A DNA stretch of 63,419 nucleotides, filler included, from 4 parts of 4 records of this genome joined end to end with filler, not necessarily neighbours in it, one strand, 5' to 3'; counted from the first letter of the whole stretch, positions 1 through 63,419 are shown. Notes: generated from the sequence alone by a model not told the origin. Made by a program: numbers and translations.

Positions 1-1
1 C

Positions 2-136
2 GATGTGATGGAAGAACTGGTGAAGTTCACGCTGTTAACCCGCGATGTTCGCGATCACCTTGTCGATCGGTATTCCGAACGGGTGGAAAGCCACGCGGCC
101 CTTTCGGCCAGGGTCAATCAGCCCACCGCAACCTGA
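2..136 (+). CDS. 3' end of an unidentified gene truncated by the window start (...DVRDHLVDRYSERVESHAALSARVNQPTAT*)
   Basis: Open frame from position 2 to TGA at 134-136, followed directly by a terminator hairpin. Confidence 0.6.
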   Translation, partial: DVMEELVKFTLLTRDVRDHLVDRYSERVESHAALSARVNQPTAT

Positions 137-175
137 ACAGAACAAAGGCCGCCCTGTCATAATCGGGCGGCCTTT
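34..175 (+). repeat. Degenerate direct repeat, copy 1 (gene 3' end plus terminator)
   Basis: GTTAACCCGC...TTCGCGATCACCTTGT.GATCGGTATT..GAAC...GCAACCTGA and the AAGGCCGCC/GGCGGCC hairpin recur at 3858-4028. Confidence 0.85.
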
Positions 176-182
176 CGTTTTT
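144..182 (+). terminator. Rho-independent terminator
   Basis: AAAGGCCGCCC-loop-GGGCGGCCTTT stem followed by a T-run. Confidence 0.8.
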
Positions 183-402
183 CTGGATCAGGGCAGGTGA
201 AATCGCGACGAAGCCTGAGAATAAAGCTTTGTCTTTAAATGCGTTGCTCACCGAATTATTGGCGCATCAATGTCCAGCCAAAGTCAGGACTGGTTTCGGA
301 TCAAAGCATGTCGTTCTGTACGCTCGTAACAATAATTTGGGATGCTCAGTCAAAACAAAAATCTTAGGCGTGTTATTCTCTCCGGCATCATTGGGGGGAT
401 AA

Positions 403-2562
403 ATGGCTAAGGGATTCAGATTGTTACGTCGACGGGTAGTTCCCTTGGCGTTTGTTGGTGCAGCATTATCGGGTCATGCGGCGCAGGCCGCAGATTTTAC
501 CGTTTCTGGCGGTGTCACCGATACGGTTGCCAAAACCCTGAGCGTCGGGGAAACCGGATTGATCGAGCAGGGCGGGGTTCTCAATGTTACGACGCCGGCG
601 AATAGCGCCGCCATCACTGTTAGCGCAGACGGCGTGCGTGTAACCAATAACGGCACGATCACGACGGTGGGTGGCGGGCGCGTGGGCATATTTGGTGATG
701 GGGGGGCTAGAAATGCGCAGTTTGTTAATAACGGTACAATTCGGACAGACGCAGCGAGCGGTTACGGAATGGCCAGTTTCGGGCCGGGTTCTAAATTTTT
801 CAACAATGGCACGCTTACGACAGGCGGTGCGAATGCCCATGCCATAAATGGCACCGGAACCAATTCGACACTTGTCAATAACGGCACGCTTACGACAAGC
901 GGAGATGGTTCGTACGGTCTAAACAGCGCCAACGCCAATTCGACACTCGTTAATAGCGGTACGATTACGACAAGCGGAACAGATTCCTATGGCATCGGAA
1001 GCACCAATAGCGGTTCGACACTTTCCAATAGCGGTACAATCACGACAAGCGGACTTCGTTCCCGTGGCATGTACGCTGACGGGAATGGCGTAACAGCTGT
1101 CAATAGCGGTACGATTACCACAAGCGGCAGCGATGGCGAGGGCATGCGGAGCGACGGAAATAATTCGACACTTGTCAATAGCGGTGCGATTACCAGCACG
1201 AATGCCGACGGAATACGATCAGTCGGTAGCGGCAACACCCTTACGGTCAGTGACGGCGGAACCGTCACCGTATCGGGTGCAGGACTTGCCGGGATCAGAT
1301 CCACAGGGGCCAACGGGACGATCAATGTCAGCGGGAAGGTGATCGCGACCGGGTCGGCGACCGAGGCGATTGTGGGGTCGAGCAACCAGACCCTGAACAT
1401 CAAGCCAGGTGCGACGATTGTCGGGACGATTAATCTTGGTGCAGGCACCAATGTGGTCAATATCGATACATCGGCCGGGGCGCGGTCATCGACCCTGAGC
1501 ATCAGCAATGCCGGTACGGTGAATACATCGGCTGGCGGTGAGGGGCTTGTCCGGCAAAGTGGATCGACGGTGGTGATCGCAGATCCGACAGGTCTTGCTG
1601 CCAATCGGGCGGCGCTGGGAACGACGGCAGCCGGCATTCATCAGGCGGTCAGCCAGCAACTGGCACGATCAAACAAACCGCAATCGGTTGTGGTCGCGGC
1701 CAGCGAACTTGAACCGGGTATGTTATATGCGCCGCAGATGCCCTTTGTCTGGGGACATGTTTTTGGTGGGTACAAAAAACGCGGCGATGACGGGGCGAAT
1801 TTGGGCTATCGCAGCCGGGTTGGTGGCGTGATCGGCGGATATGAAAAGCCGATTGATGACCACAGTATCGGTGTGTTTGGCGGGGCGTCCGTTGCAGGGA
1901 TGAAAACCGACGAGGCATCGGTCGAAAGTGACAGCAACGGCTTTTTTGTCGGCGGATATGGTGAATATGTGGTTGGCGACTGGGCTATCGACGGGGCGTT
2001 GGTCGTCGGCTATCAACGCCATCAGGATAAACGTCTTGTGGTCGATAACCTGACCGGCGAGGAAACCGCACAATCAGATTACAACAGTGTCTATATCAGT
2101 CCGTCACTGGCGGTGGTCCGGTCGATTGACATCGGCGGCGGGATTGAATTGCGGCCATCGGCCGAGGTTAATTACACCTATGGCTATTACGGTGAATACA
2201 CCGAAACCGGCACGACATCATCCAATCTTCGGGTTAAGGGGCATGGTGTGGATGTGATCAATGGCCGTTTGCAATTGGCAGCCCGTCAGGCGCTTGCAGA
2301 TGGCCGGGGCGAGATGGAACTGCGCGGCGGGATGAAATACAGCTATTTCGGGCGTGACAGCGTTGATGTCGGGCTCGGCAACGGTCCGGTTTTACGCTAT
2401 CAGGGAACCGGTGATACGTCCTCGTACGGGGGATATGTCGGGGGCAATATGCGCTATGACGTGGACCGGCGGATGACGGTTGTCGCAGACATGGAACTGG
2501 GGCTTGCAACTGGCGACGAACGCACTGCTTCAGGCTATCTGGGGCTGGAATACCGGTTCTAA
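403..2562 (+). CDS. Autotransporter (type Va) with repetitive beta-helical passenger and C-terminal beta-barrel
   Basis: Signal peptide ending AAQA; ~25-26 aa N(N/S)GT(I/L)TTSG repeats; autotransporter-like barrel ending in aromatic ...LEYRF; GGGGG RBS upstream. Confidence 0.9.
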   Translation: MAKGFRLLRRRVVPLAFVGAALSGHAAQAADFTVSGGVTDTVAKTLSVGETGLIEQGGVLNVTTPANSAAITVSADGVRVTNNGTITTVGGGRVGIFGDGGARNAQFVNNGTIRTDAASGYGMASFGPGSKFFNNGTLTTGGANAHAINGTGTNSTLVNNGTLTTSGDGSYGLNSANANSTLVNSGTITTSGTDSYGIGSTNSGSTLSNSGTITTSGLRSRGMYADGNGVTAVNSGTITTSGSDGEGMRSDGNNSTLVNSGAITSTNADGIRSVGSGNTLTVSDGGTVTVSGAGLAGIRSTGANGTINVSGKVIATGSATEAIVGSSNQTLNIKPGATIVGTINLGAGTNVVNIDTSAGARSSTLSISNAGTVNTSAGGEGLVRQSGSTVVIADPTGLAANRAALGTTAAGIHQAVSQQLARSNKPQSVVVAASELEPGMLYAPQMPFVWGHVFGGYKKRGDDGANLGYRSRVGGVIGGYEKPIDDHSIGVFGGASVAGMKTDEASVESDSNGFFVGGYGEYVVGDWAIDGALVVGYQRHQDKRLVVDNLTGEETAQSDYNSVYISPSLAVVRSIDIGGGIELRPSAEVNYTYGYYGEYTETGTTSSNLRVKGHGVDVINGRLQLAARQALADGRGEMELRGGMKYSYFGRDSVDVGLGNGPVLRYQGTGDTSSYGGYVGGNMRYDVDRRMTVVADMELGLATGDERTASGYLGLEYRF

Positions 2563-3596
2563 AGCCGCCGCACCCAGTTTGGCAACCCTGCGGCGTAGCC
2601 GGTTGACGTTGTGGCTTTGCCGTGATGATGCAATTGGGCGTTCACGGCATCGGCACGGGTCTGACTTGGTGTTGAATGGAATTTGGCGCGGAATGCGCGG
2701 CTAAAATGGGACTCACTGTTAAAACCGCATTCAAAGGCAATGCTGCCAATGTTCTTGTGGCTGTAACGCTGTTGCGACAGCAATTGAAAGCTCCGCTGCA
2801 AACGGCGATCCCAAAGATAATTTGCGACCCCGCCATGCGGGGCAAAAATGCGATAGATATGTGTTCTTGACATTCGAAAGAGCAGTGCAAGGCTTGCTGG
2901 CGTGATGTTTTCGGCAAGGTTGGCGTCAATATAGCGGTAGATAACCTTTGCAAGGGCAACTGATGTTGGCGCGTCGATTTCCTCGGGAAGCAGGCCTTCG
3001 CACGGCAAGCATCCTTGCATCAGGCCGAGAGTTCCTTGCACGGCACTAACAGCTTGCTGAGTTGTCATGTCAGGAATGTTCTTCCAAAGGTTCAGAAAAC
3101 CGGTGGCCATAAAGCGGACCATCGGGTTGTCCTTGGAAAGCTTCAGTCCATGCAGTGGCGCGAGCATATCCGAGATATCTGGTCGCAATTCCCGTGGCAG
3201 AACAAGCGTAAGGTTTTCAAAATCACCCGTGATCATGTCGTGGGGGTAAGAAAGATCGATGATAAGCATGTCGCCCGCGACAATGCGCTCATTCTCTTTG
3301 GTAAGGCCGCCGCCCTGCAGAAAAAGCTGAACCAGAATGTGGTCCATATCATCATCGATCACTCGGCGGGGATGCCGTAAAAACTGCTGGGCTTGTGATC
3401 TGGTGACACCAAAAACCGTTTCCTGAAGGTCGTAAACATCGATCTGTGCAAAAAAATTCGTGAGATGACATTCATGATCGGACATCGTTACATCAAAAAA
3501 GATACCGATATTTTCCTGCCATGCGTCAAAACGATGACGTGGCTCGATATCATTGGTGTCAAAGTTTGATACGGGAACCGGTTTCAGTTTTGTCAA
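2559..3596 (-). CDS. AraC-family transcriptional regulator (FeaR/NitR-like N-terminal domain)
   Basis: N-terminal 'RHRFDAWQE'; C-terminal HTH 'IAFECGFNSESHFSRAFRAKF'; convergent with the autotransporter, 4-nt overlap. Confidence 0.9.
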   Translation of the reverse strand: MTKLKPVPVSNFDTNDIEPRHRFDAWQENIGIFFDVTMSDHECHLTNFFAQIDVYDLQETVFGVTRSQAQQFLRHPRRVIDDDMDHILVQLFLQGGGLTKENERIVAGDMLIIDLSYPHDMITGDFENLTLVLPRELRPDISDMLAPLHGLKLSKDNPMVRFMATGFLNLWKNIPDMTTQQAVSAVQGTLGLMQGCLPCEGLLPEEIDAPTSVALAKVIYRYIDANLAENITPASLALLFRMSRTHIYRIFAPHGGVANYLWDRRLQRSFQLLSQQRYSHKNIGSIAFECGFNSESHFSRAFRAKFHSTPSQTRADAVNAQLHHHGKATTSTGYAAGLPNWVRRL

Positions 3597-3857
3597 TCCG
3601 GGGACTCTTTCGCATTAATGGCAGAACGATAAATTGGTACAATTAATCGCCCGCACTTTTGCGCCCGGACTAAATCAATGATTGATGTGATTGTTGCTTT
3701 TTCTACATTGTGGATATATTTTTTGCAAGTTCTTATGGTTTGACAATAGCTTGCTGTGTCATCCTTTCCGGATGGTTTCGGTCGCTGGTTATTGGCATTG
3801 GGAATTGGTTTTGACGCATCAGGCGCAAGGATTTGACCAAATCGCCTGAAGGGTTTG

Positions 3858-4028
3858 GTTAACCCGCAACATTCGCGATCACCTTGTTGATCGGTATTTC
3901 GAACAGTTCGAAAGCGATACAGCTATTTCGTGCCAGGGATCTATCAACCAGCTGCAACCTGACGGACAAGACCAGAAACGGGAAATGCCGAACAAAAAGG
4001 CCGCCTTGCGATAAACCGGGCGGCCCTT
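3858..4028 (+). repeat. Degenerate direct repeat, copy 2 (frameshifted remnant of gene end plus terminator)
   Basis: Aligns with 34-175 with substitutions, two 1-nt insertions and a short insert before the hairpin (3997-4028). Confidence 0.85.
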
Positions 4029-4047
4029 GGTGTTTCGGGGGCGGGGT

Positions 4048-5322
4048 CTAGCCGAACTCGACATTGTCGGGTGTCAGGTCGTCCTTGGTGATATCTTCAA
4101 CAATGACCCCAAAGGTCCATGGATCGCCGTTGCTGAAATCGATGTAAAGATCGCCGCCATCGGTTTCAGTCGCATGATCAAGCAGGCTGTCGAAATCGGT
4201 AATGCCCGATCTGGCCTGAAGATCAGCGGTCAGGAGCAGGGTATCGCCGTCATTGCCGCTTTCGAAATCAACCACACGATCACGGCTGGAGGCTTCGGCG
4301 TCGAAGACGAAAGTATCGTCGCCGATATTGCCCTGAAGCCAGTCATTGCCGCCACCACCCGAAAGGATGTTGTCGGAGAAGGCTTCATGGGCGATGGGGC
4401 CGGCATCAAGTGTGTCATGGCCGTCGCCGCCATAAAGCGAGACATCATACCATTCGCCGGTGAGCGTATCATTTCCGGCTTCGCCATGGATGTTTTCGCC
4501 GACAATGACGTCGTCGCCATCGCGGCCATAGATGGTATCGCCGCCCTTGTTGCCGATCAGGCGGTTATCGTTATCATCGCCGATGATCAGGTCGCTTTGA
4601 TTGCTGCCATCGACATTTTCGATGCTGATGAAATGATCGCCTGTGCGGCCCGTGCCGGTTTCAAGATTGATGACCGGTTGCGGACCATATTCACCATAAG
4701 GCGCATCATTGCCCCAGCCGGCGATGTAGCTGATGGTGTCAGACCCTTCGCCGCCGATGAAAATGCTTGTCTGTTCCTCAGAAAAAGCAGAGCCATATGC
4801 GGCATAGAAAGTGTCATCGCCGCCGCCGCCATTCATCACATCGCCGTCGCCAGCACCAGTTTGGAAAAAGGCGTTGTTGCCGTCATCGCCGATCAGAATG
4901 TCGCCATAGCGTGAATCACGGATGTCTTCGATATTGAAATAGCGGTCGCCATCCGCATCGCCGCCCACACCAATGCCGGTGGCAAGATTGACGATGACGC
5001 CTTCCTTGGCCGAGTCATTTGAATAGGAAAATCGAATTTCATCGCGGCCAGGACCGCCGTCAATGACATCGGCCCCCGGGCCGCCATCAAGTTTGTCATT
5101 GCCCGACCCGCCAAGCAGCGTGTCGTCACCGATACTTGCATGGAAATGATCATGACCGGCACCGCCATCAAGCGTATCGTCCCCCGGTCCGATCTCATAG
5201 AAGCGGTCATTGCCGCCAAGCCCGCGGATATCATCACTGCCCGCGCGCCCAAAAATATGATCGTCCTGCTCTGTTCCGACAAGCACATCTGCGCCGTCGG
5301 TCCCATAGATGAGTTCAACCAT
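4048..5322 (-). CDS. RTX/hemolysin-type calcium-binding repeat protein (probable T1SS substrate)
   Basis: Many GGxGxD nonapeptides; 'GVIVNLATG...GDADGD..NIE' units; very acidic; no signal peptide. Confidence 0.9.
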   Translation of the reverse strand: MVELIYGTDGADVLVGTEQDDHIFGRAGSDDIRGLGGNDRFYEIGPGDDTLDGGAGHDHFHASIGDDTLLGGSGNDKLDGGPGADVIDGGPGRDEIRFSYSNDSAKEGVIVNLATGIGVGGDADGDRYFNIEDIRDSRYGDILIGDDGNNAFFQTGAGDGDVMNGGGGDDTFYAAYGSAFSEEQTSIFIGGEGSDTISYIAGWGNDAPYGEYGPQPVINLETGTGRTGDHFISIENVDGSNQSDLIIGDDNDNRLIGNKGGDTIYGRDGDDVIVGENIHGEAGNDTLTGEWYDVSLYGGDGHDTLDAGPIAHEAFSDNILSGGGGNDWLQGNIGDDTFVFDAEASSRDRVVDFESGNDGDTLLLTADLQARSGITDFDSLLDHATETDGGDLYIDFSNGDPWTFGVIVEDITKDDLTPDNVEFG

Positions 5323-5441
5323 GGTCCGTCTCCCGCATTGTTTGCTTTGCCCTTGGGAAAAGCTGCGGGGAGAATTCGGCGACTTGATGGCAGTGGGGCG
5401 GGATTGACGTCAAAACAGGGGAGACGCCAGAAGGCGGCGGC

Positions 5442-6366
5442 CTACGCCACCTTCTGTTCGTATTCTTCCTGCTTTTCCATCCAGCGGGTTTCGATCTCGG
5501 CCAGTTCGTTTTCGATCTTGCCAAGGTCTTTTTGCAAGGTGGTCAGTTTGGTGGCGTTATCGGGCTCGTAAAGCGCCGGATCGGCCATCTCGTCCTTGAT
5601 TTTGTCACGACGCGCGGTCAGCTTTTCCATCTGCTTTTCAAGGTTTTCAATCTCGCGCTTGATGGGGGCTGCGGCCTTGCGTTTTTCGGCAGCCTGCTGG
5701 CGCAATGCCTTGCGGTTGCCTTTGTCCTCGGGCCGTGCCGGTTCGCCGTTTTCGTTGGCTTCTGCCTTGTCCGCGCGGCGTTCATCACGTGCCCGGTTCA
5801 GCAGATACTGGCGATATTCGGCAACGTCGCCGTCAAAGGCGGTGACCGCACCATCGGCAACCAGAATAAGTCGATCCGCACAGGCTTCGATCAGATAGGG
5901 ATCGTGGCTGATGATGATCACCGCACCTTCATAGGCATTAAGCGCATGATTAAGCGCATCGCGGCTGTCGATATCAAGGTGGTTGGTCGGTTCGTCAAGG
6001 ATCAGCATATGCGGCGCATCAAGCGTCATCAGCGCAAACAGCAGACGCGCCTTTTCCCCACCCGAAAGGTCCTTGACCTTGGTGTCACCTTTCTGGCCTT
6101 CAAACGCAAAACGGCCAAGCTGGGCCCGGACCTTGTGTTCGATGACATCAGGCATCAGGGCAGCCATATGCTGATACGGGGTTTCATCGGGGCGAAGCTC
6201 GTCAGTCTGATGCTGTGCAAAATAACCGATGCGCAGCTTGCCCGACGCAACCTTTTCCCCGGCCATCAGTTCAAGCCGGTTGGCAAGAAGTTTGGCCAGT
6301 GTCGATTTACCGTTACCGTTGGCACCCAGAAGCGCGATGCGGTCATCCATATCAATGCGCAGGCTG
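5442..6366 (-). CDS. ABC-F family ATPase (YheS/Uup-like), 5'-truncated by contig end
   Basis: Walker A GANGNGKST, LSGGEK, ILDEPTNHLD, SHD motif and C-terminal coiled coil. Confidence 0.92.
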
Positions 6367-6466
6367 NNNNNNNNNNNNNNNNNNNNNNNNNNNNNNNNNN
6401 NNNNNNNNNNTTAATTAATTAANNNNNNNNNNNNNNNNNNNNNNNNNNNNNNNNNNNNNNNNNNNN
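6367..6466. other. Artificial contig spacer
   Basis: N-run with central TTAATTAATTAA (stops in all six frames); abrupt GC shift across it. Confidence 0.98.
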
Positions 6467-7990
6467 TACCAAACCACCGTCACACACTGTTTGATCAGGT
6501 CCAGCAACAACTACTGGCAGTGGATTAACAGTTATTACAGAAGTGTAGGTGTCAGTACAACCATCTGCGGTTGCTACTGTTAACTCAACTGTGTAAGTTC
6601 CACCTGCAGCGTAAATATGCGAGGGTTGTAAATATGTTCCCGAAGTATTTTGAACTCCGGTGATAGTGCCAGAAGACGGGGGAGTAATAATACCGTCTCC
6701 AAAATTCCATTGATATGTCGAGATAACACCGGGTGGTGGAATGGTCGATTGATCAGTAAACGTAATCGCATCACCTGGACAAATAACATTTGTGTTACTA
6801 ATGAAATTCGCGATAGGTTCAGGATATTCAATAATCGTTATGTCTAAATCTATCGAGCAGCCTCCGCCTTGAAATGGTGTTAGTGTACAAGTATACGTTC
6901 CTCCCGCCGTAACTGTAATTGACTGAGTAGTTGCACCGTTGCTCCAAAGGTAACTTGCCGCTCCTGGTGGGGCGATTAAAGTTGTTGGATCTCCAGAACA
7001 AATAGTATTCTGAGTCGCAATAACTTCTTGCATACTACAGGATGCGTCGATATAGGCATATCCAAAGTGTCCTGTGAGCGAACAATCACCTGCGGTAAAC
7101 TCAATCGTAACATTTTGCCCAATGAAGGCACTTAGATTTGTGAAAACCGTTTGCCAGTCTTGGAAAAGAACTACATCTCCTCCCCAATTGGTTGTTTGAT
7201 AATTCTGTGCATTTGCACCATCTGCAATAACAGAATATTCTCCACAAGGTACATTTACACCATTGGCATCTGTAACACGCACCGTAAAATACGGTAACTG
7301 ATTTAGGGTGTGTCCTCCAGGAGATTGAAAGATTACCGCATAACTATAGGTGAACATAAAGTTCGTGTTGTCGACTAAGAATGTTTGAGTCATCCTAGCC
7401 GCTCTCGCTCCTGTTCCCGTTCCGTTCCCCAGTCGAACAGAAAAATTTCCATTCAAGGGGTTGACGCATGGGATACCAGTTACGGGATCATTTCCTCCAC
7501 CTAAAATTTGGTGATAGGCACCTGCAACTGCAGGAATTTCGTTTACATAGCTGTAAGGTGCGGATCCATTAACGTCTCCTCGACTTAATGTCCAGCCACT
7601 CACATCACCTTGCTCAAAGTCCATGTTCTCACATGGTCCGTCTGGTGCTCTTGGTGAACTAGGTACGGGCGCAACTGGTTGAAATACCGAAAGGCTCTGT
7701 TGAACGCTTGCGATAAGGTTAGCATACTCAGTTGCAAATTGAGCTTCAGTAATCTCTTCTCCCTGATCTAGTCGAATATCGATTGAATCTTGAAAATTTT
7801 GATACTGTTGATCAATAAATTCGATCTTGGGTCCGTTTAGGTAATCTTGGTTAGTGATTCCTAGTTGGACTTCAAAATCATACAGGCCTTTTTCAATGAA
7901 TAAACTTTCAATAGCGTGGTGGTCGTGCTGAGTAAAAGCTGCAAATGAAACAAAGCAGCCAACTACAGCCAATAGTGTAGAAGTTTTCAT
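6467..7990 (-). CDS. Secreted PKD-domain protein (probable T9SS/gliding-motility-type large surface protein), 3'-truncated
   Basis: Signal peptide; 'SYLWSNGATTQSITV'; PKD motif 'YQWNFGDG...HIY...GTYTVELTV'. Confidence 0.85.
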
Positions 7991-8235
7991 AGCCTTTGTT
8001 TTGGGGTTGAAGACAATTTAAACCAATTAGATTGGAATAAAAAAAAATGCGACTTTCGAGAATTTAGCTGCAAAAAAACTCGTTTAACGACAAAATAAAT
8101 GTCTTTAACCAAAGGAATCTGACTTCAATCTAAGAAATTAGGTAGTATGCGCGCACAGCTAAATAAGCTACCATCGAATATAAATAGGCGAAGAATGAAT
8201 AAACCCAAGAAATGGGTTATTATTTTCATCTACGA

Positions 8236-9582
8236 TTATTTGCCATTGGTCGAAATGACTTCAAAAATGAGTGATTTTAGTTCTTTAATATCTGACGCTA
8301 ATAACTGGATTTTGTCCTTTTCCGAGCGAGATATTGCCCTATAATTCCAGTGAAAAGCGATGTTCTGTACTTCTCTTATGAAGTAAAAAGCGAACAATCC
8401 TGAAAGTGGCATAGCGATCAAATAGGCTATTTTCCACCATCCATGAATATCAAAAAAGTAAGCACCCAAATACAGAAATCCAGCATAGGTTAATGGATAA
8501 ATGATGATGCCGATTAAAATTGCAATAGGCGCGTAGTACTCAATATCGCGTACCAATTTAGGCATGAGTAGACTTGTAAATTGAAATTGTAGAATATTGT
8601 GAATTGCTCCGAAGAAAAATAAGGGAAAACCAAAAAGCATGATCAATAGTGATTCCAAGAGTTGAATGAGAAACCGCGCTGGTTTTTTCTTTTGATCAAA
8701 TAATTCAGGATCTATTTCCAATTGATTTAACCTCCAACGGATGCTTCGGACAAGATTTTCAACGCGCACGATTTTCCACGGCTCATGCGCATACATGTGA
8801 TTCAACGAGTCGTGAGCATGTTTAACCGAATCTATGTTTTCCTCTAACTTCTTCCCTGCGGCTCCTGTGATGTCTATTGCGAGTACTTCCACTATTTGAT
8901 CTACCAATTGCTCCTGTTCGATGGAAGCCGAATGAATCAGCATTTTCTCTAACGAACTTCTAAAAACCTCCGTGAGTTTCTTGGACGCTTTAATTGAATC
9001 GGTCTTGTATTCTTCTAGGAATGGTTTTGGGTCGATGTTTTCACCAACAAAACCAAGTACAGAGCTTCTAAATTTTTCTCCTTTGGTGTAAATTAATCCA
9101 ACGGGAATTATCGTTACATCTTTTAGTTTACCTCGCATCAACAATTCAAGCGCAATTCTAGCCGTTCCTGATTTCAATTCTCTCAGTTGTCGTTCCAAAA
9201 AACTATTTCCTTCTGGAAAAACCACTAATGTTTTACCTTGCTCGAGGACTTGATAGCATTGTTCAAACGAAGACATATTAGAAACTCCACTCGTTTTTCC
9301 ATCTGTTGCGCGATTTATAGGAATCATTCCTAAACTCATCAGGAGCTTTGTTTTCCACTTAGAATTGAAAAAAGTTCCCTTTGTTAGAAAGTAAATAGGT
9401 TCTTTACAGAGCTGGCCAATAATCCATGCATCCATTAAGGTGTTTGGGTGATTGGCAATAATTATTTTCGCGCCCTTTTGAGAAAGACGCTCTTTATCTT
9501 TGATTCGAACTTCTCTGTAGTAGAGGCGAATTCCAATACCCAAAATTATTTTTAGAAAACGATATAGCATAACGAGGACCAA
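8236..9582 (-). CDS. PlsC-like (lyso)phospholipid acyltransferase with C-terminal TM helices
   Basis: NHxxxxD (NHPNTLMD) and FPEG motifs; true start may be ATG at 9570. Confidence 0.9.
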   Translation of the reverse strand: MVLVMLYRFLKIILGIGIRLYYREVRIKDKERLSQKGAKIIIANHPNTLMDAWIIGQLCKEPIYFLTKGTFFNSKWKTKLLMSLGMIPINRATDGKTSGVSNMSSFEQCYQVLEQGKTLVVFPEGNSFLERQLRELKSGTARIALELLMRGKLKDVTIIPVGLIYTKGEKFRSSVLGFVGENIDPKPFLEEYKTDSIKASKKLTEVFRSSLEKMLIHSASIEQEQLVDQIVEVLAIDITGAAGKKLEENIDSVKHAHDSLNHMYAHEPWKIVRVENLVRSIRWRLNQLEIDPELFDQKKKPARFLIQLLESLLIMLFGFPLFFFGAIHNILQFQFTSLLMPKLVRDIEYYAPIAILIGIIIYPLTYAGFLYLGAYFFDIHGWWKIAYLIAMPLSGLFAFYFIREVQNIAFHWNYRAISRSEKDKIQLLASDIKELKSLIFEVISTNGK

Positions 9583-9749
9583 GATAAGAACTTCCTCGCG
9601 CTATCAAGTTAGGAAAGTACGCAAGCCAAACTTTAGTAGTTGTGGAAAACGCAAAAGAAGACAAACTCAATTGAAAAATACAAAATCCATAACATAAAAG
9701 CAGGACCATTCAAAAGAATAGCCCTGCACAGTAAGAAGCAAATTATTGT

Positions 9750-11204
9750 TTATTTCTTGGTCACTCTAAAAGTTGAAACAACTCCGTTTATCTCAGCTTT
9801 GAGTATATAAATTCCACTAACCTGTTCTGAAAGGTCAAACGAACTTCCTGATGATACTGAGCTTTCAGCTACTTTTTCACCTATTATGTTAAATGCTGTT
9901 ACGTGAATAACGTCGTCATTACTGCCAGATTTGATGTAAACAATCCCTTCTGTCGGATTAGGATATGCGCTTAACTCTTGGACGTTCACCGTTGTTTCTA
10001 ATGGTTCTTCAACGGCGGAATCTAAACTCTTACCGCAATAATTATGATGAGAATATGTTACGTATGGTCCCGAAAAAAGAGGGTTGAATGATCTCCAAAT
10101 ATGGTATTTTGTTGTAGTTGAGCCATAGTCATAGAACGCTATGATATCACCAATTTTTCCTCCATCAGCTCCAGCACGCGTATCAATTGTCGCTACTTTC
10201 CCTGTTATTTGAGAAGCGCTGTAGCCAGTAGCGCTCCACCAACCGTTTCCTCCTGAATAATTGAAACCACTACCTGTGGATTCAAAAACGTGCATTTTCG
10301 TTAAGCCTCCGCCATAATCATAAAATACCGCTATGTCATCAAATATCTTTGAACTCCGATCGATGTTCACGGCTACAACTCTACCAGTAACTTGACTTGC
10401 TGAATATCCGTAAGAACTCCACCATCCATTTCCACCTTGATAAGTGAAAGAACTGCCATTTGATAACCATACATGAATGCGAGTTTGTCCTCCTCCATAA
10501 TCGTAAAAGGCAGCAATATCATCTGTTTTTCCATCTTGATCAAAATCCCCAGAAATAACACGATCCGTTATTTGTCCAGCAGTATAACCCTGAGTACTCC
10601 ACCAGCCATTATATCCACTGTAAGAGAACGCCGACCCATTAGACTGAAAAACATGAATTCTTGTTTCACCATTGCCGTAATCATAGAACATTGCAATATC
10701 ATCACGGTATCCATCACGATCGAAATCACCAGCAACGACTCTTCCAGTTACGTTACTTGCATTATAGCCTGTTTGCGTAAGAAAAGTAGACATTGTAAAG
10801 CTTGGATTCGACGAATTGTTACTTACAAAAACGTCTATCCTCATCGTCGATGAATTTACTTCATAGATCAAAGCAAAATCATTGTTCCAACCATCTCGAT
10901 TGAAGTCTCCAGATACCATTCTTCCATTTACCTTTGAAAGATCGTATACAAATGAACTAACATTTTTATCAAGGACTCGATTATCGAAGACATCTCCTTT
11001 GAGCACATCTATATATGTATATGATCCCGCTTGATGCAACATAACTACATCATTATACTCATCATCTGCAGAACCCATAATGGCAAATTGTCCTGTAACA
11101 ACATAATTTGTAAATGTGGAAGGATTGTTATTGCAATCTTGACCATAACTGGTCGACGCAATTGTTAAGCAGGTTAAAAACGCTGCTCGTTTTAAATTTC
11201 TCAT
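9750..11204 (-). CDS. T9SS type-A CTD protein with ~62-aa FG-GAP/VCBS-like repeats
   Basis: Signal peptide from ATG 11204; repeats 'GDFDxDG..DDIAxFYDYGxGxTRIHV..SNGS.F.Y.G.NGWWS..GY.A.Q.T.RV'; CTD 'AYPNPTEG...SGIYILK...RVTKK'. Confidence 0.85.
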   Translation of the reverse strand: MRNLKRAAFLTCLTIASTSYGQDCNNNPSTFTNYVVTGQFAIMGSADDEYNDVVMLHQAGSYTYIDVLKGDVFDNRVLDKNVSSFVYDLSKVNGRMVSGDFNRDGWNNDFALIYEVNSSTMRIDVFVSNNSSNPSFTMSTFLTQTGYNASNVTGRVVAGDFDRDGYRDDIAMFYDYGNGETRIHVFQSNGSAFSYSGYNGWWSTQGYTAGQITDRVISGDFDQDGKTDDIAAFYDYGGGQTRIHVWLSNGSSFTYQGGNGWWSSYGYSASQVTGRVVAVNIDRSSKIFDDIAVFYDYGGGLTKMHVFESTGSGFNYSGGNGWWSATGYSASQITGKVATIDTRAGADGGKIGDIIAFYDYGSTTTKYHIWRSFNPLFSGPYVTYSHHNYCGKSLDSAVEEPLETTVNVQELSAYPNPTEGIVYIKSGSNDDVIHVTAFNIIGEKVAESSVSSGSSFDLSEQVSGIYILKAEINGVVSTFRVTKK

Positions 11205-11402
11205 AATAATTAAGTTTAGGCTTCTTACTTTTCCGTAATATAACATTTTGAAGCCTAACAACAAGCTAATAGCTCCTTACTTTGATACACCTCTCGGATC
11301 AATCCTATAGAAAATGAGCCACTCACTCATTAGGAAAGAATGAATCTATTTATGAGGCCCTTAAGAATTCCATTTTCAGCAAGAATATCTCAAAAAGCTC
11401 GT

Positions 11403-11410
11403 TACATTTG
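11403..11410 (+). promoter_or_regulatory. Bacteroidota housekeeping -7 element
   Basis: TACATTTG matches TAnnTTTG just upstream of ATG 11416. Confidence 0.55.
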
Positions 11411-11415
11411 TAGAT

Positions 11416-12618
11416 ATGTATGATTTTCCAGTAGCGTATTTCAATAGTAACGACGGCACTTCGCGCTTAGCATTTGGCGAAGGAGCACTTCTAAAATTAA
11501 CGGACGAAGATCCTTTATCTCAAATTCAACAATTTGTCGATGAAAACAAAGGGTCTTACATCCTTATGAATTTGTCTTACGACTTAAAGAATGCGATTGA
11601 AAACCTCGAATCTTCCAACGACGATCGAATCGGATTTCCTTTGGGAATTTTATGGGTTCCTAAATACTTAGTTGATCTTAACAAAGAACACTTGCATTTT
11701 GTTCAGGGACAAAGCGATCGCACGAGCATTAGTTTTATCGATTATTTCATGGAAGAGGAAATCGATCAGAATTTCCATCCGTTTCCCTATGAGTTCAAGC
11801 CACGAATTTCGAAGGAAGAGTACTTGTCTCATGTTGTTGCACTAAAAGAAGAAATTCAGCAAGGAAACATTTACGAAGTGAATTTCTGTCAAGAATTTTT
11901 TGCTGAAAATGTGGAAATTAAATATCCTTTAGATTCATACTTCAAACTAAATCAGCTTACGCGCGCTCCATTTTCTTCGTTCTTTTCAATTGACGATTTC
12001 ATGATTTTCTGCGGAAGTCCAGAGCGTTATTTGTTGCGACAAGAAAACAAACTGGTTTCTGAACCAATCAAAGGCACTTCGAAGCGTGGAGAAACACCTG
12101 AAGAAGATGAGGTCTTGAAAGAACAATTACTCAACGATCCAAAAGAGCGGGCAGAAAATGTTATGATTGTGGATCTTGTGCGAAACGATTTATCGCGGGT
12201 TGCTATTCCTAATTCTGTTAAAGTAGAGGAACTTTTTGGAATTTATACGTTTGAAACTGTGCATCAAATGATTTCGAGAGTTTCATGTGAAGTTGAACCG
12301 GATATTCAATTTAAAGATATTTTGAAGGCTTCATTTCCTATGGGTTCAATGACTGGTGCTCCGAAAATTAGCGCGATGAACTTGATCGAAGAGCACGAAA
12401 GTTTTAAACGAGGATTATACTCAGGATCTATCGGCTATATCAAACCCAACGGAGATTTTGACCTGAACGTTGTCATTAGGACGTTGATTTATAATAAAAC
12501 AAACCTCAATCTCTCCTGCTCAGTTGGTGGCGCAATTACGAATCAATCCGATCCTGAAAAAGAATATGAAGAGTGTTTGGTTAAGGTGAAGCGGATTCTC
12601 GACGGAATGAATGCATAG
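11416..12618 (+). CDS. pabB: Aminodeoxychorismate synthase component I / anthranilate synthase component I family
   Basis: SPERY, PIKGT, AENVMIVDLVRNDL, FPMGSMTGAPK and RGLYSGSIG motifs. Confidence 0.85.
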   Translation: MYDFPVAYFNSNDGTSRLAFGEGALLKLTDEDPLSQIQQFVDENKGSYILMNLSYDLKNAIENLESSNDDRIGFPLGILWVPKYLVDLNKEHLHFVQGQSDRTSISFIDYFMEEEIDQNFHPFPYEFKPRISKEEYLSHVVALKEEIQQGNIYEVNFCQEFFAENVEIKYPLDSYFKLNQLTRAPFSSFFSIDDFMIFCGSPERYLLRQENKLVSEPIKGTSKRGETPEEDEVLKEQLLNDPKERAENVMIVDLVRNDLSRVAIPNSVKVEELFGIYTFETVHQMISRVSCEVEPDIQFKDILKASFPMGSMTGAPKISAMNLIEEHESFKRGLYSGSIGYIKPNGDFDLNVVIRTLIYNKTNLNLSCSVGGAITNQSDPEKEYEECLVKVKRILDGMNA

Positions 12619-13864
12619 AATTGAACGGCATATTATTGAACACTGGTCTCACCTGAAAAACATTCAGCTTTTTGTTGCCTGTAGCGGTGGATTGGATTCA
12701 ATGGTTCTTTTGCACAGCTTTTATTCACTTGGGTTTAATGTAACCGCTCTTCATGTGAATTACCAGCTCAGAGGAGAAGATTCAGAGTTAGATCATCAAA
12801 GTGTGGTAATGTATTGTCAAGAAAAGAACATTCCCTTTGAACATATTTTTGGGTCGATTGATCCCACTCAGAACCTACAAGAATCCGCACGTGAGATTCG
12901 ATATTCTTGGTTTGAAGCGAAAATGAAAGGCTCCGATGGCTCAAAAACGCTCCTTGCGCATCATGCGGATGATCAAGTAGAAACTTTTTTCCTCCACTTG
13001 GCTCGAAAATCGGGGATTTTAGGAATGGCGTGTATGCCTTCAGAGAATGGAAATTTTCTCCGTCCGCTCCTTTCGTTTTCAAAGCATGAACTAAAAGAAT
13101 ATGCCATAGAAAAAGAACTTTCCTGGCGTGAAGATGCATCGAATGCAACAACGAAGTATCGCCGCAATTTCCTTCGTAACGAAATACTTCCTGCTCTTTA
13201 CGCGCAACAACCCGATTTGAAATCACACGTCTTGGAATTGGTCTCGGCATTTCAACGCACTCAACAGGAGATTGAAAAATCTATTGCTCCATTCTTAGAG
13301 AAAATTGAAGCACAAAATCAACTAACCTTCGAAATCTTCGATCAACTTTCTAGCGAAGAAAAATTTGAGTTATTCAGACATTTTGGAGTCAGCGGAAATG
13401 AACTGAGCGAACTGGATAAACTGAGAAACTCAACACGTGGAAAGCGCTTGGAACTTCGAAACGATAAATTCTTGGCGATTGTGAATGATGAAAATAGTTT
13501 CACCTTCCTAAGATTGGAACAACCAACAGTTTCGCTTTTAGTTCAAGAAGTCAATGAACTGCCAACTTCATTCAGTAAGCATGAGATTTATCTAGACAAT
13601 TCGTTCATTCAAGGAAAACTTTTCTTGCGTGCTCCAATTGAAGGCGATCGTATTTCTCCCATTGGAATGAAAGGAACTCAGCTCATCTCTGACATTCTAA
13701 AAGATGCCAAACTCAACGCGAATGAAAAGTCGAATGCACTTGTTTTGTGCGATGAAACGACCGTTCATTGGCTCGTAGGACATAAAGTTGGTCGAATTGC
13801 ACTCGCAAACACATCCAGTTCACAAATAGTGAAATGTTCTATTTCTGAAGAACTTCCAAAATAG
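12611..13864 (+). CDS. tilS: tRNA(Ile)-lysidine synthetase
   Basis: PP-loop SGGLDS, AHHADDQVET, RPLL, EDASN, YRRNFLR. Confidence 0.95.
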   Translation: MHRIERHIIEHWSHLKNIQLFVACSGGLDSMVLLHSFYSLGFNVTALHVNYQLRGEDSELDHQSVVMYCQEKNIPFEHIFGSIDPTQNLQESAREIRYSWFEAKMKGSDGSKTLLAHHADDQVETFFLHLARKSGILGMACMPSENGNFLRPLLSFSKHELKEYAIEKELSWREDASNATTKYRRNFLRNEILPALYAQQPDLKSHVLELVSAFQRTQQEIEKSIAPFLEKIEAQNQLTFEIFDQLSSEEKFELFRHFGVSGNELSELDKLRNSTRGKRLELRNDKFLAIVNDENSFTFLRLEQPTVSLLVQEVNELPTSFSKHEIYLDNSFIQGKLFLRAPIEGDRISPIGMKGTQLISDILKDAKLNANEKSNALVLCDETTVHWLVGHKVGRIALANTSSSQIVKCSISEELPK

Positions 13865-15476
13865 GTTTCCCCGTTGACATATTTGGTCGTTGCAAATAAA
13901 GCATGTGCGTTAACGTAGCCGTGATATCCGTAATGTTTATTGGACGAATTACTTCTTTCGATGGAATTCCTTTACCGTACCAAAGCAATGGAACGTGCGT
14001 ATCATAACTGAACGCAGAACCATGACTTGTTCCTTTACGCGCCAATTCAGAATCAGCCGATTTCGGTAAGTAACCCGCTTCGAGAATGAACAATACGTCA
14101 CCACTTTCTTCATGATGGAATCCTTTTGTTACCATATCTCTCCACTCGTCATCAAATCCCGTTTCATATAATTGATCCGCAGTGAATGAGCGTTTTACAC
14201 CTTTCCAGTGTTGAATTTTTCTAGAAACGAACGTTTGAACCTCCGATAAATTCACCCCAAGTGAATCAATTCTGTCATGATTTAAATAAATATTCAAATT
14301 GTCTTCATACAACAGTAAATCCTTTCCGTACTCGCTTGTTAAATCTGTTTTCAATTGCGCCAAATGTTCCTCTAAAAAGAAATATCCTCCAGGTAACTTT
14401 TTATCGATTAAGTACTGTGGAACAGGAACAACCGCGTGATCGGCTGTCAAAAAGATAACAAACTCATCCTTTCCTACTTTCGCTTCTAGTTGCTTAATTA
14501 ACTTTTTAATCTCCAAGTCAAGGCGCAAGTATGTGTCTTCAATTTCAATTGAGTAAGGTCCAAACGCGTGACCAATAATATCCGGTGTTGAATAACTGAT
14601 ACAAAGCATATCCGTTTGATCATCCTCCCCGAGAGCATTTGGGTCAATGGATGCAAGTGCAAAATCCGTCAAATATGTATTCGCGAAAGGTGTGTACGTA
14701 AACAAACCATAGTTCAACGAATCTTTGGTCATTTCCTTCAAATTGTAGGGAAAAGTCGGGGTTTCTTTCCCTGGAAGTAAATGTTCGTAAGGACTATTAT
14801 CAATGTCGCTCTCTGCATAGAGGCCTATGTCCATAATTGTATTCCACTCTCCTTCTAAGATTTTTTCTACGTAATCCTTTTGATTGAAATCGTTTACCCA
14901 TGCCGGCAAAGTATTCTCATAGAAGGTACTCGTAATAAAATCCCCCGTTTTGTAATCATACCAATAAGAACCATCGCTCAGGTGACCGCCAGGCAGAATC
15001 GCCCCACGGTTTTTAATTGACATTGAAATCACCTTTGCTTCAGGATACGTTAACTTTAGCTGATCGGTAATTGTATTAGCTTTTAGTCGATTTGGAGAAA
15101 ACACACCATAAGTAGATGCAGAACCTACTGTTTTCACCGTTGTATCTTCGACGCAATTCACCTCAGCATTAGACTCTCGATCAAACCAATCGTTGGCAAC
15201 AATTCCGTGATTGTTCGGAGTTGTTCCTGTATAAATAGAGGCATGCCCAGGTCCAGTATAAGTCGGAATGTAGTTGTATGCCGTATTTCTGCAATTCGTT
15301 CCTTCCGTCATTAATTTACGGAAACCGCCTTCGCAAAATTTATCATGGTAGCGATACAAATATTCGTAGCACATTTGATCTACAACAATTCCGACCACCA
15401 ATTTAGGAGATTCAAGTTGTTGAGCCTTTCCAGTAAAACTGAGGAATATGAGAGTAAGAATGCTGAGTTGTTTCAT
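13839..15476 (-). CDS. pafA: Alkaline phosphatase PafA family
   Basis: PKLVVGIVVDQM, PTYTGPGHASIYTG (Thr nucleophile), TADH, GTSHGS. Confidence 0.9.
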   Translation of the reverse strand: MKQLSILTLIFLSFTGKAQQLESPKLVVGIVVDQMCYEYLYRYHDKFCEGGFRKLMTEGTNCRNTAYNYIPTYTGPGHASIYTGTTPNNHGIVANDWFDRESNAEVNCVEDTTVKTVGSASTYGVFSPNRLKANTITDQLKLTYPEAKVISMSIKNRGAILPGGHLSDGSYWYDYKTGDFITSTFYENTLPAWVNDFNQKDYVEKILEGEWNTIMDIGLYAESDIDNSPYEHLLPGKETPTFPYNLKEMTKDSLNYGLFTYTPFANTYLTDFALASIDPNALGEDDQTDMLCISYSTPDIIGHAFGPYSIEIEDTYLRLDLEIKKLIKQLEAKVGKDEFVIFLTADHAVVPVPQYLIDKKLPGGYFFLEEHLAQLKTDLTSEYGKDLLLYEDNLNIYLNHDRIDSLGVNLSEVQTFVSRKIQHWKGVKRSFTADQLYETGFDDEWRDMVTKGFHHEESGDVLFILEAGYLPKSADSELARKGTSHGSAFSYDTHVPLLWYGKGIPSKEVIRPINITDITATLTHMLYLQRPNMSTGKPILEVLQK

Positions 15477-15562
15477 TGATTCAATTTAGATTCCTTAAAA
15501 TTATTAAATAATCCTTCCTTGTAAAGCGATCCATGCATTAACTTTACATGAAATAGTCGATT

Positions 15563-16153
15563 ATGCTCGGATTAAAACTTCCTACCGACCCAAGATGGGT
15601 GAATATTGTAGAAAAAAATGTTTCTGAAATTCTAACAGATCATGCCTACTGTGAACAAAAAGCCGCGAGCAATGCTATTTCAACGATTGTAAAATTCCCT
15701 GAACATCCGGAAGTTGTGCAAGCAATGACTGAAATTGCAGTGGAAGAAATGGAACATTTTGGGATGGTTCATGCAAAAATTGTAGAACGCGGTTTTGAGC
15801 TTGGGGAAGAAAGAGCTGATCCGTATGTGGGTGATTTGATCAAACACCTCAATGTAAATTACGGTGGAGATTCGCATGTGAGTCGCTTTGTGAACAAAAT
15901 GCTCTTTTCTGCCATGGTAGAAGCGAGAAGTTGCGAGCGTTTTAAGATTCTCTCTGAAGAAATGACCGACCCAGACCTAAAAGAATTTTATTGGAGTTTA
16001 ATGGAAAGCGAAGCTCGTCATTATACTACATTTCTAGGTTTGGCTAGAAAATATGGCGGTAAAATAGATGTAAACGCTCGTTGGGAAGCATTTCTGGCAT
16101 TCGAAGCGACCTTGATGGAGAAATACGGGAAGTCTGAAACGATGCACGGCTAG
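15563..16153 (+). CDS. miaE: tRNA-(ms2io6A) hydroxylase
   Basis: DHAYCEQKAA, EEMEHF, EARSCERF and SEARHY di-iron motifs. Confidence 0.93.
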   Translation: MLGLKLPTDPRWVNIVEKNVSEILTDHAYCEQKAASNAISTIVKFPEHPEVVQAMTEIAVEEMEHFGMVHAKIVERGFELGEERADPYVGDLIKHLNVNYGGDSHVSRFVNKMLFSAMVEARSCERFKILSEEMTDPDLKEFYWSLMESEARHYTTFLGLARKYGGKIDVNARWEAFLAFEATLMEKYGKSETMHG

Positions 16154-16395
16154 CTTCGACTTCGCTCAGCTGCCGTTTTCGTTAATTCATATTACGTGGG
16201 CTTCGACTCCGCTCAGCCCACTTCAAATTCTTTTCTTTTCAACCAAAGCTAACTGCGTGCTGAGACTCTCGAAAGTGGGCTGAAGTTCTAAAAAGTGGGC
16301 TGAGCGAAGTCGAAGCCCACCCATTATTTCCCTGTAAAACAAAACCAATCGTGACTGAAGTTCTCTAAAGTGGGCTTAGCGGAGCCGAAGCCCAC
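16147..16395. repeat. Cluster of REP-like short palindromic repeats (BIME-like)
   Basis: ~26-nt GTGGGCTTCGACT(C/T)CGCTCAGCCCAC units: 16196-16221 (+), 16295-16320 (-), 16370-16395 (-, variant), a variant at 16147-16175, plus partial copies. Confidence 0.8.
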
Positions 16396-16399
16396 AAAA

Positions 16400-16429
16400 A
16401 AATCCCCTCCTGTTGCCAAGAGAGGATTT
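16400..16429 (-). terminator. Terminator hairpin downstream of the M14 peptidase
   Basis: AAATCCCCT...AGAGGATTT imperfect stem with an A-run on the + strand. Confidence 0.6.
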
Positions 16430-16449
16430 CAATTCTAAAAATATTGATT

Positions 16450-18831
16450 TTAGTGAATCACCACCAATTTTACTGGTTTTACCGCTGCACCAAGTTCTTC
16501 AATATACACTAAATACATTCCTTCTGGAAGTTTAGATGTATTCACCGTTAACATATTCGTTTGTTCCGTGATTTCTTGGAAAACGACTAGCTGTCCAGCT
16601 TGATTATATACTTTAAGCGCGCCATTCGAAACAACTTTTGAAAAGCTAACTATTGCTTGTCCGTTTGCTGGGTTTGGAATTGTTTTCACATCAAATGAAT
16701 ATTCATCAATGCTATTCGAAGACGTATCTTGAGCATCGTAACTAATTTTGAAGTCGTCAAAGAAGAATCCATTTTCTGTTAATCCACCATCCGACTCAAG
16801 AATAAATCTCACTTTAATTGACTGTCCAAGATAATCGCTCAAATTAATTTGCTCTAGAACCCAATTGTTCTGTACTGATTCATATACAGGCTCTCCATCT
16901 GGTTGAACACCGCCTACACTACCATTTCCAAGAACAGTATAGTTGCCACATTGACCAATCCAAGAAGTACCTCCATTTGTAGACACTTGAAATTGACAAT
17001 AATCGTAATCTGGCTCAATATTCCACTTCGCGTAGTAGGTAATTTGAGCTCCAGTAGCCGCTGTTAAATCGATCGCTTGGTTATACTCATAAGTTTTAGT
17101 TGTGTTGTTTGAGTAATTTCCAGAAGGACTATCTGCAAAACTTTTGGATGGTGAGTAAAACTCAGAACCAGTAATCCCCCAGTTTCCTGACCAGTTAGAC
17201 GTTCCTGATTCGGCATCATCTGATGCTTGCAAGGTCAATAATCCAAATGTTTTTGTTATTGTATCTCTGTGTGTCCATGCACCATATTCTGTGTTTAGAA
17301 CGTATTTGATTTCATCCCCAAACTGAATTGCTGGATCAAGTACGTAAGAAAACGATCCGTTTGTTGTTTGGCTAATTCCAAGATCGTAAGAAATTGATGT
17401 CCCAACAGATTGAATTCCCGTTAATGGTTCGCAAGAAACAGTAATCGCCCCAGATTGTAAACCTAGACGATGTGCTTCATGATTGAAATTTCCTGTCATT
17501 GAAGAAACCGAAGAAGGATCAGTATCTTTAATTATGAGATATTTATGTGCCAAATGCGACAATACCAAGTTTGGGTGAACCATTTCTAGACATGTTGGAA
17601 CAATTAATCCTTGTGCTGGCCAAAATGCATCACCTACTTCAGGTGTAATGGCGAAGACAGTGTCTTTAATTCCAACGCCAATATCTACTTTGTAGGCATA
17701 ATCATCAGAATCTCCAGATGCTGCGTAAAGCCCAGAGCTCTTTTGATACACATAATTGTTATACATTGCCATGTGTGCGGTAAAATCTTGAAAGTAATCG
17801 TGATGATCTGCAAATTCGCCAACTGTCGTTCCAATTGGATGAAGCAACAAATCTCCATAAGTATGTGAGTTCGATGCTAATTTGAATCCATAAGTCTCAT
17901 ACATCCATTTCATCGCTTGTGTCTCTGGCTCAGAGAAAGCAGAAGTTCCAGGATATGTATCATTATTTACATTACCACTAACCCCAGTTGTATTCCATCC
18001 GTAAGAGTAATTTCTGTTTAAATCAACACCTGGATTCGTTGTGCCGACATTACGCTTATTCTTTCTGTGCATTCCGAAACCATTCGGATCATTTGCTTCG
18101 TTTTCTAAATATCCATCAGGATTAATACATGGCACGAAGAACATTTCTGTGTTATCGACCAAAAATTTCACCTCATCACTTGTAGAATAGTTTTCTAACA
18201 AATACCACATGTAGAAAATCGTTTGGCTCATTGATAGAGGCTCACGTGCGTGATGAACAGCCGTATACAATACTTTTGGTTCTGTCTCGGCCGTTGAAGG
18301 ATTGTCAGAAATCTTTACGTAGTAAATAGGTCTGTTTTCATTAGTTAAAAACGTGTTTCCATTTGGACCAATCGGTGCTCTTGCTGAAATAAGGTTCGGA
18401 TACTGAGCTGCCATATCATCTAGCGCATCAAGCATATCCTGATAACGATAAAATCCAGCGTAAGAGCTATTCTCAAAGTGTCCCGCTGGAACGGTAGGAT
18501 TGAATCCACCACTCGTCGCTTGAGAGCAGTTGACATTTTTTGCTGGCGCATCTTTCGAATGCTCAGCATAATATGCCTTTACATCATCAATTAAAATTTC
18601 AAAGGAATAGCCGTTGGACGACATTGTTGCAATTTCATCCGAAGAGAAATCACTAATAAAAAAGGTGTTTTTCTTAGAGATTCCGTGATCAACTGCAACG
18701 CCTAATTCGGCTAAATGCTGCAATCCATCTGCATCTGCATAGATTTTTACTTTGGAGTATTTCAATTGACCAAAGGAGAGTCCAGCCAACGAAACAAACG
18801 CTAAAAGCGAGAGTGTAGTTTTCATTTTCAT
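16450..18831 (-). CDS. M14 zinc carboxypeptidase (carboxypeptidase T-like) with C-terminal T9SS sorting domain
   Basis: HHARE zinc motif, GVDLNRNY, FSEPET; immune-inhibitor-A-like domain; CTD 'IPNPANG...PEGMYLV...KLVVIH'. Confidence 0.92.
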   Translation of the reverse strand: MKMKTTLSLLAFVSLAGLSFGQLKYSKVKIYADADGLQHLAELGVAVDHGISKKNTFFISDFSSDEIATMSSNGYSFEILIDDVKAYYAEHSKDAPAKNVNCSQATSGGFNPTVPAGHFENSSYAGFYRYQDMLDALDDMAAQYPNLISARAPIGPNGNTFLTNENRPIYYVKISDNPSTAETEPKVLYTAVHHAREPLSMSQTIFYMWYLLENYSTSDEVKFLVDNTEMFFVPCINPDGYLENEANDPNGFGMHRKNKRNVGTTNPGVDLNRNYSYGWNTTGVSGNVNNDTYPGTSAFSEPETQAMKWMYETYGFKLASNSHTYGDLLLHPIGTTVGEFADHHDYFQDFTAHMAMYNNYVYQKSSGLYAASGDSDDYAYKVDIGVGIKDTVFAITPEVGDAFWPAQGLIVPTCLEMVHPNLVLSHLAHKYLIIKDTDPSSVSSMTGNFNHEAHRLGLQSGAITVSCEPLTGIQSVGTSISYDLGISQTTNGSFSYVLDPAIQFGDEIKYVLNTEYGAWTHRDTITKTFGLLTLQASDDAESGTSNWSGNWGITGSEFYSPSKSFADSPSGNYSNNTTKTYEYNQAIDLTAATGAQITYYAKWNIEPDYDYCQFQVSTNGGTSWIGQCGNYTVLGNGSVGGVQPDGEPVYESVQNNWVLEQINLSDYLGQSIKVRFILESDGGLTENGFFFDDFKISYDAQDTSSNSIDEYSFDVKTIPNPANGQAIVSFSKVVSNGALKVYNQAGQLVVFQEITEQTNMLTVNTSKLPEGMYLVYIEELGAAVKPVKLVVIH

Positions 18832-19018
18832 AGTTCTATAGTTCTACGCAATTTAGTGACTTTTTTCCAGTTTTCGGGTTAACTCGCCTACCTAATTTCG
18901 TTCATCAAGTGAATTAGTCCCGTTAAGTAGCCAATCAAGCCACCTATACTATTTCGCTATTTTTTTGATCTCTTCTCTTGTTAACTTTACGCATAGAACC
19001 TTGCAAAAAAAAATATAC

Positions 19019-20812
19019 ATGTCAGAAAGAAAAGTAACATTTGGAAGAATATTTTGGCCGAGCCTCTGGGCTGCCTTAACGGTATCGGTTGTTGGAATAA
19101 TCATTTGGCTGGTGGTAATCGGAAGCTTCGTAAGTAGCTTTAACAATACCGATTCTGGTCAAATCAAAGAGAAGTCTGTGCTTCACATGCAGTTGAAAGG
19201 AATGATCGCTGAGCGTGGCCAAAGCAAATTTAATCCGATGAGCTTTGATATTGATAAGAAGATTGGTCTTGCTGATATCCTTTATGGACTAGAGAATGCA
19301 AAGACAGATAAAAAAGTAAAAGGTATTTTCATTGAAATTGATCAGCTTCAATGCGGTGTTGCCACAGCCCGAGAAATTAGAAAAGCAATCAATGATTTTG
19401 AATCTTCTGGGAAATTCGTCATTGCCTACAATTCAGGCGAAGCAATTTCACTTAAAGAATACTATGTATCATCTGCGGCGAATGAGAATTACGGTTTTCC
19501 TTCTTCGAATATGGAATTTTTAGGATTGGGAGCTGAATTGAGTTTCTTCAAAAACACATTGGATAAATTGGATGTTGAAATGCAAGTTATTCGTGGATCA
19601 GACAACGATTTCAAGAGTGCGGTAGAACCATTTTTCAGAACGGAAATGAGTGATTCTTCTCGTGTTCAAATTGAACGCTACCTTTCTTCACTTTGGGAGG
19701 AAATGAGAAATGACATCGCTAAGGATCGAAAATTAACACCTCAAAAATTAGATCAACTTGCTGAAAATGCTGAAATCATTAGTGTTAAAGATGCCGTGAA
19801 ATCAAAATTGATTGATGCTGCGAAATACCGTGATGAAGTGGTAAAGATTATTGCTGGTAAAGTCAACGTGAAAAAATCGGAGGATGTTCAGTTTTATGAT
19901 TTCGAGAAATACGCAAAAAAGAAATTCTATCAAGCACAAGTTTTAACGCAAGCGGATCAACCGAACATTGCCGTTATTTTGGCAGAAGGTGGTGTTTCCA
20001 AATCAGGAGATGGACTTACTTCGGATGACATTTGTGAATTGTTCAGAAAGGCGAGAAACAATCCTTCTGTGAAAACAGTAGTATTCAGAATTAACAGCCC
20101 AGGTGGAAGCGCACTTGCGAGTGACGAGATTTGGAGAGAAGTAAAACTCACCAACGCTGTGAAAAAAGTTGTCGTTTCTATGGGAGATGTAGCAGCTTCA
20201 GGTGGATACTACATCGCTGCACCTGCAAGTACAATATTTGCGGAGCCAACAACTATCACTGGTTCAATCGGAGTTTTCGGAGTAATTCCCTACACAGGAA
20301 AAATGCTCGAAAACAAATTGGGAATCACCTTCGATCGTGCTCAGACAAATAAGCATTCAATTCTAACAACAAACCGTCGATTAACTCCTGAAGAATTGTT
20401 GATGATCCAAAAAAGCGTTGACGAAATATACGATCAATTTAAAGGCGTTGTAGCCGAAGGAAGAGGAATGTCGAAAGAAGAAGTAAACGTGATTGCACGT
20501 GGTCGAGTTTGGACAGGTGCAGATGCGAAAAAAATCGGCTTGGTAGATGAACTCGGAGGATTAAAAGATGCGATCGCTTTCGCAGCGGAAAAAGCAGGAA
20601 TCAAGAAGCCAAAAGTGGTTTATTATCCTTTCGTGAAAGAAGATAAGCTTGGAGAATTCTTCGAGCAATTAGAAGAGCAAGAAAATGTTTCTGTAAAATC
20701 TTCTTCTCCTGCACTTCCAGAGGAATTAGTTAAATACTACGAGCGATTGAAGCACATTGAATCATTGACAGGAATTCAAATGCGCTTGCCTTACGAGGTA
20801 TCAATCAACTAG
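19019..20812 (+). CDS. sppA: Signal peptide peptidase SppA (67K type)
   Basis: FKSAVEPF, RINSPGGSALAS, SMGDVAASGGYY, TITGSIGVFG, GRVWTG; ATG 19019 preferred over the upstream TTG. Confidence 0.95.
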   Translation: MSERKVTFGRIFWPSLWAALTVSVVGIIIWLVVIGSFVSSFNNTDSGQIKEKSVLHMQLKGMIAERGQSKFNPMSFDIDKKIGLADILYGLENAKTDKKVKGIFIEIDQLQCGVATAREIRKAINDFESSGKFVIAYNSGEAISLKEYYVSSAANENYGFPSSNMEFLGLGAELSFFKNTLDKLDVEMQVIRGSDNDFKSAVEPFFRTEMSDSSRVQIERYLSSLWEEMRNDIAKDRKLTPQKLDQLAENAEIISVKDAVKSKLIDAAKYRDEVVKIIAGKVNVKKSEDVQFYDFEKYAKKKFYQAQVLTQADQPNIAVILAEGGVSKSGDGLTSDDICELFRKARNNPSVKTVVFRINSPGGSALASDEIWREVKLTNAVKKVVVSMGDVAASGGYYIAAPASTIFAEPTTITGSIGVFGVIPYTGKMLENKLGITFDRAQTNKHSILTTNRRLTPEELLMIQKSVDEIYDQFKGVVAEGRGMSKEEVNVIARGRVWTGADAKKIGLVDELGGLKDAIAFAAEKAGIKKPKVVYYPFVKEDKLGEFFEQLEEQENVSVKSSSPALPEELVKYYERLKHIESLTGIQMRLPYEVSIN

Positions 20813-20838
20813 ACTTTCAGTTTAAATAAATCAATCAG

Positions 20839-20875
20839 AAATCCTGCTGCGAAATTTTCGTAGCGGGATTTTTTT
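20839..20875 (+). terminator. Rho-independent terminator after sppA
   Basis: AAATCCTGCTGCGAAA / TTTCGTAGCGGGATTT plus T-run. Confidence 0.8.
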
Positions 20876-20929
20876 GTAACGATTTATCGTCGAATTACTT
20901 ATATTCGGTACAGACCTTAATTCTCTTCT

Positions 20930-23212
20930 ATGAAAGCATTACTCTCTACTCTTTTCCTCTGTTTTATTATTTCTGGTTTCTCGTATGCTCAAGATCGCGA
21001 ATTTCTATACTCCCTTGCTGTAAAAACAACCAAGGGAACTCCTGACGTGAATCGGGACGTAGTATTCATTGAAACTACTTCTTACGAGCATTTACCGCTT
21101 AAAACGGATAATCAAGGGAAATTAACGCACACTTTCACCTACGGAAGTTGGGTTGGATCTATTGGAGACATGCGAAATTGTATAAAAATTGAAGGGACGC
21201 GAAGAGGTTCGGCGAATGATGTTTTTACGTATGACCCTGAAAATTATGCGTTGCAAAATAAATCTGTCCCCGATCGTAGAACCATCGATTTTCTCGAAGT
21301 AGCTCAGGATAGAATTAGCCCGATGGAAGAACCAACGGCGAAGGAGACGATCCTCAACATTGTTTTACAAGATCGATCGAAAAAAGTATATCCAGGCGTA
21401 GAAGTCAAACTCTGTAATTTTGCGACAAAAACAATTTATACTTCTCGCACCAACAACAGTGGGGCGGCAATGTTTAAAATTCCCGTTGGATTAGAATACG
21501 AAATAGACATTGATGGCGTAGAATCTATCCGAAGACTTGCGCTTTCTCCCCTTCCGATGAATACAACGATGAGCATGTTGTATCAACCGCGCGATTTCAA
21601 GGAGAAAAAAGAGGATAAATTTATTGTTCAAAATGCCACGAAAGATATCAAGCCTAGTTCTTCGCACGCGAAAATAAAACTAAAAGTGCGGGGTGGAGAA
21701 AATGGCGGAATTAATGAAGACGTTTACGTTCGCATGCTGAAATCGAACGACGTGTATAAAGTGAAAACGAACGATCAAGGTGAAGCGATACTCATGCTTC
21801 CTATCAAACAAAAGTATTTCATCGATTTTACTTACCAACGCGATGCGAGTCAAATAGATCTTTCTCAGGTAAAAGGAATCGCGGAACAAACGATTTCTGT
21901 TTTGTATACTCCTGATCCCCGCTTACAAAACATCGAGAACTTTATTCCAAAAGTAAAAGACCTCGTCGCTTACGACGTTCAAAATTTTGTAGATAAGCAA
22001 TATCCGGAGCCTGTGAATGGCAATATTGATTTCTATTTGAACTGGGGAAATAAATTCAATAGTCAATCTAAAGAAGCCTTGCTCGAAATTGGCTTGAAAG
22101 TTAAATCTAAACTCGGAAGGAAAAATCCAACTCCGCTGAACATCTGTTTTGTGGTGGATAAAAGCGGTTCCATGATGGGCGAAGATCGAATAGATGAATT
22201 GAAAAAAGCGATGATTCTTTTTGTTCAACAATTAGAAGAAAATGACATCGTTTCTGTGATTGTATTCGACGATCAAAGTACCGTTGCGGTTCCTGCAGCT
22301 CCAATTGGAGATAAAAAGAAGGTCATTGATATCATTTACGCCATAGAAGCTGGTGGTGGAACGGTTATTTACGATGGCTTGGAACTTGGGTTCAAGGAGG
22401 TTGCGAAGAACGCTTCAAAAGGTTATGTGGATCGTGTAATTCTACTCACAGACGGTTATGGTTCTCGACCACCATTAGAAGTCATCGCCATGGCGAAATC
22501 TAACATAAGTAAAGGAATTGAACTGTCGGCTGTCGGTGTTGGCACGGACTACAATCAGGAATTATTGTCGCAATTGGCCTCTGCGGGTGGAGGATTAATG
22601 CATTTCGCAGGAACTGGAAGCAATATTCAATCAGCATTCATGAACGAGCTTCAATCCATTCTTTATCCTATCGCAGAAAAGGCAATGCTCGAAGTGAAAT
22701 ACAATGACCAAATTGTGTATCGTCAATTGTTCGGTTATTCGCAAGAGAAAGTGACTTCTGGCAAGATGACCGTTGCGATTCCTCATCTCTTCCCTGGACT
22801 GAATGAAATGGCGCTGATAAAGTTTGATTTAATTAATCCAACGAGAGAAATTATCAATGAAAAAGTGGTTGTTACCCTCAGTTACATCGATCCAGACACG
22901 AAAAAAGAAGTTCGAATGGAGAAGAAAATTCATCCAGAATGGACAGACGCCACAGGTGAATTGGACATGAGCCTCGACAAAGAACACAAAAAAATTCTCG
23001 CAGTTGCCATCGCCAATCAATCTATGAAAGTGATGGCGGAAAACTATGAGAAAGGAAACAAAACCGAAGCGGAAGAAGCAGTTAGACAGTCACTCGATCA
23101 GATCAATAAACTATTTCCAAAGGCGAAATCGGAAGAAATACTTGCGTTGGTGACGAAGCTTACTGAATATGTGGATGCATTCGAAACTTTAAAAACATTG
23201 AAATTGTATTGA
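20930..23212 (+). CDS. Secreted von Willebrand factor A domain protein (YfbK-like C-terminal VWA)
   Basis: Signal peptide; MIDAS DKSGS; 'GGGT', 'ILLTDG', 'GVGTDYN'. Confidence 0.85.
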   Translation: MKALLSTLFLCFIISGFSYAQDREFLYSLAVKTTKGTPDVNRDVVFIETTSYEHLPLKTDNQGKLTHTFTYGSWVGSIGDMRNCIKIEGTRRGSANDVFTYDPENYALQNKSVPDRRTIDFLEVAQDRISPMEEPTAKETILNIVLQDRSKKVYPGVEVKLCNFATKTIYTSRTNNSGAAMFKIPVGLEYEIDIDGVESIRRLALSPLPMNTTMSMLYQPRDFKEKKEDKFIVQNATKDIKPSSSHAKIKLKVRGGENGGINEDVYVRMLKSNDVYKVKTNDQGEAILMLPIKQKYFIDFTYQRDASQIDLSQVKGIAEQTISVLYTPDPRLQNIENFIPKVKDLVAYDVQNFVDKQYPEPVNGNIDFYLNWGNKFNSQSKEALLEIGLKVKSKLGRKNPTPLNICFVVDKSGSMMGEDRIDELKKAMILFVQQLEENDIVSVIVFDDQSTVAVPAAPIGDKKKVIDIIYAIEAGGGTVIYDGLELGFKEVAKNASKGYVDRVILLTDGYGSRPPLEVIAMAKSNISKGIELSAVGVGTDYNQELLSQLASAGGGLMHFAGTGSNIQSAFMNELQSILYPIAEKAMLEVKYNDQIVYRQLFGYSQEKVTSGKMTVAIPHLFPGLNEMALIKFDLINPTREIINEKVVVTLSYIDPDTKKEVRMEKKIHPEWTDATGELDMSLDKEHKKILAVAIANQSMKVMAENYEKGNKTEAEEAVRQSLDQINKLFPKAKSEEILALVTKLTEYVDAFETLKTLKLY

Positions 23213-23283
23213 GTCGTTCAGCGTTGTTTGCTTCAACTAAGTACGAAGGAACTTGGTCGCATTTGAGTAAGGATGATAGAATT

Positions 23284-24015
23284 TTAGGGATTGAGCGCTT
23301 CCTTCAGCACAATGGCTTTTTCACGGTTGTAGGAATAACCTGACTTCACATAGTGCTCTAGGAGTTTTTGTGCACTTTTAGCATCATCATTTTTCAACTG
23401 CGCAAGTATCAAGTACCAATTGATCGTAGGAATATACGCGCTTTCCACTCCCGAATCAAGAGTAGATTGGAGCAGTACTACTGATTTTTCGGGTTGATTA
23501 TTTTCGACATAGCAAACGGCAAGGTAGATGGTCACTATCGGCAAAGAATCGCTTGAAACTTGTTCAAAATAAGGTATTGCCAAGGCATAATTTCCAGCAT
23601 TGTACTGTTTCATTGCTATTTCTAAATCACCATTATCGCCTTGACTCATTTGTGTAATTCTATCAGGATACGGAGCGAAGTATTCTGCGGCTAACTCAAC
23701 AGAATTGGTAGAATTCGACGTTTGTAACCAGAGATAAGCCGGCACAGAGATCAACGCTAAGATGAAAACAGCAGCGATAACTTTTCTCCACGGAAAAGAA
23801 GTAGTTGCACCACGATGCAGTTGATGAATCCGTTGGCGTTCCAGATCTTTCGCACGTGCTTCGAGTAAAAGACCTAAACCGCGCTGAATTTTCACTTCTT
23901 CCTGCAGAAGCGGATCTTCGGAAAGTGTCTTCTCAAATGCCATTCGTTCGACATCCGATAACCTCCCACTTAGATAATTTTCGATTACTTCCGTTCTCTT
24001 TTCCGTCTCCATCAT
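23284..24015 (-). CDS. Putative anti-sigma factor: N-terminal cytoplasmic domain, one TM helix, C-terminal TPR-like domain
   Basis: 'IENYLSGRLSDVERMAFEKTLSEDPLLQEEV'; TM 'VIAAVFILALISVPAYLWL'; TPR-like 'AMKQYNAGNYALAIPYFE', 'WYLILAQLK'; ATGA overlap with the sigma gene. Confidence 0.75.
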   Translation of the reverse strand: MMETEKRTEVIENYLSGRLSDVERMAFEKTLSEDPLLQEEVKIQRGLGLLLEARAKDLERQRIHQLHRGATTSFPWRKVIAAVFILALISVPAYLWLQTSNSTNSVELAAEYFAPYPDRITQMSQGDNGDLEIAMKQYNAGNYALAIPYFEQVSSDSLPIVTIYLAVCYVENNQPEKSVVLLQSTLDSGVESAYIPTINWYLILAQLKNDDAKSAQKLLEHYVKSGYSYNREKAIVLKEALNP

Positions 24016-24605
24016 TGCAGATAATTTAATAAGTGCTCCTTCAACGATTGATTCGACGCGACATGCGATTTAAGTGCAGTCAAACACTTATTTTTCTTAT
24101 TCATAGCTATTTGCGCATTCTTATAGGACATGTGTAGAGCAATTTCGGTCATGGAATAATGCATACTCCACAATTCCAGTACTTTTTTACAGCTTGCTCC
24201 GATATGTGATAGAACCGCTTCTAAGCTCAATTTTAAATCGCCGTAAAGTTCCTTGATCGTATCTTCTTCCGAAGCTTCATCCAACTGATCATTCCAATCC
24301 GCGTGTTTCTTTTCTTTACGCAGGTGTTTGAGCCAAAGTCCTTTGCAGATGGAAAAAAGATAGGTATTCAAGCTGCTTTCACCGCGAAATGCTCCTTTTC
24401 TCACATTGAACAACAATTCCATAATTCCCTCGATCAAAATACTCGAAGCCATTTCTCGATTACCACTATTCTTCAATACATAGCCATAAATGGGAGATTC
24501 ATTCTTTTTAAGTAAGAACGAAATCACCTTGTCTTCCGACGCGCCTCCTTGTTTGATTCCTTCTATAACTTCCTGATCAGAATATGTTCTAAATAATCTT
24601 GGCAT
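24012..24605 (-). CDS. ECF-type RNA polymerase sigma-70 factor
   Basis: Region 2 'SSLNTYLFSICKGLWLKHLR'; region 4 'CKKVLEL..YSMTEIA..MSYKN..AMNKKNKCL'; ATG 24605 lies downstream of the promoter motif. Confidence 0.88.
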   Translation of the reverse strand: MPRLFRTYSDQEVIEGIKQGGASEDKVISFLLKKNESPIYGYVLKNSGNREMASSILIEGIMELLFNVRKGAFRGESSLNTYLFSICKGLWLKHLRKEKKHADWNDQLDEASEEDTIKELYGDLKLSLEAVLSHIGASCKKVLELWSMHYSMTEIALHMSYKNAQIAMNKKNKCLTALKSHVASNQSLKEHLLNYLQ

Positions 24606-24658
24606 AGTTTGACAAATATACGCGTTTCCGTGCGCAGACTTTTTTTTGATTTCAAAGG

Positions 24659-24688
24659 TAAGTCTCTCGAAGAAAGAAACCCTAACCA
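24659..24688 (-). promoter_or_regulatory. Putative ECF promoter for the sigma/anti-sigma operon
   Basis: Minus strand TGGTTAG-N16-AGACTTA. Confidence 0.6.
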
Positions 24689-24711
24689 ATTAGAAAAAAA
24701 TAATTTGTTTT

Positions 24712-24741
24712 TGGTTAGATTTAGCCGTCGAATTGCACTAA
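24712..24741 (+). promoter_or_regulatory. Putative ECF promoter for the PKD/DUF7619-like gene
   Basis: TGGTTAG-N16-GCACTAA, 15 nt upstream of ATG 24757. Confidence 0.7.
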
Positions 24742-24756
24742 CGATGGATAATAAAA

Positions 24757-26193
24757 ATGAATCCTATGTTTAAACGTTTAATTACATCTTTGATAACCGC
24801 ATTTTTACTGATTTTTAGCGGTTTCACGCTCAGTCAGCAGTCCGTGCAACACACTCCAGGAAATCGCGATAGATTTCAAATTACTCCGGCATTTCAACCC
24901 ACAAATCCACGGTCGGTATTTACCACTTTATGGTGGTTCGGCGATGGTGGTTACCGAATAATTCAGGGGCAGGCTGCAGCCCATTCATTCCATAATCCTA
25001 GTCAAATCAAAACCAACTTCCCTCCCTCGTCCTACAAAATTTTCGGAATTGTTACCGAAAATTATGGAAATACGGGACCTCCACCTGTGGTTGGTGTAGA
25101 CATTAACTACGGAAATTTAAGTCAGCCATTTGTTCCAAGTTTGCCGAAAATACTGAACGGCGTAACGAATTCAAATTATATCGACATTCGCAACTACCGT
25201 GATGCTGTTTTAGGTGACATTGTATATTTTATTGTGACTTACGGAAATCCTGAAGGTGGGAATGTTCTGAATCCTGAAAGCTATATCACCCTTGATTTTG
25301 GGGAGCACTCCGCTGATTTTGAGTACGCGATGAATGACAACACACGTCCCTCATTTTTGGCACATTGCGAATCATTTGCAGGAAACACGCACGAATTGAA
25401 ATGGAATATCGGATCGCCAATTAATCCAGGTGAAGAGCGGTCAATGTTACTTCCATTTAGATACAAAGGTTCAGAAAAGTCGGGAAGTTTTCCCGTTGCG
25501 ATAACCTTTCACCGTTCGGATTTAGTTCCTTCTCCTATTTTCACGGAAGAAACGGCATCGATCGCAATGAAATTTAGCGGGTCCCACGATCCGAATAGAA
25601 TTGAAGTAACTCCCGAAAACACCGACTGTGTCGTTGGCGGTAAAACCCTCAACTACAATATTCACTTTCAAAATGTGGGTGAGAAGGAAACACGTTATGT
25701 AAAAGTGGAAGTAAGCCTTGATGAAATGCATGATTTGTCAACGATTCATTTAACACGACTTCCGCACGGTATGTCCTTAAATCAATCCAATGCGCTTGTT
25801 GGATTTCCTTCAACTATTTCAAATACCCAAGCAAATTATTGGATCGATCAGAGCAATCACAAAGTGATTTTCGAGTTTCACAACCTAGTCCTCAGTGGAC
25901 TGTCTGATACGCTCTTAAACGATCCCGCTACAACGAGAGATATGTTTTCGTTTGAAGTGAAAGTGAAAAATAATTACGTGATTGGTGAAGATATAACGGC
26001 AAAAGCAGCCATTATTTTCGATGAAAACGATCCTGTAATCACCAATATTGCTGTTTCGACGTGTCCCAACCCTGTTTTGACTAATGAAAAGCCGTCAAAA
26101 TGGTGCGGCTGTTGGATTGTATATATTCTATTAGGAATTATTGTACTCTTACTTTTACTCCTGTTCTTGAGTCGAAAAAAGCAAAAAAAATAG
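24757..26193 (+). CDS. Exported PKD-like / DUF11-DUF7619-like protein with C-terminal membrane anchor
   Basis: Signal peptide; 'WWFGDG'; 'GSHDPN...LNYNIHFQNVG...AAIIFDENDPVITN'; C-terminal TM plus 'SRKKQKK'. Confidence 0.75.
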   Translation: MNPMFKRLITSLITAFLLIFSGFTLSQQSVQHTPGNRDRFQITPAFQPTNPRSVFTTLWWFGDGGYRIIQGQAAAHSFHNPSQIKTNFPPSSYKIFGIVTENYGNTGPPPVVGVDINYGNLSQPFVPSLPKILNGVTNSNYIDIRNYRDAVLGDIVYFIVTYGNPEGGNVLNPESYITLDFGEHSADFEYAMNDNTRPSFLAHCESFAGNTHELKWNIGSPINPGEERSMLLPFRYKGSEKSGSFPVAITFHRSDLVPSPIFTEETASIAMKFSGSHDPNRIEVTPENTDCVVGGKTLNYNIHFQNVGEKETRYVKVEVSLDEMHDLSTIHLTRLPHGMSLNQSNALVGFPSTISNTQANYWIDQSNHKVIFEFHNLVLSGLSDTLLNDPATTRDMFSFEVKVKNNYVIGEDITAKAAIIFDENDPVITNIAVSTCPNPVLTNEKPSKWCGCWIVYILLGIIVLLLLLLFLSRKKQKK

Positions 26194-26210
26194 CCTAAAA
26201 AACACTTTTT

Positions 26211-26243
26211 AGAAGGACTTCATTGATGTGAGGTCCTTTTTTT
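26211..26243 (+). terminator. Rho-independent terminator
   Basis: AAGGACTTCA / TGAGGTCCTT plus T-run. Confidence 0.75.
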
Positions 26244-26301
26244 GCGTTGAGTTGTACAAACTAATTGTTTATTTTCGCAGTGCATTTAAAACGGTGTTTG
26301 G

Positions 26302-29070
26302 TTGTTGAAATCCCTGATTCTTGTCGCTTTAGTCTTTGTTTCGTTAGCGACAAGTGTTGCACATGCGAATGCCCCCATTGATGCACTAAAGCATGAAATT
26401 CAGACCTATCGGAAGCAAAAGAAACTAGAGCTTTGGATCAATGCGCACAAAGCAATTGCGAAGCAGCACTTGGCGTCGTTGGAATATAAAAAAGCAATCT
26501 CTATTATTGATGAAATGGAGCGCACGAACTGGCGCAAACCTTCAACTCAAGCAGAAAAAATAGCCTGGTGTTGGGCAATTACGAACAGAGGTTATGTCAA
26601 ATCAGAAGGAGGCGATTATTTCGGAGCAAAAGAAGATTATCTAAACGTATTAATTGATTTTGAAGCATTCAATTATTTGGACCTCAATGTAATTAATCAC
26701 GTATATCACCCATTGGGAAATATTTACACTCGATTGGGAGAAAATGAGCAAGCCATTCGATTGTTGACTAAGTTTATTGAAGCAAACGTTACTGTCGACA
26801 ACAAACATTTCATCGGTTTAGGCTATAATGATTTAGGATTAGCATTCGCGAATAAAGGAGATTTTATAAGTGCGCTTGATTGTTACAACAAGGGCTTACA
26901 ACTTTCTGGAGAATCCAATGAAGCGAAAGGATTACTCGCTTCAAATGCTGCCGCTGCATCACTGAACACCGAAGAATATGACACCGGAATCCGCTTCGCG
27001 ATGAGCAGTCTTGCTTATTTTTCACGCATCGAAGGAGATTATCGAATCATGGGATATCAGGCTGGTGCGTATATTTCACTTGGAATGATTCTAACCAAAA
27101 AAGGTGACTTTGTAGAAGCCCAGCGCAACTTCATGCTCGCCGAGAACAAATTAACGGTGTGTCTACCGGAAAGGCAACACAGAACTTGGGGTAAATTATG
27201 TTTAGCCCGCGGAGAGAATCTTTTGAAACAGGGAAATCCAAGTGAAGCGCTTGCACATTATCAATCGGCACTTAAATCTGTCATTATTCGCTTCCATCCA
27301 ACATCGGATCATGAACTTCCGAACATTTCTCAATTATATCCCGAGGTAATTATTTTGGAAGCGCTGCTGAAGAAAGCAGAAGCCTACCGTGTTTTTGGCG
27401 AGAAAGAGAAGATGAAGGGCCATTTAGAACATTCTTATAGACATTACGAATATTACTTTTTGGCTGAGGGACTTTACAGAAGAGAATATACGAATCTCGA
27501 TTCAAAGCTGTCATTCATTCGAGAATTACACGATACTGGTGAGGAGGCACTTCAAGTAATCACATCACTTTATGCGCTTTCAAAAGATGAATCCTGGTTG
27601 CTGAAAGGTGTTTTATTGACAGAAAAGACGAAAGGGATTCTTTTATCCGAGTCAAACTTTGACAGTGCACTGAAAAATCGGCAATCATTACCAAAGGAAA
27701 TCCAAGAGTTGATTCGATACAGAAGTTATTCAGAATCCATTCAAGCGCAATTGTCCAAAGCGGGACTTAACAACGAAGGTGCTTCCATGAAATTTCTGAA
27801 AGAGCAGGACTTTCAATTAAGTCAAGAACTATTGCTTCTTACGGAGATTGTAAAGAAGAAATATCCCGCCATTTATAGAAATATGGCGACAACAAACTCC
27901 TTTGACACGCGTGATTTTGACCGTTTCATTCGTAAATTTCCCGTCAACACCATCACCTACTATTTCGGCAGTCAAGATGTGTATTGCTTTGGAATTATTA
28001 AGGGAAAAATTTACCTACATATTGAGTCCGTTTCGGAGACCTTAAGTAACCGCTTAAACATACTTAGAACACAATTAGCGACACCTGATTACGGTGCATT
28101 CACTTCCTACAAACGTGCTGCTGTTGGCTGTTATTCAGCTTTTATAAAGCCTTTTGAAACGTATCTTTCACAACACGAGCTACTCATTATTCCCGACGGA
28201 CCGCTCGCACTTTTGCCGTTTGAAGCATTTGCGAAAGGAAAAGGAACCAATTTCAAGAAACTAGATTACCTCGTCAGAAATTATGAAATCAGGTATGCTT
28301 ATTCTATGAAGCGTTTGATGAAGCCTCATCACCAAAATCAATTCAAAGAAAATTTTTTAGGCATTGCTCCACTCTTTAAAAATGGTTCAGAGTACGCTGA
28401 ATTGCCGTATTCGGAAAGTGAAATCAACGCAGGATTGAAATTGGGTGGAATTTCCTTGTTGGGGAAAGATGCGACGAAGAAAAAATTCATTGCGAACGCA
28501 GCCTATTATCGTATCCTTCACCTTTCAACACATGCGACAACGTGGGACGAGCGCTTCCATCAAGCTTCCATCGCTTTTTCTGGTAAAGACCCAATCAATA
28601 AACGTCACCTATTGACTTCCGAGTTAGCGACGCTCGATTGTGCACCTGAATTAATCGTTCTAAGCGCATGCGAAACTGGCTCGGGCGATTATATGAAAGG
28701 CGAAGGAGTAATGAGTTTGTCTAAAAGTTTTGCGCAAACGGGGAGTCGAAATATTATGGGATCGCTCTGGAAAGTAAATCACGCAGCGAACAGTGAAATT
28801 CTAAGTGATTTTTATAAAAGATTACCTGCAAACAACCCAAGTAAAGCGCTGACCTTCGCGAAGCGCCAGTATTTGAGCAACGAAAACGTCGACGAATTTA
28901 GCGCGCACCCACATTATTGGTCAAGCATGGTATTGGTAGGCTCGAATCAACTTTCGCTCAACACCCATATTTCTTGGGGGAATTGGTGGATACTTGGTGG
29001 CTCCACGGTTGGAATTTTTCTGCTGATCGTCCTAATTAAACTGAAACGAAGAGCACAATTGTCCAAGTAG
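26302..29070 (+). CDS. TPR-CHAT (caspase-like clan CD) protease with signal peptide and C-terminal TM anchor
   Basis: TPRs; CHAT motifs IIPDGPLALLPFEA, ILHLSTHA (His), VLSACETG (Cys), GEGVMSL, SLWKV, HPHYWS; TM 'WWILGGSTVGIFLLIVLI' plus KLKRR. Confidence 0.93.
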   Translation: MLKSLILVALVFVSLATSVAHANAPIDALKHEIQTYRKQKKLELWINAHKAIAKQHLASLEYKKAISIIDEMERTNWRKPSTQAEKIAWCWAITNRGYVKSEGGDYFGAKEDYLNVLIDFEAFNYLDLNVINHVYHPLGNIYTRLGENEQAIRLLTKFIEANVTVDNKHFIGLGYNDLGLAFANKGDFISALDCYNKGLQLSGESNEAKGLLASNAAAASLNTEEYDTGIRFAMSSLAYFSRIEGDYRIMGYQAGAYISLGMILTKKGDFVEAQRNFMLAENKLTVCLPERQHRTWGKLCLARGENLLKQGNPSEALAHYQSALKSVIIRFHPTSDHELPNISQLYPEVIILEALLKKAEAYRVFGEKEKMKGHLEHSYRHYEYYFLAEGLYRREYTNLDSKLSFIRELHDTGEEALQVITSLYALSKDESWLLKGVLLTEKTKGILLSESNFDSALKNRQSLPKEIQELIRYRSYSESIQAQLSKAGLNNEGASMKFLKEQDFQLSQELLLLTEIVKKKYPAIYRNMATTNSFDTRDFDRFIRKFPVNTITYYFGSQDVYCFGIIKGKIYLHIESVSETLSNRLNILRTQLATPDYGAFTSYKRAAVGCYSAFIKPFETYLSQHELLIIPDGPLALLPFEAFAKGKGTNFKKLDYLVRNYEIRYAYSMKRLMKPHHQNQFKENFLGIAPLFKNGSEYAELPYSESEINAGLKLGGISLLGKDATKKKFIANAAYYRILHLSTHATTWDERFHQASIAFSGKDPINKRHLLTSELATLDCAPELIVLSACETGSGDYMKGEGVMSLSKSFAQTGSRNIMGSLWKVNHAANSEILSDFYKRLPANNPSKALTFAKRQYLSNENVDEFSAHPHYWSSMVLVGSNQLSLNTHISWGNWWILGGSTVGIFLLIVLIKLKRRAQLSK

Positions 29071-29253
29071 GAAATCTTCCGTTGCGCGATTTTCCATTAT
29101 CTAATGTACTGTTTTCACAAGTTCGAATCTAAGTAAGTTCAACAATAATTCCCATTTCAATGATAAAATAGTGGCGGATAGAAGTATTTCTCACTATTAT
29201 AAACAACTGACTCACAGCCTATTAAAAAAATATTTTTTTTAAAAACACATTCA

Positions 29254-29283
29254 TGGTTAGGTTCTTGAACTGAACGGCACTCA
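29254..29283 (+). promoter_or_regulatory. Putative ECF promoter for the paralogous small-protein pair
   Basis: TGGTTAG-N16-GCACTCA, same spacing as 24712-24741. Confidence 0.7.
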
Positions 29284-29360
29284 TCAATGATTGGATGCAA
29301 ATTCATCAGGACGAAAGCCGAAAAGTCCTTCATAGAGTAGGCAACTTAAAAAAAACTAAT

Positions 29361-29831
29361 ATGAGTAATTTATTATCACTTGGAGAATTTGAATTGATCT
29401 TAAAGAAACAATCTCCTAACGACTTCAGAACAGACGGCTGCATCAAATGGCCACCGATTTTTGATTTCTTCTTTCCTCCAATGTTCGACCTATTTGCGCG
29501 TTCAAATGAATTGGTTAAAAATGCGAGCGTCAATCAAACTCCTGATTCCGTGAAAGAGTTGGGTTTCCGTATTGAAAATCAACTTATCCCAAAATTGAAA
29601 CAAGCGACCAGCGTTGAAGAAGCAGATACGATCGTCAAGGAAATTTTTTACGAATACCCAGAGATGAAAATGCTTGTTGCTGAATACAGTGACAAAGTGA
29701 AAGAAAGTCTTGGAAACAGCAGTGATCCAACACTTATGATGATTCCGCCGGTGATTGCTGTAATTGTAGTTAGAGCTGTAGCGGTGTACGCAATTGGATA
29801 TGGTATAGGCTACTTTTTTGGTGGTAAGTAA
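29361..29831 (+). CDS. Hypothetical protein A (156 aa) with C-terminal hydrophobic GxxxG bacteriocin-like peptide
   Basis: ATG 29361 after an A-rich leader; paralogous to the next ORF (MSNLLSLGEFEL vs MNEILSLGNVEL); tail MIPPVIAVIVVRAVAVYAIGYGIGYFFGGK. Confidence 0.75.
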   Translation: MSNLLSLGEFELILKKQSPNDFRTDGCIKWPPIFDFFFPPMFDLFARSNELVKNASVNQTPDSVKELGFRIENQLIPKLKQATSVEEADTIVKEIFYEYPEMKMLVAEYSDKVKESLGNSSDPTLMMIPPVIAVIVVRAVAVYAIGYGIGYFFGGK

Positions 29832-29850
29832 GACATTAAAAACAGAAATC

Positions 29851-30327
29851 ATGAATGAAATATTATCACTTGGAAATGTTGAACTTTTCCTTCGCGGAAA
29901 GTCTTCAAGCGGAAGTCTTCAGACAAAACAGTTATTGACAAATACGGAATGTATCTCAACTCCTGATTGGTGGATTGAACTCCTTCCATTTTTGTTCAAC
30001 TACTACATGAAGGGGTCAAGCATAGGATCAAAAGATTTTAGTACAGACTATCCCTATACCGCTGTTGATTTGCAAAAAAGTCTGACCGAAAAGATCATTC
30101 CTTCGGTTAAAAGAATGGAGGATTTCGATGCGATACACACTTCGTTGAAAGACGTTTATGCAGCACTTCCAGAAGCTAAATTCGCAATGAATGCCATTAA
30201 AACAGACGTCGGTTGTTCACCAAACTCAGGACCTGGCGCAATACAAGCAATTCCAATAATTCCGATTGTTTATGGCTTGATCTTTTTACTCGGCGTGAGT
30301 GATGGACTGAGAAATAAAAAGAAGTAA
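29851..30327 (+). CDS. Hypothetical protein B (158 aa), paralog of A, with C-terminal hydrophobic GxxxG peptide
   Basis: ATG 29851; tail AIPIIPIVYGLIFLLGVSDGLRNKKK; followed by a terminator. Confidence 0.75.
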   Translation: MNEILSLGNVELFLRGKSSSGSLQTKQLLTNTECISTPDWWIELLPFLFNYYMKGSSIGSKDFSTDYPYTAVDLQKSLTEKIIPSVKRMEDFDAIHTSLKDVYAALPEAKFAMNAIKTDVGCSPNSGPGAIQAIPIIPIVYGLIFLLGVSDGLRNKKK

Positions 30328-30350
30328 CCGAATAGTTCGATTATTAAGAG

Positions 30351-30386
30351 AAGAAAGGCTGTCTGAGAGGACAGTCTTTCTTTTTT
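30351..30386 (+). terminator. Rho-independent terminator (possibly bidirectional)
   Basis: AAGAAAGGCTGTC / GACAGTCTTTCTT plus T-run. Confidence 0.85.
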
Positions 30387-30420
30387 GTGGCAATGAATGA
30401 ACCCTATTAATTGGTCACTA

Positions 30421-31002
30421 TTAATCGTTCAACCCTTTTCCTTCGTAGATTCTTGGAATGTATTTTTCAATCCTAGATTCCCGCGTTTTGGACTGTTTTG
30501 CCTGCGAAAAATAAAGTAGATAGCCTTTTTGTCGTCCAGGGGTTAAGGCTTTAAACGCAGCTTCTAAGCCCTGAATTTCTTGAAATTTTAGCTGAAGTTC
30601 CTCCGGTACATTGAACTCTGATGTTTTTTTCATTTTCACCTCTAGCCCTGCTTTTTCGATCTCGACAGCTTCGAAAATGTATGTTTTTATGATCGCTTCG
30701 AGTTCCACAATTTCGGTAACGTTTGTAAATCGAATTTGACGTGCGGATTGAACATTTTCCGTTTGTTGGATTAATATGTTCTCTGTATCGTTCATCAAGA
30801 CACCTTTGTGGAAGAGCAGCGCACAATAATCTTTAAACTGGTGAATTAAAACGATGTTCTTTCCTTGCAAGGTGTAGCATGGATGCATCCATTTGAATTC
30901 TTCGGTCAATCCACAGTCCAGACAGATTTTCCGCAAAACGCTCATTTCTTCTTTCCACTTTTTTACTTTCCCTAAAAATCGATCTACCTCTTCTGATTTC
31001 AT
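30421..31002 (-). CDS. YdeI/OmpD-associated family protein (DUF1801)
   Basis: 'EEFKWMHPCYT..GKNIVLIH.FKDYCALLFHKG', 'LTPGRQKGY', 'KQSKTRESRI'. Confidence 0.88.
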   Translation of the reverse strand: MKSEEVDRFLGKVKKWKEEMSVLRKICLDCGLTEEFKWMHPCYTLQGKNIVLIHQFKDYCALLFHKGVLMNDTENILIQQTENVQSARQIRFTNVTEIVELEAIIKTYIFEAVEIEKAGLEVKMKKTSEFNVPEELQLKFQEIQGLEAAFKALTPGRQKGYLLYFSQAKQSKTRESRIEKYIPRIYEGKGLND

Positions 31003-31007
31003 ATAAT

Positions 31008-31412
31008 CTAGTTTTTAGCGAGCTTAAGTTTTCGGTTAGATGGTCTAAAATACCAAGATGACACTAAGAAAATTGTTTGAAAAACAGGTCCAAAGATTGC
31101 ACTTCCAACATCTCCGATCGCCAAATGTGAAAATAAAGCACCCGTCAGTAAAAAGAAGAAACCTGCGTAAGCCCATTCTTTTAGCAACGCATTCTTTGGA
31201 ATTAATATCGCTATTACGCCAAGTACTTTCCAAACGCCAATGATGTACATGAAGTAAAGTGGGTAACCAACATGAGTGATCAGTTCGTTCATCTCTTCCA
31301 AATGAAGGATTTGTGAGATTCCACTCCCGAGCATTCCAAAAGACAAAAGTGCTGTGGTGATCCAATAAATGATTTTGCCTGTTCGTCCAGTATTTGAGAT
31401 TTCCTTTGTCAT
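31008..31412 (-). CDS. DoxX-like family membrane protein
   Basis: 'IYWITT', 'GYPLYF..IIGVWKVLG', 'LKEWAYAGF'. Confidence 0.85.
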   Translation of the reverse strand: MTKEISNTGRTGKIIYWITTALLSFGMLGSGISQILHLEEMNELITHVGYPLYFMYIIGVWKVLGVIAILIPKNALLKEWAYAGFFFLLTGALFSHLAIGDVGSAIFGPVFQTIFLVSSWYFRPSNRKLKLAKN

Positions 31413-31423
31413 ATTACGTTGAT

Positions 31424-31882
31424 TTATCTGGTTAAAACTTCTTCTAATTTGTCGTGTGCTCTATTTATTCCAAATGCGAAAGGCAATTTTAGGATTTCGT
31501 CGCGATCGGCAACGGATTTATAGATCACTTTCATATTGAGTCTACTCGTAGTTTCCGTGAGTGGTTCAAATTCGAGGTATTCCAATTGAACTGGGTAAGG
31601 TGCATTCTCCATTTCAAACGTTCTCGTTATTCTTTGATTTACTAAGAACTCATGAATAACGCCATTGAATCCGTGCTTGTTTCCCATCGGATCAGTGGTT
31701 ACGAATTGGTAACTTCCGTGACGTCTGCTTTCTAGTTTCACCACTTTCGTTCCCATCCATTGTTCCACAATTTCTGGTTCTACGTAGGCTGTAAAAAGTA
31801 ATTCTACGGGTAAATTAAATTCTCGGGTGATCAGCACCTCTTGCTTCCCGTCTTCCGCGTTGACTTTTGTTTTTTGTTCCAT
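31424..31882 (-). CDS. SRPBCC/AHSA1 domain protein
   Basis: 'ITREFNLPVELLF.AY..PEIVEQWMG', 'RITRTFE'. Confidence 0.85.
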   Translation of the reverse strand: MEQKTKVNAEDGKQEVLITREFNLPVELLFTAYVEPEIVEQWMGTKVVKLESRRHGSYQFVTTDPMGNKHGFNGVIHEFLVNQRITRTFEMENAPYPVQLEYLEFEPLTETTSRLNMKVIYKSVADRDEILKLPFAFGINRAHDKLEEVLTR

Positions 31883-31886
31883 CTGG

Positions 31887-32210
31887 CTATTTTTTCGATT
31901 GATGTTTTTTCATGGCTTCTTCCAATTTATCAAATCGGTCATCCCACATTTTTCTGAACGGCTCAATAAAATCAGCTATTTCTTTCATTCCGTTCGGATT
32001 AAGCTGATAATAAATTTCTCGGCCAGTTTGCTCTTGTACCAGAATGTCGCACTCCGTAAGAATCTGAATATGTTTTGAAATGGTTTGTCTGGAAGAATCA
32101 AAATTCTCGGCAATTGCTGTTGGAGTCATAGCCTGAAGCGCAACCAGCGAAATAATCATTCTTCGCGTTGGATCGGCAATGGCTTGAAATACATCTCTTC
32201 GTAATTTCAT
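31887..32210 (-). CDS. ArsR/SmtB family transcriptional regulator
   Basis: '[14 protein letters not shown]', '[12 protein letters not shown]', 'GREIYY'. Confidence 0.92.
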
Positions 32211-32212
32211 TA

Positions 32213-32256
32213 TGCAGTTATTTGACTGCAAATATATACGCAATCATTTAACTGCA
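32213..32256 (-). promoter_or_regulatory. Putative ArsR operator pair flanking a TAnnTTTG promoter
   Basis: TGCAGT-N6-ACTGCA (32213-32230) and CGCAAT-N6-ACTGCA (32239-32256); minus-strand TATATTTG at 32229-32236. Confidence 0.65.
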
Positions 32257-32300
32257 CAAATTAAAATTGATTTTTTTTCTAAAATCCGTCGGTTTCTAGT

Positions 32301-33956
32301 CTACAGATGAGGTAAAATGTATTTCTGAAAAATAGCCTCTGGTTGCTGCGTCTTTCCGTTCTGAAAATTTCCTGAAGTAATCACAGCTACTATGTTGAGA
32401 CTGGGAACTACAAAAATGTATTGTCCTCCTGCGCCTCGAGCTTCAAGCGTTTCAATGGTTTTCTTACCAACCTGATAAGAGCCATGCCACCAAAGATATC
32501 CGTAGCCATTCTTATCTTTTGTATTCTCCAGAACACGGTAATTTTTTAATGACGCTTTAATCCATTTCTTGGATAAAACGCGCTTCTTTCCATGCTTTCC
32601 CTTGTTCAAATAGAGTTCTCCAAATTTCAACATATCTCTTGGCGTCAAATACATTCCTCCGCCAAAATATGGACTCCCTTTCAAATCTGTTTGGATAATA
32701 TAATTCGTGATTTCCAGTTTTTGAAACAATTTTTCGTCCATGAATAACTCCAACGGCTCGGTTACCATTGAATCGACAGCAATTCCCAGTAAATATGGAT
32801 TCGCAGAGCCATAATTCGCCTTTGTGTTCGGAGCGTGAATCATCGGAGAATTTAAGATCGTTTCTGTCCAGTCTTTTGTTCGTTGATAATTATCTTCCAC
32901 CGCGGGAGATTTGGGATTCGCGTTAATTCCGTAATCAATGGCGTCCAATCCTGAACTCATTGTCAACAGACTTTGAATGTCAATTTTCGACTTCATGCTA
33001 TCCTTGTAAACGAGGTATTTCTCTGGAAGAAAATCAAAAATGGACTGCTCAACATTGCTAAACAGCGCATTGTCCTTTGCTATTCCGACAATTGCTGACG
33101 AAATACTTTTAGATGCGGAGCGCATGTCATGTGGGAGATTTACTTGGTAACCGTCAAAGTATTTCTCATAAATCAACTCCCCTTTTCTCGAAATCAAAAC
33201 GGAATGTGTATTGGGAAGTGATTTGTTAGAAATGAGTAATTCCATTTCACTCAACTGAAGTTCAAACGCCTCGTTCGACGAACTAAAACCACCAATTTCC
33301 CAATCTACTTCTGATCTTTTTAACACAAGTTGAGTAATCAAAAAATCACCTGCATACATCTCCAATTGAATTTTCTCAGAAAGCAATTTGCCTTTGAACT
33401 GCAGTCCCGTTTTGAAATCTGTAAATGAGATTTGTTCATTCTCTTTTTGAAAATTATCGCACCACGTTCCTGTAAATCGGTCATCTCCAAAAATGGGATA
33501 CGCTTCGTAATTATCTTTCGAACCGTTCTCAACACTTAAATAAAAGCGGGGCGATTTCAGTTCGTCAACCATTAGCAAATTCCACGTTCCAACAAACGAA
33601 TTTGTCGTTGATTTTAGCAATTTTACGTGATAAAGAAGCAATCCAGATTTTATGAATCCGTTGACTTCACTTCCTGTTTCTGATAGAACCCCTTCAAAAA
33701 GTAAATCACCTCCAAACACTGCATTAATTTCATCTTTTTCAATCTGTTGAATCGGATAACTCGTAGTATTCTCCGCATTTGAGATCGTTAAACTTGCATT
33801 CTCTTCTCCGAAGTTTTCTATTTCGATGTTTAAACTGAATATTCTTGAGTTGTGAATCGTTCCTTCCCAACCGTCCGTGTAGGTCTCCATATCTTGGGCG
33901 TAAAAGCCAAAAGTGACAACTGTGAAAAAGCAAAATAGAATGTATTGAAGTCTCAT
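32301..33956 (-). CDS. Serine hydrolase, beta-lactamase class C-like family
   Basis: SxxK (SASK), LLTMSSG, 'YGYLWW', 'ARGAGGQYI'; signal peptide. Confidence 0.88.
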   Translation of the reverse strand: MRLQYILFCFFTVVTFGFYAQDMETYTDGWEGTIHNSRIFSLNIEIENFGEENASLTISNAENTTSYPIQQIEKDEINAVFGGDLLFEGVLSETGSEVNGFIKSGLLLYHVKLLKSTTNSFVGTWNLLMVDELKSPRFYLSVENGSKDNYEAYPIFGDDRFTGTWCDNFQKENEQISFTDFKTGLQFKGKLLSEKIQLEMYAGDFLITQLVLKRSEVDWEIGGFSSSNEAFELQLSEMELLISNKSLPNTHSVLISRKGELIYEKYFDGYQVNLPHDMRSASKSISSAIVGIAKDNALFSNVEQSIFDFLPEKYLVYKDSMKSKIDIQSLLTMSSGLDAIDYGINANPKSPAVEDNYQRTKDWTETILNSPMIHAPNTKANYGSANPYLLGIAVDSMVTEPLELFMDEKLFQKLEITNYIIQTDLKGSPYFGGGMYLTPRDMLKFGELYLNKGKHGKKRVLSKKWIKASLKNYRVLENTKDKNGYGYLWWHGSYQVGKKTIETLEARGAGGQYIFVVPSLNIVAVITSGNFQNGKTQQPEAIFQKYILPHL

Positions 33957-34017
33957 TTAACTGATTTTAGAGAAACGGTAAAGTTTAGGTTTTAACTCTT
34001 ACGAGAATTGTATAAAA

Positions 34018-34824
34018 TTAACGTCCCTCTATTTCGCGGAGCAGTTTTGTTGGAGTTCTATGATATACTCGTTTAAAATTGGAGATAAAATGGCTTTGAT
34101 CATAAAAACCGCATCGATAGCAAATTTCTGTCATGGAAAATTGCTTGGTTGTCAGCAAGTGGAATGCCTTATTGAGTTTTAGCAATCGAATGTAGTTTCC
34201 AAGACTGGTCCCAAAATACCTGCTAAATTCTCTGGACAAATGAATTGGGTGGATTTCTAAAATGGCGCTTAAATTTTTCAGCGAGTAATCGATTTCTTCC
34301 TCTAAAATTAGTGCTTGAAGCTTACTCACCCAGAAAGGTTTCTTCGCAGACATCTCTCCCTCTTCCTGAATCGTTCCGAAAACATCTAACAAAAGTGTTT
34401 CTATGCTCATTTTTGAGTACTGATCATTCGTTTTAGATTCAACGAATAGTTTATTCATTAAACTCTTCACCAACGGGCTTTTTAAGTCAACGCTGCCTTC
34501 TGCAACTGCTGTCGAAACGTCATATTTTGAAAACCAATCTTCTTTAATCTCAATATGAAAACCTCGTGTTGTTTCTGGCGGTTTGATGTTGTAATGAGCG
34601 TCTTGCCAATTATGAAATAATAAACTTCCAGGTGCTAAAAGGTGCGTTTTTTTCTTATCATACTCAAATAATTTCCCTTGAAGAAGGTATGTGAAATAGG
34701 CATTTTCGTGATAGTGCCAATCAACTCGGCTCTCGGTGTACATGGTATCCGTCAGAATGATATTATCATAACTTGACTTTTGGTAATGCGTTCCGTAAAA
34801 TTCGCCTGTTTCTAGTTTGTTCAT
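34018..34824 (-). CDS. AraC family regulator (cupin plus HTH)
   Basis: 'WHYHEN'; 'HPIHLSREF'; 'CGFYDQSHF'. Confidence 0.9.
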   Translation of the reverse strand: MNKLETGEFYGTHYQKSSYDNIILTDTMYTESRVDWHYHENAYFTYLLQGKLFEYDKKKTHLLAPGSLLFHNWQDAHYNIKPPETTRGFHIEIKEDWFSKYDVSTAVAEGSVDLKSPLVKSLMNKLFVESKTNDQYSKMSIETLLLDVFGTIQEEGEMSAKKPFWVSKLQALILEEEIDYSLKNLSAILEIHPIHLSREFSRYFGTSLGNYIRLLKLNKAFHLLTTKQFSMTEICYRCGFYDQSHFISNFKRVYHRTPTKLLREIEGR

Positions 34825-35029
34825 TGTTTTCCTTAAAACATGTTGACCTCAGCACAAAACCCTATACTATAAACGGACTAAAATGAGACGTTTACATCTC
34901 CCTTTGTAAATTGGCAACACTTCTTCTAAAGTAGGAATCAATTATAGTTATTCATTTCATGAAAACAATGAAGAAGAGTGTAATATTCATATATTTACAT
35001 TCAATCAACACACCTATAAATCAAAAATT

Positions 35030-35311
35030 ATGAAATTAAAAATGATGTTTTTATCGTTGGCTTTTATTTTTCTAGCGAACGTAGCAAGTGCATTCACAAT
35101 CAAGTACTACAACAAAGATTCTAAAAAACATACAATGGAAGTTAGATCGAACGGCTCTACTCAAAAAGTAGAATTTAATAGTTCTACGTCTGGGTCTACT
35201 TCTATCCAAACGAGCGCATCTGTAGTGGAAATTAAAACTTCTTGCGGATGGGTTAAAGTTAAAGACGGAGCGAAGGTAACAATCAAAGATGGTTGCATTA
35301 CAGTAGAATAG
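35030..35311 (+). CDS. Small secreted hypothetical protein (two Cys)
   Basis: Signal peptide ending ASA; A-rich leader; followed by a hairpin. Confidence 0.75.
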   Translation: MKLKMMFLSLAFIFLANVASAFTIKYYNKDSKKHTMEVRSNGSTQKVEFNSSTSGSTSIQTSASVVEIKTSCGWVKVKDGAKVTIKDGCITVE

Positions 35312-35332
35312 TTCGTTGATTATCAGCAATTT

Positions 35333-35365
35333 AAAGCCTTGACGATTACTGTCAAGGCCTTTTTT
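35333..35365. terminator. Terminator between convergent genes
   Basis: GCCTTGAC / GTCAAGGC plus T-run. Confidence 0.75.
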
Positions 35366-35392
35366 ATTCTATGACCACTTTCTCGAAAACGA

Positions 35393-36355
35393 CTATGATT
35401 TACCTCTCAAAGAATAAGTAGTATTTTTCTTGTCGCCCTCTTTTACAAAGATTCCAAGTTGCACTCCAAGTTTTAGGTCTCTACTAGCTGTTGCCGAAGA
35501 GATATCTGTGAAAGTGAACATATAATTCTTACGCGTAAAAAAATCGCTAGTAATCTCCGAGAAATACATAATTCTATCCTCAGATGTCATTATTCTACTC
35601 TTGAAATTCAACATTTCATACAGCGATTGATCAATAGTTGCCAGCATGTAGGTAATGAAAGGTGTTGATTTTCCTTGTTTATCACTTTCAGCTAAGGCGG
35701 CATAATACTCACTTTGTCCACTACTAATAAGACTTTCAAATGGAATAAATTCAAACACAGGAAAAGATTCCATGAGTATTAACGATTGCCAAAGTCTTCC
35801 CATTCGACCGTTTCCGTCGTCAAATGGGTGAATAAATTCCATCTCGTAGTGAAAAACACAACTTTTTATGAGCTCGATTTCTTCTGAATTCTGAAGATAG
35901 TCGAACAAATCCGACATAAGGAATGCCACCCTGTCTGCAGGAGGCGACATGTGCACTACTTTATCCCCTTTTACGATCCCAACTCCCTTTCTTCTATACT
36001 CTCCAGCGGAATTGATTAATCCTTCCATCATTTCTTTATGCGCTTCTAAAAATGAACTTTGAGAGAATGGATCATAAGAACTCAAGTTGCTATAAACTTT
36101 TATGGCGTTCATAACCTCCGTGACATCTCTAATAGGACCAACGATTCTTTTATTATCCAATAAAGCGGTTATTTGCTCTTCTGTGAGCGTATTACCTTCT
36201 ATGCTCAGCGATGAATGAATGGTTTTAATTCGGTTTTCCTTTCTAAGTTTTGGAGATGGTCTATTTAAAAACTTGGCATTTATTTGTCCGATTTTCTCAG
36301 ATATTGAGCTAATCAATTTTAGAATTTGATGAGTGACTTCGTATGGAGGTGTCAT
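35393..36355 (-). CDS. Class II Fic protein with C-terminal HTH
   Basis: HPFDDGNGRMGR catalytic motif; inhibitory SxxxEG (SLSIEGN); C-terminal 'ISSATASRDL'; ATG 36355 (MTPPY). Confidence 0.92.
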   Translation of the reverse strand: MTPPYEVTHQILKLISSISEKIGQINAKFLNRPSPKLRKENRIKTIHSSLSIEGNTLTEEQITALLDNKRIVGPIRDVTEVMNAIKVYSNLSSYDPFSQSSFLEAHKEMMEGLINSAGEYRRKGVGIVKGDKVVHMSPPADRVAFLMSDLFDYLQNSEEIELIKSCVFHYEMEFIHPFDDGNGRMGRLWQSLILMESFPVFEFIPFESLISSGQSEYYAALAESDKQGKSTPFITYMLATIDQSLYEMLNFKSRIMTSEDRIMYFSEITSDFFTRKNYMFTFTDISSATASRDLKLGVQLGIFVKEGDKKNTTYSLRGKS

Positions 36356-36357
36356 TT

Positions 36358-36387
36358 TGATACTATCATTTGATACTATCAAAGTTA
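36358..36387 (-). promoter_or_regulatory. Tandem palindromic operator next to the Fic promoter
   Basis: TGATACTATCA twice (36358-36368, 36371-36381); minus-strand TAACTTTG at 36380-36387. Confidence 0.65.
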
Positions 36388-36422
36388 GCTATTTTGTTTG
36401 GATGACGATCTACCCCACAAAA

Positions 36423-36451
36423 AAATCCCACTCGAAGCTCGAATGGGATTT
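36423..36451 (-). terminator. Terminator after tig
   Basis: AAATCCCA.TCGA / TCGAATGGGATTT with an A-run on the + strand. Confidence 0.75.
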
Positions 36452-36474
36452 CATATCATTGAAAAATTTCTGTT

Positions 36475-37827
36475 CTACTTCGAAGCAATAGCAACGAAAT
36501 CATCGTAAGAAATTTCTTTTTCGTTTAATTTAACTGTGCTTTTGAAGAAGTTCGTCAATTTGCGTTCAGCCAACATATCGTACACACGATTTGCTTCTTC
36601 ACGGTTTTGCAACACTTGCATTGCAGAAGCTGTTAACTCAGCATCTTCTGGTGCTGGCATTCCGTATTGTGCATAATTGCTTACCAACAATCCTTTTGTG
36701 AAGTCGATTACTTCTTCGTTCTCCAATTTAATTTCGTTCGCTTTGAAAATATTTCCTTGGATCAATTGCCATTTCAAGCTTTTCGCATAATTATCGTAAT
36801 CCGCTTCGATTTGCTCCATTGTGACTTCTTTCTCATTCGAGATTTTAATCCAACGCTTCAAGAAACCATCTGGTAGATCGACTTTCGTGTTTTCAACAAG
36901 ATTTTCGTAAACGTCTCTTGTTAAAATACGGTCTGAATCGTTCACAAACATTCCTTCCAAATCCGTTTTCACGCGATCTTTCAATTCTTTTTCTGAAGAA
37001 ATTGTTCCTTCACCGAATAATTTGTCAAACAATTCTTGGTTCAACTCAGCCAATTCCATTGCTTTGATCTCATTGATTGTCAGTTGGAATTTATCCGAAA
37101 CAGTTTCAAGAATAGCTTCGTCGATTCCTAGCATTGAAGCCGTATCTTTTCCACCACGAGAAACATTTAAAGGAGAAGCAATTACTTTATCGCCAATCTT
37201 TTTACCAAGGAAGCTTTTCTTTGTTGCCTCATCTTTCACCAATTCCATTGAAACTGTTGATGAATGAAGAATTCCTCCTTCTTTGATTGATTCGTCGTCG
37301 TTTAACTCAACAAATTGCGCCATAATCATGTCGCTTTCTCCAACTGCATCACTAGAAACTAATTTCCCGTAACGACGTCTAAGATCTTCAATTTGCTTTC
37401 CGATTAAGTCTCCGTCAACTTTTACTTTTAAATAATCGTATTTGTCTTTGTTAGACAATTTAACTTCTACTTTCGGAGCCAATCCAATTTCGTACGTAAA
37501 TTTGAACTCAGCAGGTTTGTTGAAGTCACCTTCTACCTCTACTCCTTCTTTTGGAATAGGATTTCCTAGAACTTCTACCTTGTTTTCTGAAAGATACGCT
37601 TGAATACCTTCGTTGATCACTTTGTTAAGCTCTTCAACCAACACAGACTTACCGTACTGCTTTTCGATTAAACCGAAAGGAACATTTCCAGGACGGAATC
37701 CAGGAATTTTAGCCGTCTTTCTGTATTTATTTAGCGTTTCTTTTACCTTAACTTGGTAATCCTCAGGCTGAACCTGAACTTTCAACAATGCATTTAAAGC
37801 ATCCACGTCTTCACGAACAACATTCAT
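36475..37827 (-). CDS. tig: Trigger factor
   Basis: 'IPGFRPG.VP' ribosome-binding motif; 450 aa; downstream of tRNA-Leu. Confidence 0.95.
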   Translation of the reverse strand: MNVVREDVDALNALLKVQVQPEDYQVKVKETLNKYRKTAKIPGFRPGNVPFGLIEKQYGKSVLVEELNKVINEGIQAYLSENKVEVLGNPIPKEGVEVEGDFNKPAEFKFTYEIGLAPKVEVKLSNKDKYDYLKVKVDGDLIGKQIEDLRRRYGKLVSSDAVGESDMIMAQFVELNDDESIKEGGILHSSTVSMELVKDEATKKSFLGKKIGDKVIASPLNVSRGGKDTASMLGIDEAILETVSDKFQLTINEIKAMELAELNQELFDKLFGEGTISSEKELKDRVKTDLEGMFVNDSDRILTRDVYENLVENTKVDLPDGFLKRWIKISNEKEVTMEQIEADYDNYAKSLKWQLIQGNIFKANEIKLENEEVIDFTKGLLVSNYAQYGMPAPEDAELTASAMQVLQNREEANRVYDMLAERKLTNFFKSTVKLNEKEISYDDFVAIASK

Positions 37828-37896
37828 TTTACTTTTGTTTTACGTTAATTCCAAACAAAAAATGGCATAAGTCATCTTACACCATTCTTTTTTTTG

Positions 37897-37958
37897 TGCG
37901 GATGGAGGGACTCGAACCCACACACCTCGCGGCACTAGATCCTAAGTCTAGCGTGTCT
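37897..37958 (-). tRNA. tRNA-Leu(TAG), 5' end cut by contig end
   Basis: Minus strand CTAGA-CTTAGGA-TCTAG anticodon arm, long variable arm, GGTTCGAGTCC T-arm, CATCCGC-A acceptor end. Confidence 0.93.
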
Positions 37959-38058
37959 NNNNNNNNNNNNNNNNNNNNNNNNNNNNNNNNNNNNNNNNNN
38001 NNTTAATTAATTAANNNNNNNNNNNNNNNNNNNNNNNNNNNNNNNNNNNNNNNNNNNN
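37959..38058. other. Artificial contig spacer
   Basis: N-run with TTAATTAATTAA; AT-rich to GC-rich switch. Confidence 0.98.
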
Positions 38059-38610
38059 CAGCAGTGTCAGGATCGGCATGCCGAAGATCGTATGCACCAG
38101 CACCAGCCCGCCCAGATCGCCATACAGCCCGATTTCGCGCAGCAGGATCACAATCGGATAGATCATCACCTGATAGGGAATGAAGGCGCCGATGATGAGG
38201 ATGGTGAAAAATACGTTGGCACCTTTGAACCGCCACATCGACAGGGCGTAACCGTTGACCGAGGCCACCGCGATCGAGAAGAAGACGGAGGGCACGGTGA
38301 TCTTGATCGAGTTCCAGAAGCCGCGCGACAGGCCATCACAGTTCAGGCCGGTACAGACCGTCGACCACGCCTTGACCCAAGGCTCGAAGGTGATTTCCAT
38401 CGGCGGAGCAAAGATGCTGCCCATCCGGATCTCCGGCAGCCCTTTCAGCGACGTCATGAGCATCACGTAGAACGGCAAGAGATAATAGACCGCCAGAACC
38501 ACCAGAATGCCGTAGATCACGATGTTATTGCGGGAAAAGGCCCGACGGGGTTTGGGGCCGGATGCATGCGCCGGACTTGGGCGCTGCATGTTTGCGGTGA
38601 CATCAGCCAT
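38059..38610 (-). CDS. Carbohydrate ABC transporter permease, 3'-truncated
   Basis: Multiple TMs; 'YVMLMTSLK', 'FWNSIKITVPS', 'FIPYQV'. Confidence 0.9.
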
Positions 38611-39496
38611 GTTTCTTGCCTCCGAATTCAAGGTAAGCCCAAGGAATGACGACAACGATCACGGCCACCAGCATCATGCTGGACGCGGCAAAGCCCTGGG
38701 CAAGGTTTTGCGAAACGAACATCATGTCGAACACGAACTTCGCCGGGACCTCGGACGCGAGGCCAGGACCGCCACCGGTTTGCGCGATGACCAGATCGTA
38801 AAGCTTGATAATGGCAGAGGTGATCAGCACAAGTGTGGTGATGAAGACCGGACGCATCATCGGGATCACCACCAGCAGGTAGGTTTTCCATGCTGGAATG
38901 CCGTCGATCTTGGTGGCCTTCCACACGTCTTCGTCAATGCCGCGCAGACCCGCCAGCATCAGGCACATCACAAGGCCACTGGTGTGCCACAGACCTGCGA
39001 TCAGCACCCCGTAAAGCACCGTGTTCGTGTTATAGAGTGGATCGAAGGTGAAGGTCTCAAACCCGAGGCTGCGCACGGCGTGCTGTATCCCGAACTCGGG
39101 GTTCAACAGCCACTGCCAGACAAGGCCCGTAACGATAAAGCTGAGCGCATAAGGGTAGAGGAAGATGGTGCGAAACCCATCCTCGAAGCGGATTTTCTGA
39201 TCAATCAGAGCGGCCAGAAGAAAGCCGAGCACCAGAGCGAGGATCAGCATCAAGATGCCGTAAATCGCGAGATTCTCGATTGAGATGAGCCACCGGCGGG
39301 TGCCCCAAAGACGTTCATATTGATCAAGCCCAACCCATTTGGTGCTGGGCAGAAGGCGGGAGTTGGTAAAGGAATAGACGATTGTCCAGACAGAGCACCC
39401 AACAAAGACCACAAGCGCGGTCAGCACCATGGGAACGGCGGCGATTTTAGCACTCAGGTTCTTGAACAGCCCTGTCGGTTTGCCGCTTTGCGACAT
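38603..39496 (-). CDS. Carbohydrate ABC transporter permease
   Basis: 'FRTIFLYPYALSFIVTGLVWQWLLNP'; EAA-like 'WKATKIDG'. Confidence 0.92.
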   Translation of the reverse strand: MSQSGKPTGLFKNLSAKIAAVPMVLTALVVFVGCSVWTIVYSFTNSRLLPSTKWVGLDQYERLWGTRRWLISIENLAIYGILMLILALVLGFLLAALIDQKIRFEDGFRTIFLYPYALSFIVTGLVWQWLLNPEFGIQHAVRSLGFETFTFDPLYNTNTVLYGVLIAGLWHTSGLVMCLMLAGLRGIDEDVWKATKIDGIPAWKTYLLVVIPMMRPVFITTLVLITSAIIKLYDLVIAQTGGGPGLASEVPAKFVFDMMFVSQNLAQGFAASSMMLVAVIVVVIPWAYLEFGGKKHG

Positions 39497-39530
39497 TGGG
39501 AATCCTCCGGTTTTAAAGGGTGTGGCAAAG

Positions 39531-39564
39531 GCGGCGCGGATCGGCGTCAGAAGATCCGCGCCGC
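39531..39564 (-). other. Intergenic stem-loop between binding-protein and permease genes
   Basis: GCGGCGCGGATC / GATCCGCGCCGC perfect 12-bp inverted repeat. Confidence 0.6.
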
Positions 39565-39570
39565 GGTCTG

Positions 39571-40803
39571 TCAGTCAGCCGTTGCGATGATTTCGGCAAA
39601 CTCGGCCTGCGCGGTCTCGGGGCTAAAGCTGGGGTCGGCAAAGAATTCAATCATCAGATCGGTCACCCGGCCCACGGTATCCGGCGATACCATAGTGTTG
39701 ATACTCTCCACAATGTGGCCTTCTTTGAGGATCGCCATGCCCTTTTCCATGCAAGGGGTCGGATCCCGCAACTCCACGTCGCGGCGCACCGGCAGCGCGC
39801 CTTTCGCCTTGGTAAATTCCACCTGAGTTTCCGGGGAAACGATCACACCAGCCAGTACATCCTGCGCGGCAATGATCTCCGGGTCATCGACTTTCGGGAA
39901 ATAGAAGGCATCGCCTGCGGCGGTGATGTATTCATTCACGCCCAGACCCGGCAGACAGGAAAAGTCTTCGCCCGCTGTCATCCCGGCCTGTGTGAATTCC
40001 CCTTGAACCCAATCGCCCATGATCTGACCTGCGGCACGACCGCTGATCATCAGGTTGGCGGCTTCGTTCCAGGCCTGAACATTCGAGCCTTCCATGAGGT
40101 CGCGTGCCTCCGCGGCGGCCTTAAACACTTTGGCCACGTCAGATCCAGCGGCGTAGTCAGCGTCGCGCCCGGCATAGACCCGTTCAAAAAGCTCGGGACC
40201 ACCGATGGAGACCATCAGCACGTTGAACATCAACTGTTTCTGCCAGGATTGCTGCCCCTGCGCCAAGGGGATGATGTCCATCTCGCGCAGCTTCGGCGCA
40301 GCAGCGACGAATTCGTCCCAGTTCTGCGGCACGGAGAGGCCATTGTCGGTAAACACGGCGTTGTTCAGCCACAGCCACTGTTGCGAGTGGATGTTCGAGG
40401 GCACGCAATAGAGTTTGCCTTCGAAGGTGCAGCTATCGAGCAGCGATTGCGGGAAGATCTGATCTTTCCAGCCCTGCGCCTCGGCAACCTCTGTCACGTC
40501 ACGCATAAAGCCCGCTTCGATCAGCTCGCGCATCGCCTGGCCGTGGGTGAACTGCGTGGCCCCCATCGGATCGCCGCCGGTGATCCGGCTGGTGATCAGC
40601 GGACGGGCAACCCCGCCCGCACCGGCGATAGCGCCGTCAACCCAAGTGTTGCCACTCTTCTGGAAGCCTTCGGAGATGACGCGGATCGCTGCAGCCTCAG
40701 CCCCGGAGGTCCACCAATGGGTCACCTCCAGATCAGTGGCCAAGACTGGTTGGGCCGCCGCAGCCGTCAACATCCCCAGTGCGAATGTCTTGAATTTTGT
40801 CAT
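39571..40803 (-). CDS. Sugar ABC transporter substrate-binding protein (GtsA/glucose-like)
   Basis: Signal peptide; 'LEVTHWWTSGAEAAA', 'P.NIHS..WLW.N', 'QIMGDW'. Confidence 0.9.
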   Translation of the reverse strand: MTKFKTFALGMLTAAAAQPVLATDLEVTHWWTSGAEAAAIRVISEGFQKSGNTWVDGAIAGAGGVARPLITSRITGGDPMGATQFTHGQAMRELIEAGFMRDVTEVAEAQGWKDQIFPQSLLDSCTFEGKLYCVPSNIHSQQWLWLNNAVFTDNGLSVPQNWDEFVAAAPKLREMDIIPLAQGQQSWQKQLMFNVLMVSIGGPELFERVYAGRDADYAAGSDVAKVFKAAAEARDLMEGSNVQAWNEAANLMISGRAAGQIMGDWVQGEFTQAGMTAGEDFSCLPGLGVNEYITAAGDAFYFPKVDDPEIIAAQDVLAGVIVSPETQVEFTKAKGALPVRRDVELRDPTPCMEKGMAILKEGHIVESINTMVSPDTVGRVTDLMIEFFADPSFSPETAQAEFAEIIATAD

Positions 40804-41062
40804 AGTTCTCTCCCATGTGAACTGTGGTCGTTACACGTCCTGCGACATTGCGCGAGCGTGAAATCCGTGGTGTCCGGCCGGTTCATGCGCCGGGTCTTTT
40901 ATGTATTCAACTGTCCGTTTCAGCGACGATCAGGTCAACAGATCGGAGATTTGCCGCGCCAAAACAATTTGTATGAGGCTTTGAACTAAAAGAATTTTTT
41001 GCAACCTCCGGACATAGCCGGCGCTACTTTTCGACCTCTGACAGTACTTTGCCGACCACGCC

Positions 41063-42265
41063 TCAACCGGCAATCACCCCGGCGGCACGCAGATTGGCAA
41101 TCTCATCGCTGCTGTAGCCGATTTCGGACAAGACCTTATCCGTCTGTGCGCCCATCTTTTGCGGCGGGTTCTCCAGCGAGGGGCCGTCCTCCTGCATCCG
41201 AAAACCGGCCAGCGTGGTGGTCATCCCCTCAGGCGTTCCATCGGCCCCGTCGAATCTGTGCAGCACCGGCCGCGCCAGAGTCTGCACATCGCTCAACGCC
41301 TCGCCCAGATCCCGGATACGGGCGCAGGGGATACCGTGTGCCTGTAGCCGCTCCTCCCAATAGGCCGCCGAGCGTCTCAGGAAGGCGGTTTGCAGGACAA
41401 CGCTTTCCTCTTCATGCGCATCGAGCCGCTGGTTGTTGTCCTGCTTGACCATGTCCTCGCGCCCGAGCAAGCGCCAAAGCTTGGCCTGCTGTTTGAGGTT
41501 CGAAGCCGAGACCATCATCGGCGCGTCGCTGGCGTGATACATGCCGATTGTCGCAAAAACATAGGTATTGCCTTTCGGGGCCGGAACCTTGCCGTTCCAA
41601 AAATAAGAAGCCACATGCGAGGTCGCGAACATCAGTGCCACATCCAGCATCGACACATCGACGAAATTGCCGATGCCACCGTTACGCGCGCGCTGTAACA
41701 AGGCCGCAGTGATCGCATAGGCGGTGGTGGTGCCCGCCGCGTAATCCATGATCGGCGCGCCGCATTTGAATGGCTTTTCCGGATCGTCTCCGGTCATCGC
41801 CATGAAGCCGGAAAACGCCTGAATGATGTTGTCATAACCGCGTAGTTCACGCCGTGGTCCGGTCGTCCCAAAAGCCGAAAGCGAGCAATAAATCAGCCCG
41901 GGGTTGCGCACCTTGAGATCCTCATAGCCGAGCCCCAATGCCTCGAATGCCCCCGGTCGATAGTTTTCAATGAAGACATCTGCTGTGTCGATCAGGCGCA
42001 GCATCGCCTCCTTGCCCTCGGGCGTCTTCAAGTCTATCGCGACTGAAGATTTATTGCCCGCTTGCCCCAGAAAAGCCGTGCCCATTCCGATGTCATTCAT
42101 CGCCCGATCCGGCCCTTGGGCGCGTGCCTGATCGGGATCGTTCGGATCCTCTACCTTGATGACATCGGCACCAAGTGTGGCCAGCTGGAACGCCGCGAAA
42201 GGCCCAGCCAACACATGTGTGGTATCGATCACCCTATAGTTTTGAAACGCCTTCATTTGGGTCAA
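41063..42265 (-). CDS. Family III CoA-transferase (CaiB/BaiF)
   Basis: 'AGPFAA..LATLGADVIKVE', 'ADVFIENYRPG', 'GYDNIIQA', 'DYAAG'. Confidence 0.92.
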   Translation of the reverse strand: MTQMKAFQNYRVIDTTHVLAGPFAAFQLATLGADVIKVEDPNDPDQARAQGPDRAMNDIGMGTAFLGQAGNKSSVAIDLKTPEGKEAMLRLIDTADVFIENYRPGAFEALGLGYEDLKVRNPGLIYCSLSAFGTTGPRRELRGYDNIIQAFSGFMAMTGDDPEKPFKCGAPIMDYAAGTTTAYAITAALLQRARNGGIGNFVDVSMLDVALMFATSHVASYFWNGKVPAPKGNTYVFATIGMYHASDAPMMVSASNLKQQAKLWRLLGREDMVKQDNNQRLDAHEEESVVLQTAFLRRSAAYWEERLQAHGIPCARIRDLGEALSDVQTLARPVLHRFDGADGTPEGMTTTLAGFRMQEDGPSLENPPQKMGAQTDKVLSEIGYSSDEIANLRAAGVIAG

Positions 42266-42482
42266 CTCCGTCCCTTTTCTGATCTTGCCGATATTTGCTG
42301 GCGGCTTGGATCAAAGCGGTGCAATCTGGTCTCAGCGCTTATTGAAGGCGCCAAGCGGGTTGTAATCAACGTCGTTTGCTTTCCGAAATGTTGGGTCAGT
42401 TCTGACCTATGCGTTCCCCGCCCTCGCGCGTGTTCGGCTATGATGGAAGGGACGAAAATATTTGGCGAGATCGCACAATACC

Positions 42483-44171
42483 ATGACCACCAACAGCCTG
42501 CCGCTTTCGGATGCGACGCTCTGCGCAGCGCCCTTTCACCTAGATGCAAGGGGGCTGGACTGGGTCAAGACGCAATTCAACGCGCTCGGGACAGAGGCGA
42601 AGATTGCGCAGCTCATTCTGCCGATGTGCCGTGATCTGTCCGATGACAGTATCGACGCCTTGGCCGCACGCGGGCTCGGCGGGGTGCATCGGTTCCCCAG
42701 CTATTCCGAGGAGGAACTGCGCCACTCGGCCCAGCGTCTGATGCAAACCTGTGCCGTGCCGCCGCTGTTAACTGCCGATATCGAGATGTCTGAAAAGGCC
42801 AGCGTCAAGGCTGGCACCGCCTTCCCTAACCAAATGGCTGTCGCCGCGACGGGTGATCCCGAAAATGCCCGGCGGATGGGGGCAATCGCGGCACGCGAGG
42901 CGGGCTATCTCGGTTTTGGCATCAGTTGGACGCCAGTGGCCGATCTCGCGCTGAATTTCCGCTCCAACGCGGTGAACACCCGCAGCTTTTCCGACAAGGT
43001 CGATCAGACGCTTTCGATGGTCTGTGCCTATCTCGACGGGATGCAGGACGATGGCCTTGTGGCCTGCGTCAAACATTTCCCCGGCGAGGGGCTGGACGAG
43101 CGCGATCAACACTACGTCACCACCCACAACACCATGGCAATGGACGATTGGTACGCAAGTTTCGGCAGGATCTACGCCGCCGCAATCGCCAAGGATGTCC
43201 GCCTTGTCATGGCCGGTCACGTCACCCTTCCGGCCTATCGTCGGAACACAGGAGACGCGGCAGTGAGCGGGGCCACCCTCCCGGCCTCACTCAATGCGAA
43301 CCTGCTTGGCGAACTGCTGCGCGGGGAACTGGGATATAACGGTGTCATCGTTTCGGATGCGACGGGCATGGCGGGATTCACCTCCTGCGGGGCGCGCAAG
43401 GACATTGTCCCGCTTTGCATCGAAAGCGGATGCGACATTCTGCTATTTCCGCGCGATATCGACGAGGATATGCAGTTTCTCCGCGACGGTCTGGACAGTG
43501 GCGCGCTGTCGCAAACCCGCCTGGACCAAGCGGTGCTACGCATTCTGGCGCTCAAGGCGTCCATGGGATTGCATCTTGGCCGCCCCACCGTGCCACCCGA
43601 GCGCCAGCGCGCACGGTTGCTGGCATCCGAGGAGCATAGCGGCTGGGCCAAAGGTGTCGCAGAAGGCTGCGTGACCTTGGTCAAGGATACCCAAAGCCTG
43701 TTGCCCCTGTCGCCCGAACGCCACCGCCGCATCCTGTTGGCCGAGTTGCGCGACCGCCGCAGCCCCTCCGCCCCCCTGCCCGACCTCGAAATCCCCACCA
43801 TGCTGGAACAGCTCGGGTTCGAGATCACCCGCGTTGTCCCGGGCGAGCCCATTGATGCAACCGGGCAGGACATCGGCCTGTATCTGATGGCTGAGGAAGG
43901 GCTCTCGGGCAAAGAGCACCTCGGGCCGCAATGGGAACGGCTGCACGGCGCCTTTCCACTGACGATGCAGCGCATGTGGCAGCATCTGCCGACGCTCTAT
44001 GTTTCGCTCGGCTCGCCTTTCCTGACCTTTCACATGCCCGATTGTCCAACCTTCGTGAACGCCTATAGCGCAGTGCGCCCGGTCCAGCAGGCCGTCGTCG
44101 ATGCCCTGACCGGCGCGATTTCCTTCCGGGGCGAAAGCCCGGTGGAGCTGCCCTTTGGCCTCCCCCTCTGA
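42483..44171 (+). CDS. Glycoside hydrolase family 3 (Nag3/BglP-like)
   Basis: 'PVADL', 'NTRSF', KHFPGEGLDERDQH, nucleophile 'VSDA'. Confidence 0.9.
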   Translation: MTTNSLPLSDATLCAAPFHLDARGLDWVKTQFNALGTEAKIAQLILPMCRDLSDDSIDALAARGLGGVHRFPSYSEEELRHSAQRLMQTCAVPPLLTADIEMSEKASVKAGTAFPNQMAVAATGDPENARRMGAIAAREAGYLGFGISWTPVADLALNFRSNAVNTRSFSDKVDQTLSMVCAYLDGMQDDGLVACVKHFPGEGLDERDQHYVTTHNTMAMDDWYASFGRIYAAAIAKDVRLVMAGHVTLPAYRRNTGDAAVSGATLPASLNANLLGELLRGELGYNGVIVSDATGMAGFTSCGARKDIVPLCIESGCDILLFPRDIDEDMQFLRDGLDSGALSQTRLDQAVLRILALKASMGLHLGRPTVPPERQRARLLASEEHSGWAKGVAEGCVTLVKDTQSLLPLSPERHRRILLAELRDRRSPSAPLPDLEIPTMLEQLGFEITRVVPGEPIDATGQDIGLYLMAEEGLSGKEHLGPQWERLHGAFPLTMQRMWQHLPTLYVSLGSPFLTFHMPDCPTFVNAYSAVRPVQQAVVDALTGAISFRGESPVELPFGLPL

Positions 44172-44308
44172 ACGCGGTCTGACCAGTCGTTTATGTATCC
44201 CAAGTGCAGACCAAAGGTTGGTTTACCCGTCGCGCGGATGGCTTTTTACTGCCCACAGTCTGGCGCGACAAGCGCCTGACTTGCTCTTGAGGAGGAGACA
44301 AGAACATC

Positions 44309-45292
44309 ATGAAAATGCTTTCCACTGGCTTTGCGTGCCTTGCGGCCGCAGCGACTTTTGTCGCAACAACCATCACCCCCGTGGCCGCCGAAGAGGCGTG
44401 GCCGAGCGGTCCGGTTTCGGTGATCATGCACACCAAGCCCGGCGGCACATCCGACATTTTCATCCGAACGCTGGCCAAATCGCTTGAACCGGAAATCGGT
44501 CGGGACGTCATCGTGGTCAATGCCCCGGGCGGCGGTGGCGCAAACCAGATGAGCCGCGTCAGCTCCGCCAAGCCCGATGGACTGACACTGGGTGTGAACA
44601 CCTTGACTCATTTCACCGGCATGCAGACCAACCTCAAAGGCACCTTCGCGCCCGAAGATTTTTCCTGGATCGCCTCGGTTCAGGAAGACCCGATCCTGTT
44701 CTTCGTCCGCGAAGACAGCCCTTATCAGAGCTTTGACGACGTGATTGCCGCGGCTAAGGAAAATCCTGAAAGCATCAATATCGGCGGTTTCGGCCCGATC
44801 GGTTCCATGCAGCATATCGGTATGTCGATGCTTGAAAATGCCACCGACACCAAATTCAACTGGATCGGCTACCCCTCGACACCCGATATCATTGCCGCCC
44901 TGCTCGGTGGGCACGTCGATATCGGCGTCTCGAACCTTGGGCCGACGGCCGAATACTTCGAATCCGGTCGCATCCGTGGGATGGGTGTGCTGGCCAACGA
45001 ACGTCTGGCGGGGAAACCCGATCTGCCCACCTTCATCGAACAGGGTGTCGATGTGGATTCGAGCTGGATTCAGGTGCGCGGCGTGTTTGGCCCCGCCGAT
45101 ATGCCAATGGAATTGCAGCAGAAAGTGGCCGATGCCTTCCACGAAGCGATGCGGGCCGACTCCTATCAGGAGTATGCTCGCAGCACGGGTGTCACGGATT
45201 CCTGGATGGGTCCGGCGGAATACGCCGATTTCGTCGCCAATATCTCTGACGTTGCGGTGGAACAGCTGACCGCCGCCGGTGTGTTGCAATAA
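44309..45292 (+). CDS. Tripartite tricarboxylate transporter substrate-binding protein (TctC/Bug)
   Basis: 'PGGTSDIFIR', 'NAPGGGG', 'PDGLTL', 'ALLGGHVD', 'PDLPTFIEQG'; GAGGAG RBS. Confidence 0.92.
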   Translation: MKMLSTGFACLAAAATFVATTITPVAAEEAWPSGPVSVIMHTKPGGTSDIFIRTLAKSLEPEIGRDVIVVNAPGGGGANQMSRVSSAKPDGLTLGVNTLTHFTGMQTNLKGTFAPEDFSWIASVQEDPILFFVREDSPYQSFDDVIAAAKENPESINIGGFGPIGSMQHIGMSMLENATDTKFNWIGYPSTPDIIAALLGGHVDIGVSNLGPTAEYFESGRIRGMGVLANERLAGKPDLPTFIEQGVDVDSSWIQVRGVFGPADMPMELQQKVADAFHEAMRADSYQEYARSTGVTDSWMGPAEYADFVANISDVAVEQLTAAGVLQ

Positions 45293-45331
45293 TCTCGGTT
45301 CGGATCTTACGCTCCCGTTCGGTCGGATTTA

Positions 45332-45361
45332 AAACAGGGCACGCGACAGCGTGCCCTGTTT
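45332..45361. terminator. Bidirectional terminator
   Basis: AAACAGGGCACGC-GACA-GCGTGCCCTGTTT between convergent genes. Confidence 0.8.
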
Positions 45362-45365
45362 GCGT

Positions 45366-46169
45366 TCACAGAGGTGCCGTCAGCGTTTGAACAGCGGCGA
45401 TCAAGCTGCCATCGCCCCGCGTCATCACGGACATCGTGCCATGATCGGCAACATATACGCGATCGCCCTGATTGATATTGCCCAGATAGACCACATCACG
45501 ACCCAACACCGGCTCGGGTCGTTCGGATCGGGCGTAGGCCGCCGCCTCGGCGATCCGCGAGAAGGTCGGGAAATAGAGCAAGCCAACCGCGTTGAAATCC
45601 AGAGACGGCGTTGGGCGTTCGCAATAGTAGGTCTGCACCCCAACCTGCGCCGCCTTGCGCAGGCTGCGCGCCGTCTCCCGCGTCTCACCATCGAGCATCA
45701 TCAGCTCGGGCCCGGCGGGCATGATCTGCATATCCCCAAGGACGGTATTGCGGAAAATCCGCGTATTGGATCGGCTCGCGTCATGGCTGACAAATGTTGA
45801 GATCATCGACACTTTGGCGATGCGTTCGCCCCCGACCATGATCTGATGTGTGGACCCTGTGCGCGTGTCCGACACCGCGAACAGCCTCGACAAGATCTGC
45901 GCATCCTGCCCCAGAAGAGGCCGGGACAGCGGATAAAACCGCAGCGATGTCGTGCAAAAAGCGGCATAAACCGGTCGACCGTCTTCCGCGTGAAACACCG
46001 CCTCGCGCTGGCCGAGGGCCTTGGCAATGAGCGCCCAATGCTGGTCGCCGCAAAAGCGCAAAAGCCATTGTTCCGACAGGCCCGCGGGCGAGAGCTGCGC
46101 CATGCCCAGCGGCAGGCTGACAGCCTCCTCGACCGGGGCCTGCCGCGCTGCGAAGGCAACAACCGCCAT
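45366..46169 (-). CDS. Pnap_2097-family / LnmK-like double hot-dog protein
   Basis: 'LGMAQL...GLSEQWLL..CGDQHW', 'YAAF', 'DFNAVGLLYFPTF', 'YLGNI..GD'; TGATG coupling to the upstream oxidoreductase. Confidence 0.75.
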   Translation of the reverse strand: MAVVAFAARQAPVEEAVSLPLGMAQLSPAGLSEQWLLRFCGDQHWALIAKALGQREAVFHAEDGRPVYAAFCTTSLRFYPLSRPLLGQDAQILSRLFAVSDTRTGSTHQIMVGGERIAKVSMISTFVSHDASRSNTRIFRNTVLGDMQIMPAGPELMMLDGETRETARSLRKAAQVGVQTYYCERPTPSLDFNAVGLLYFPTFSRIAEAAAYARSERPEPVLGRDVVYLGNINQGDRVYVADHGTMSVMTRGDGSLIAAVQTLTAPL

Positions 46170-47449
46170 CAGGCGACGGCCCGCTTGCCAGCGCTTTGCA
46201 ATTGCAGGGCGATCTGCTCGGCCAGATAGGTGCTGTCCTCCTCGATCCCGAGGAAGCGGCCCGACCCCCAGGTATTCAACCAGCCCAGCCCGATAAAGTG
46301 GAACCCCGGAACATCCGTCACGCCGCGTTTGAATTTCGGCTTGCCGCGCGCATCAAACACATCAACCTCGATCCAGTCATAATCGGGACGGAAGCCAATG
46401 GCCCAAAGCACCGAGGAAATCCCCGCGGCCTTGGCATCCAGCTCGGTGCGCTCCTCTGCGGGTTCCCAGACCTTGGTGAAGGGCGGCTCTTCGGGCGCGT
46501 CGATGCCGTTGCAGGCGATATAGGCATCGATCTGGTCGCGGATGCCGACATAGCTGCGATCCGCATCATCGAGGTTCTGTTTCAGATCCGGCAGGAATTT
46601 CAGGGTATGCCCGTCCATATCGGCCAGCGATCCGTAAAGCTCGACCCCGTGGTCGACATGCCATTGGCGCAGGTCGATCTCCTTGCCGCCATCGCGGCCC
46701 GACATGTAGTGGTTGGTCTGGGTCAGCGCCTTGAACGGATCGGGATGCGTGTCGATGGTGATTTCGTAATGGCCCGCGTCGTGCAGCCAGTCGGTGGCAT
46801 CGCGACCGCGATATTTGCGCGGACTGCGCGGCGCGGGGCCGACGGCCAGATGCACACCACGCCCCGCGCGGACGAAGTCCTCCATGATCTGCACACCGGA
46901 TTGCCCGGTGCCCACGATCAGAACATCGCCGTCGGGCAGCTGCGAGGGGTTGCGATAATCGACCGAGTGCATCTGCACGATCGTCGGGTCCAGCGCTTGC
47001 GCATAGGCGGGTTCGATCGGGTTGTCATAGCCGCCCGTGGCAATCACCACCTGATCGCAGGTCCATGTGCCAATGCTGGTCTCGACAACATAGCCACCCT
47101 TCGGCAAATGCACGACACGGGTCACGGCGACGTGCTCATGGAGGTTCGGCTCGAAGGTTGCCGTAAAGGCATCGAGATAATCGGTGATCTCGTCACGCAG
47201 CATGAAGCCATCGGGGTCAGTGCCCCCGAATTCCTTGTCATAATGGAAATCCGGTAGGCGGCATTGCCAGTTCGGCGTCACAAGACAGAAACTGTCCCAG
47301 CGGTTGACGCGCCAGGAATGGAACTTTTCATTGCGCTCGAAGACGACGCATTCGATGCCTTTTTTGTACAGGTTATAGGCCACCGAAAGGCCCGCCTGAC
47401 CGCCACCAACAATCGCGACGGGAATATGCGGGGTGTGGGTATCATTCAT
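46169..47449 (-). CDS. nitH: MSMEG_0569-family flavin-dependent oxidoreductase (NitH-like)
   Basis: GGGQAG FAD motif, 'RWDSFCLVTPNWQCRLP', GTGQSG, 'TWGSGRF'; ATG 47449. Confidence 0.88.
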   Translation of the reverse strand: MNDTHTPHIPVAIVGGGQAGLSVAYNLYKKGIECVVFERNEKFHSWRVNRWDSFCLVTPNWQCRLPDFHYDKEFGGTDPDGFMLRDEITDYLDAFTATFEPNLHEHVAVTRVVHLPKGGYVVETSIGTWTCDQVVIATGGYDNPIEPAYAQALDPTIVQMHSVDYRNPSQLPDGDVLIVGTGQSGVQIMEDFVRAGRGVHLAVGPAPRSPRKYRGRDATDWLHDAGHYEITIDTHPDPFKALTQTNHYMSGRDGGKEIDLRQWHVDHGVELYGSLADMDGHTLKFLPDLKQNLDDADRSYVGIRDQIDAYIACNGIDAPEEPPFTKVWEPAEERTELDAKAAGISSVLWAIGFRPDYDWIEVDVFDARGKPKFKRGVTDVPGFHFIGLGWLNTWGSGRFLGIEEDSTYLAEQIALQLQSAGKRAVA

Positions 47450-47463
47450 GGTCTCGTCCTTTT

Positions 47464-47748
47464 TCAGGTGATTGACAGGCAGGTGACTTGAGCGTCCGGC
47501 TGGCCCTGAAAGCCAGCCACCCGTGTTTCGATCTTGTCGAGCTGAGCCATCGCCGAGGTGCAGGCAAAGCCGTATTTGCGTTCCACGCGGTTCGAAGCGC
47601 GCTCCATCGCAACGCGGGCGCGTTGCAGAAACTCGGGCAAAGGATAGCTTTGCCCCGGAGTGAACAGCTCGGTGATAACGCTGGAGGGCGAATAGCAGCG
47701 CTCCTCGCTGCCATCGGGCCAACGCAGAGTCCAATGCATCTCAGGCAT
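47464..47748 (-). CDS. nitG: MSMEG_0570-family protein (NitG-like)
   Basis: 'MPEMHW..RWPDG....CYSPS', 'KYGFAC'. Confidence 0.88.
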   Translation of the reverse strand: MPEMHWTLRWPDGSEERCYSPSSVITELFTPGQSYPLPEFLQRARVAMERASNRVERKYGFACTSAMAQLDKIETRVAGFQGQPDAQVTCLSIT

Positions 47749-48715
47749 GGGCAGGCTCCTTTCGGGAAAGCGACAGGTAGGGGGTTTGGGCGTGATCCCA
47801 GAATAACGCCGTCTCGCCGCCCCGTTGCAGAGTGACTTGTGCGCCGTCCGTGACCGCGCCGATCGGGTCGGCCCAGATGCCGCGCTCGTGGAAGGTGCTA
47901 CAGACCTCCGCGGCCTGCTCCGGCGCGACCGAGAGCAAAAAGCCAAAACTGGGAAAGCTGTGCAGCCAGCGTTGCAGCGGCACATCGGTGGGCGGCACGA
48001 TCCGATCCAGATCCAGCACCATGCCCACCGAGGAGCTTTCGGCCAGCATCAGCGCCGTGCCGGCAATACCGCCCTGGCTGATGTCCTTACCAGCTCTCAA
48101 TTGGCCCCTTTCGGCCAGCTCGGGCAAAATCGCGAGATCGCCACGCAGCCGGTCATGCGGCGCATCGAGCGCGGCGCAGAAATTGTCGAAATTCACATAG
48201 CGCCCCCGATGGTCGATCGCCGCCAAAAGCACATCGCCGGGGCGCCCGTCGAAGCTGGTCACCGGCTTTTGCGCCTTGCCCAGAACGGACACGGCGAGGT
48301 TCAGCTCGGCAGCAGAAAAATTGGTGTGGCCACCCACCAGCGGCACGCCGTACGCCTCGGCGGCATCGCGCAGCCCTTTCATCAGGGGCGCAGCAATACC
48401 TGCATCGGGTGCCCAGACCTGATCAATCAGCGCCGTTGCCCGCCCGCCCATGGCGGCGATGTCCGACAGGTTGACCATCACCCCGCACCAGCCCGCGAAC
48501 CACGGATCGGCCTGAACGAATGCGGGAATAAACCCCTCGCCCGCCAGAAGGTCATAGCCCTCTGCCGTCTTGATCATCGCAGCGTCGTCACCGGGTGTGC
48601 CAGCCGTATCGCCGGTCAGCCCCAGCATGCCCGTCGCCTGCGCGATGCCCAGTTTCGAGCGGATCGCGGGATGCGCGCGCAGGGCGTCCGCCAGATATGC
48701 CAGCGTCTCACTCAT
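47741..48715 (-). CDS. nitF: sll0787-family AIR synthase/SelD-like protein (NitF-like)
   Basis: 'GDDAA', 'PWFAGWCGVMVNLSDIAAMGG', 'VGGHTN', 'KDISQGG', 'SFPSFGFLL'. Confidence 0.88.
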   Translation of the reverse strand: MSETLAYLADALRAHPAIRSKLGIAQATGMLGLTGDTAGTPGDDAAMIKTAEGYDLLAGEGFIPAFVQADPWFAGWCGVMVNLSDIAAMGGRATALIDQVWAPDAGIAAPLMKGLRDAAEAYGVPLVGGHTNFSAAELNLAVSVLGKAQKPVTSFDGRPGDVLLAAIDHRGRYVNFDNFCAALDAPHDRLRGDLAILPELAERGQLRAGKDISQGGIAGTALMLAESSSVGMVLDLDRIVPPTDVPLQRWLHSFPSFGFLLSVAPEQAAEVCSTFHERGIWADPIGAVTDGAQVTLQRGGETALFWDHAQTPYLSLSRKEPAHA

Positions 48716-49254
48716 ATGCGTCGCCCTGGTTTCAGGAACCAGCCCGAGGTCGGATTTTCACAGGGCGGGTAGAAGGACAAGTCGGCGGACATCTTGGCGT
48801 GGGGCACCCCATGCAGTGTAACCTCCTCCAAAACCGCCCATTTCAACCGGCGAAACAGTGGCACGTTCTGCTTTTGCACATGCGCAAGAAAGGTATCGCA
48901 GCCGCGTGCATTCGCGGTGCAGACCGCCAGCCGGATCAGTTCGGAGCCAAGCCGTCCGACCTGCCGAAAGTCGCTGTCCACCGCCAGTCGCGAGCCCCAC
49001 CACAGGCGTGGGCTTTCCTCGTGGATGCGCACGGTGCCGACCACTTGATCGGCCTCGTGCGCATAGGTCGAAAGCGCAACAAGATGGGTGGCAACAAGGT
49101 CAATCTCGTCGCGGTCATGGGTCGCGAAAATGCCCTGTTCCTCGACAAAGACGCGGCGACGCAATGCCTCGGCCCCGCGTGCCTCGAACGGTTTGGAGGC
49201 GGCGCGGATATAATAGCCGGGGCATTGGAACTGGCGGTGCTCAAGCTCGATCAT
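48712..49254 (-). CDS. nitE: MSMEG_0567/sll0786-family GNAT acetyltransferase (NitE-like)
   Basis: 'LRRRVFVEEQGIF', 'VVGTVRIHE', 'WWGSRLAV', 'FLAHVQ.QN'. Confidence 0.88.
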   Translation of the reverse strand: MIELEHRQFQCPGYYIRAASKPFEARGAEALRRRVFVEEQGIFATHDRDEIDLVATHLVALSTYAHEADQVVGTVRIHEESPRLWWGSRLAVDSDFRQVGRLGSELIRLAVCTANARGCDTFLAHVQKQNVPLFRRLKWAVLEEVTLHGVPHAKMSADLSFYPPCENPTSGWFLKPGRRI

Positions 49255-50384
49255 GCCGACACCTTCAGTTTTTCATAGGTCGAAAGAGCCGAACAGGCAC
49301 CGCATTTGCCGCATCCCGCCTTGATATCCTCGGACCGGATACCGGCACGCACGATCATCTCGCCCAAGGGGCGCAGGATCGAGGCCATGAATTCGGGCTT
49401 GGGTGCGGGGTGGCTTTCCAGCGGCGTGCCCGAGATCGGGACAAAGGGGACGACGAAGGGATAAACGCCCATGTCACACAGCTTTTGCCCCATCTCGAGG
49501 ATCGCCTCGCGCGTGTCCCCAAGCCCGGCGAGAATGTAGGTAGAGACCTGAGCCCGGCCAAAGACCTTCACCGCCGCCTCGAAACTGGACATGTATTTTT
49601 CCAGCGGCACGGTCGCCTTGCCCGGCATGATACGTTCGCGCACCTCTTGCGTGACGGCTTCCAGATGCATGCCGAGTGCGTCAATCCCCGCATCTTTCAT
49701 GCGCTGGTGCCAGATGTCGTCATCGGGCGGTTCGCACTGACCTTGCAACGGCAGATCGACAGCGGCTTTGATTGCCCGCGCGCTCTCGACCATGACCGCC
49801 GCGCCGCGATCACGGCCCTTGGGTGTGCCGGTGGTCAGCACCATATGCTTGACCCCATCCAGTTCGACCGCCGCCTTGGCGACCTCGGCCAGCTGTGCCG
49901 GCGTCTTATGCGCGATGGTGCGGCCTGCGGCGAGGCTCTGGCCAATGGCGCAGAACTGACAGGTCTTCTTGCGGCTCTCATAGCGGATACAGGTTTGCAG
50001 CACGGTCGTGGCCAGAACGTCGCGCGAATGCAGCGTCGCAATCTGGCTATAGGGCACGCCGTCGGCAGTGGTCAGATCGTAGAACTTGGGTTTGGTCGGA
50101 AACCGTACCTTGGCGATTTCGGCCCCGTCCCGGGTCACGCGGGACTGGCCCTTGGCGTCCGGTGGCTCGACCAAGAAGGGCGATTCAAAGGCGGGCGCCG
50201 TGTGGACCGGCACCATCACCGTCGTCTCGCCAATAGTGATGGCCTTGTGATCAGACGGCCCTGCCCCGCCGCGCCGGGCCTCGTGACCGACGCGCGGATC
50301 GACCAGCCGCATGCCGTGAGATTGAAGATCGTTGATCAGATCAGCATCAGACAGGTTGGATTCAGGCAGGTCAGATTCAAACAT
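49251..50384 (-). CDS. nitD: MSMEG_0568-family radical SAM protein (NitD-like)
   Basis: '[10 protein letters not shown]'; Cx9Cx2C ([14 protein letters not shown]); C-terminal '[10 protein letters not shown]'; ATG 50384. Confidence 0.92.
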
Positions 50385-51372
50385 GGCGCGTCTCCTTTTC
50401 GTCAAGATCTGAGTACATCGGCGGCTGCAGAACGGGCGCAGCCTCGAAAGCGACGCGTGTCTCAGCTGGGCGAGTGTCATGCACCAGGTGCAGCAATTCG
50501 GGGCGGGCATAGTGCCCGACGCTGTCCATCATTCGCTTGCGCTTGGTGATCAACTTCATGTCCAGATCCGCGATCAGAATGCCCTCGCCCTCAGTCAGCG
50601 GCTCGGCCAGATGGCGGCCTTCGGGAGAAATGATGCAGGTCATACAGCCGTCACGCATGGCCTTTTGCAGCTTGGGATCGGGATGCAGTGATTGGATCTG
50701 CTCTTCGGTCAGCCAGCCTGTCGCGTTGACCACGAAACAGCCCGCCTCCAGAGCGTGGTGGCGCATGGTGACCTCGATCTGTTCGCCAAAGATCGGCCCG
50801 ACGAGGCTACCCGGGAAATGCGCCGCGTGGATTTCTTCGTGCTGGGTCATCAGCGCATAGCGGGCAAGCGGATTGTAATGTTCCCAACAGGCCAGCGCGC
50901 CAACGCGGCCCACTTTGGTCTCGACCACCTTTAGCCCGGCACCGTCGCCCTGCCCCCACACCATGCGCTCATGGTAGGTGGGCGTAATCTTGCGCCGCTT
51001 CAGCGCAAGGCTGCCATCGGCGTCGAAAATCAGCTGTGTGTTATAAAGCGAGCCGTGGTCGCGCTCGTTCACGCCCAGAACCACGACAACACCGCGTTTG
51101 CGCGCCGCATCCGCCACGGCCTGCGTTTCCGGCGAGGGGACGACAACTGATTCTTGATACAGCTCCAGATGCGCGGTGCCTTGCTGCACCGGCGGCTGCA
51201 CAAAGGAAAAATACGGATAATAGGGCACGAAGGTCTCGGGGAAGACAATGAACTCCGCACCCTTGTCGGCGGCATCCGCGATGGCGTTCAGCACGCGTTC
51301 AATCGTGCCCGCGCGTCCCGCCAGATCGGGGGCAATCTGCACCGCTGCGGCGCGAATGATATCGGTTCTCAT
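50377..51372 (-). CDS. nitC: Nit6803/NitC-type nitrilase
   Basis: Triad E (FPETF), K ([11 protein letters not shown]), C (LACWEHYNP); 'DSVGHYARP'; ATG 51372. Confidence 0.93.
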
Positions 51373-51446
51373 GATCTCTTTCCCGTTTTGATAAGACGAA
51401 CGTACGCAGGGAACCGGGCCGGCGTTGCGGCCCGACTCCAACCGGC

Positions 51447-51929
51447 TCAAACCGTCCAGGTGTCGAGGATGAAGGCATCGTCCTTGCGGTGCAGCAGGAT
51501 GCAATCGAGTACGTCTTGCGGCGCAATCGGGACGATGCCCGGCAGCAGCGAGGGTTCGCCGTGGCCATAAAGCGCCTGAAGACCGAAACGGCAGCAATAG
51601 ACCTTGCCGCCCTCGGCCATGAACTTCTTGAGATTGACGGCAAAATTCTGATGACCGGGGAAGGCTTCGTCGCCCAGAGTCGGGAAACCGCGTTGGATCC
51701 CCAGGGTCACGCCGGGGCCATAGAGCAGGATTGAGGTCTCGAATCCTTTGCGTTGCAGACGAATTGCCTGCAGAATGTTGACCAGACCGATGGACCCTTC
51801 AAAGGCAACTGTATGGAAGGTCACAAGGGCCTTTTCGCCTTCGTCGGCTTTAACATCTTCAAAGACCTTTTCTTCGTAATCCACGAAGAAATCACCATCT
51901 TTATGCGCTTCTTTTGTAACTTTTGGCAT
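51447..51929 (-). CDS. nitB: MSMEG_0572/sll0783-family DsrE-like protein (NitB-like)
   Basis: '[30 protein letters not shown]', '[13 protein letters not shown]', 'ILDTWTV'. Confidence 0.9.
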
Positions 51930-52016
51930 CCTGAGTCTCCTGTTCATTGGATGTCCCCACCCTGTTACCAGTGCTCCACACCACGCAATACTGCAATCAT
52001 TTAGGAATCAATTATG

Positions 52017-52150
52017 CATACAATAATACATTCTCTTGCCGAATCTTTGAGCGGCTGCGCGGCATCTTGACGCTTTCTGCGGCGCAACTGTGATCCCCCG
52101 AACTCACAGACGAGCCACCTCGTGCGGTCGCAGGATGCCATCCATACAAT
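52017..52150. promoter_or_regulatory. Candidate MocR-binding motifs in the nitB-mocR divergent region
   Basis: CATACAAT at 52017 and 52143, variant AATACATT at 52025; same motif at 54044. Confidence 0.5.
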
Positions 52151-52204
52151 CCGCTTCAATTTTCGCGAATCATTCGCTATCAACGGATGACAACGGAGAA
52201 CGAC

Positions 52205-53575
52205 ATGATCGACTGGACCCCCCAGACCAAAGCCAACGGCAAACCGCGCTACATCGCCATTGCGGACGCCATTGAGCAAGACATCAAGGAGGGCGTCCTG
52301 ACGCCCGGCACCCGCCTGCCGCCGCAACGGCGACTGGCCGAGCGCATGGGCATCGACTTCACCACCGTCTCGCGCGGCTACACCGAGGCCCAATCCCGCG
52401 GCCTCATCAAAAGTCAGGTTGGACGCGGCACCTTTATCGCGGAACCCGCCGAGACCACCGCCGGGCCCGACCCGCTGCGGCTTGCCGAAGAAGACCTGTC
52501 GATGAACCTGCCGCCAGAGCCGACAGACCCGGCCCTGATCGCCAATATGCGCAGCGGACTGGACTATGTCTCCGCCAACCTTCTGCAGCTGCTGCGCTAT
52601 CAATCCTCGACCGGCTCAGACAAGGACAAGGCCGCCGCCTCGACCTGGCTCAGCCTGCGCGGCATGATCCCCACCAGCGCGCGACTTGTCATTTCACCGG
52701 GCGCGCACAGCACGATCTGCGCCATTCTGACGATCCTGACCCAGCCCGGCGACACCGTCCTGTGCGAACAGATCACCTATCCCGGCTTTCGCAACATTGC
52801 CTCGCGGCGCGGACTAAACCTTATCGGCCTCGAAATGGACGAGGACGGCATCCTGCCCGACGCGCTGAACACCGCCATTCTGCGTCATGGCCCCAAGGCG
52901 CTCTATCTGAACCCGACATTGCAGAACCCGACCACATTGACCATCCCGACAGAGCGACGACTGGCCATTTCGGAAGTGCTGAACAAACACGGGTTACACC
53001 TGATTGAGGACGACGCCTATGGCTTCATCCCTGCCAAGGCGCCCGCGCCGATTGCCGTCTCGGCGCCAGATCTGACCTGGCATATTGGCGGGCTGGCGAA
53101 ATGCATCGGCGCCGGATTGCGACTGGCCTACACGGTCGCACCCACGAGCCGACTGGCCTATTCGCTGGGACAGACGCTCAAGGTACAGGCAGTCATGGCC
53201 TCGCCGATCACCACCGCCCTGGCAACGCAATGGATCGAGGATGGCACCGCCGATCAGATCCGGCGCTTCATCCGGTCGGAAACCTCGGCACGACAGGCCA
53301 TCGCGCGCGAGGTGCTTGAGGGATTCGACTTTCAGGGGGCAGAAAATGCCTTCAATGTCTGGCTCACCCTACCCGAGGACGTCGGACGCGCCGATGTCGT
53401 CGCCCGGATGGCCGGACGCCCGATCGGGATCATGCCCTCGGACGCCTTCAGCGTCGGGATCACACCTGGTGATGAGGTGCGCCTGTGCCTTGGCGGATCA
53501 CTGTCTCGCGAGGCGCTGCGCGCGAACCTTTACTTCCTCGTCAATAGCCTTCAGCACAGCGCGTTTCTTGGGTGA
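52205..53575 (+). CDS. MocR/GabR-family regulator (GntR wHTH plus PLP aminotransferase-like domain)
   Basis: 'L.PG.RLPPQRRLA..MGIDFTTVSRGY', 'VGRGTF', 'LQNPT', 'IEDDAY', 'GLAK'; GGAGA RBS before ATG 52205. Confidence 0.93.
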   Translation: MIDWTPQTKANGKPRYIAIADAIEQDIKEGVLTPGTRLPPQRRLAERMGIDFTTVSRGYTEAQSRGLIKSQVGRGTFIAEPAETTAGPDPLRLAEEDLSMNLPPEPTDPALIANMRSGLDYVSANLLQLLRYQSSTGSDKDKAAASTWLSLRGMIPTSARLVISPGAHSTICAILTILTQPGDTVLCEQITYPGFRNIASRRGLNLIGLEMDEDGILPDALNTAILRHGPKALYLNPTLQNPTTLTIPTERRLAISEVLNKHGLHLIEDDAYGFIPAKAPAPIAVSAPDLTWHIGGLAKCIGAGLRLAYTVAPTSRLAYSLGQTLKVQAVMASPITTALATQWIEDGTADQIRRFIRSETSARQAIAREVLEGFDFQGAENAFNVWLTLPEDVGRADVVARMAGRPIGIMPSDAFSVGITPGDEVRLCLGGSLSREALRANLYFLVNSLQHSAFLG

Positions 53576-53978
53576 CGGCGGCGGGGCTTTGCACCCGCCC
53601 GAAACCACGCAGCCCCTTGGCCCACTGAAAGGCCACGAACATCGCCTTTACTGGTGGGAGCAACACAAGACACAAGGCGATTGCGACCACCGACAGCAGG
53701 CAGGCGACGAGCAAGGGATTGTCGCGGAAGGCCTCAAAGGCCACCGGGAGCGAAAAGCCCACGAGATGCCCAACAATCAAAATCACAACATAGGCAGGGC
53801 CGTCATCCGCACGCTGCGGCGTAAAATCGAGACCGCAAACCGCGCATTCGGACCGCACCTTCAGGTAGCCCTTAAACACGGCGCCCTCGCCGCAGCTCGG
53901 GCATTTGCACCGAGATCCACGCTTCAGCGCGGCACGCATATCATGGGATGTTTCCGTTTCGGCGTCAGGATTGGACAT
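53541..53978 (-). CDS. DUF983 family membrane protein
   Basis: 'RG..CKCPSCGEG.VF.GYLKV...CAVCG', 'RADDGPAY'. Confidence 0.85.
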   Translation of the reverse strand: MSNPDAETETSHDMRAALKRGSRCKCPSCGEGAVFKGYLKVRSECAVCGLDFTPQRADDGPAYVVILIVGHLVGFSLPVAFEAFRDNPLLVACLLSVVAIALCLVLLPPVKAMFVAFQWAKGLRGFGRVQSPAAVTQETRCAEGY

Positions 53979-54301
53979 CTTGGCATTTCCTTCTTCAGAC
54001 ATGGGCAAGACATCCGCCACGCACCAGTTTCGCTACATTAAGACATACAATTTTTATATTGTATTGCGAATGTGTCATTTTGTCCATCACTCAGGCGGGC
54101 CTATGCGATAGCGCCGTATGGTCGAAGTAACGGTCCGGCCTTACCACTTGAAACATTCAGGATTTCCCAACATTGACCGCATACAAGTTACCCGCCATAC
54201 TAGCAAATAGGTCAAACGAGTTGGCCATGCACGCCGATTGGCTGCTTCGTCAGTGCAGGCAATGTTGTTTCCACTCATCGCGCAATGCATGGAATATTGA
54301 A

Positions 54302-55276
54302 ATGTCATCTATTCCCAACCGCACACTGCCGCCCCTCAATCCGCTCAAGGCGTTCGAGGCCGCGGCACGGCACAACAGCCTGACCCTTGCGGCAGAAGAG
54401 CTGAATGTCAGCCAAGTCGCCGTCAGCCGACAGGTTCGCGTCCTCGAGGACTATATGGGCGTCACCCTGTTTCGCCGTCTCAACCGTGGCATCGAACTGA
54501 CCCGTGAGGGCAGTCTTTTGTTCAGAGGCGTCGGTCAGGCCTTTCAGGACATTGAGGACGCGACAAAAAACGTGTCCCGCCGGGGCCAGCGCAACATTTT
54601 GGCGATCCAGTCCTATGTCACGTTCTCGCGCGGCTGGCTGATGCCCCGGTTGGGGGATTTTCACAAGGCCCATCCCCGCATCGAGGTGCGCCTGTCCTCG
54701 TCCCCCGAAGCCGCCGATTTCGACACGGACAATCTGGATGCTGCGATCCGCGGCGGCGATGGCAACTGGCCGGGCCTGCATGCCGAAAAATTAGCGGATA
54801 TGGAGCTAATTCCGGTCTGTTCGCCTGCCTTTCTCGCCGAGAACCCGTTGGAGCGGGTCGAGGATCTGGCCAAGGTTAAACTGCTGCATTCCATGGCGCG
54901 ACCAAAGGACTGGACATCATGGCTTGAGGCAGTTGGTGCCAAGTTTCCTCCGAAAAACCGCCTGTTGTTCGAAAACAGTTCTCTGGCCTATGAGGGCGCG
55001 CTCATGGATCTGGGTGTCGCGATTGCAAACCGCCATTTCGTACAGATGCAGCTGCGCGCCGGAACGCTGGTCGCACCCTTCGAACAGGGCTGTCGAACGG
55101 GCGAAAGTTACTACCTGACATGGCCAAAGGACGAAGCACCATCCTCCCCGTTGCTGAAATTTCTCGACTGGATTCGCATCCACTTTGCCCCGGACGAGAG
55201 CGAGACCCCAGAGATGGCGCCGGATCAACCGCTCGAAGTGTCTTCATCCCCGTCGCGTTCGGGATTCTCGATCTGA
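54302..55276 (+). CDS. LysR-family regulator, GcvA-like (paralog 1)
   Basis: 'LPPLNPLKAFEAAAR..S...AAEELNVSQ.AVSRQV'; substrate-binding domain; ATG 54302. Confidence 0.93.
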   Translation: MSSIPNRTLPPLNPLKAFEAAARHNSLTLAAEELNVSQVAVSRQVRVLEDYMGVTLFRRLNRGIELTREGSLLFRGVGQAFQDIEDATKNVSRRGQRNILAIQSYVTFSRGWLMPRLGDFHKAHPRIEVRLSSSPEAADFDTDNLDAAIRGGDGNWPGLHAEKLADMELIPVCSPAFLAENPLERVEDLAKVKLLHSMARPKDWTSWLEAVGAKFPPKNRLLFENSSLAYEGALMDLGVAIANRHFVQMQLRAGTLVAPFEQGCRTGESYYLTWPKDEAPSSPLLKFLDWIRIHFAPDESETPEMAPDQPLEVSSSPSRSGFSI

Positions 55277-56151
55277 ATACGCTCGCGCATCCAGTCGAGG
55301 AACTTGATAAGCGTGCGCGAGGGGGCAGCATTCTTGGGCCATGTCAAGAAATAGCCCTCGCCACTGTAACAGCTCAGATCGCCGAATGGCGCGACGAGAT
55401 TACCGTTCTGTAACTGGCGTTTGACGAAAATCTTGACGGCCAGCGCGACCCCGCTGCTCATGGACGCCGCCTCATATGCCAAGGCCGAGCTTTCGAAGCG
55501 AATGCCCGGCTCGGGGTCGATATCGGCGCCGACCCGCTTGAGCCACGCCGCCCAATCCGTCGGCCGCGCCATGGAATGCAGCAGGCGGACGCGGGCCAGA
55601 TCGTTCGGATGGAACAATTCATGCTGTTCCTGGTACTCAGGTGTGCAGATCGGAATCAATTCGACATTGACCAGCTTTTCAGAATGCAACTCTGGCCAGT
55701 CGCCCTTGCCGGCCCGAATGGCTGCATCAAGGTTCTGACTTTCGAAATCGACCGGCGCGGTTGAGGAACTCAGGCGCACCTCTATCCGGGGATGTTTGTC
55801 GTGGAAATCCGTCAAGCGCGGAATCAGCCAGCGTTGGGAAAAGGTCGTGTAGGATTGAATGGCCAGAATATCGCGCCGACCACGCCGGGACACACGCCGG
55901 GATGCGGTGGCAATATCCTGAAACGCATGGGAAATCCCCTCGTAGAGTTGGCGCCCCTCATCGGTCAGCTCCACACCGCGATGCAGTCGGCGGAACAGGT
56001 TCACGCCGAAATAATCTTCCAGCGTCTTGACCTGACGGCTGACCGCGACCTGACTGACATTCAGCTCTTCCGCCGCGAGCGTCAGGCTGCACAGACGCGC
56101 GGCCACCTCAAAGGTGCGCAGCGGATTAAGGGGCGGAATGGGACTTGTCAT
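55225..56151 (-). CDS. LysR-family regulator, GcvA-like (paralog 2)
   Basis: 'PPLNPLRTFEVAAR..SLTLAAEELNVSQVAVSRQV'; 3' ends overlap paralog 1 by 52 nt. Confidence 0.93.
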   Translation of the reverse strand: MTSPIPPLNPLRTFEVAARLCSLTLAAEELNVSQVAVSRQVKTLEDYFGVNLFRRLHRGVELTDEGRQLYEGISHAFQDIATASRRVSRRGRRDILAIQSYTTFSQRWLIPRLTDFHDKHPRIEVRLSSSTAPVDFESQNLDAAIRAGKGDWPELHSEKLVNVELIPICTPEYQEQHELFHPNDLARVRLLHSMARPTDWAAWLKRVGADIDPEPGIRFESSALAYEAASMSSGVALAVKIFVKRQLQNGNLVAPFGDLSCYSGEGYFLTWPKNAAPSRTLIKFLDWMRERIQIENPERDGDEDTSSG

Positions 56152-56338
56152 CTGTCTTGTCTCGTCGTTTGGAAGGCCGCGTCACAGGTCCAGATTGGAG
56201 GGGCTGCACAACGGGGTCACCCAAAAACTACGCTCCGATCATTTCAGCTGTTATTCAAACAACTTGCCTATTACTTATACAAGAATGACATCAGAAATCT
56301 AGCACCGTTCCAACGCGATCGCGATGCCTTGGCCGACG

Positions 56339-56438
56339 NNNNNNNNNNNNNNNNNNNNNNNNNNNNNNNNNNNNNNNNNNNNTTAATTAATTAANNNNNN
56401 NNNNNNNNNNNNNNNNNNNNNNNNNNNNNNNNNNNNNN
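56339..56438. other. Artificial contig spacer
   Basis: N-run with TTAATTAATTAA. Confidence 0.98.
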
Positions 56439-57239
56439 CACCGTCTCGGTGATGATGGCAAAGGCGATCAGCCCGCCCAGTTGCAGGCCGAAAATGGTCA
56501 TCACGGGGATCAGCGTGTTCTTCAACGCATATTTGAAATGCAGCATCCGGTTGGGGACGCCGCGCGCGCGGGCGAACTTGATATAGTCGGCACGCAGCAC
56601 CTCCAGCATCTCGGCACGCACCAGCCGCATGATCAGGGTCATCTGGAACAACGCCAGCATGATCGACGGCAGGATCAGCGCCTTGAGCCCCGAGAGCGTC
56701 AGAAAGCCGGTGGTCCAACCGCCAAGATCCACAACCCCGCCGCGTCCGAAACTGGGCAGCCATCCCAAGGTGACCGAAAACAGCAGGATCAGCAGGATGC
56801 CGGTGACAAATGTGGGCACAGAAATTCCCAGAAGCGACACAACCTGCAACCCCTGACTGATCCAGCCGCGCGGGTTCAGCGCGGTGTAAATGCCCAAGGG
56901 AATGCCCAAGGCCAGTGCAAGGCTCGCTGCGACCAGCACAAGTTCGGCTGTTGCGGGAAACCGTTCGGCCAGCAGGTCAGAGACAGGGCGGTTGTTGCGG
57001 TAGCTTTGGCCAAAGTCACCTTGGGCCGCGTTCGCGATGAACCGTCCGTATTGCACCACGAAGGGGTCGTTCAGCCCCATCTTTTCACGCAGGTCCGCGC
57101 GTTCTTCGACCGTTGCATCTTCGGGCAACAGGTTCGAGATCGGGTCGCCCAGAAAGCGGAACATCAAAAAGGCAATTGAAGCAACAACCAGCATCACAAG
57201 GGCGGCTTGGACGATGCGTCTGAGAAGAAAGGCGAACAT
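56439..57239 (-). CDS. Dipeptide/oligopeptide ABC permease (DppB/OppB-like), 3'-truncated
   Basis: 'GLNDP..VQY', 'GDFGQS', 'DYIKFARARG'; GGAGG RBS before ATG 57239. Confidence 0.92.
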
Positions 57240-57301
57240 GGCGGCCTCCGGCAGGAATGGGGGAAGGTGGCGGGGGCACGCATGCACCCGCCACGAAGGG
57301 A

Positions 57302-58873
57302 TCAGTCGATCCGCGCAAGCCACAGGCGCGCTTTGTCGTCGCCTGTTTGCGGAATGCTCACACCGTCACGCGCGGCCCAGGACAGCGGCTGTGCGTGCAG
57401 CGGCAGCCATGCGACCTCGCTTTTGGCGATGGCAAAGGCTTCGGTCATCATTTCCAGACGCTTGTCCGCATCCAGTTCGGTGGCCACGGCTTCGGTCAGG
57501 CGATCCACTTCCGCGTTGGAATAGCCGCCGGGGTTCCAGGTGCCCATCTGCCCGCCGGGGGTGTGCAGCATCGCCGACAGCACCGAATAGCCGTCCAGCA
57601 TCGGCAGCGTGGCCCAGCCCAGCATGAACATATCCGTCTCGTTGGCGCGGGCGTGTTCAAAGTGGATCGCCTTGGTCTCGGCTGTCAGGTCGGCCTTGAC
57701 GCCCACGCGTGCGAACATCGCGGCCAAGGCCTGACAGATCGCCGCATCATTGACGTAACTGTCGTTGGGGCAGTTCATGTTAAAGCTGAAGCCGTCCGCA
57801 TAGCCCGCGTCGGCCAGCATCTGCTTGGCCAGTTCGGGATCATAGGCGGGGATTTCATCGTTCGCGTCGTCAAAGCCGGGAACCTGCGGGGCGACAAGCG
57901 TGCCCAGATTGCGGGATTTGCCGCGCATGATCTTGTCGCGCAGCAGGTCATAGCTGATCGCATGGACCAATGCCTGACGCACCTCGACCTTTTGCAGCGG
58001 ATTGCCCTCGGTGCTGGCATTGTTCAACTGATCGCTCAGGTTGAACCCCATCATGATCGCGCGCAGTCCGGGTGCCTCGAGCACGTGCATGCCGGGGGTC
58101 GCCTCAATGCGTTTCGAATCCTGCAGCGGCGACGGCACGATCATATCCAACTCGCCCGACAGCATCGCCGCCACGCGGGTGGCGTCCGAATTGATCGGGT
58201 TCAGCTCGATGCGGGTGATGTTGTGTTTTGGCGTGTCCCACCAGCCTGCGTTGACCTCAAGCACGGTCTGCGCGTCCGGGGTGCGCGACACGAAACGGAA
58301 CGGCCCGGTGCCGTTGGCGTGCGAGGTGGTGTAGCCCTCTTCGCCCTTTTGCGCGTCGATGGGGTCCAGCGCATTGTTTTCTTCCAGCCAGCCCGCGTCG
58401 AAGATCAGGATGTTGGTCAGAAAGTTGTTCAGCAGCGGGTTCGGCCCGTCCAGCAGCAGATCGACGGTCATGTCGTCCACCATCTTGGCCCCGACAAGGC
58501 CCGCGATGTTGCCGCGAATGGGCGAATCCTCATGCGCTGCACGGTTGACCGAGGCGACAACATCTTCGGCGGTCAGGTCCTGACCGTCATGGAACTTGAC
58601 CCCCTCGCGCAGGTGATAACGCACGGTGGTTTCGTCAATCTGCTCCCAGCTTTTGGCAAGCGCCGGTTCGATTTTCAGGTCCGCGTCATAGCGCACAAGG
58701 GCTTCGTAGATGTGGTTCAGGAACGACACCGTAAAGCTGTCGGTCATGGAATGGGGGTCAAGCCCGTAAAGGTCGCCGTTGGTGCCAAGGCGAAAAGTTT
58801 CGGCCTGCGCCGCGCCGCCAAAGGCCAGCGACAGCGCCGTGGTTGCGGTCAGCAAGAGTTTGCGTGGAGTCAT
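57302..58873 (-). CDS. ABC substrate-binding protein family 5 (DppA-like)
   Basis: Signal peptide; 'LDPH', 'LREGVKFHDG', 'NGTGPF', 'YDPELAKQMLADAGY'. Confidence 0.93.
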   Translation of the reverse strand: MTPRKLLLTATTALSLAFGGAAQAETFRLGTNGDLYGLDPHSMTDSFTVSFLNHIYEALVRYDADLKIEPALAKSWEQIDETTVRYHLREGVKFHDGQDLTAEDVVASVNRAAHEDSPIRGNIAGLVGAKMVDDMTVDLLLDGPNPLLNNFLTNILIFDAGWLEENNALDPIDAQKGEEGYTTSHANGTGPFRFVSRTPDAQTVLEVNAGWWDTPKHNITRIELNPINSDATRVAAMLSGELDMIVPSPLQDSKRIEATPGMHVLEAPGLRAIMMGFNLSDQLNNASTEGNPLQKVEVRQALVHAISYDLLRDKIMRGKSRNLGTLVAPQVPGFDDANDEIPAYDPELAKQMLADAGYADGFSFNMNCPNDSYVNDAAICQALAAMFARVGVKADLTAETKAIHFEHARANETDMFMLGWATLPMLDGYSVLSAMLHTPGGQMGTWNPGGYSNAEVDRLTEAVATELDADKRLEMMTEAFAIAKSEVAWLPLHAQPLSWAARDGVSIPQTGDDKARLWLARID

Positions 58874-58971
58874 GTTGGTATCCCTGTTTTCGGTTCATTG
58901 GGCCGGCAAAAGCGGCGTGCACGTGGATGACGATGGAAAGCTGACATGATTCGCAATTTACGTCTACAATT

Positions 58972-58983
58972 ATTGTTAACAAT
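58972..58983. promoter_or_regulatory. Palindromic operator, probably for the adjacent GntR/FCD regulator
   Basis: Perfect palindrome ATTGTTAACAAT in the divergent intergenic region; fits FadR-subfamily TnGT-n-ACnA sites. Confidence 0.6.
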
Positions 58984-59073
58984 TTGTGACTACATTAATT
59001 GCTTGCATCCATCTGCCTAATTTTGCGACACTCACGGTCAGGCCAGTTGCCCAGTTCACGCCAAGGAGGTGAG

Positions 59074-59772
59074 ATGTCGGACGCTCCCAAACTCACGGAA
59101 CAGCAGATCTATGAACGGATCTGGAAATCGATTGCCGAACGTCGCTTGCCGCCGGGCACCCGCCTGAAAGAAGAGCGCCTGTGCGAGATTTTCGGCGTCA
59201 GCCGTCCGCGCATCCGCCGGGCGCTGGACCAGTTGGCCCATGACGGGCTGGTCTGCCACATTCCCAATCGCGGGGCCTTTGTGTCGACGCCATCCGTGGA
59301 CGAAGCACGCGATGTGTTCTTCACCCGCCGCGTGGTCGAGCGTGGCGTGATTGATGCGTTGAAAGACAATGTCAGCGACGACACGCTGTCGGCCCTGAAG
59401 GGCCACATAGAGCAGGAACGCCAGGCACTGCGGGACGGTGATACGTCACAGACCATCCGGCTGTCGGGGGCCTTTCACATGCTGCTGGCCGAACTGGCCG
59501 CATCGCCGCTGCTGGCGGACATCCTGCGCGATCTGGTGTCCAAAAGCACTTTGGTCACGGCGGTGTTTCAGCCGAAATGCGACACCCAATGCGGCCCGGA
59601 TGAACATGCCTCGATTGTAGACGCATTGGCGCGGGGCGACTTTGAGGCCGCCAAAAGCGCAATGGATGCACACCTGCTGGAAGCGGAACACACCCTGCAA
59701 CTGGAAACGTCGGGGGACGGTCAGCCGTTCCCGACCGATGTTCTGGGCGCAGCCCTAACCGAGGATACCTGA
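59074..59772 (+). CDS. GntR family regulator (FCD domain)
   Basis: 'LPPGTRLKEERL..IFGVSR..IRRAL', 'PNRGAFV', 'FH', 'EH..IVDAL'; GGAGG RBS. Confidence 0.93.
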   Translation: MSDAPKLTEQQIYERIWKSIAERRLPPGTRLKEERLCEIFGVSRPRIRRALDQLAHDGLVCHIPNRGAFVSTPSVDEARDVFFTRRVVERGVIDALKDNVSDDTLSALKGHIEQERQALRDGDTSQTIRLSGAFHMLLAELAASPLLADILRDLVSKSTLVTAVFQPKCDTQCGPDEHASIVDALARGDFEAAKSAMDAHLLEAEHTLQLETSGDGQPFPTDVLGAALTEDT

Positions 59773-59773
59773 G

Positions 59774-61159
59774 TTGACCACCACTGCCATTTCCGGAACC
59801 ACCGCGATCACCATGGACGCCACACGCCGGGTCATTGAAAACGCAACGATTGTCTTTGCCGATGACCGGATCACCGCTGTTGGCGCCGCAAGTGACGTGA
59901 CCATTCCCGAAGGCGCCGAGATCATCGACGGCACAGGCACGCTGACCTTGCCGGGACTGATCGACAGCCACGCGCATGCAGGCCACGGCCTGACCCGCAA
60001 TCTGGGCGCACGGGCAGGGGGCGACGCATGGTTTCTGGCCTGCGAAGACCTGTACACGCGCGGATCAACCGCCGGTTTCTGGCAGGCCGAGGCGCGTTTG
60101 TCGGCGCTGGAACGGCTCAAGGCGGGGATCACCACCTGCACCATGTTGCTGGGCGGTGGCGCGGACCACTATCGCACTGAAACGCGCGAGGCGGGTGATC
60201 TGCACTGCGCTGCCACCCGCGAGGCGGGCCTGCGCACGATGCTGGCCGCCGGTGTAAACCGCGCGCCCTTTCCCAAGACCTATCGCAGCCTTGACCAGTC
60301 GCGCGATATCACGCTGTCCTTCGACGACCAACTGGCGGTCTGCGCGGAATTGGCCGAGGCGCATAACGATCTTTTGGGCGCGGGCACGGGCGTGTGCCTG
60401 ATCATGCCGGTCTATCAGCCGGACGAAGTGGCCAAAGACCCGCAAACCATCCGCCGGATGTGCCGCGACGTGATGGACCTGCGCGAAAAGGCGGGGCTGC
60501 TCTTTACGCAGGACGGGCACCGCAACGGCTCGATCGAGCTGGCTGAAACGCTGGAGATCATCGGCCCGTGGTCATACCTCTCTCACTCTGTCGACCTGAC
60601 CGAGGGCGACATGGCCGCTGCAAAGCGCAGCGGCACCTCGATCGTTCACAACCCGTCAGCGATCATGTCGGTCTATGGCCGTTGCCCCGCGCCGGAACTG
60701 CGTGACATGGGCGTGAACGTGGCGCTGGGATCGGACGCTGCCGCACCGGATCGCGGCTATGACATGTTCCGCCATATGGCCCAATGCCTGCATTACCATC
60801 GCCGCCACTTCCGCGACCCCGATGTGATGATGCCGATTGACGTGCTGGAAATGTGCACCATCGACGCCGCCCGCGCCATCGGGCTGGCAGATGATCTGGG
60901 TTCGCTCGACGTGGGCAAAAAGGCCGACATCATCATGCTGGACCGCGAACAGGCGCATATGTATCCGCCAATCATGCCACTGACTGCGGCCGCGCAATTC
61001 GCAAATGCGGGCGACGTGGACACGGTGATCGTCAACGGCAAGATCAGGATGCGCCATCGCAAGACGGATCTGGACGAACGCGCGATCCTGACATCGGCGG
61101 CGCAGGAGCTGACCGATGCCATCGCGCGCTGTGGGCTGGAGCATCTGCTGGAAGAATGA
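59774..61159 (+). CDS. Amidohydrolase (SsnA/AtzA/TRZ-like)
   Basis: 'PGLIDSHAH', 'HNPSA', 'LGSD', 'GSLDVGKKADII'. Confidence 0.88.
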   Translation: MTTTAISGTTAITMDATRRVIENATIVFADDRITAVGAASDVTIPEGAEIIDGTGTLTLPGLIDSHAHAGHGLTRNLGARAGGDAWFLACEDLYTRGSTAGFWQAEARLSALERLKAGITTCTMLLGGGADHYRTETREAGDLHCAATREAGLRTMLAAGVNRAPFPKTYRSLDQSRDITLSFDDQLAVCAELAEAHNDLLGAGTGVCLIMPVYQPDEVAKDPQTIRRMCRDVMDLREKAGLLFTQDGHRNGSIELAETLEIIGPWSYLSHSVDLTEGDMAAAKRSGTSIVHNPSAIMSVYGRCPAPELRDMGVNVALGSDAAAPDRGYDMFRHMAQCLHYHRRHFRDPDVMMPIDVLEMCTIDAARAIGLADDLGSLDVGKKADIIMLDREQAHMYPPIMPLTAAAQFANAGDVDTVIVNGKIRMRHRKTDLDERAILTSAAQELTDAIARCGLEHLLEE

Positions 61160-61164
61160 GGCAG

Positions 61165-62838
61165 CTATACCTCTGACAGGTTTTCCTCTTCCTTTTGCAT
61201 CATGTCGTCGCGCAGCGGCACGGTCTGGCGCTCGATCATCCGGTGAACCGCCGGCGATCCCTCGCCACGGTGCAGCACCCTCAGACGGTCTGACAGGGCG
61301 GCGTCCGCGTTGGTGCGCCGCTCGTTATGTCGTACATATTCGCCCCAGGTTGGTACATGATAGCTTTCGCTCCAGTGCTCGGGCTGGTGCAGGTCGCGCA
61401 ACAGCGCCCATTGCTGTGCCCCGTCGCGGATGCGCACACGCCGTCGCAGGCTCATGGCGGCCAGAAACTCGGGCACGTCTTCCTGTGCGATTTCATAGTC
61501 GACCATGACCATCACCGGACCGCTGCGATAGTTCAGGTCAAACCGCGTCGCGGGTTCCTTAAAGCGGTTCAGCGGGCCCAGATCCAGGCCGTTGAATTCG
61601 GGCAGGGGAAGGGGATAGCCAATCAGCGCCCCGACAGCCAACAGCCCCGCAGCCCCCAGCAACGCCACCTCTGCCGACCCCGACTGTTCCGCGATGGCAC
61701 CCCAGATCAGGCTGCCTGCGGCCATGCCGCCGAATGTGCCGGTCTGGTACAGGGCGATGACCCGCCCCACGACCCAGCGCGGCGTAGACAGCTGGATGGT
61801 GACGTTGAACATGGACAAGGCCAGCACCCAGGCAGCCCCCGCCAACATCAGCGCGGCCCCCGAAAGGATCGTGTTCGTGCTGAAGGCCAGGACGAGGCAG
61901 CTGGCGCCGAAGCCGACAAAGCCGCCGCGCGCGATGATTTCGTTGCGGAACCGGGTGCGCAGGCTGGCGTTGGACAGGGCGCCGGCCACCGCCCCCATCC
62001 CGAAACAGCCCAGCATGACACCATAGACAAAGGCGGTGGCATTCAGGGTTTCGCGAACCACCACAGGCAAAAGGGCCAGCAGGGCGATGGCGGACAGGCC
62101 GAACCAGAACCCGCGCAGGATCACGCGCAGCAGGTTTGGCGACATCGCCACATACCGCAGGCCGGCGGCAAAAGCGCTGCCCATGGGTTCACGGGGCAGG
62201 TGCGTGTCACGCGCAGGCGCCTGCCAGCGCAGCAGGGCAAGGATAATGGCCACGTAGCTCAGTGCATTGACGGCGAATGCGGCGGCCGCACCCGCAATGG
62301 CCACAATCGCACCGCCCGCGGCTGGGCCCACGCTGCGCATCAGGTTGAAACCCATGCTGTTCAGCGACACGGCCGAGGGCAGTTCCTCGCGCGAGACGAT
62401 GTCGCCCATGGTGGCCTGCCATGAGGGGTTGTGCAGTGCTGTGCCGCACCCGATCAGAAAGGTGAAGCCCAGCAAGAGCCAGGGCGACAACCAACCTTCA
62501 AACGCCATGAATGTCAGTATGATAGAGACACAGAACATGAAGGCCTGAGCGACCAGCATGACGCGGCGGCGGTCAAAGTTGTCGGCAAAAACCCCCGCCA
62601 AAAGCGAGAAAATCATGATCGGCAGCGCGACCGACCCCTGCACCAGCGCCACCATATTCTGAGAATCCGACAGCGAAGTCATCAGCCACGCCGCGCCCAC
62701 CGCCTGAACAAGACCACCAAAGTTCGAGGCCAGTGCCGAAATCCACAATGACCGGAAGGTCTGGTTGCGGAAAAGGATAAGGGGAGAAACTTGATCTGGC
62801 ACTTTGGCAGCCTCTTGTTCACACGCCGTTTCTGGCAT
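61165..62838 (-). CDS. MFS transporter (MFS_3/DUF894 type with C-terminal soluble domain)
   Basis: About 12 TMs; 'AGVFADNFDRRR'; C-terminal 'RIRDGAQQWAL.RD...W.EY.RH..R'. Confidence 0.9.
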   Translation of the reverse strand: MPETACEQEAAKVPDQVSPLILFRNQTFRSLWISALASNFGGLVQAVGAAWLMTSLSDSQNMVALVQGSVALPIMIFSLLAGVFADNFDRRRVMLVAQAFMFCVSIILTFMAFEGWLSPWLLLGFTFLIGCGTALHNPSWQATMGDIVSREELPSAVSLNSMGFNLMRSVGPAAGGAIVAIAGAAAAFAVNALSYVAIILALLRWQAPARDTHLPREPMGSAFAAGLRYVAMSPNLLRVILRGFWFGLSAIALLALLPVVVRETLNATAFVYGVMLGCFGMGAVAGALSNASLRTRFRNEIIARGGFVGFGASCLVLAFSTNTILSGAALMLAGAAWVLALSMFNVTIQLSTPRWVVGRVIALYQTGTFGGMAAGSLIWGAIAEQSGSAEVALLGAAGLLAVGALIGYPLPLPEFNGLDLGPLNRFKEPATRFDLNYRSGPVMVMVDYEIAQEDVPEFLAAMSLRRRVRIRDGAQQWALLRDLHQPEHWSESYHVPTWGEYVRHNERRTNADAALSDRLRVLHRGEGSPAVHRMIERQTVPLRDDMMQKEEENLSEV

Positions 62839-62929
62839 GCTTCACGAATGAGTTATAGCCAATCGTGCCAAGATCAAACAGCTTCTGCTTTCCTCGGGCC
62901 AAGGCGTGCCCTTGAGGCATTTGGAATGT

Positions 62930-63419
62930 CTAGCTTGCCATTCTTTGTTCTGCCGTGGCGGCATTATGAGTGGCGCCAGAGCATCTGAAGTAACCGACAT
63001 CGCGCGTCATCGAATCCACTCCCGCTTGCAATACCTGCACCGCACTTGAACTTTCGCCCGCCATTGCAGCGTTTTGTTGCACCGCCCGGTCAAGGTCCCC
63101 GACGGCACTGTTCATTTCGTGCAAGCCGCTGCTTTGCTCTGCCGCAGCGGATGCAATGTGCAGGATGCTGTCGCGAATTTCCGTGACGGTGGTGTCGATG
63201 GAGTGCAGCGCCTCACCGGCCTGGCCGACCAGATCGACACCGCGACCCACCTGTCGTTTTGAATCCTCGATCAGTTGGGCAATCTCGCGGGCCGCCTCGG
63301 AAGAGCGTTGTGCCAATTCGCGCACTTCGGAGGCAACGACGGCAAAACCACGCCCTGCCTCGCCCGCCCGCGCAGCTTCGACACCGGCATTCAGGGCCAG
63401 CAGGTTGGTCTGAAAGGCG
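62930..63419 (-). CDS. Methyl-accepting chemotaxis protein, C-terminal part (5'-truncated by window end)
   Basis: Frame reads '[39 protein letters not shown]', 'QQNAAM'. Confidence 0.93.

Follow-up and report, generated by a model that had tools for sequence, protein, structure and literature searches.

A conserved Bacteroidota gene module that combines an ECF-type sigma factor and a membrane anti-sigma factor with a periplasm-facing caspase-like CHAT protease

The locus described here is a real module that encodes a sigma factor, a membrane anti-sigma factor, a stalk-like envelope protein and a periplasm-facing caspase-like protease, and that constitutes a small signalling circuit. The four-gene module is common to many Bacteroidota and has apparently not been described there before; literature searches turned up no publication describing a sigma/CHAT/DUF7619 module from this phylum. 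The best reading, to which we assign a probability of roughly 45%, is that of a split analogue of the DdvA/DdvS system of Myxococcus, in which the CHAT protein would be the site-1 protease of the anti-sigma factor.

Architecture of the locus and its products

The window, meaning the whole stretch of 63,419 bases that was analysed, is a composite in which the locus lies inside a block of 39% GC (approximately 6350-38100), flanked by DNA of 55-60% GC from another organism. A first-pass annotation of this DNA had recognized a six-gene locus with coupled sigma and anti-sigma genes and a CHAT protein with intact His and Cys residues, all of which were confirmed in the sequence. The features of the locus are as follows:

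23284..24015, minus strand: anti-sigma factor gene, 243 aa
24012..24605, minus strand: ECF-type sigma factor gene, 197 aa from MPRLF, divergent from the DUF7619 gene
24658..24688 (core 24661-24688), minus strand: promoter-like site TGGTTAG-N18-ACTTAC, ~52 nt upstream of the sigma start
24712..24742 (core 24712-24739), plus strand: promoter-like site TGGTTAG-N18-ACTAAC, 14 nt upstream of the DUF7619 gene start
24757..26193, plus strand: gene for an exported DUF7619 protein, 478 aa, PF24595 match
26211..26240, plus strand: terminator-like hairpin (13 pairs, then a run of T) in the interval that separates the DUF7619 gene from CHAT
26302..29070, plus strand: gene for a putative TPR-CHAT caspase-like cysteine protease, 922 aa, PF12770 match
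29254..29284 (core 29254-29281), plus strand: promoter-like site TGGTTAG-N18-ACTCAT, 76 nt upstream of small1
29361..29831, plus strand: small1, 156 aa
29851..30327, plus strand: small2, 158 aa, tandem paralogue of small1

Genes for DUF1801/YdeI and DoxX proteins lie downstream of the small pair on the opposite strand. The neighbouring VWA (20930-23212) and SppA genes were also considered as members of the module and rejected, both being found in 0 of 80 related loci.

The sigma protein matches the TIGR02937 sigma70-ECF model with an E-value of 1.9e-10 and 40.7 bits, slightly below the cutoff of 42.9. Within its family of 34 members, Sigma70_r2 was detected in 28, r4_2 in nine and r4 in five, and the family profile aligns with solved ECF sigma factors over positions 4-176 of 194 (E 4.5e-14). 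By these features, the protein is classed as an ECF (group IV) sigma-70 factor of divergent type. Its stop codon and the start of the anti-sigma gene overlap by 4 nt, and this overlap, together with the conservation of the pair and its persistence even when unlinked from CHAT, marks the second gene as that of a predicted co-transcribed, cognate anti-sigma factor.

The anti-sigma protein possesses one TM helix (residues 79-97) and a TPR_19 match (E 1.8e-05), and its predicted order is a cytoplasmic helical N-domain, the TM helix, a juxtamembrane linker and a periplasmic TPR domain. Outside the membrane, the linker carries the sequence YPDRITQMS at residues 116-124. A match to NF052375 was weak (E 9.3e-05; 22.5 bits, far under the cutoff of 100), the N-domain had no match in the PDB, and the zinc-binding H-x3-C-x2-C (ZAS) motif is absent, there being no Cys in residues 1-78 of the window's protein. 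In all 36 aligned anti-sigma proteins an Arg or Lys occurs ~18-28 residues past the TM helix, preceded by D, E, N or Q in 30 of them; these figures are a motif count rather than an alignment column, and the linker motifs YPDR and ERG were not put in one column by MAFFT.

The DUF7619 protein (PF24595, E 1.4e-20) has a signal peptide, an N-terminal PKD-like WxFGDG motif and, near the C-terminus, a TM helix with RKKQKK after it, and its model (mean pLDDT 78.9) is a stalk of Ig-like beta-sandwich domains. In most lineages, the protein is probably anchored by an outer-membrane beta-barrel (DUF7849) instead of a TM helix, as suggested by a C-terminal aromatic residue and an alternating hydrophobic pattern found in 30 of 192 windows versus 5.3 +/- 4.4 in shuffles; the DUF7849 profile had no relative in the PDB. 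A literature search for DUF7619 led to a survey of isopeptide bonds.

In the TPR-CHAT protein (PF12770, E 2.4e-47), a signal peptide precedes the TPR repeats and the CHAT domain at residues 611-881, and KRRAQLSK comes after the C-terminal TM helix at 896-914. Because of the signal peptide and the C-terminal helix with its basic tail, the bulk of the protein is placed in the periplasm, and by predicted topology it is tethered to the inner membrane; the same prediction assigns CHAT to one compartment with the DUF7619 protein and the TPR domain of the anti-sigma factor. Of 56 aligned orthologues, all 56 retain the catalytic residues H744 and C790, which identifies the protein as a putative protease with the intact His/Cys dyad of the caspase-like enzymes of clan CD. 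A PDB search with just the CHAT domain gave no sequence match, and one with the full-length profile gave TPR proteins only. No cas genes were found among the ORFs of the locus, which, along with the predicted periplasmic location of CHAT, agrees with the earlier suggestion of a CRISPR-independent, envelope-located system.

Conservation of the module and its promoter motif

Related loci were found by an alignment-based scan of genome contigs, where a single-protein scan had given no match. Upstream flanks of 6 kb or more were available for 64 CHAT-orthologue loci. Among these, the DUF7619 gene lies directly upstream of CHAT in 61 (median gap of 38 nt across lineages), a divergent sigma gene is present in 45, and sigma plus anti-sigma in 42. 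Four further loci have both of the latter genes downstream, bringing a sigma gene to either side of CHAT in 50 of 64. Many lineages add a lipoprotein gene ("c4"). The remaining 14 loci have no adjacent sigma gene; the genomes of four of these (G412-G415) were checked, and all four encode sigma and anti-sigma elsewhere. In three of them (G412-G414), the unlinked sigma scored 234-241 bits, versus 243 for a linked sigma, and adjoins a c4 lipoprotein gene bearing the same promoter motif, while that of the fourth (G415) scored 156 bits.

A sigma-seeded search found orthologues in 12 of 401 sampled Bacteroidota genomes, and 11 of 11 sigma-positive genomes encode, a few kb away from the sigma gene, a CHAT orthologue of full length (442-666 bits), versus 0 of 11 sigma-negative ones. 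Taken together, these patterns point to sigma and anti-sigma genes that are inherited along with the DUF7619 and TPR-CHAT genes, a core whose wide co-occurrence had been foreseen by the first-pass annotation. Pairwise distances among the four families are correlated at 0.88-0.93 (41 loci), values that shared ancestry alone would also give. The module is present in cultured strains of Chitinophaga, Pedobacter, Mucilaginibacter, Lutibacter and Lewinella.

A promoter-like motif shared by several transcription units had likewise been noticed earlier, and it holds up well to counting: TGGTTAG-N18-ACT has exactly three matches in the 63,419-base window versus 0.01 expected, with 0 of 100 shuffles reaching three, and the three sites are upstream of sigma, the DUF7619 gene and small1. 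None is upstream of CHAT, which comes after the hairpin at 26211-26240. An identical back-to-back pair of sites (two versus 0.04 expected) and a terminator-like hairpin between the DUF7619 gene and CHAT both recur in a related locus, L001. The counterpart motif in other lineages is GGGTAACAAA-N13-TGATAT, and on the sigma side 34 of the 48 intergenic regions contain GGTAACA, versus 0.7 expected. Of 73 motif hits in related loci, 30 are upstream of c4 and eight upstream of the DUF7619 gene. The two-part motif is thus lineage-dependent in sequence and precedes the lipoprotein/DUF7619/CHAT operon even when that operon is unlinked from sigma, as in three loci (L010, L031 and L041) with an unlinked DUF7619-CHAT operon; most lineages have no copy upstream of sigma itself.

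We infer from this behaviour, as the first-pass annotation had proposed, that the shared motif is the target promoter of the sigma factor. If so, the conserved regulon would be the module itself and a few lineage-specific genes. Across five genomes, exact sites number 0-3 per genome with none in reversed controls, and the module accounts for one of them in all four genomes having any. Neither a looser Crocinitomicaceae pattern (GGTTAK-N16-18-MNTAAC) nor the main-lineage motif with up to two mismatches rose above control frequency, and so neither search supports a large regulon. The predicted regulon is tiny, its members being lipoproteins, small membrane proteins, a lanthipeptide-like cluster and M43 peptidases. 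The add-on genes vary by lineage, in keeping with the variable downstream cargo that had been anticipated.

The protease-anti-sigma interface and competing readings

Complexes were predicted by ESMFold2, with alignments not used and three controls. CHAT and anti-sigma gave a score of 0.68, with the best of the three controls at 0.00, a prediction that may draw on solved structures of separase with securin or of craspase with its substrate. Among solved complexes, 51 of 78 attain the mark applied to such scores, and among mismatched pairs 2 of 108 do so; of 44 neighbouring gene pairs picked blind, 7 also passed the complex test. Between runs, at least 92% of contacts agree, and the partners have a pLDDT of 82 or above. 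The confident interface joins CHAT H744, 824-830 and 861-872 to anti-sigma residues 117-124 (PDRITQMS), where R119 touches CHAT residues 826, 828, 829, 867 and 872; C790 is not among the confidently placed residues. Tyr is found at CHAT position 872 in 48 of 56 orthologues. At residue 827, a candidate for an acidic pocket, 41 of 56 orthologues have D, seven have E and eight have H, among them the window's lineage. The model thus supports a conserved, Arg-containing stretch of the anti-sigma factor sitting against the CHAT active-site region, catalytic His included, as would suit the partnership that the first-pass annotation had envisaged.

In the preferred reading, the resting sigma factor would be kept at the membrane by its anti-sigma factor until an envelope signal, for which the DUF7619 protein, the lipoprotein or the TPR arrays are possible sensors, activates CHAT. 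Activated CHAT would cleave the juxtamembrane linker at the conserved Arg (R119 here), or directly beside it, as the site-1 cut, intramembrane proteolysis would then free the sigma factor, and the freed sigma would boost expression of the module, a positive feedback, and of local add-on genes. An elaborated form, possible but somewhat more tentative, is of a self-amplifying Bacteroidota-wide module in which CHAT would be a dedicated site-1 protease cutting after the conserved linker Arg, an outer-membrane Ig-like stalk and the lipoprotein would form an envelope-spanning sensor, and lineage-dependent competition factors, such as a lanthipeptide cluster and secreted M43 peptidases, would be produced.

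Since CHAT sits, in most lineages, in an operon behind the sigma-type promoter, it could conceivably be an output only, although we consider this somewhat unlikely. The TPR domain of the anti-sigma factor would then itself sense the signal and be removed through a conformational change or by an unrelated protease, and the lipoprotein, DUF7619 protein and CHAT would be conserved effectors of the sigma factor, an inducible protease-and-stalk complex of the periplasm that remodels or cleans the envelope or processes the local add-on proteins. The conserved promoter ahead of the c4/DUF7619/CHAT operon, the short, operon-like gaps before CHAT, the tiny regulon centred on the module and the missing motif upstream of sigma in most lineages all fit such a scheme. 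However, the predicted position of the conserved linker in the active-site region and the retention of its basic residue in 36 of 36 anti-sigma proteins argue against it, as does the hairpin that parts CHAT from the sigma-type promoter in the window and in L001, an arrangement fitting a protease present before induction. Fec-type systems, moreover, place sensor components within the target operon, and operon position therefore does not exclude an upstream role for CHAT. The same modelled interface would serve an improbable scheme in which the linker is a securin-like pseudo-substrate, with anti-sigma keeping CHAT inactive or CHAT stabilizing anti-sigma, and with the true substrates to be sought in the DUF7619 protein, in the lipoprotein or elsewhere among envelope proteins. 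Securin holds separase in this way, as cited in PMC11506125, and the in-step divergence of the four families would suit it, as it would common ancestry; yet no feature separates pseudo-substrate from substrate, and a conserved P1-like Arg is expected of a substrate that is cleaved.

An anti-phage or suicide function, in which infection sensed at the envelope triggers death or defence genes, as in the DdvA-controlled CBASS/CRISPR island or caspase-activated gasdermins, had been among the earlier suggestions and appears very improbable. It draws on analogy with DdvA/DdvS (PMC11506125) and on add-on genes that differ by lineage, but PADLOC gave only a weak TPR match to CHAT (E 0.0013) and none for six other scanned proteins (five module genes and the VWA neighbour). 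The neighbouring genes are ordinary (UvrA, 3-HAO, LodA and others), the predicted regulon is of the composition given above, no gasdermin, CBASS or CRISPR genes were seen, and the protease is predicted to be periplasmic.

Several known systems resemble the module under this preferred reading. In the regulated intramembrane proteolysis of anti-sigma factors (RseA/DegS/RseP, RsiW/PrsW and RsiV), a single-pass anti-sigma is cut first at site 1, on the periplasmic side, and then at site 2, within the membrane. Unlike in the RseA, RsiW and RsiV systems, the proposed site-1 enzyme here would be a clan CD cysteine protease rather than a serine protease or metalloprotease, and it is encoded by the module and probably induced by the sigma factor. 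Csx29 is a cytoplasmic, RNA-guided, CRISPR-associated protein, and against its NCBIfam model (NF041237) the window's CHAT scored 18.7 bits, where the cutoff is 300. The likeness lies in a TPR-CHAT protease and in the freeing of an ECF sigma factor by cleavage of a partner, as reported for Csx29 (Craspase), Csx30 and CASP-sigma of type III-E CRISPR (PMC10028731).

The closest parallel is DdvA of Myxococcus xanthus (PMC11506125), a transmembrane anti-sigma factor fused to a periplasmic TPR-CHAT, whose ECF sigma factor is DdvS; DdvA is hypothesized there to cut its own linker before RseP acts, and DdvA-like proteins are given as occurring only in Myxococcota and one Comamonas. Shared with that system are an ECF sigma held by a single-pass anti-sigma, a periplasmic TPR-CHAT with a His/Cys dyad that faces the linker (here by prediction only, through H744 and residues 117-124), and a proposed periplasmic site-1 cut of the juxtamembrane linker ahead of an RseP-type site-2 step. 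Unlike DdvA, the Bacteroidota CHAT is not part of a single polypeptide with the anti-sigma but is a separate gene on the opposite strand with its own signal peptide and C-terminal anchor; no fused protein was seen among 20 matches (longer anti-sigma relatives), which is weak evidence. The Bacteroidota anti-sigma N-domain also lacks Cys for a zinc site, partnership with a DUF7619 protein, and often with a lipoprotein as well, is obligatory, and the regulon is the module plus small add-ons instead of a CBASS/CRISPR island.

In ECF54 of Actinobacteria, according to the supplement of PMC7826278 (citing Huang et al. 2015), the sigma gene is likewise conserved beside CHAT-TPR proteins, which are proposed to regulate or answer it. 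Unlike the Bacteroidota module, ECF54 is listed in that source with no recognisable anti-sigma, with subtilases and carboxypeptidase-regulatory-like proteins as neighbours, and with a GTATCAG / CTCC promoter (PMC7826278). The system is thus apparently undescribed in the Bacteroidota but has, beyond them, the precedents of DdvA (PMC11506125) and ECF54 (PMC7826278).

With its defined promoter motif, tiny predicted regulon, specific predicted cleavage site and protease-substrate interface, the module is compact and genetically testable. It could decide the question, so far a matter of hypothesis for DdvA, of whether CHAT proteases perform site-1 cleavage, and it could reveal the envelope signal that they read. 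To our knowledge, the activation of most Bacteroidota ECF sigma factors is not known, and bacterial caspase-like CHAT proteases have so far been tied mainly to CRISPR, gasdermins and one myxobacterial anti-sigma factor. If the elaborated form of the preferred reading is true, caspase-type proteolysis would be a general, CRISPR-independent route of sigma activation across the bacterial envelope.

The small1 and small2 genes

The two small genes are a local add-on to the module and not, as had been suggested, precursors of bacteriocins. Bacteriocin or RiPP precursors were rejected for want of a signal or double-glycine leader, a Cys-rich core, and adjacent transporter or modification genes. The small genes are missing from 80 of 80 related loci and the five nearest genomes, and in the order 400 of the 401 genomes sampled lack them too. 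A 48-nt DNA repeat positions the true starts at 29361 and 29851. The products share 24% identity (E 1e-8), and both are modelled as a four-helix bundle with a C-terminal TM helix; their bulk is probably cytoplasmic and would therefore be beyond the reach of a periplasmic protease. Neither matched a family in Pfam, NCBIfam or PADLOC, the fold had no PDB match at E 0.001 (best E 0.6), a word search found no relative of small1 (best Atlas score 0.78, under the useful range), and an alignment of small2 with three relatives (A4) found nothing in metagenome contigs. Both proteins belong to a rare family. Given its motif site, small1 is predicted to be a lineage-specific part of the regulon, and small2 is probably co-transcribed with it across a 19-nt gap. 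Twelve distant relatives of the small proteins were found.

A conserved four-gene module in Bacteroidota

The gene locus that the first-pass annotation placed at 23284..30386 was confirmed as described, and its core consists of the following four genes:

23284-24015 (-), anti-sigma
24012-24605 (-), sigma, true start MPRLF
24757-26193 (+), DUF7619 protein
26302-29070 (+), TPR-CHAT protein

The sigma stop and the anti-sigma start overlap by 4 nt. The sigma scores 40.7 bits against TIGR02937 (E 1.9e-10; cutoff 42.9), Sigma70_r2 is found in 28 of 34 aligned family members, and the family profile gives a nearly full-length match to solved ECF sigmas (E 4.5e-14), all of which identifies the gene product, at the level of sequence, as a divergent ECF sigma. 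Two cysteines flanking the sigma-4 helix-turn-helix, C140 and C175, are nearly invariant across the family (alignment A8; window 24012-24605 (-)). Such a pair is unusual among ECF sigmas and might be joined by a disulfide or act as a site that responds to redox state or metal. The anti-sigma has a weak match to the anti-sigma domain, no Cys for a zinc site, and a single TM helix at residues 79-97, with a TPR domain on the periplasmic side.

In the TPR-CHAT protein, TPR repeats and a CHAT domain (E 2.4e-47) lie between a signal peptide and a C-terminal TM helix with KRRAQLSK after it; this layout puts the bulk of the protein in the periplasm. Its H744 and C790 are invariant in all 56 orthologues. 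Besides DUF7619 itself, the DUF7619 protein has a signal peptide, a WxFGDG motif of PKD type, and a TM helix at its C-terminus, and is modeled as a chain of beta-sandwich domains (mean pLDDT 78.9) that can be likened to the leg domains of integrins and to Ig-like stalks in Gram-positive adhesins, with the low TM-scores expected for a multidomain protein. In most lineages it is longer (PKD, DUF7619 and DUF7849). DUF7849, for which no solved relative was found, forms a tail with an aromatic final residue (WKF, WRL) and an alternating hydrophobic pattern, and is a probable outer-membrane beta-barrel anchor. The anchor has been swapped between lineages (alignment A7; compare window 24757-26193 with L020:5943-7982): in place of the probable barrel, Crocinitomicaceae and some Saprospiraceae proteins carry one TM helix followed by a basic tail.

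A profile of CHAT relatives recovered 80 loci from Crocinitomicaceae, Saprospiraceae, Lewinellaceae, Chitinophagaceae, Sphingobacteriaceae, and Flavobacteriaceae. Cultured species that carry the module include Mucilaginibacter rigui, Pedobacter superstes, Chitinophaga niastensis, Lutibacter oceani, and Lewinella cohaerens. Their ORFs were clustered and stop-to-stop frames were searched with HMMs; 16 loci with too short an upstream flank were set aside, leaving 64 to be counted. The DUF7619 gene lies directly upstream of CHAT on the same strand in 61 of the 64, a divergent sigma occurs in 45, the anti-sigma in 42, and all three partners in 42, while four loci have the sigma and anti-sigma downstream instead. 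A gene for a lipoprotein of ~330 aa (cluster c4), which belongs to no Pfam family, is situated between the sigma and DUF7619 genes in 29/64 loci. The sigma is absent nearby in 14/64; the genomes of four such loci (G412-G415) each encode a sigma and anti-sigma elsewhere. In G412-G414 this unlinked sigma scores 234-241 bits, versus 243 for a linked sigma, and is divergent from c4 with the same promoter motif; that of G415 scores 156 bits.

Co-occurrence was also examined from the sigma side, in 401 evenly sampled Bacteroidota genomes (E <= 1e-50, eight candidates per genome scored). A sigma orthologue was present in 12 of the 401, and a full-length CHAT orthologue lay a few kb from it in 11 of 11 sigma-positive genomes (G002, a Crocinitomicaceae MAG, excluded), versus 0 of 11 sigma-negative genomes, where the best matches were confined to the CHAT domain and six had no match at 1e-40. 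The sigma-seeded result agrees with the CHAT-seeded one. Synteny bears out the proposed association of the core genes, and the module is real and conserved. No description of it in Bacteroidota was found in the literature searched, including those parts of the ECF group descriptions that were covered.

Genes downstream of CHAT are variable and ordinary (UvrA, 3-HAO, LodA, and others), and the VWA, SppA, DUF1801, and DoxX genes flanking the module in the window occur in none of the 80 loci. The VWA gene (20930-23212 (+)), convergent to the anti-sigma, encodes an exported protein of 760 aa with a weak stretch resembling MG3 of bacterial alpha-2-macroglobulin. Three loci (L034, L051, L054) have one or two extra anti-sigma-like paralogues just downstream of CHAT, besides the upstream pair.

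The window itself is composite, and at least two organisms contributed DNA to it. Its GC content changes in sharp steps, from ~0.55 up to ~6350, to ~0.39 between ~6350 and ~38100, and to ~0.60 beyond. Bases 38200-56337 match one end of contig C14 (genome G001) at 100% identity; the low-GC block has no match in G001 and shares 66-68% nucleotide identity with G002. This chimerism has no effect on the finding, since the module lies wholly within the low-GC, Bacteroidota-like block. The region of the finding is also present in sequencing runs that bear the names of four different organisms, a pattern suggestive of a Bacteroidota strain in co-culture or as a contaminant.

The predicted target promoter and its regulon

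The shared promoter-like motif pointed out by the first-pass annotation is real: TGGTTAG-N18-ACT has three matches in the window versus 0.01 expected, before the sigma, the DUF7619 gene, and small1, the first of two small paralogous genes downstream of CHAT. The nearest relative locus (L001) has the same back-to-back pair (two matches versus 0.04 expected). In other lineages the motif is GGGTAACAAA-N13-TGATAT, and GGTAACA is found in 34 of 48 sigma-side intergenic regions versus 0.7 expected. A relaxed form of the other-lineage motif gave 73 matches within the loci.

Matches to the relaxed motif, sorted by the gene that follows
Before c4: 30
Before the DUF7619 gene: 8
Before c9 (96-aa gene adjoining CHAT): 6
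Within sigma, upstream of anti-sigma: 6
Before a few other genes: 11
No gene after: 12

The copies within the sigma gene (L021, L028, L044, L049, L052, L053) are of a weaker form, GGTAACAAA...TTATCT or TTATAT, ~200-330 nt ahead of the start of the anti-sigma gene, in a stretch coding for (G/P)VT(K/N); they may represent an internal anti-sigma promoter or a mere consequence of the coding sequence.

In three loci with an unlinked sigma (L010, L031, L041), the DUF7619 gene is still preceded by the motif. Searches of five whole genomes for the exact motif gave 1, 3, 2, 2, and 0 sites, and reversed controls gave none; with two mismatches allowed, nothing rises above control. We infer that the motif is the target promoter of the sigma, in which case the conserved regulon would comprise the module and a few genes specific to individual lineages.

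Candidates for the latter are found in G002, the genome of the nearest relative, where the window-type motif has four sites, including the module itself, versus 0 in the control. One (L090, G002:C42:17000-24000; TGGTTAG-N18-ACTAAC, promoter 2896-2925) precedes a lanthipeptide-like cluster (genes 2947-6687) made up of a 153-aa ORF whose C-terminus is rich in Cys and of genes for two proteins, one APH/kinase-like and the other a HopA1-lyase plus LanC-like protein, the last two resembling a split class IV-like synthetase. The others (L091 1699-5429 and L092, on contigs C72 and C129) precede two paralogous secreted M43 peptidases with PKD domains, the complete one being 1219 aa in length. No sigma gene lies alongside the lanthipeptide-like or M43 sites. 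In Chitinophagaceae-type loci, c9 is a conserved protein of 96-97 aa without a signal peptide, encoded just after CHAT on the opposite strand behind a sigma-type promoter, and the motif also accompanies c53, a Cys-rich lipoprotein, in L039 and L062 (c9 and c53 loci: L021, L028, L039, L044, L050, L062). Both are predicted to be further lineage-specific members of the regulon.

The paralogues small1 and small2, whose starts are set at 29361 and 29851 by a 48-nt direct DNA repeat, belong to a rare family. A word search returned no relative, only 12 relatives were recovered among 1.84 billion representatives, the five nearest genomes lack them, and 401 genomes of the order gave a single marginal match. 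Neither has a signal peptide, and each has one TM helix, at the C-terminus and followed by a basic tail; the model consists of an N-terminal hairpin, a four-helix bundle, and the TM helix (mean pLDDT 77.3), with no PDB fold matched at E 0.001 (best E 0.6). Their earlier designation as bacteriocin-like precursors is not supported; they bear no marks of such precursors. Small1 and small2 lie behind a sigma-type promoter and are therefore probably local members of the predicted regulon.

A periplasmic CHAT protein and its predicted anti-sigma interface

The closest precedent for the module is DdvA of Myxococcus, in which anti-sigma and periplasmic TPR-CHAT are joined in one protein that is proposed to cleave its own linker ahead of RseP (PMC11506125). 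The module has the same parts, but as two proteins facing one compartment, and is rated on this likeness as putative ECF signalling via a periplasmic TPR-CHAT.

The complex of the periplasmic parts of CHAT (48-895) and the anti-sigma (97-243) was predicted with ESMFold2. It scored 0.68, with 0.00 for the best of three controls, which supports binding. Among solved complexes, 51 of 78 reach the mark, as against 2 of 108 mismatched pairs; 7 of 44 neighbour pairs drawn blind pass as well, and the score may owe something to solved complexes of separase or craspase. Contact agreement between runs was at least 92% and partner pLDDT at least 82. The confident interface brings the catalytic H744 of CHAT, together with its residues 824-830 and 861-872, up against residues 117-124 (PDRITQMS) of the anti-sigma, with R119 predicted to lie against CHAT 826, 828, 829, 867, and 872. 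Residue 827 of CHAT is Asp/Glu in 48 of 56 orthologues (His in the window protein), Y872 is Tyr in 48 of 56, and an Arg/Lys ~18-28 residues after the TM helix occurs in all 36 aligned anti-sigmas, in forms such as YPDR, ERG, and VVRG. Interface and conserved basic residue together make up the pattern that would be expected of an Arg-cleaving protease and its substrate, as a prediction from models. The proteolytic cascade proposed earlier is plausible, shorn of its bacteriocin-like precursors, and the predicted interface gives it a specific, testable form, in which CHAT would cut the anti-sigma linker just outside the membrane.

A terminator-like hairpin precedes CHAT in the window and in L001, and would allow basal CHAT expression independent of the sigma. 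Elsewhere CHAT lies within the operon, and positive feedback is therefore likely in those lineages.

Follow-up and report, generated by a model that had tools for sequence, protein, structure and literature searches.

Three copies of the bipartite motif TGGTTAG-N18-ACTNA accompany the gene of a divergent ECF-type sigma factor (24012..24605, minus strand), and comparison of the sequences makes it highly probable that they are the target promoters of this sigma factor. The initial annotation had read them as ECF promoters of the -35/-10 type, a reading now supported by phylogenetic footprinting, by a scan with an independent matrix, by orthologous targets that are unlinked to the sigma gene, and by the co-occurrence of sigma factor and motif. 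The circuit is of an ordinary type and the sigma family is barely described; the result is a promoter code that can be applied to a sigma clade overlooked by standard models. Since this clade is found in at least 160 species-level Bacteroidota genomes, small regulons should be readable from sequence alone; in addition, an orphan family of tail-anchored proteins gains a link to a regulator.

Origin of the DNA

The window, that is, the whole stretch of DNA analyzed (63,419 bases), is a pseudomolecule in which unrelated contigs are chained by artificial linkers. The contig that carries the locus has 31,491 bp and a GC content of 39.0%, is assigned to Bacteroidota, and is unrelated to its neighbors in the window, which have 53-63% GC. 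Matches to genome G001 are confined to the contig of 58-63% GC (38059 onwards); this genome contains neither the locus nor a sigma orthologue nor the motif, a result that concerns a different contig of the window. With unrelated contigs strung together in this way, “nearest genome” controls are not applicable to the sigma/CHAT locus; the 0/41 result on the G001 side was thus rejected as a lineage-matched control, the locus contig (39% GC) being separate from the one that matches G001.

The three promoter-like sites

The three copies listed in the initial annotation were read directly in the sequence, and a pattern search returned exactly these three. Site 1 lies on the minus strand, from 24688 down to 24659 (TGGTTAGGGTTTCTTTCTTCGAGAGACTTA; TGGTTAG-N18-ACTTA), and points at the sigma gene; site 2, on the plus strand (24712-24741, TGGTTAGATTTAGCCGTCGAATTGCACTAA; TGGTTAG-N18-ACTAA), precedes the DUF7619 gene; site 3, also on the plus strand (29254-29283, TGGTTAGGTTCTTGAACTGAACGGCACTCA; TGGTTAGGTT...GGCACTCA), precedes an RNA leader and a pair of genes for small proteins. 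The features ascribed to the copies were confirmed: an A/T tract is found 5′ of all three, the 18 nt spacing is identical, and two copies stand back-to-back in the divergent region, at a distance of 23 nt between their -35 boxes. Each copy points into a gene start, the distance from the box end to the ATG being 53 nt for the sigma gene (ATG 24605), 15 nt for the gene at 24757, and 77 nt for the first small-protein gene (ATG 29361).

Regarding the frequency of the motif, three copies were observed on both strands of the 63,419 bases against 0.01 expected, and none of 100 shuffles reached three; on the locus contig, where the three copies are again the observed count, the mean after Markov shuffling was 0.01, with at least one copy in 10 of 1000 shuffles and at least three in none, although all these values overstate the significance because the pattern was picked after viewing the sequence. 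The heptamer TGGTTAG taken alone is not enriched (6 against 4.0 expected; 22 of 100 shuffles reach 6), and a scan for promoters of the E. coli type remained at background (20 found, 16.0 expected).

A family matrix built only from genomes other than the window ranked site 3 first window-wide (29255, plus strand, 22.8 bits) and site 2 second (24713, plus strand, 14.7 bits). The score of site 3 was reached in none of 200 window shuffles and none of 300 contig shuffles; scores of at least 14.7 bits occurred in 60 of 200 and 55 of 300, respectively, so that site 2 is convincing only when combined with its position. Site 1 is the weakest match of the three, with 10.0 bits and the eighth rank on the locus contig, where the next matches, of 12.6 to 10.6 bits, fall within genes or have no promoter-like context.

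The sigma factor and its anti-sigma-like partner

The sigma factor has 197 aa, starts at ATG 24605, and was recognized by profile, structure model, and Foldseek search. Its profile matches the solved ECF sigma factors AlgU (8z6g, 6in7) and SigW (5wuq) with E values from 7e-7 to 2.5e-6. In the AF2 model (pLDDT 79.9), a disordered stretch of low confidence (residues 103-117) links two helical domains; a Foldseek search with this model returned ECF-type sigma factors at all ranks from 1 to 21, with matches spanning 165-191 columns, and the predicted sigma-2 domain fits region 2 of E. coli sigma-E bound to -10 DNA with a TM score of 0.81. As for the curated models, the protein fails the Pfam cut-offs, with 16.9 bits against 24 for Sigma70_r2 and no match for r4, and stays below that of TIGR02937 (40.7 against 42.9 bits); of 56 homologues, just 3 have a precomputed PF04542 match. 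The protein is a divergent ECF (group 4) member of the sigma-70 family that the thresholds of curated models miss, and its clade occurs in at least 160 species-level Bacteroidota genomes. In the classification ECF 2.0, the supplement text up to ECF295 gives no group promoter containing GGTT and no Bacteroidetes group with a CHAT context (PMC7826278).

The start of the next gene (23284..24015, minus strand) overlaps the sigma stop codon; it encodes a single-pass anti-sigma-like protein of 243 aa with an extracytoplasmic TPR part. Its matches to anti-sigma models are weak (E 9e-5, below cut-off) and its N-terminal part contains no cysteine; the gene adjoins the sigma gene in most of 80 loci collected from sigma-bearing genomes. 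Among these 80 loci, the sigma factor is the only conserved DNA-binding regulator. The sigma and anti-sigma genes are divergent from the DUF7619 and CHAT genes in L001, L002, L004, L006, L008-L012, and L015.

Conservation of the motif in Bacteroidota

The conservation of the motif in orthologous upstream regions, proposed as a check of the promoter reading, was established by phylogenetic footprinting. A wider bipartite motif, GGTTA[G/C/T][G/C]TTTT, 9-11 nt, [G/A]G[T/A]A[C/T][T/C]AA, which includes the three window copies, recurs on both strands 5′ of homologues of the local sigma factor in dozens of Bacteroidota genomes, oriented towards the downstream gene. When the 104 occurrences of GGTTA within 300 nt upstream of sigma genes were compared with 1707 occurrences elsewhere, T at positions +7 to +10 had frequencies of 0.59-0.73 against 0.25-0.32, C at +26 of 0.54 against 0.21, and A at +28 of 0.74 against 0.32. 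Bipartite sites could be aligned for 53 of the 104, with the downstream box offset from the first G of GGTTA by 20, 21, 22, and 24 nt in 7, 16, 29, and 1 sites, respectively. The variant of the motif tracks the sigma clade, the forms being GGTTAG...GTACTAA, GGTTAT...AACCAA, GGTTACG...CACCAA, and GGGTTACC...GTATTAA.

The family matrix detected sigma-side sites in 30 of the 80 loci and divergent-side sites in 26, counts that are circular because both the matrix and the stringent pattern described below came from the same sigma-bearing genomes. The closest locus, L001, has the same back-to-back arrangement as the window, with a sigma-side site of 25.7 bits. Five of the 13 closest syntenic loci (L002, L004, L010, L012, and L015) have a divergent site, whereas no site of at least 14 bits lies on their sigma side; L003, L006, L008, and L009, which have the GGTTAT/AACCAA form, fall below this threshold. 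In L011, L012, and L015, a promoter of the sigma type lies directly 3′ of the CHAT gene, as in the window.

A point against the promoter reading comes from nine distant loci, where the last A of the downstream box falls within the sigma ATG, a position that conflicts with the canonical spacing of ECF promoters to the start point.

On the genome-wide scale, the outcome of the motif scan depended on its form: the stringent form was modestly above its reversed control, whereas the literal TGGTTAG-N18/19-ACTNA was below its control in five genomes (23 against 54). What confers specificity is a set of additional positions: a TTT that follows the -35 box and a G-x that precedes ACTAA. The stringent pattern, GGTTAGGTT-N15/16-ACYMA, gave 44 matches, distributed over 20 of 22 sigma-bearing genomes, against 34 for the reversed control, which is a modest excess; about 31 of the 44 are away from sigma loci, according to our reading of the coordinates. 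In the family of G043, the sigma orthologue exists only in G043 among 61 genomes (E 5.8e-89; next best 2.9e-34), and the stringent pattern occurs once in G043 and once in total across the other 60, against 53 matches of the reversed pattern in the same 61 genomes.

Genes and leader downstream of the sites

The gene after site 2 (24757..26193, plus strand) had been labeled a PKD gene, a name that has to be replaced: the sole Pfam match of the product is DUF7619 (E 1.4e-20), and no PKD model matches at E ≤ 0.01, while a WWFGDGG motif is present. The protein is predicted to be secreted or membrane-anchored, and its gene is followed directly by a terminator-like hairpin with a T run (26211..26240, plus strand).

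The next gene (26302..29070, plus strand) encodes a TPR-CHAT protein of 922 aa with a signal peptide and a C-terminal membrane helix. Its CHAT domain (PF12770, 162 bits, residues 611-881) has a caspase-like dyad, read in the translation as His in LHLSTHA and Cys in LSACETG; 44 of the 80 sigma loci have a CHAT gene in the flanking sequence retrieved. A putative hairpin surrounds the start codon of the CHAT gene. Upstream, the candidate sigma-A-type box TATTTTCG (26270..26277, plus strand) is located 24 nt before the TTG start. The Bacteroidota sigma-A promoter has a TAnnTTTG box at -12 to -5, as described in PMC9723704. The housekeeping-like box that had been proposed here is plausible: TAnnTTAG stands exactly 4 nt before the CHAT ATG in 7 of 9 orthologous loci, as judged by eye, but TATTTTCG itself is one base off TAnnTTTG. 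A reading of the locus as a defense system was also considered and rejected, with no match to PADLOC defense models among the seven locus proteins tested.

The transcript expected from site 3 would begin with a DUF805b RNA motif (Rfam RF02914; 29308..29343, plus strand), an element proposed to be cis-regulatory. The match covers the whole model (positions 1-35) and exceeds the gathering score (41.6 against 35.6 bits), and the ATG follows 15-25 nt downstream, in the window as in 30 other copies of the motif. The start of the first small-protein gene is ATG 29361, 3′ of this leader, and not 29295. In five genomes, only 3 of 30 DUF805b copies follow the promoter of the sigma factor, which makes it a general leader element and not one specific to the regulon.

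The two genes behind the leader encode small tail-anchored proteins that are paralogues, A (156 aa, MSNLLSLGEFEL..., 29361..29831) and B (158 aa, 29851..30327), both on the plus strand. The family is small, with 28 representatives among 1.84 billion proteins; a word-indexed search with the two proteins returned one protein, and tblastn found them in none of the 80 sigma loci. Homologues do exist in two other sigma-bearing genomes, G043 and G044, where they are unlinked to the sigma gene and have the same promoter and the same DUF805b leader. The tie between this orphan pair and the sigma factor, for which the motif had been given as the main evidence, is supported: the independent matrix ranks site 3 first, the unlinked homologues share both promoter and leader, and sigma factor and motif co-occur.

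Alternative explanations

The downstream box is in part the reverse complement of the upstream one (CTAAC versus GTTAG, AACCA versus TGGTT), the two opposed sites of L003 and L005-L009 form a perfect palindrome, TTGGTTATGTT-N10-AACATAACCAA, and the window copies in the divergent region make up an everted repeat; on these grounds, the conserved boxes could be operator half-sites bound by a dimeric transcription factor and not by a sigma factor. This is nonetheless improbable, as site 3 and the unlinked targets in G042-G044 are single, oriented copies in front of one gene; in addition, ACTAA and ACCAA share, in our reading, one -10-like register, whereas mirror images need registers 2 nt apart, the extended part (GTTTT) of the upstream box is not mirrored, the downstream box starts 20-22 nt after the first G, in agreement with ECF promoter geometry, and the locus has no conserved DNA-binding regulator other than the sigma factor. 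Chance resemblance among the three copies can be practically dismissed: even though the pattern was defined after the fact and its heptamer alone is at background, three copies never arose in the 1000 contig shuffles, the independent matrix places two of them at the top of the window, and dozens of genomes have the motif at homologous positions.

With the boxes taken as sigma-dependent promoters, the next question is which sigma factor reads them. A paralogue of the same superfamily, encoded elsewhere in the genome, is a quite improbable reader: several paralogues per genome are present in the family of G043 (four matches at E ≤ 1e-20 in G043, up to four in other genomes), and overlapping ECF regulons are known in flavobacteria, as stated in PMC9723704, but the variant of the motif tracks the clade of the adjacent sigma factor, and the 60 family genomes that have paralogues only, or none, contain a single stringent match. 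More weight has to be given to the possibility, still rather unlikely, that only sites 2 and 3 are true sigma-dependent promoters; site 1 would then be idle, a different promoter would serve the sigma operon, and positive autoregulation would be absent in this organism. In favor of this are the low score of site 1 (10.0 bits) and three deviating positions in its downstream box, GAGACTTAC; against it stand the perfect TGGTTAG, the identical spacing, the back-to-back arrangement with site 2, repeated in L001 with its strong sigma-side site, and the T at the deviating position, which L024 and L027 have as well (GGTACTTAT). Autoregulation, as put forward in the initial annotation, is therefore only partly borne out: it gains from the sigma-side motif in 30 of 80 loci, but no other part of the interpretation is less secure, given that site 1 matches worst of the three and that a sigma-side site went undetected in 5 of the 13 nearest syntenic loci.

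Proposed mechanism

In the preferred interpretation, with the local sigma factor as the reader of all three sites, general knowledge of the ECF family suggests that GGTTAG(G)TTT, as the upstream box, would be recognized by its sigma-4 domain, and (G)xACT(A/C/T)A, as the downstream box 18 nt further on, by its sigma-2 domain. At rest, the sigma factor would be held by the membrane anti-sigma factor encoded next to it; once released, it would transcribe three units, namely, its own operon from the weak site, the divergent DUF7619 gene, and the small-protein pair, whose mRNA would start with the DUF805b leader. The TPR-CHAT gene, located 3′ of the terminator-like hairpin and with its own candidate housekeeping-type box, is probably expressed independently of the sigma factor, and its product, a predicted extracytoplasmic caspase-like protease, would probably both sense the signal and remove the anti-sigma factor.

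A tentative extension of this scheme, which we consider possible and not likely, is that the locus represents an undescribed module found throughout Bacteroidota, where a free-standing, membrane-anchored, extracytoplasmic TPR-CHAT protein performs, in trans, the site-1 cleavage of a TPR anti-sigma factor and frees a divergent ECF-like sigma factor with its own GGTTAG/ACTAA code. Such a module would apply the DdvA principle in split form; as outputs, it would have fast-evolving secreted proteins together with small tail-anchored proteins, and its sigma message would be leaderless in many lineages. If this holds, the downstream box would directly adjoin the start codon in such leaderless messages, and the ECF holoenzyme would have to initiate at an unusually small distance from the box.

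Comparison with known systems

Coupling of a TPR-CHAT protease to ECF-type sigma control, as proposed here, is also a trait of the type III-E CRISPR craspase, in which the TPR-CHAT protein Csx29 reportedly works with Csx30 and an RpoE-like sigma factor in a cytoplasmic, RNA-guided system. The differences are evident: the locus contains no cas genes, its protease is predicted to be extracytoplasmic, and the CHAT protein matches the NCBIfam model of Csx29 only weakly (E 6e-4, far below cut-off).

The closest characterized analogue is the DdvS/DdvA pair of Myxococcus xanthus, in which DdvS is an ECF sigma factor and DdvA its anti-sigma factor with a periplasmic TPR-CHAT part; the proposed mechanism (PMC11506125) proceeds from CHAT-dependent cleavage to intramembrane proteolysis and release of the sigma factor. 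Both systems combine an ECF-type sigma factor, a single-pass membrane anti-sigma factor, and an extracytoplasmic TPR-CHAT module, as deduced for the window from its genes; moreover, the regulon of DdvS is small and local and includes its own promoter, as proposed here. They differ in architecture, as TPR-CHAT is fused to the anti-sigma factor and has an incomplete active site in DdvA, whereas in the window the anti-sigma-like protein of 243 aa has TPR only and CHAT resides on the separate 922-aa protein, with signal peptide, C-terminal anchor, and both His and Cys. DdvA also has a CHCC zinc domain, unlike the window protein with its cysteine-free N-terminal part, and the DdvS regulon is a CBASS/CRISPR defense island, in contrast to the seven window proteins devoid of PADLOC matches (all DdvS/DdvA features as given in PMC11506125). 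The locus suggests that CHAT-gated sigma signaling also exists in a second, split form; so far, Myxococcus DdvA is the only characterized case of such signaling.

Among the classified groups, ECF54 belongs to Actinobacteria and not to Bacteroidota, and PMC7826278 reports no anti-sigma factor for it; its promoter boxes, GTATCAG (-35) and CTCC (-10), differ from those of the window, and its neighborhood also includes a subtilase and a carboxypeptidase-regulatory-like protein. Within the same phylum, the window motif, made of GGTTAG and ACTAA boxes with no CGT, can be set beside motif SM6 of Flavobacterium psychrophilum, which, in PMC9723704, marks alternative-sigma promoters, one of them at a sigma/anti-sigma operon.

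The sigma locus and its relatives

As for its gene content, the locus pairs a divergent ECF-type sigma factor with a neighbouring membrane anti-sigma-like protein. The former, a sigma-70 family protein of 197 aa (24012-24605, minus strand), falls just below the curated thresholds of the sequence models (16.9 bits with Sigma70_r2, threshold 24; 40.7 bits with TIGR02937, threshold 42.9); the latter (23284-24015, minus strand) is a single-pass protein that includes a TPR part and matches anti-sigma models weakly. On the plus strand, the product of 24757-26193 carries a signal peptide, a WWFGDGG motif and, at its C-terminus, a membrane helix. A signal peptide and a C-terminal membrane helix are also present in the TPR-CHAT protein (26302-29070), which has both caspase-like dyad residues. 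Two small genes (29361-29831 and 29851-30327) encode paralogues that likewise have a C-terminal membrane helix and match no family. The gene at 24757-26193 had been taken for a PKD gene in the initial annotation; no PKD model matches it, and sequence models assign a DUF7619 domain instead. Regarding the sigma factor, its family profile matches the solved ECF sigmas AlgU and SigW, and its predicted structure (pLDDT 79.9) has two helical domains separated by a disordered linker; ECF sigmas are the best structural matches of this model, whose sigma-2 domain fits region 2 of E. coli sigma-E on its -10 DNA with a TM of 0.81. The protein is accordingly filed, on model and profile grounds, as a divergent ECF-type sigma missed by standard sequence models.

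The window is a chain of contigs joined by artificial linkers (N44-TTAATTAATTAA-N44 at 6367-6466, 37959-38058 and 56339-56438); the GC content of the locus contig (6467-37958) is 39.0%, against 53-63% for its neighbours, and genome G001 matches the window at 99% only from 38059 onwards. For these reasons the locus contig probably derives from another organism than its neighbours, which makes the G001 lineage invalid as a control; the best protein matches suggest that the host is probably a Crocinitomicaceae-like member of the Bacteroidota. At its end (37900-37958), this contig appears to break off within a minus-strand tRNA gene, of which the 3' half would remain; ARAGORN made no call there.

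A word-indexed search returned 56 homologues of the sigma, the best with 58% identity; named entries are few, and Crocinitomicaceae MAGs contribute several. An alignment of the window sigma with 33 of the 56 was used to scan one genome per species, which yielded 160 stretches encoding a relative; the loci analysed here are the 80 best of these. According to tblastn with the window proteins, sigma and anti-sigma genes diverge from a DUF7619 gene with a CHAT gene behind it in L001, L002, L004, L006, L008-L012 and L015. A CHAT gene lies within the fetched flank of at least 44 of the 80 loci, a lower bound because many loci are short contigs; the same tblastn search found small-protein homologues in none of the 80.

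The bipartite motif in the window and across the family

Direct reading and a pattern search confirmed the three copies of TGGTTAG-N18-ACTNA in the window: site 1, on the sigma side (24688 to 24659, minus strand), site 2, before the DUF7619 gene (24712-24741, plus strand), and site 3, before the small-protein pair (29254-29283, plus strand). An A/T-rich stretch precedes each of them, and sites 1 and 2 stand back to back between the divergent genes. Three copies compare with 0.01 expected, both in the whole window and in the 31,491-bp locus contig, for which none of 1000 shuffles reached three; still, these counts are not decisive alone, because the pattern was defined post hoc from the window itself and the heptamer TGGTTAG is at background (6 against 4.0 expected in the window).

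Both strands of the whole window were also scanned with a position matrix built from sigma-upstream sites of other genomes, without any window sequence. Its top match was at 29255 (+), with 22.8 bits, a score reached in none of 200 window shuffles and none of 300 contig shuffles; the second was at 24713 (+), with 14.7 bits, a score equalled or exceeded in 60/200 and 55/300 shuffles, so that what makes site 2 persuasive is solely its exact position in the divergent intergenic region. The third match (12.6 bits) falls within the CHAT gene, in the wrong orientation. Site 1 scored 10.0 bits, its upstream box being perfect and its downstream box, GAGACTTAC, off at three positions. Between site 1 and the sigma ATG at 24605, the predicted 5' leader holds a small G+C-rich hairpin (GCGCACGGAAACGCGT, 24619-24636).

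Across the family, an oriented bipartite motif precedes the sigma operon, the divergent DUF7619 gene and extra genes that include the small-protein pair. Of the 80 loci, only L001 and L012 contain the literal pattern, in each case immediately upstream of the sigma gene on the opposite strand. When GGTTA occurrences within 300 nt upstream of sigma (n=104) were compared with those elsewhere in the loci (n=1707), T at positions +7 to +10 had a frequency of 0.59-0.73 versus 0.25-0.32, C at +26 of 0.54 versus 0.21, and A at +28 of 0.74 versus 0.32. The broader motif, present at 53 of the 104 upstream occurrences, reads GGTTA[G/C/T][G/C]TTTT, 9-11 variable bases, [G/A]G[T/A]A[C/T][T/C]AA; counted from the first G, the downstream box starts at 20 (7 sites), 21 (16), 22 (29) or 24 bases (1). 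Its variants track the sigma clade: GGTTAG...GTACTAA in closer relatives, GGTTAT...AACCAA in one Crocinitomicaceae group, GGTTACG...CACCAA in a high-GC flavobacterial group, and GGGTTACC...GTATTAA in Chitinophagaceae. Sites of at least 14 bits lie within 450 nt upstream of sigma in 39 of the 80 loci (sigma side 30, divergent side 26, both 17), and 59 of the 94 such sites in 1,084,030 bases fall in sigma-upstream stretches; these figures describe the motif and are no test of it, because the matrix was trained on those regions. As in the window, an extra site is found directly 3' of the CHAT gene in L011, L012 and L015.

Four tandem promoter copies, about 550-700 nt apart, occur in L013 (3446-5342) and L014 (5964-7867, minus strand), each before a gene for a small secreted protein or lipoprotein. 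A motif-like site directed toward the anti-sigma gene is also present inside the sigma coding region of L010 (8404), L015 (8380) and L002 (4265; all plus strand), within region 4 at codons R-L-G ... V-L-R; possible readings of it are an internal promoter and a codon by-product.

At the genome scale, the initial pattern did not stand out as written: with the spacer widened to 18-19, it gave 23 matches in 5/5 sigma-bearing genomes, at background with respect to the 54 of the reversed-pattern control, and true sites are distinguished by extra positions. The stringent pattern GGTTAGGTT-N15/16-ACYMA had 44 matches, in 20/22 sigma-bearing genomes (reversed control 34); about 31 of them, with coordinates read by eye, are away from sigma loci, and nearly all of these also carry the consensus bases that the pattern leaves open. 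In the matched control, 61 genomes sampled from the family of the sigma-bearing genome G043, the same pattern had 2 matches in 2 genomes (reversed control 53). Only G043 among the 61 has a sigma orthologue (E 5.8e-89; next best 2.9e-34); it contains one match, which lies at the small-protein promoter, and the remaining 60 genomes together contain a single one, so that motif and orthologue occur together. These counts are given without a probability, as the genomes are mutually related and the pattern derives from the sigma-bearing set.

The small-protein pair and its leader

The leader behind site 3 contains a full-length match to the Rfam motif DUF805b (29308-29343, plus strand; 41.6 bits, gathering score 35.6). 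DUF805b has 34 matches in five sigma-bearing genomes, 20 of them above the cut-off, and a GGTTAG promoter precedes 3 of the 30 copies read, most copies being without the sigma's promoter. The G043 and G044 copies, two of these three, stand ahead of genes whose products align with the window pair; common to them and the pair are an N-terminal (I/L)SLG, a single Cys, a Pro/aromatic stretch, a helical segment that ends in Y/F-x-x-P and, at the C-terminus, a membrane helix. Neither homologue is linked to the sigma locus (the distance is 1.17 Mb in G043, and the G044 copy lies on a separate contig), and the four leaders align in the promoter, in a short TGAATGC-containing segment and in the DUF805b motif. 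Thus, the proposed tie between the orphan pair and the sigma gains support from promoter and leader sequences outside the window. The leader comparison also led to a revised start for the first small gene, the ATG at 29361. The family is rare: a search of 1.84 billion proteins gave 28 representatives at E <= 0.001.

In five related genomes, DUF805b copies always lie 15-25 nt before an ATG. In G042, the genome with the closest sigma homologue, unlinked high-quality promoter copies (C42:19894, C72:1699 and C129:1332; L118, L123 and L127) precede a 153-aa protein without family match and two near-identical secreted M43 peptidase/PKD proteins.

Box geometry and the nature of the sites

Some features fit a sigma promoter poorly. 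In nine distant loci (L013, L016, L018, L019, L020, L023, L024, L026 and L031), the sigma ATG and the downstream box share the last A of the box (GTACTAATGTTY), and TTY always follows the ATG; here third codon positions vary most (pairwise differences of 187, 175 and 257 by codon position). At the customary ECF spacing between box and start point, the sigma message would have no start codon; the overlap thus implies either a leaderless message or an unusual distance between box and start point. If leaderless, the downstream box would be at -8 to -1; the consulted part of PMC9723704 gives 5.5% of Flavobacterium psychrophilum mRNAs as leaderless. The window sigma has no such overlap. The downstream box is also a partial mirror of the upstream one, and in L003 and L005-L009 the opposed sites upstream of sigma merge into a perfect palindrome, TTGGTTATGTT-N10-AACATAACCAA; both would suit the operator of a dimeric factor, an explanation of the conserved boxes that is nonetheless considered very improbable compared with a sigma promoter. 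In these palindromic loci, the -35 box of each promoter coincides with the -10 box of the other.

The proposed circuit and the CHAT gene

Comparison across genomes supports reading the sites as a regulon of this sigma. From what is known of ECF sigmas, sigma-4 would read GGTTAG(G)TTT and sigma-2 the ACTAA box, and the three units would be switched on once the sigma is freed from its anti-sigma; by analogy with DdvS/DdvA, a sigma/anti-sigma pair of Myxococcus xanthus, the free TPR-CHAT protein is a candidate protease for removing the TPR domain of the anti-sigma. According to the part of PMC11506125 consulted, the periplasmic TPR-CHAT of DdvA itself is proposed to self-cut before RseP acts; the paper also calls DdvA the only characterised anti-sigma with TPR-CHAT, and it detected relatives solely in Myxococcota and one Comamonas species. 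Here, instead, TPR-CHAT and anti-sigma are split into two proteins, in another phylum. The searched part of the ECF classification text (PMC7826278) names CHAT in a single context, the actinobacterial ECF54, which has a promoter unlike the locus motif, and contains no GGTT-type promoter. The proposed circuit is of an ordinary kind, in a poorly described sigma clade and with a split CHAT arrangement.

As for the CHAT protein, its separate expression, as put forward initially, is plausible because of a terminator-like hairpin with a T run 3' of the DUF7619 gene (26211-26240), of TATTTTCG at 26270-26277, one base off the Bacteroidota sigma-A box TAnnTTTG (at -12 to -5 in F. psychrophilum, in the part of PMC9723704 consulted), and of similar boxes in orthologous loci. 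By eye, TAnnTTAG lies exactly 4 nt before the CHAT ATG in 7 of 9 of these, the exceptions being L012, with one extra base, and L001, with the box 16 nt before the ATG; where the 4-nt spacing holds, the CHAT message is predicted to be leaderless. The ATG is inside a hairpin whose arms, also by eye, change in a compensatory way across orthologous loci. Box and hairpin at the start codon were seen in the DUF7619-CHAT gap of L002, L004, L006, L008, L010, L011, L012 and L015, with the arms GTGGCA/TGCCAC, GTGGTA/TACCAC, GCGGTA/TACCGC and GCAGCA/TGCTGC.
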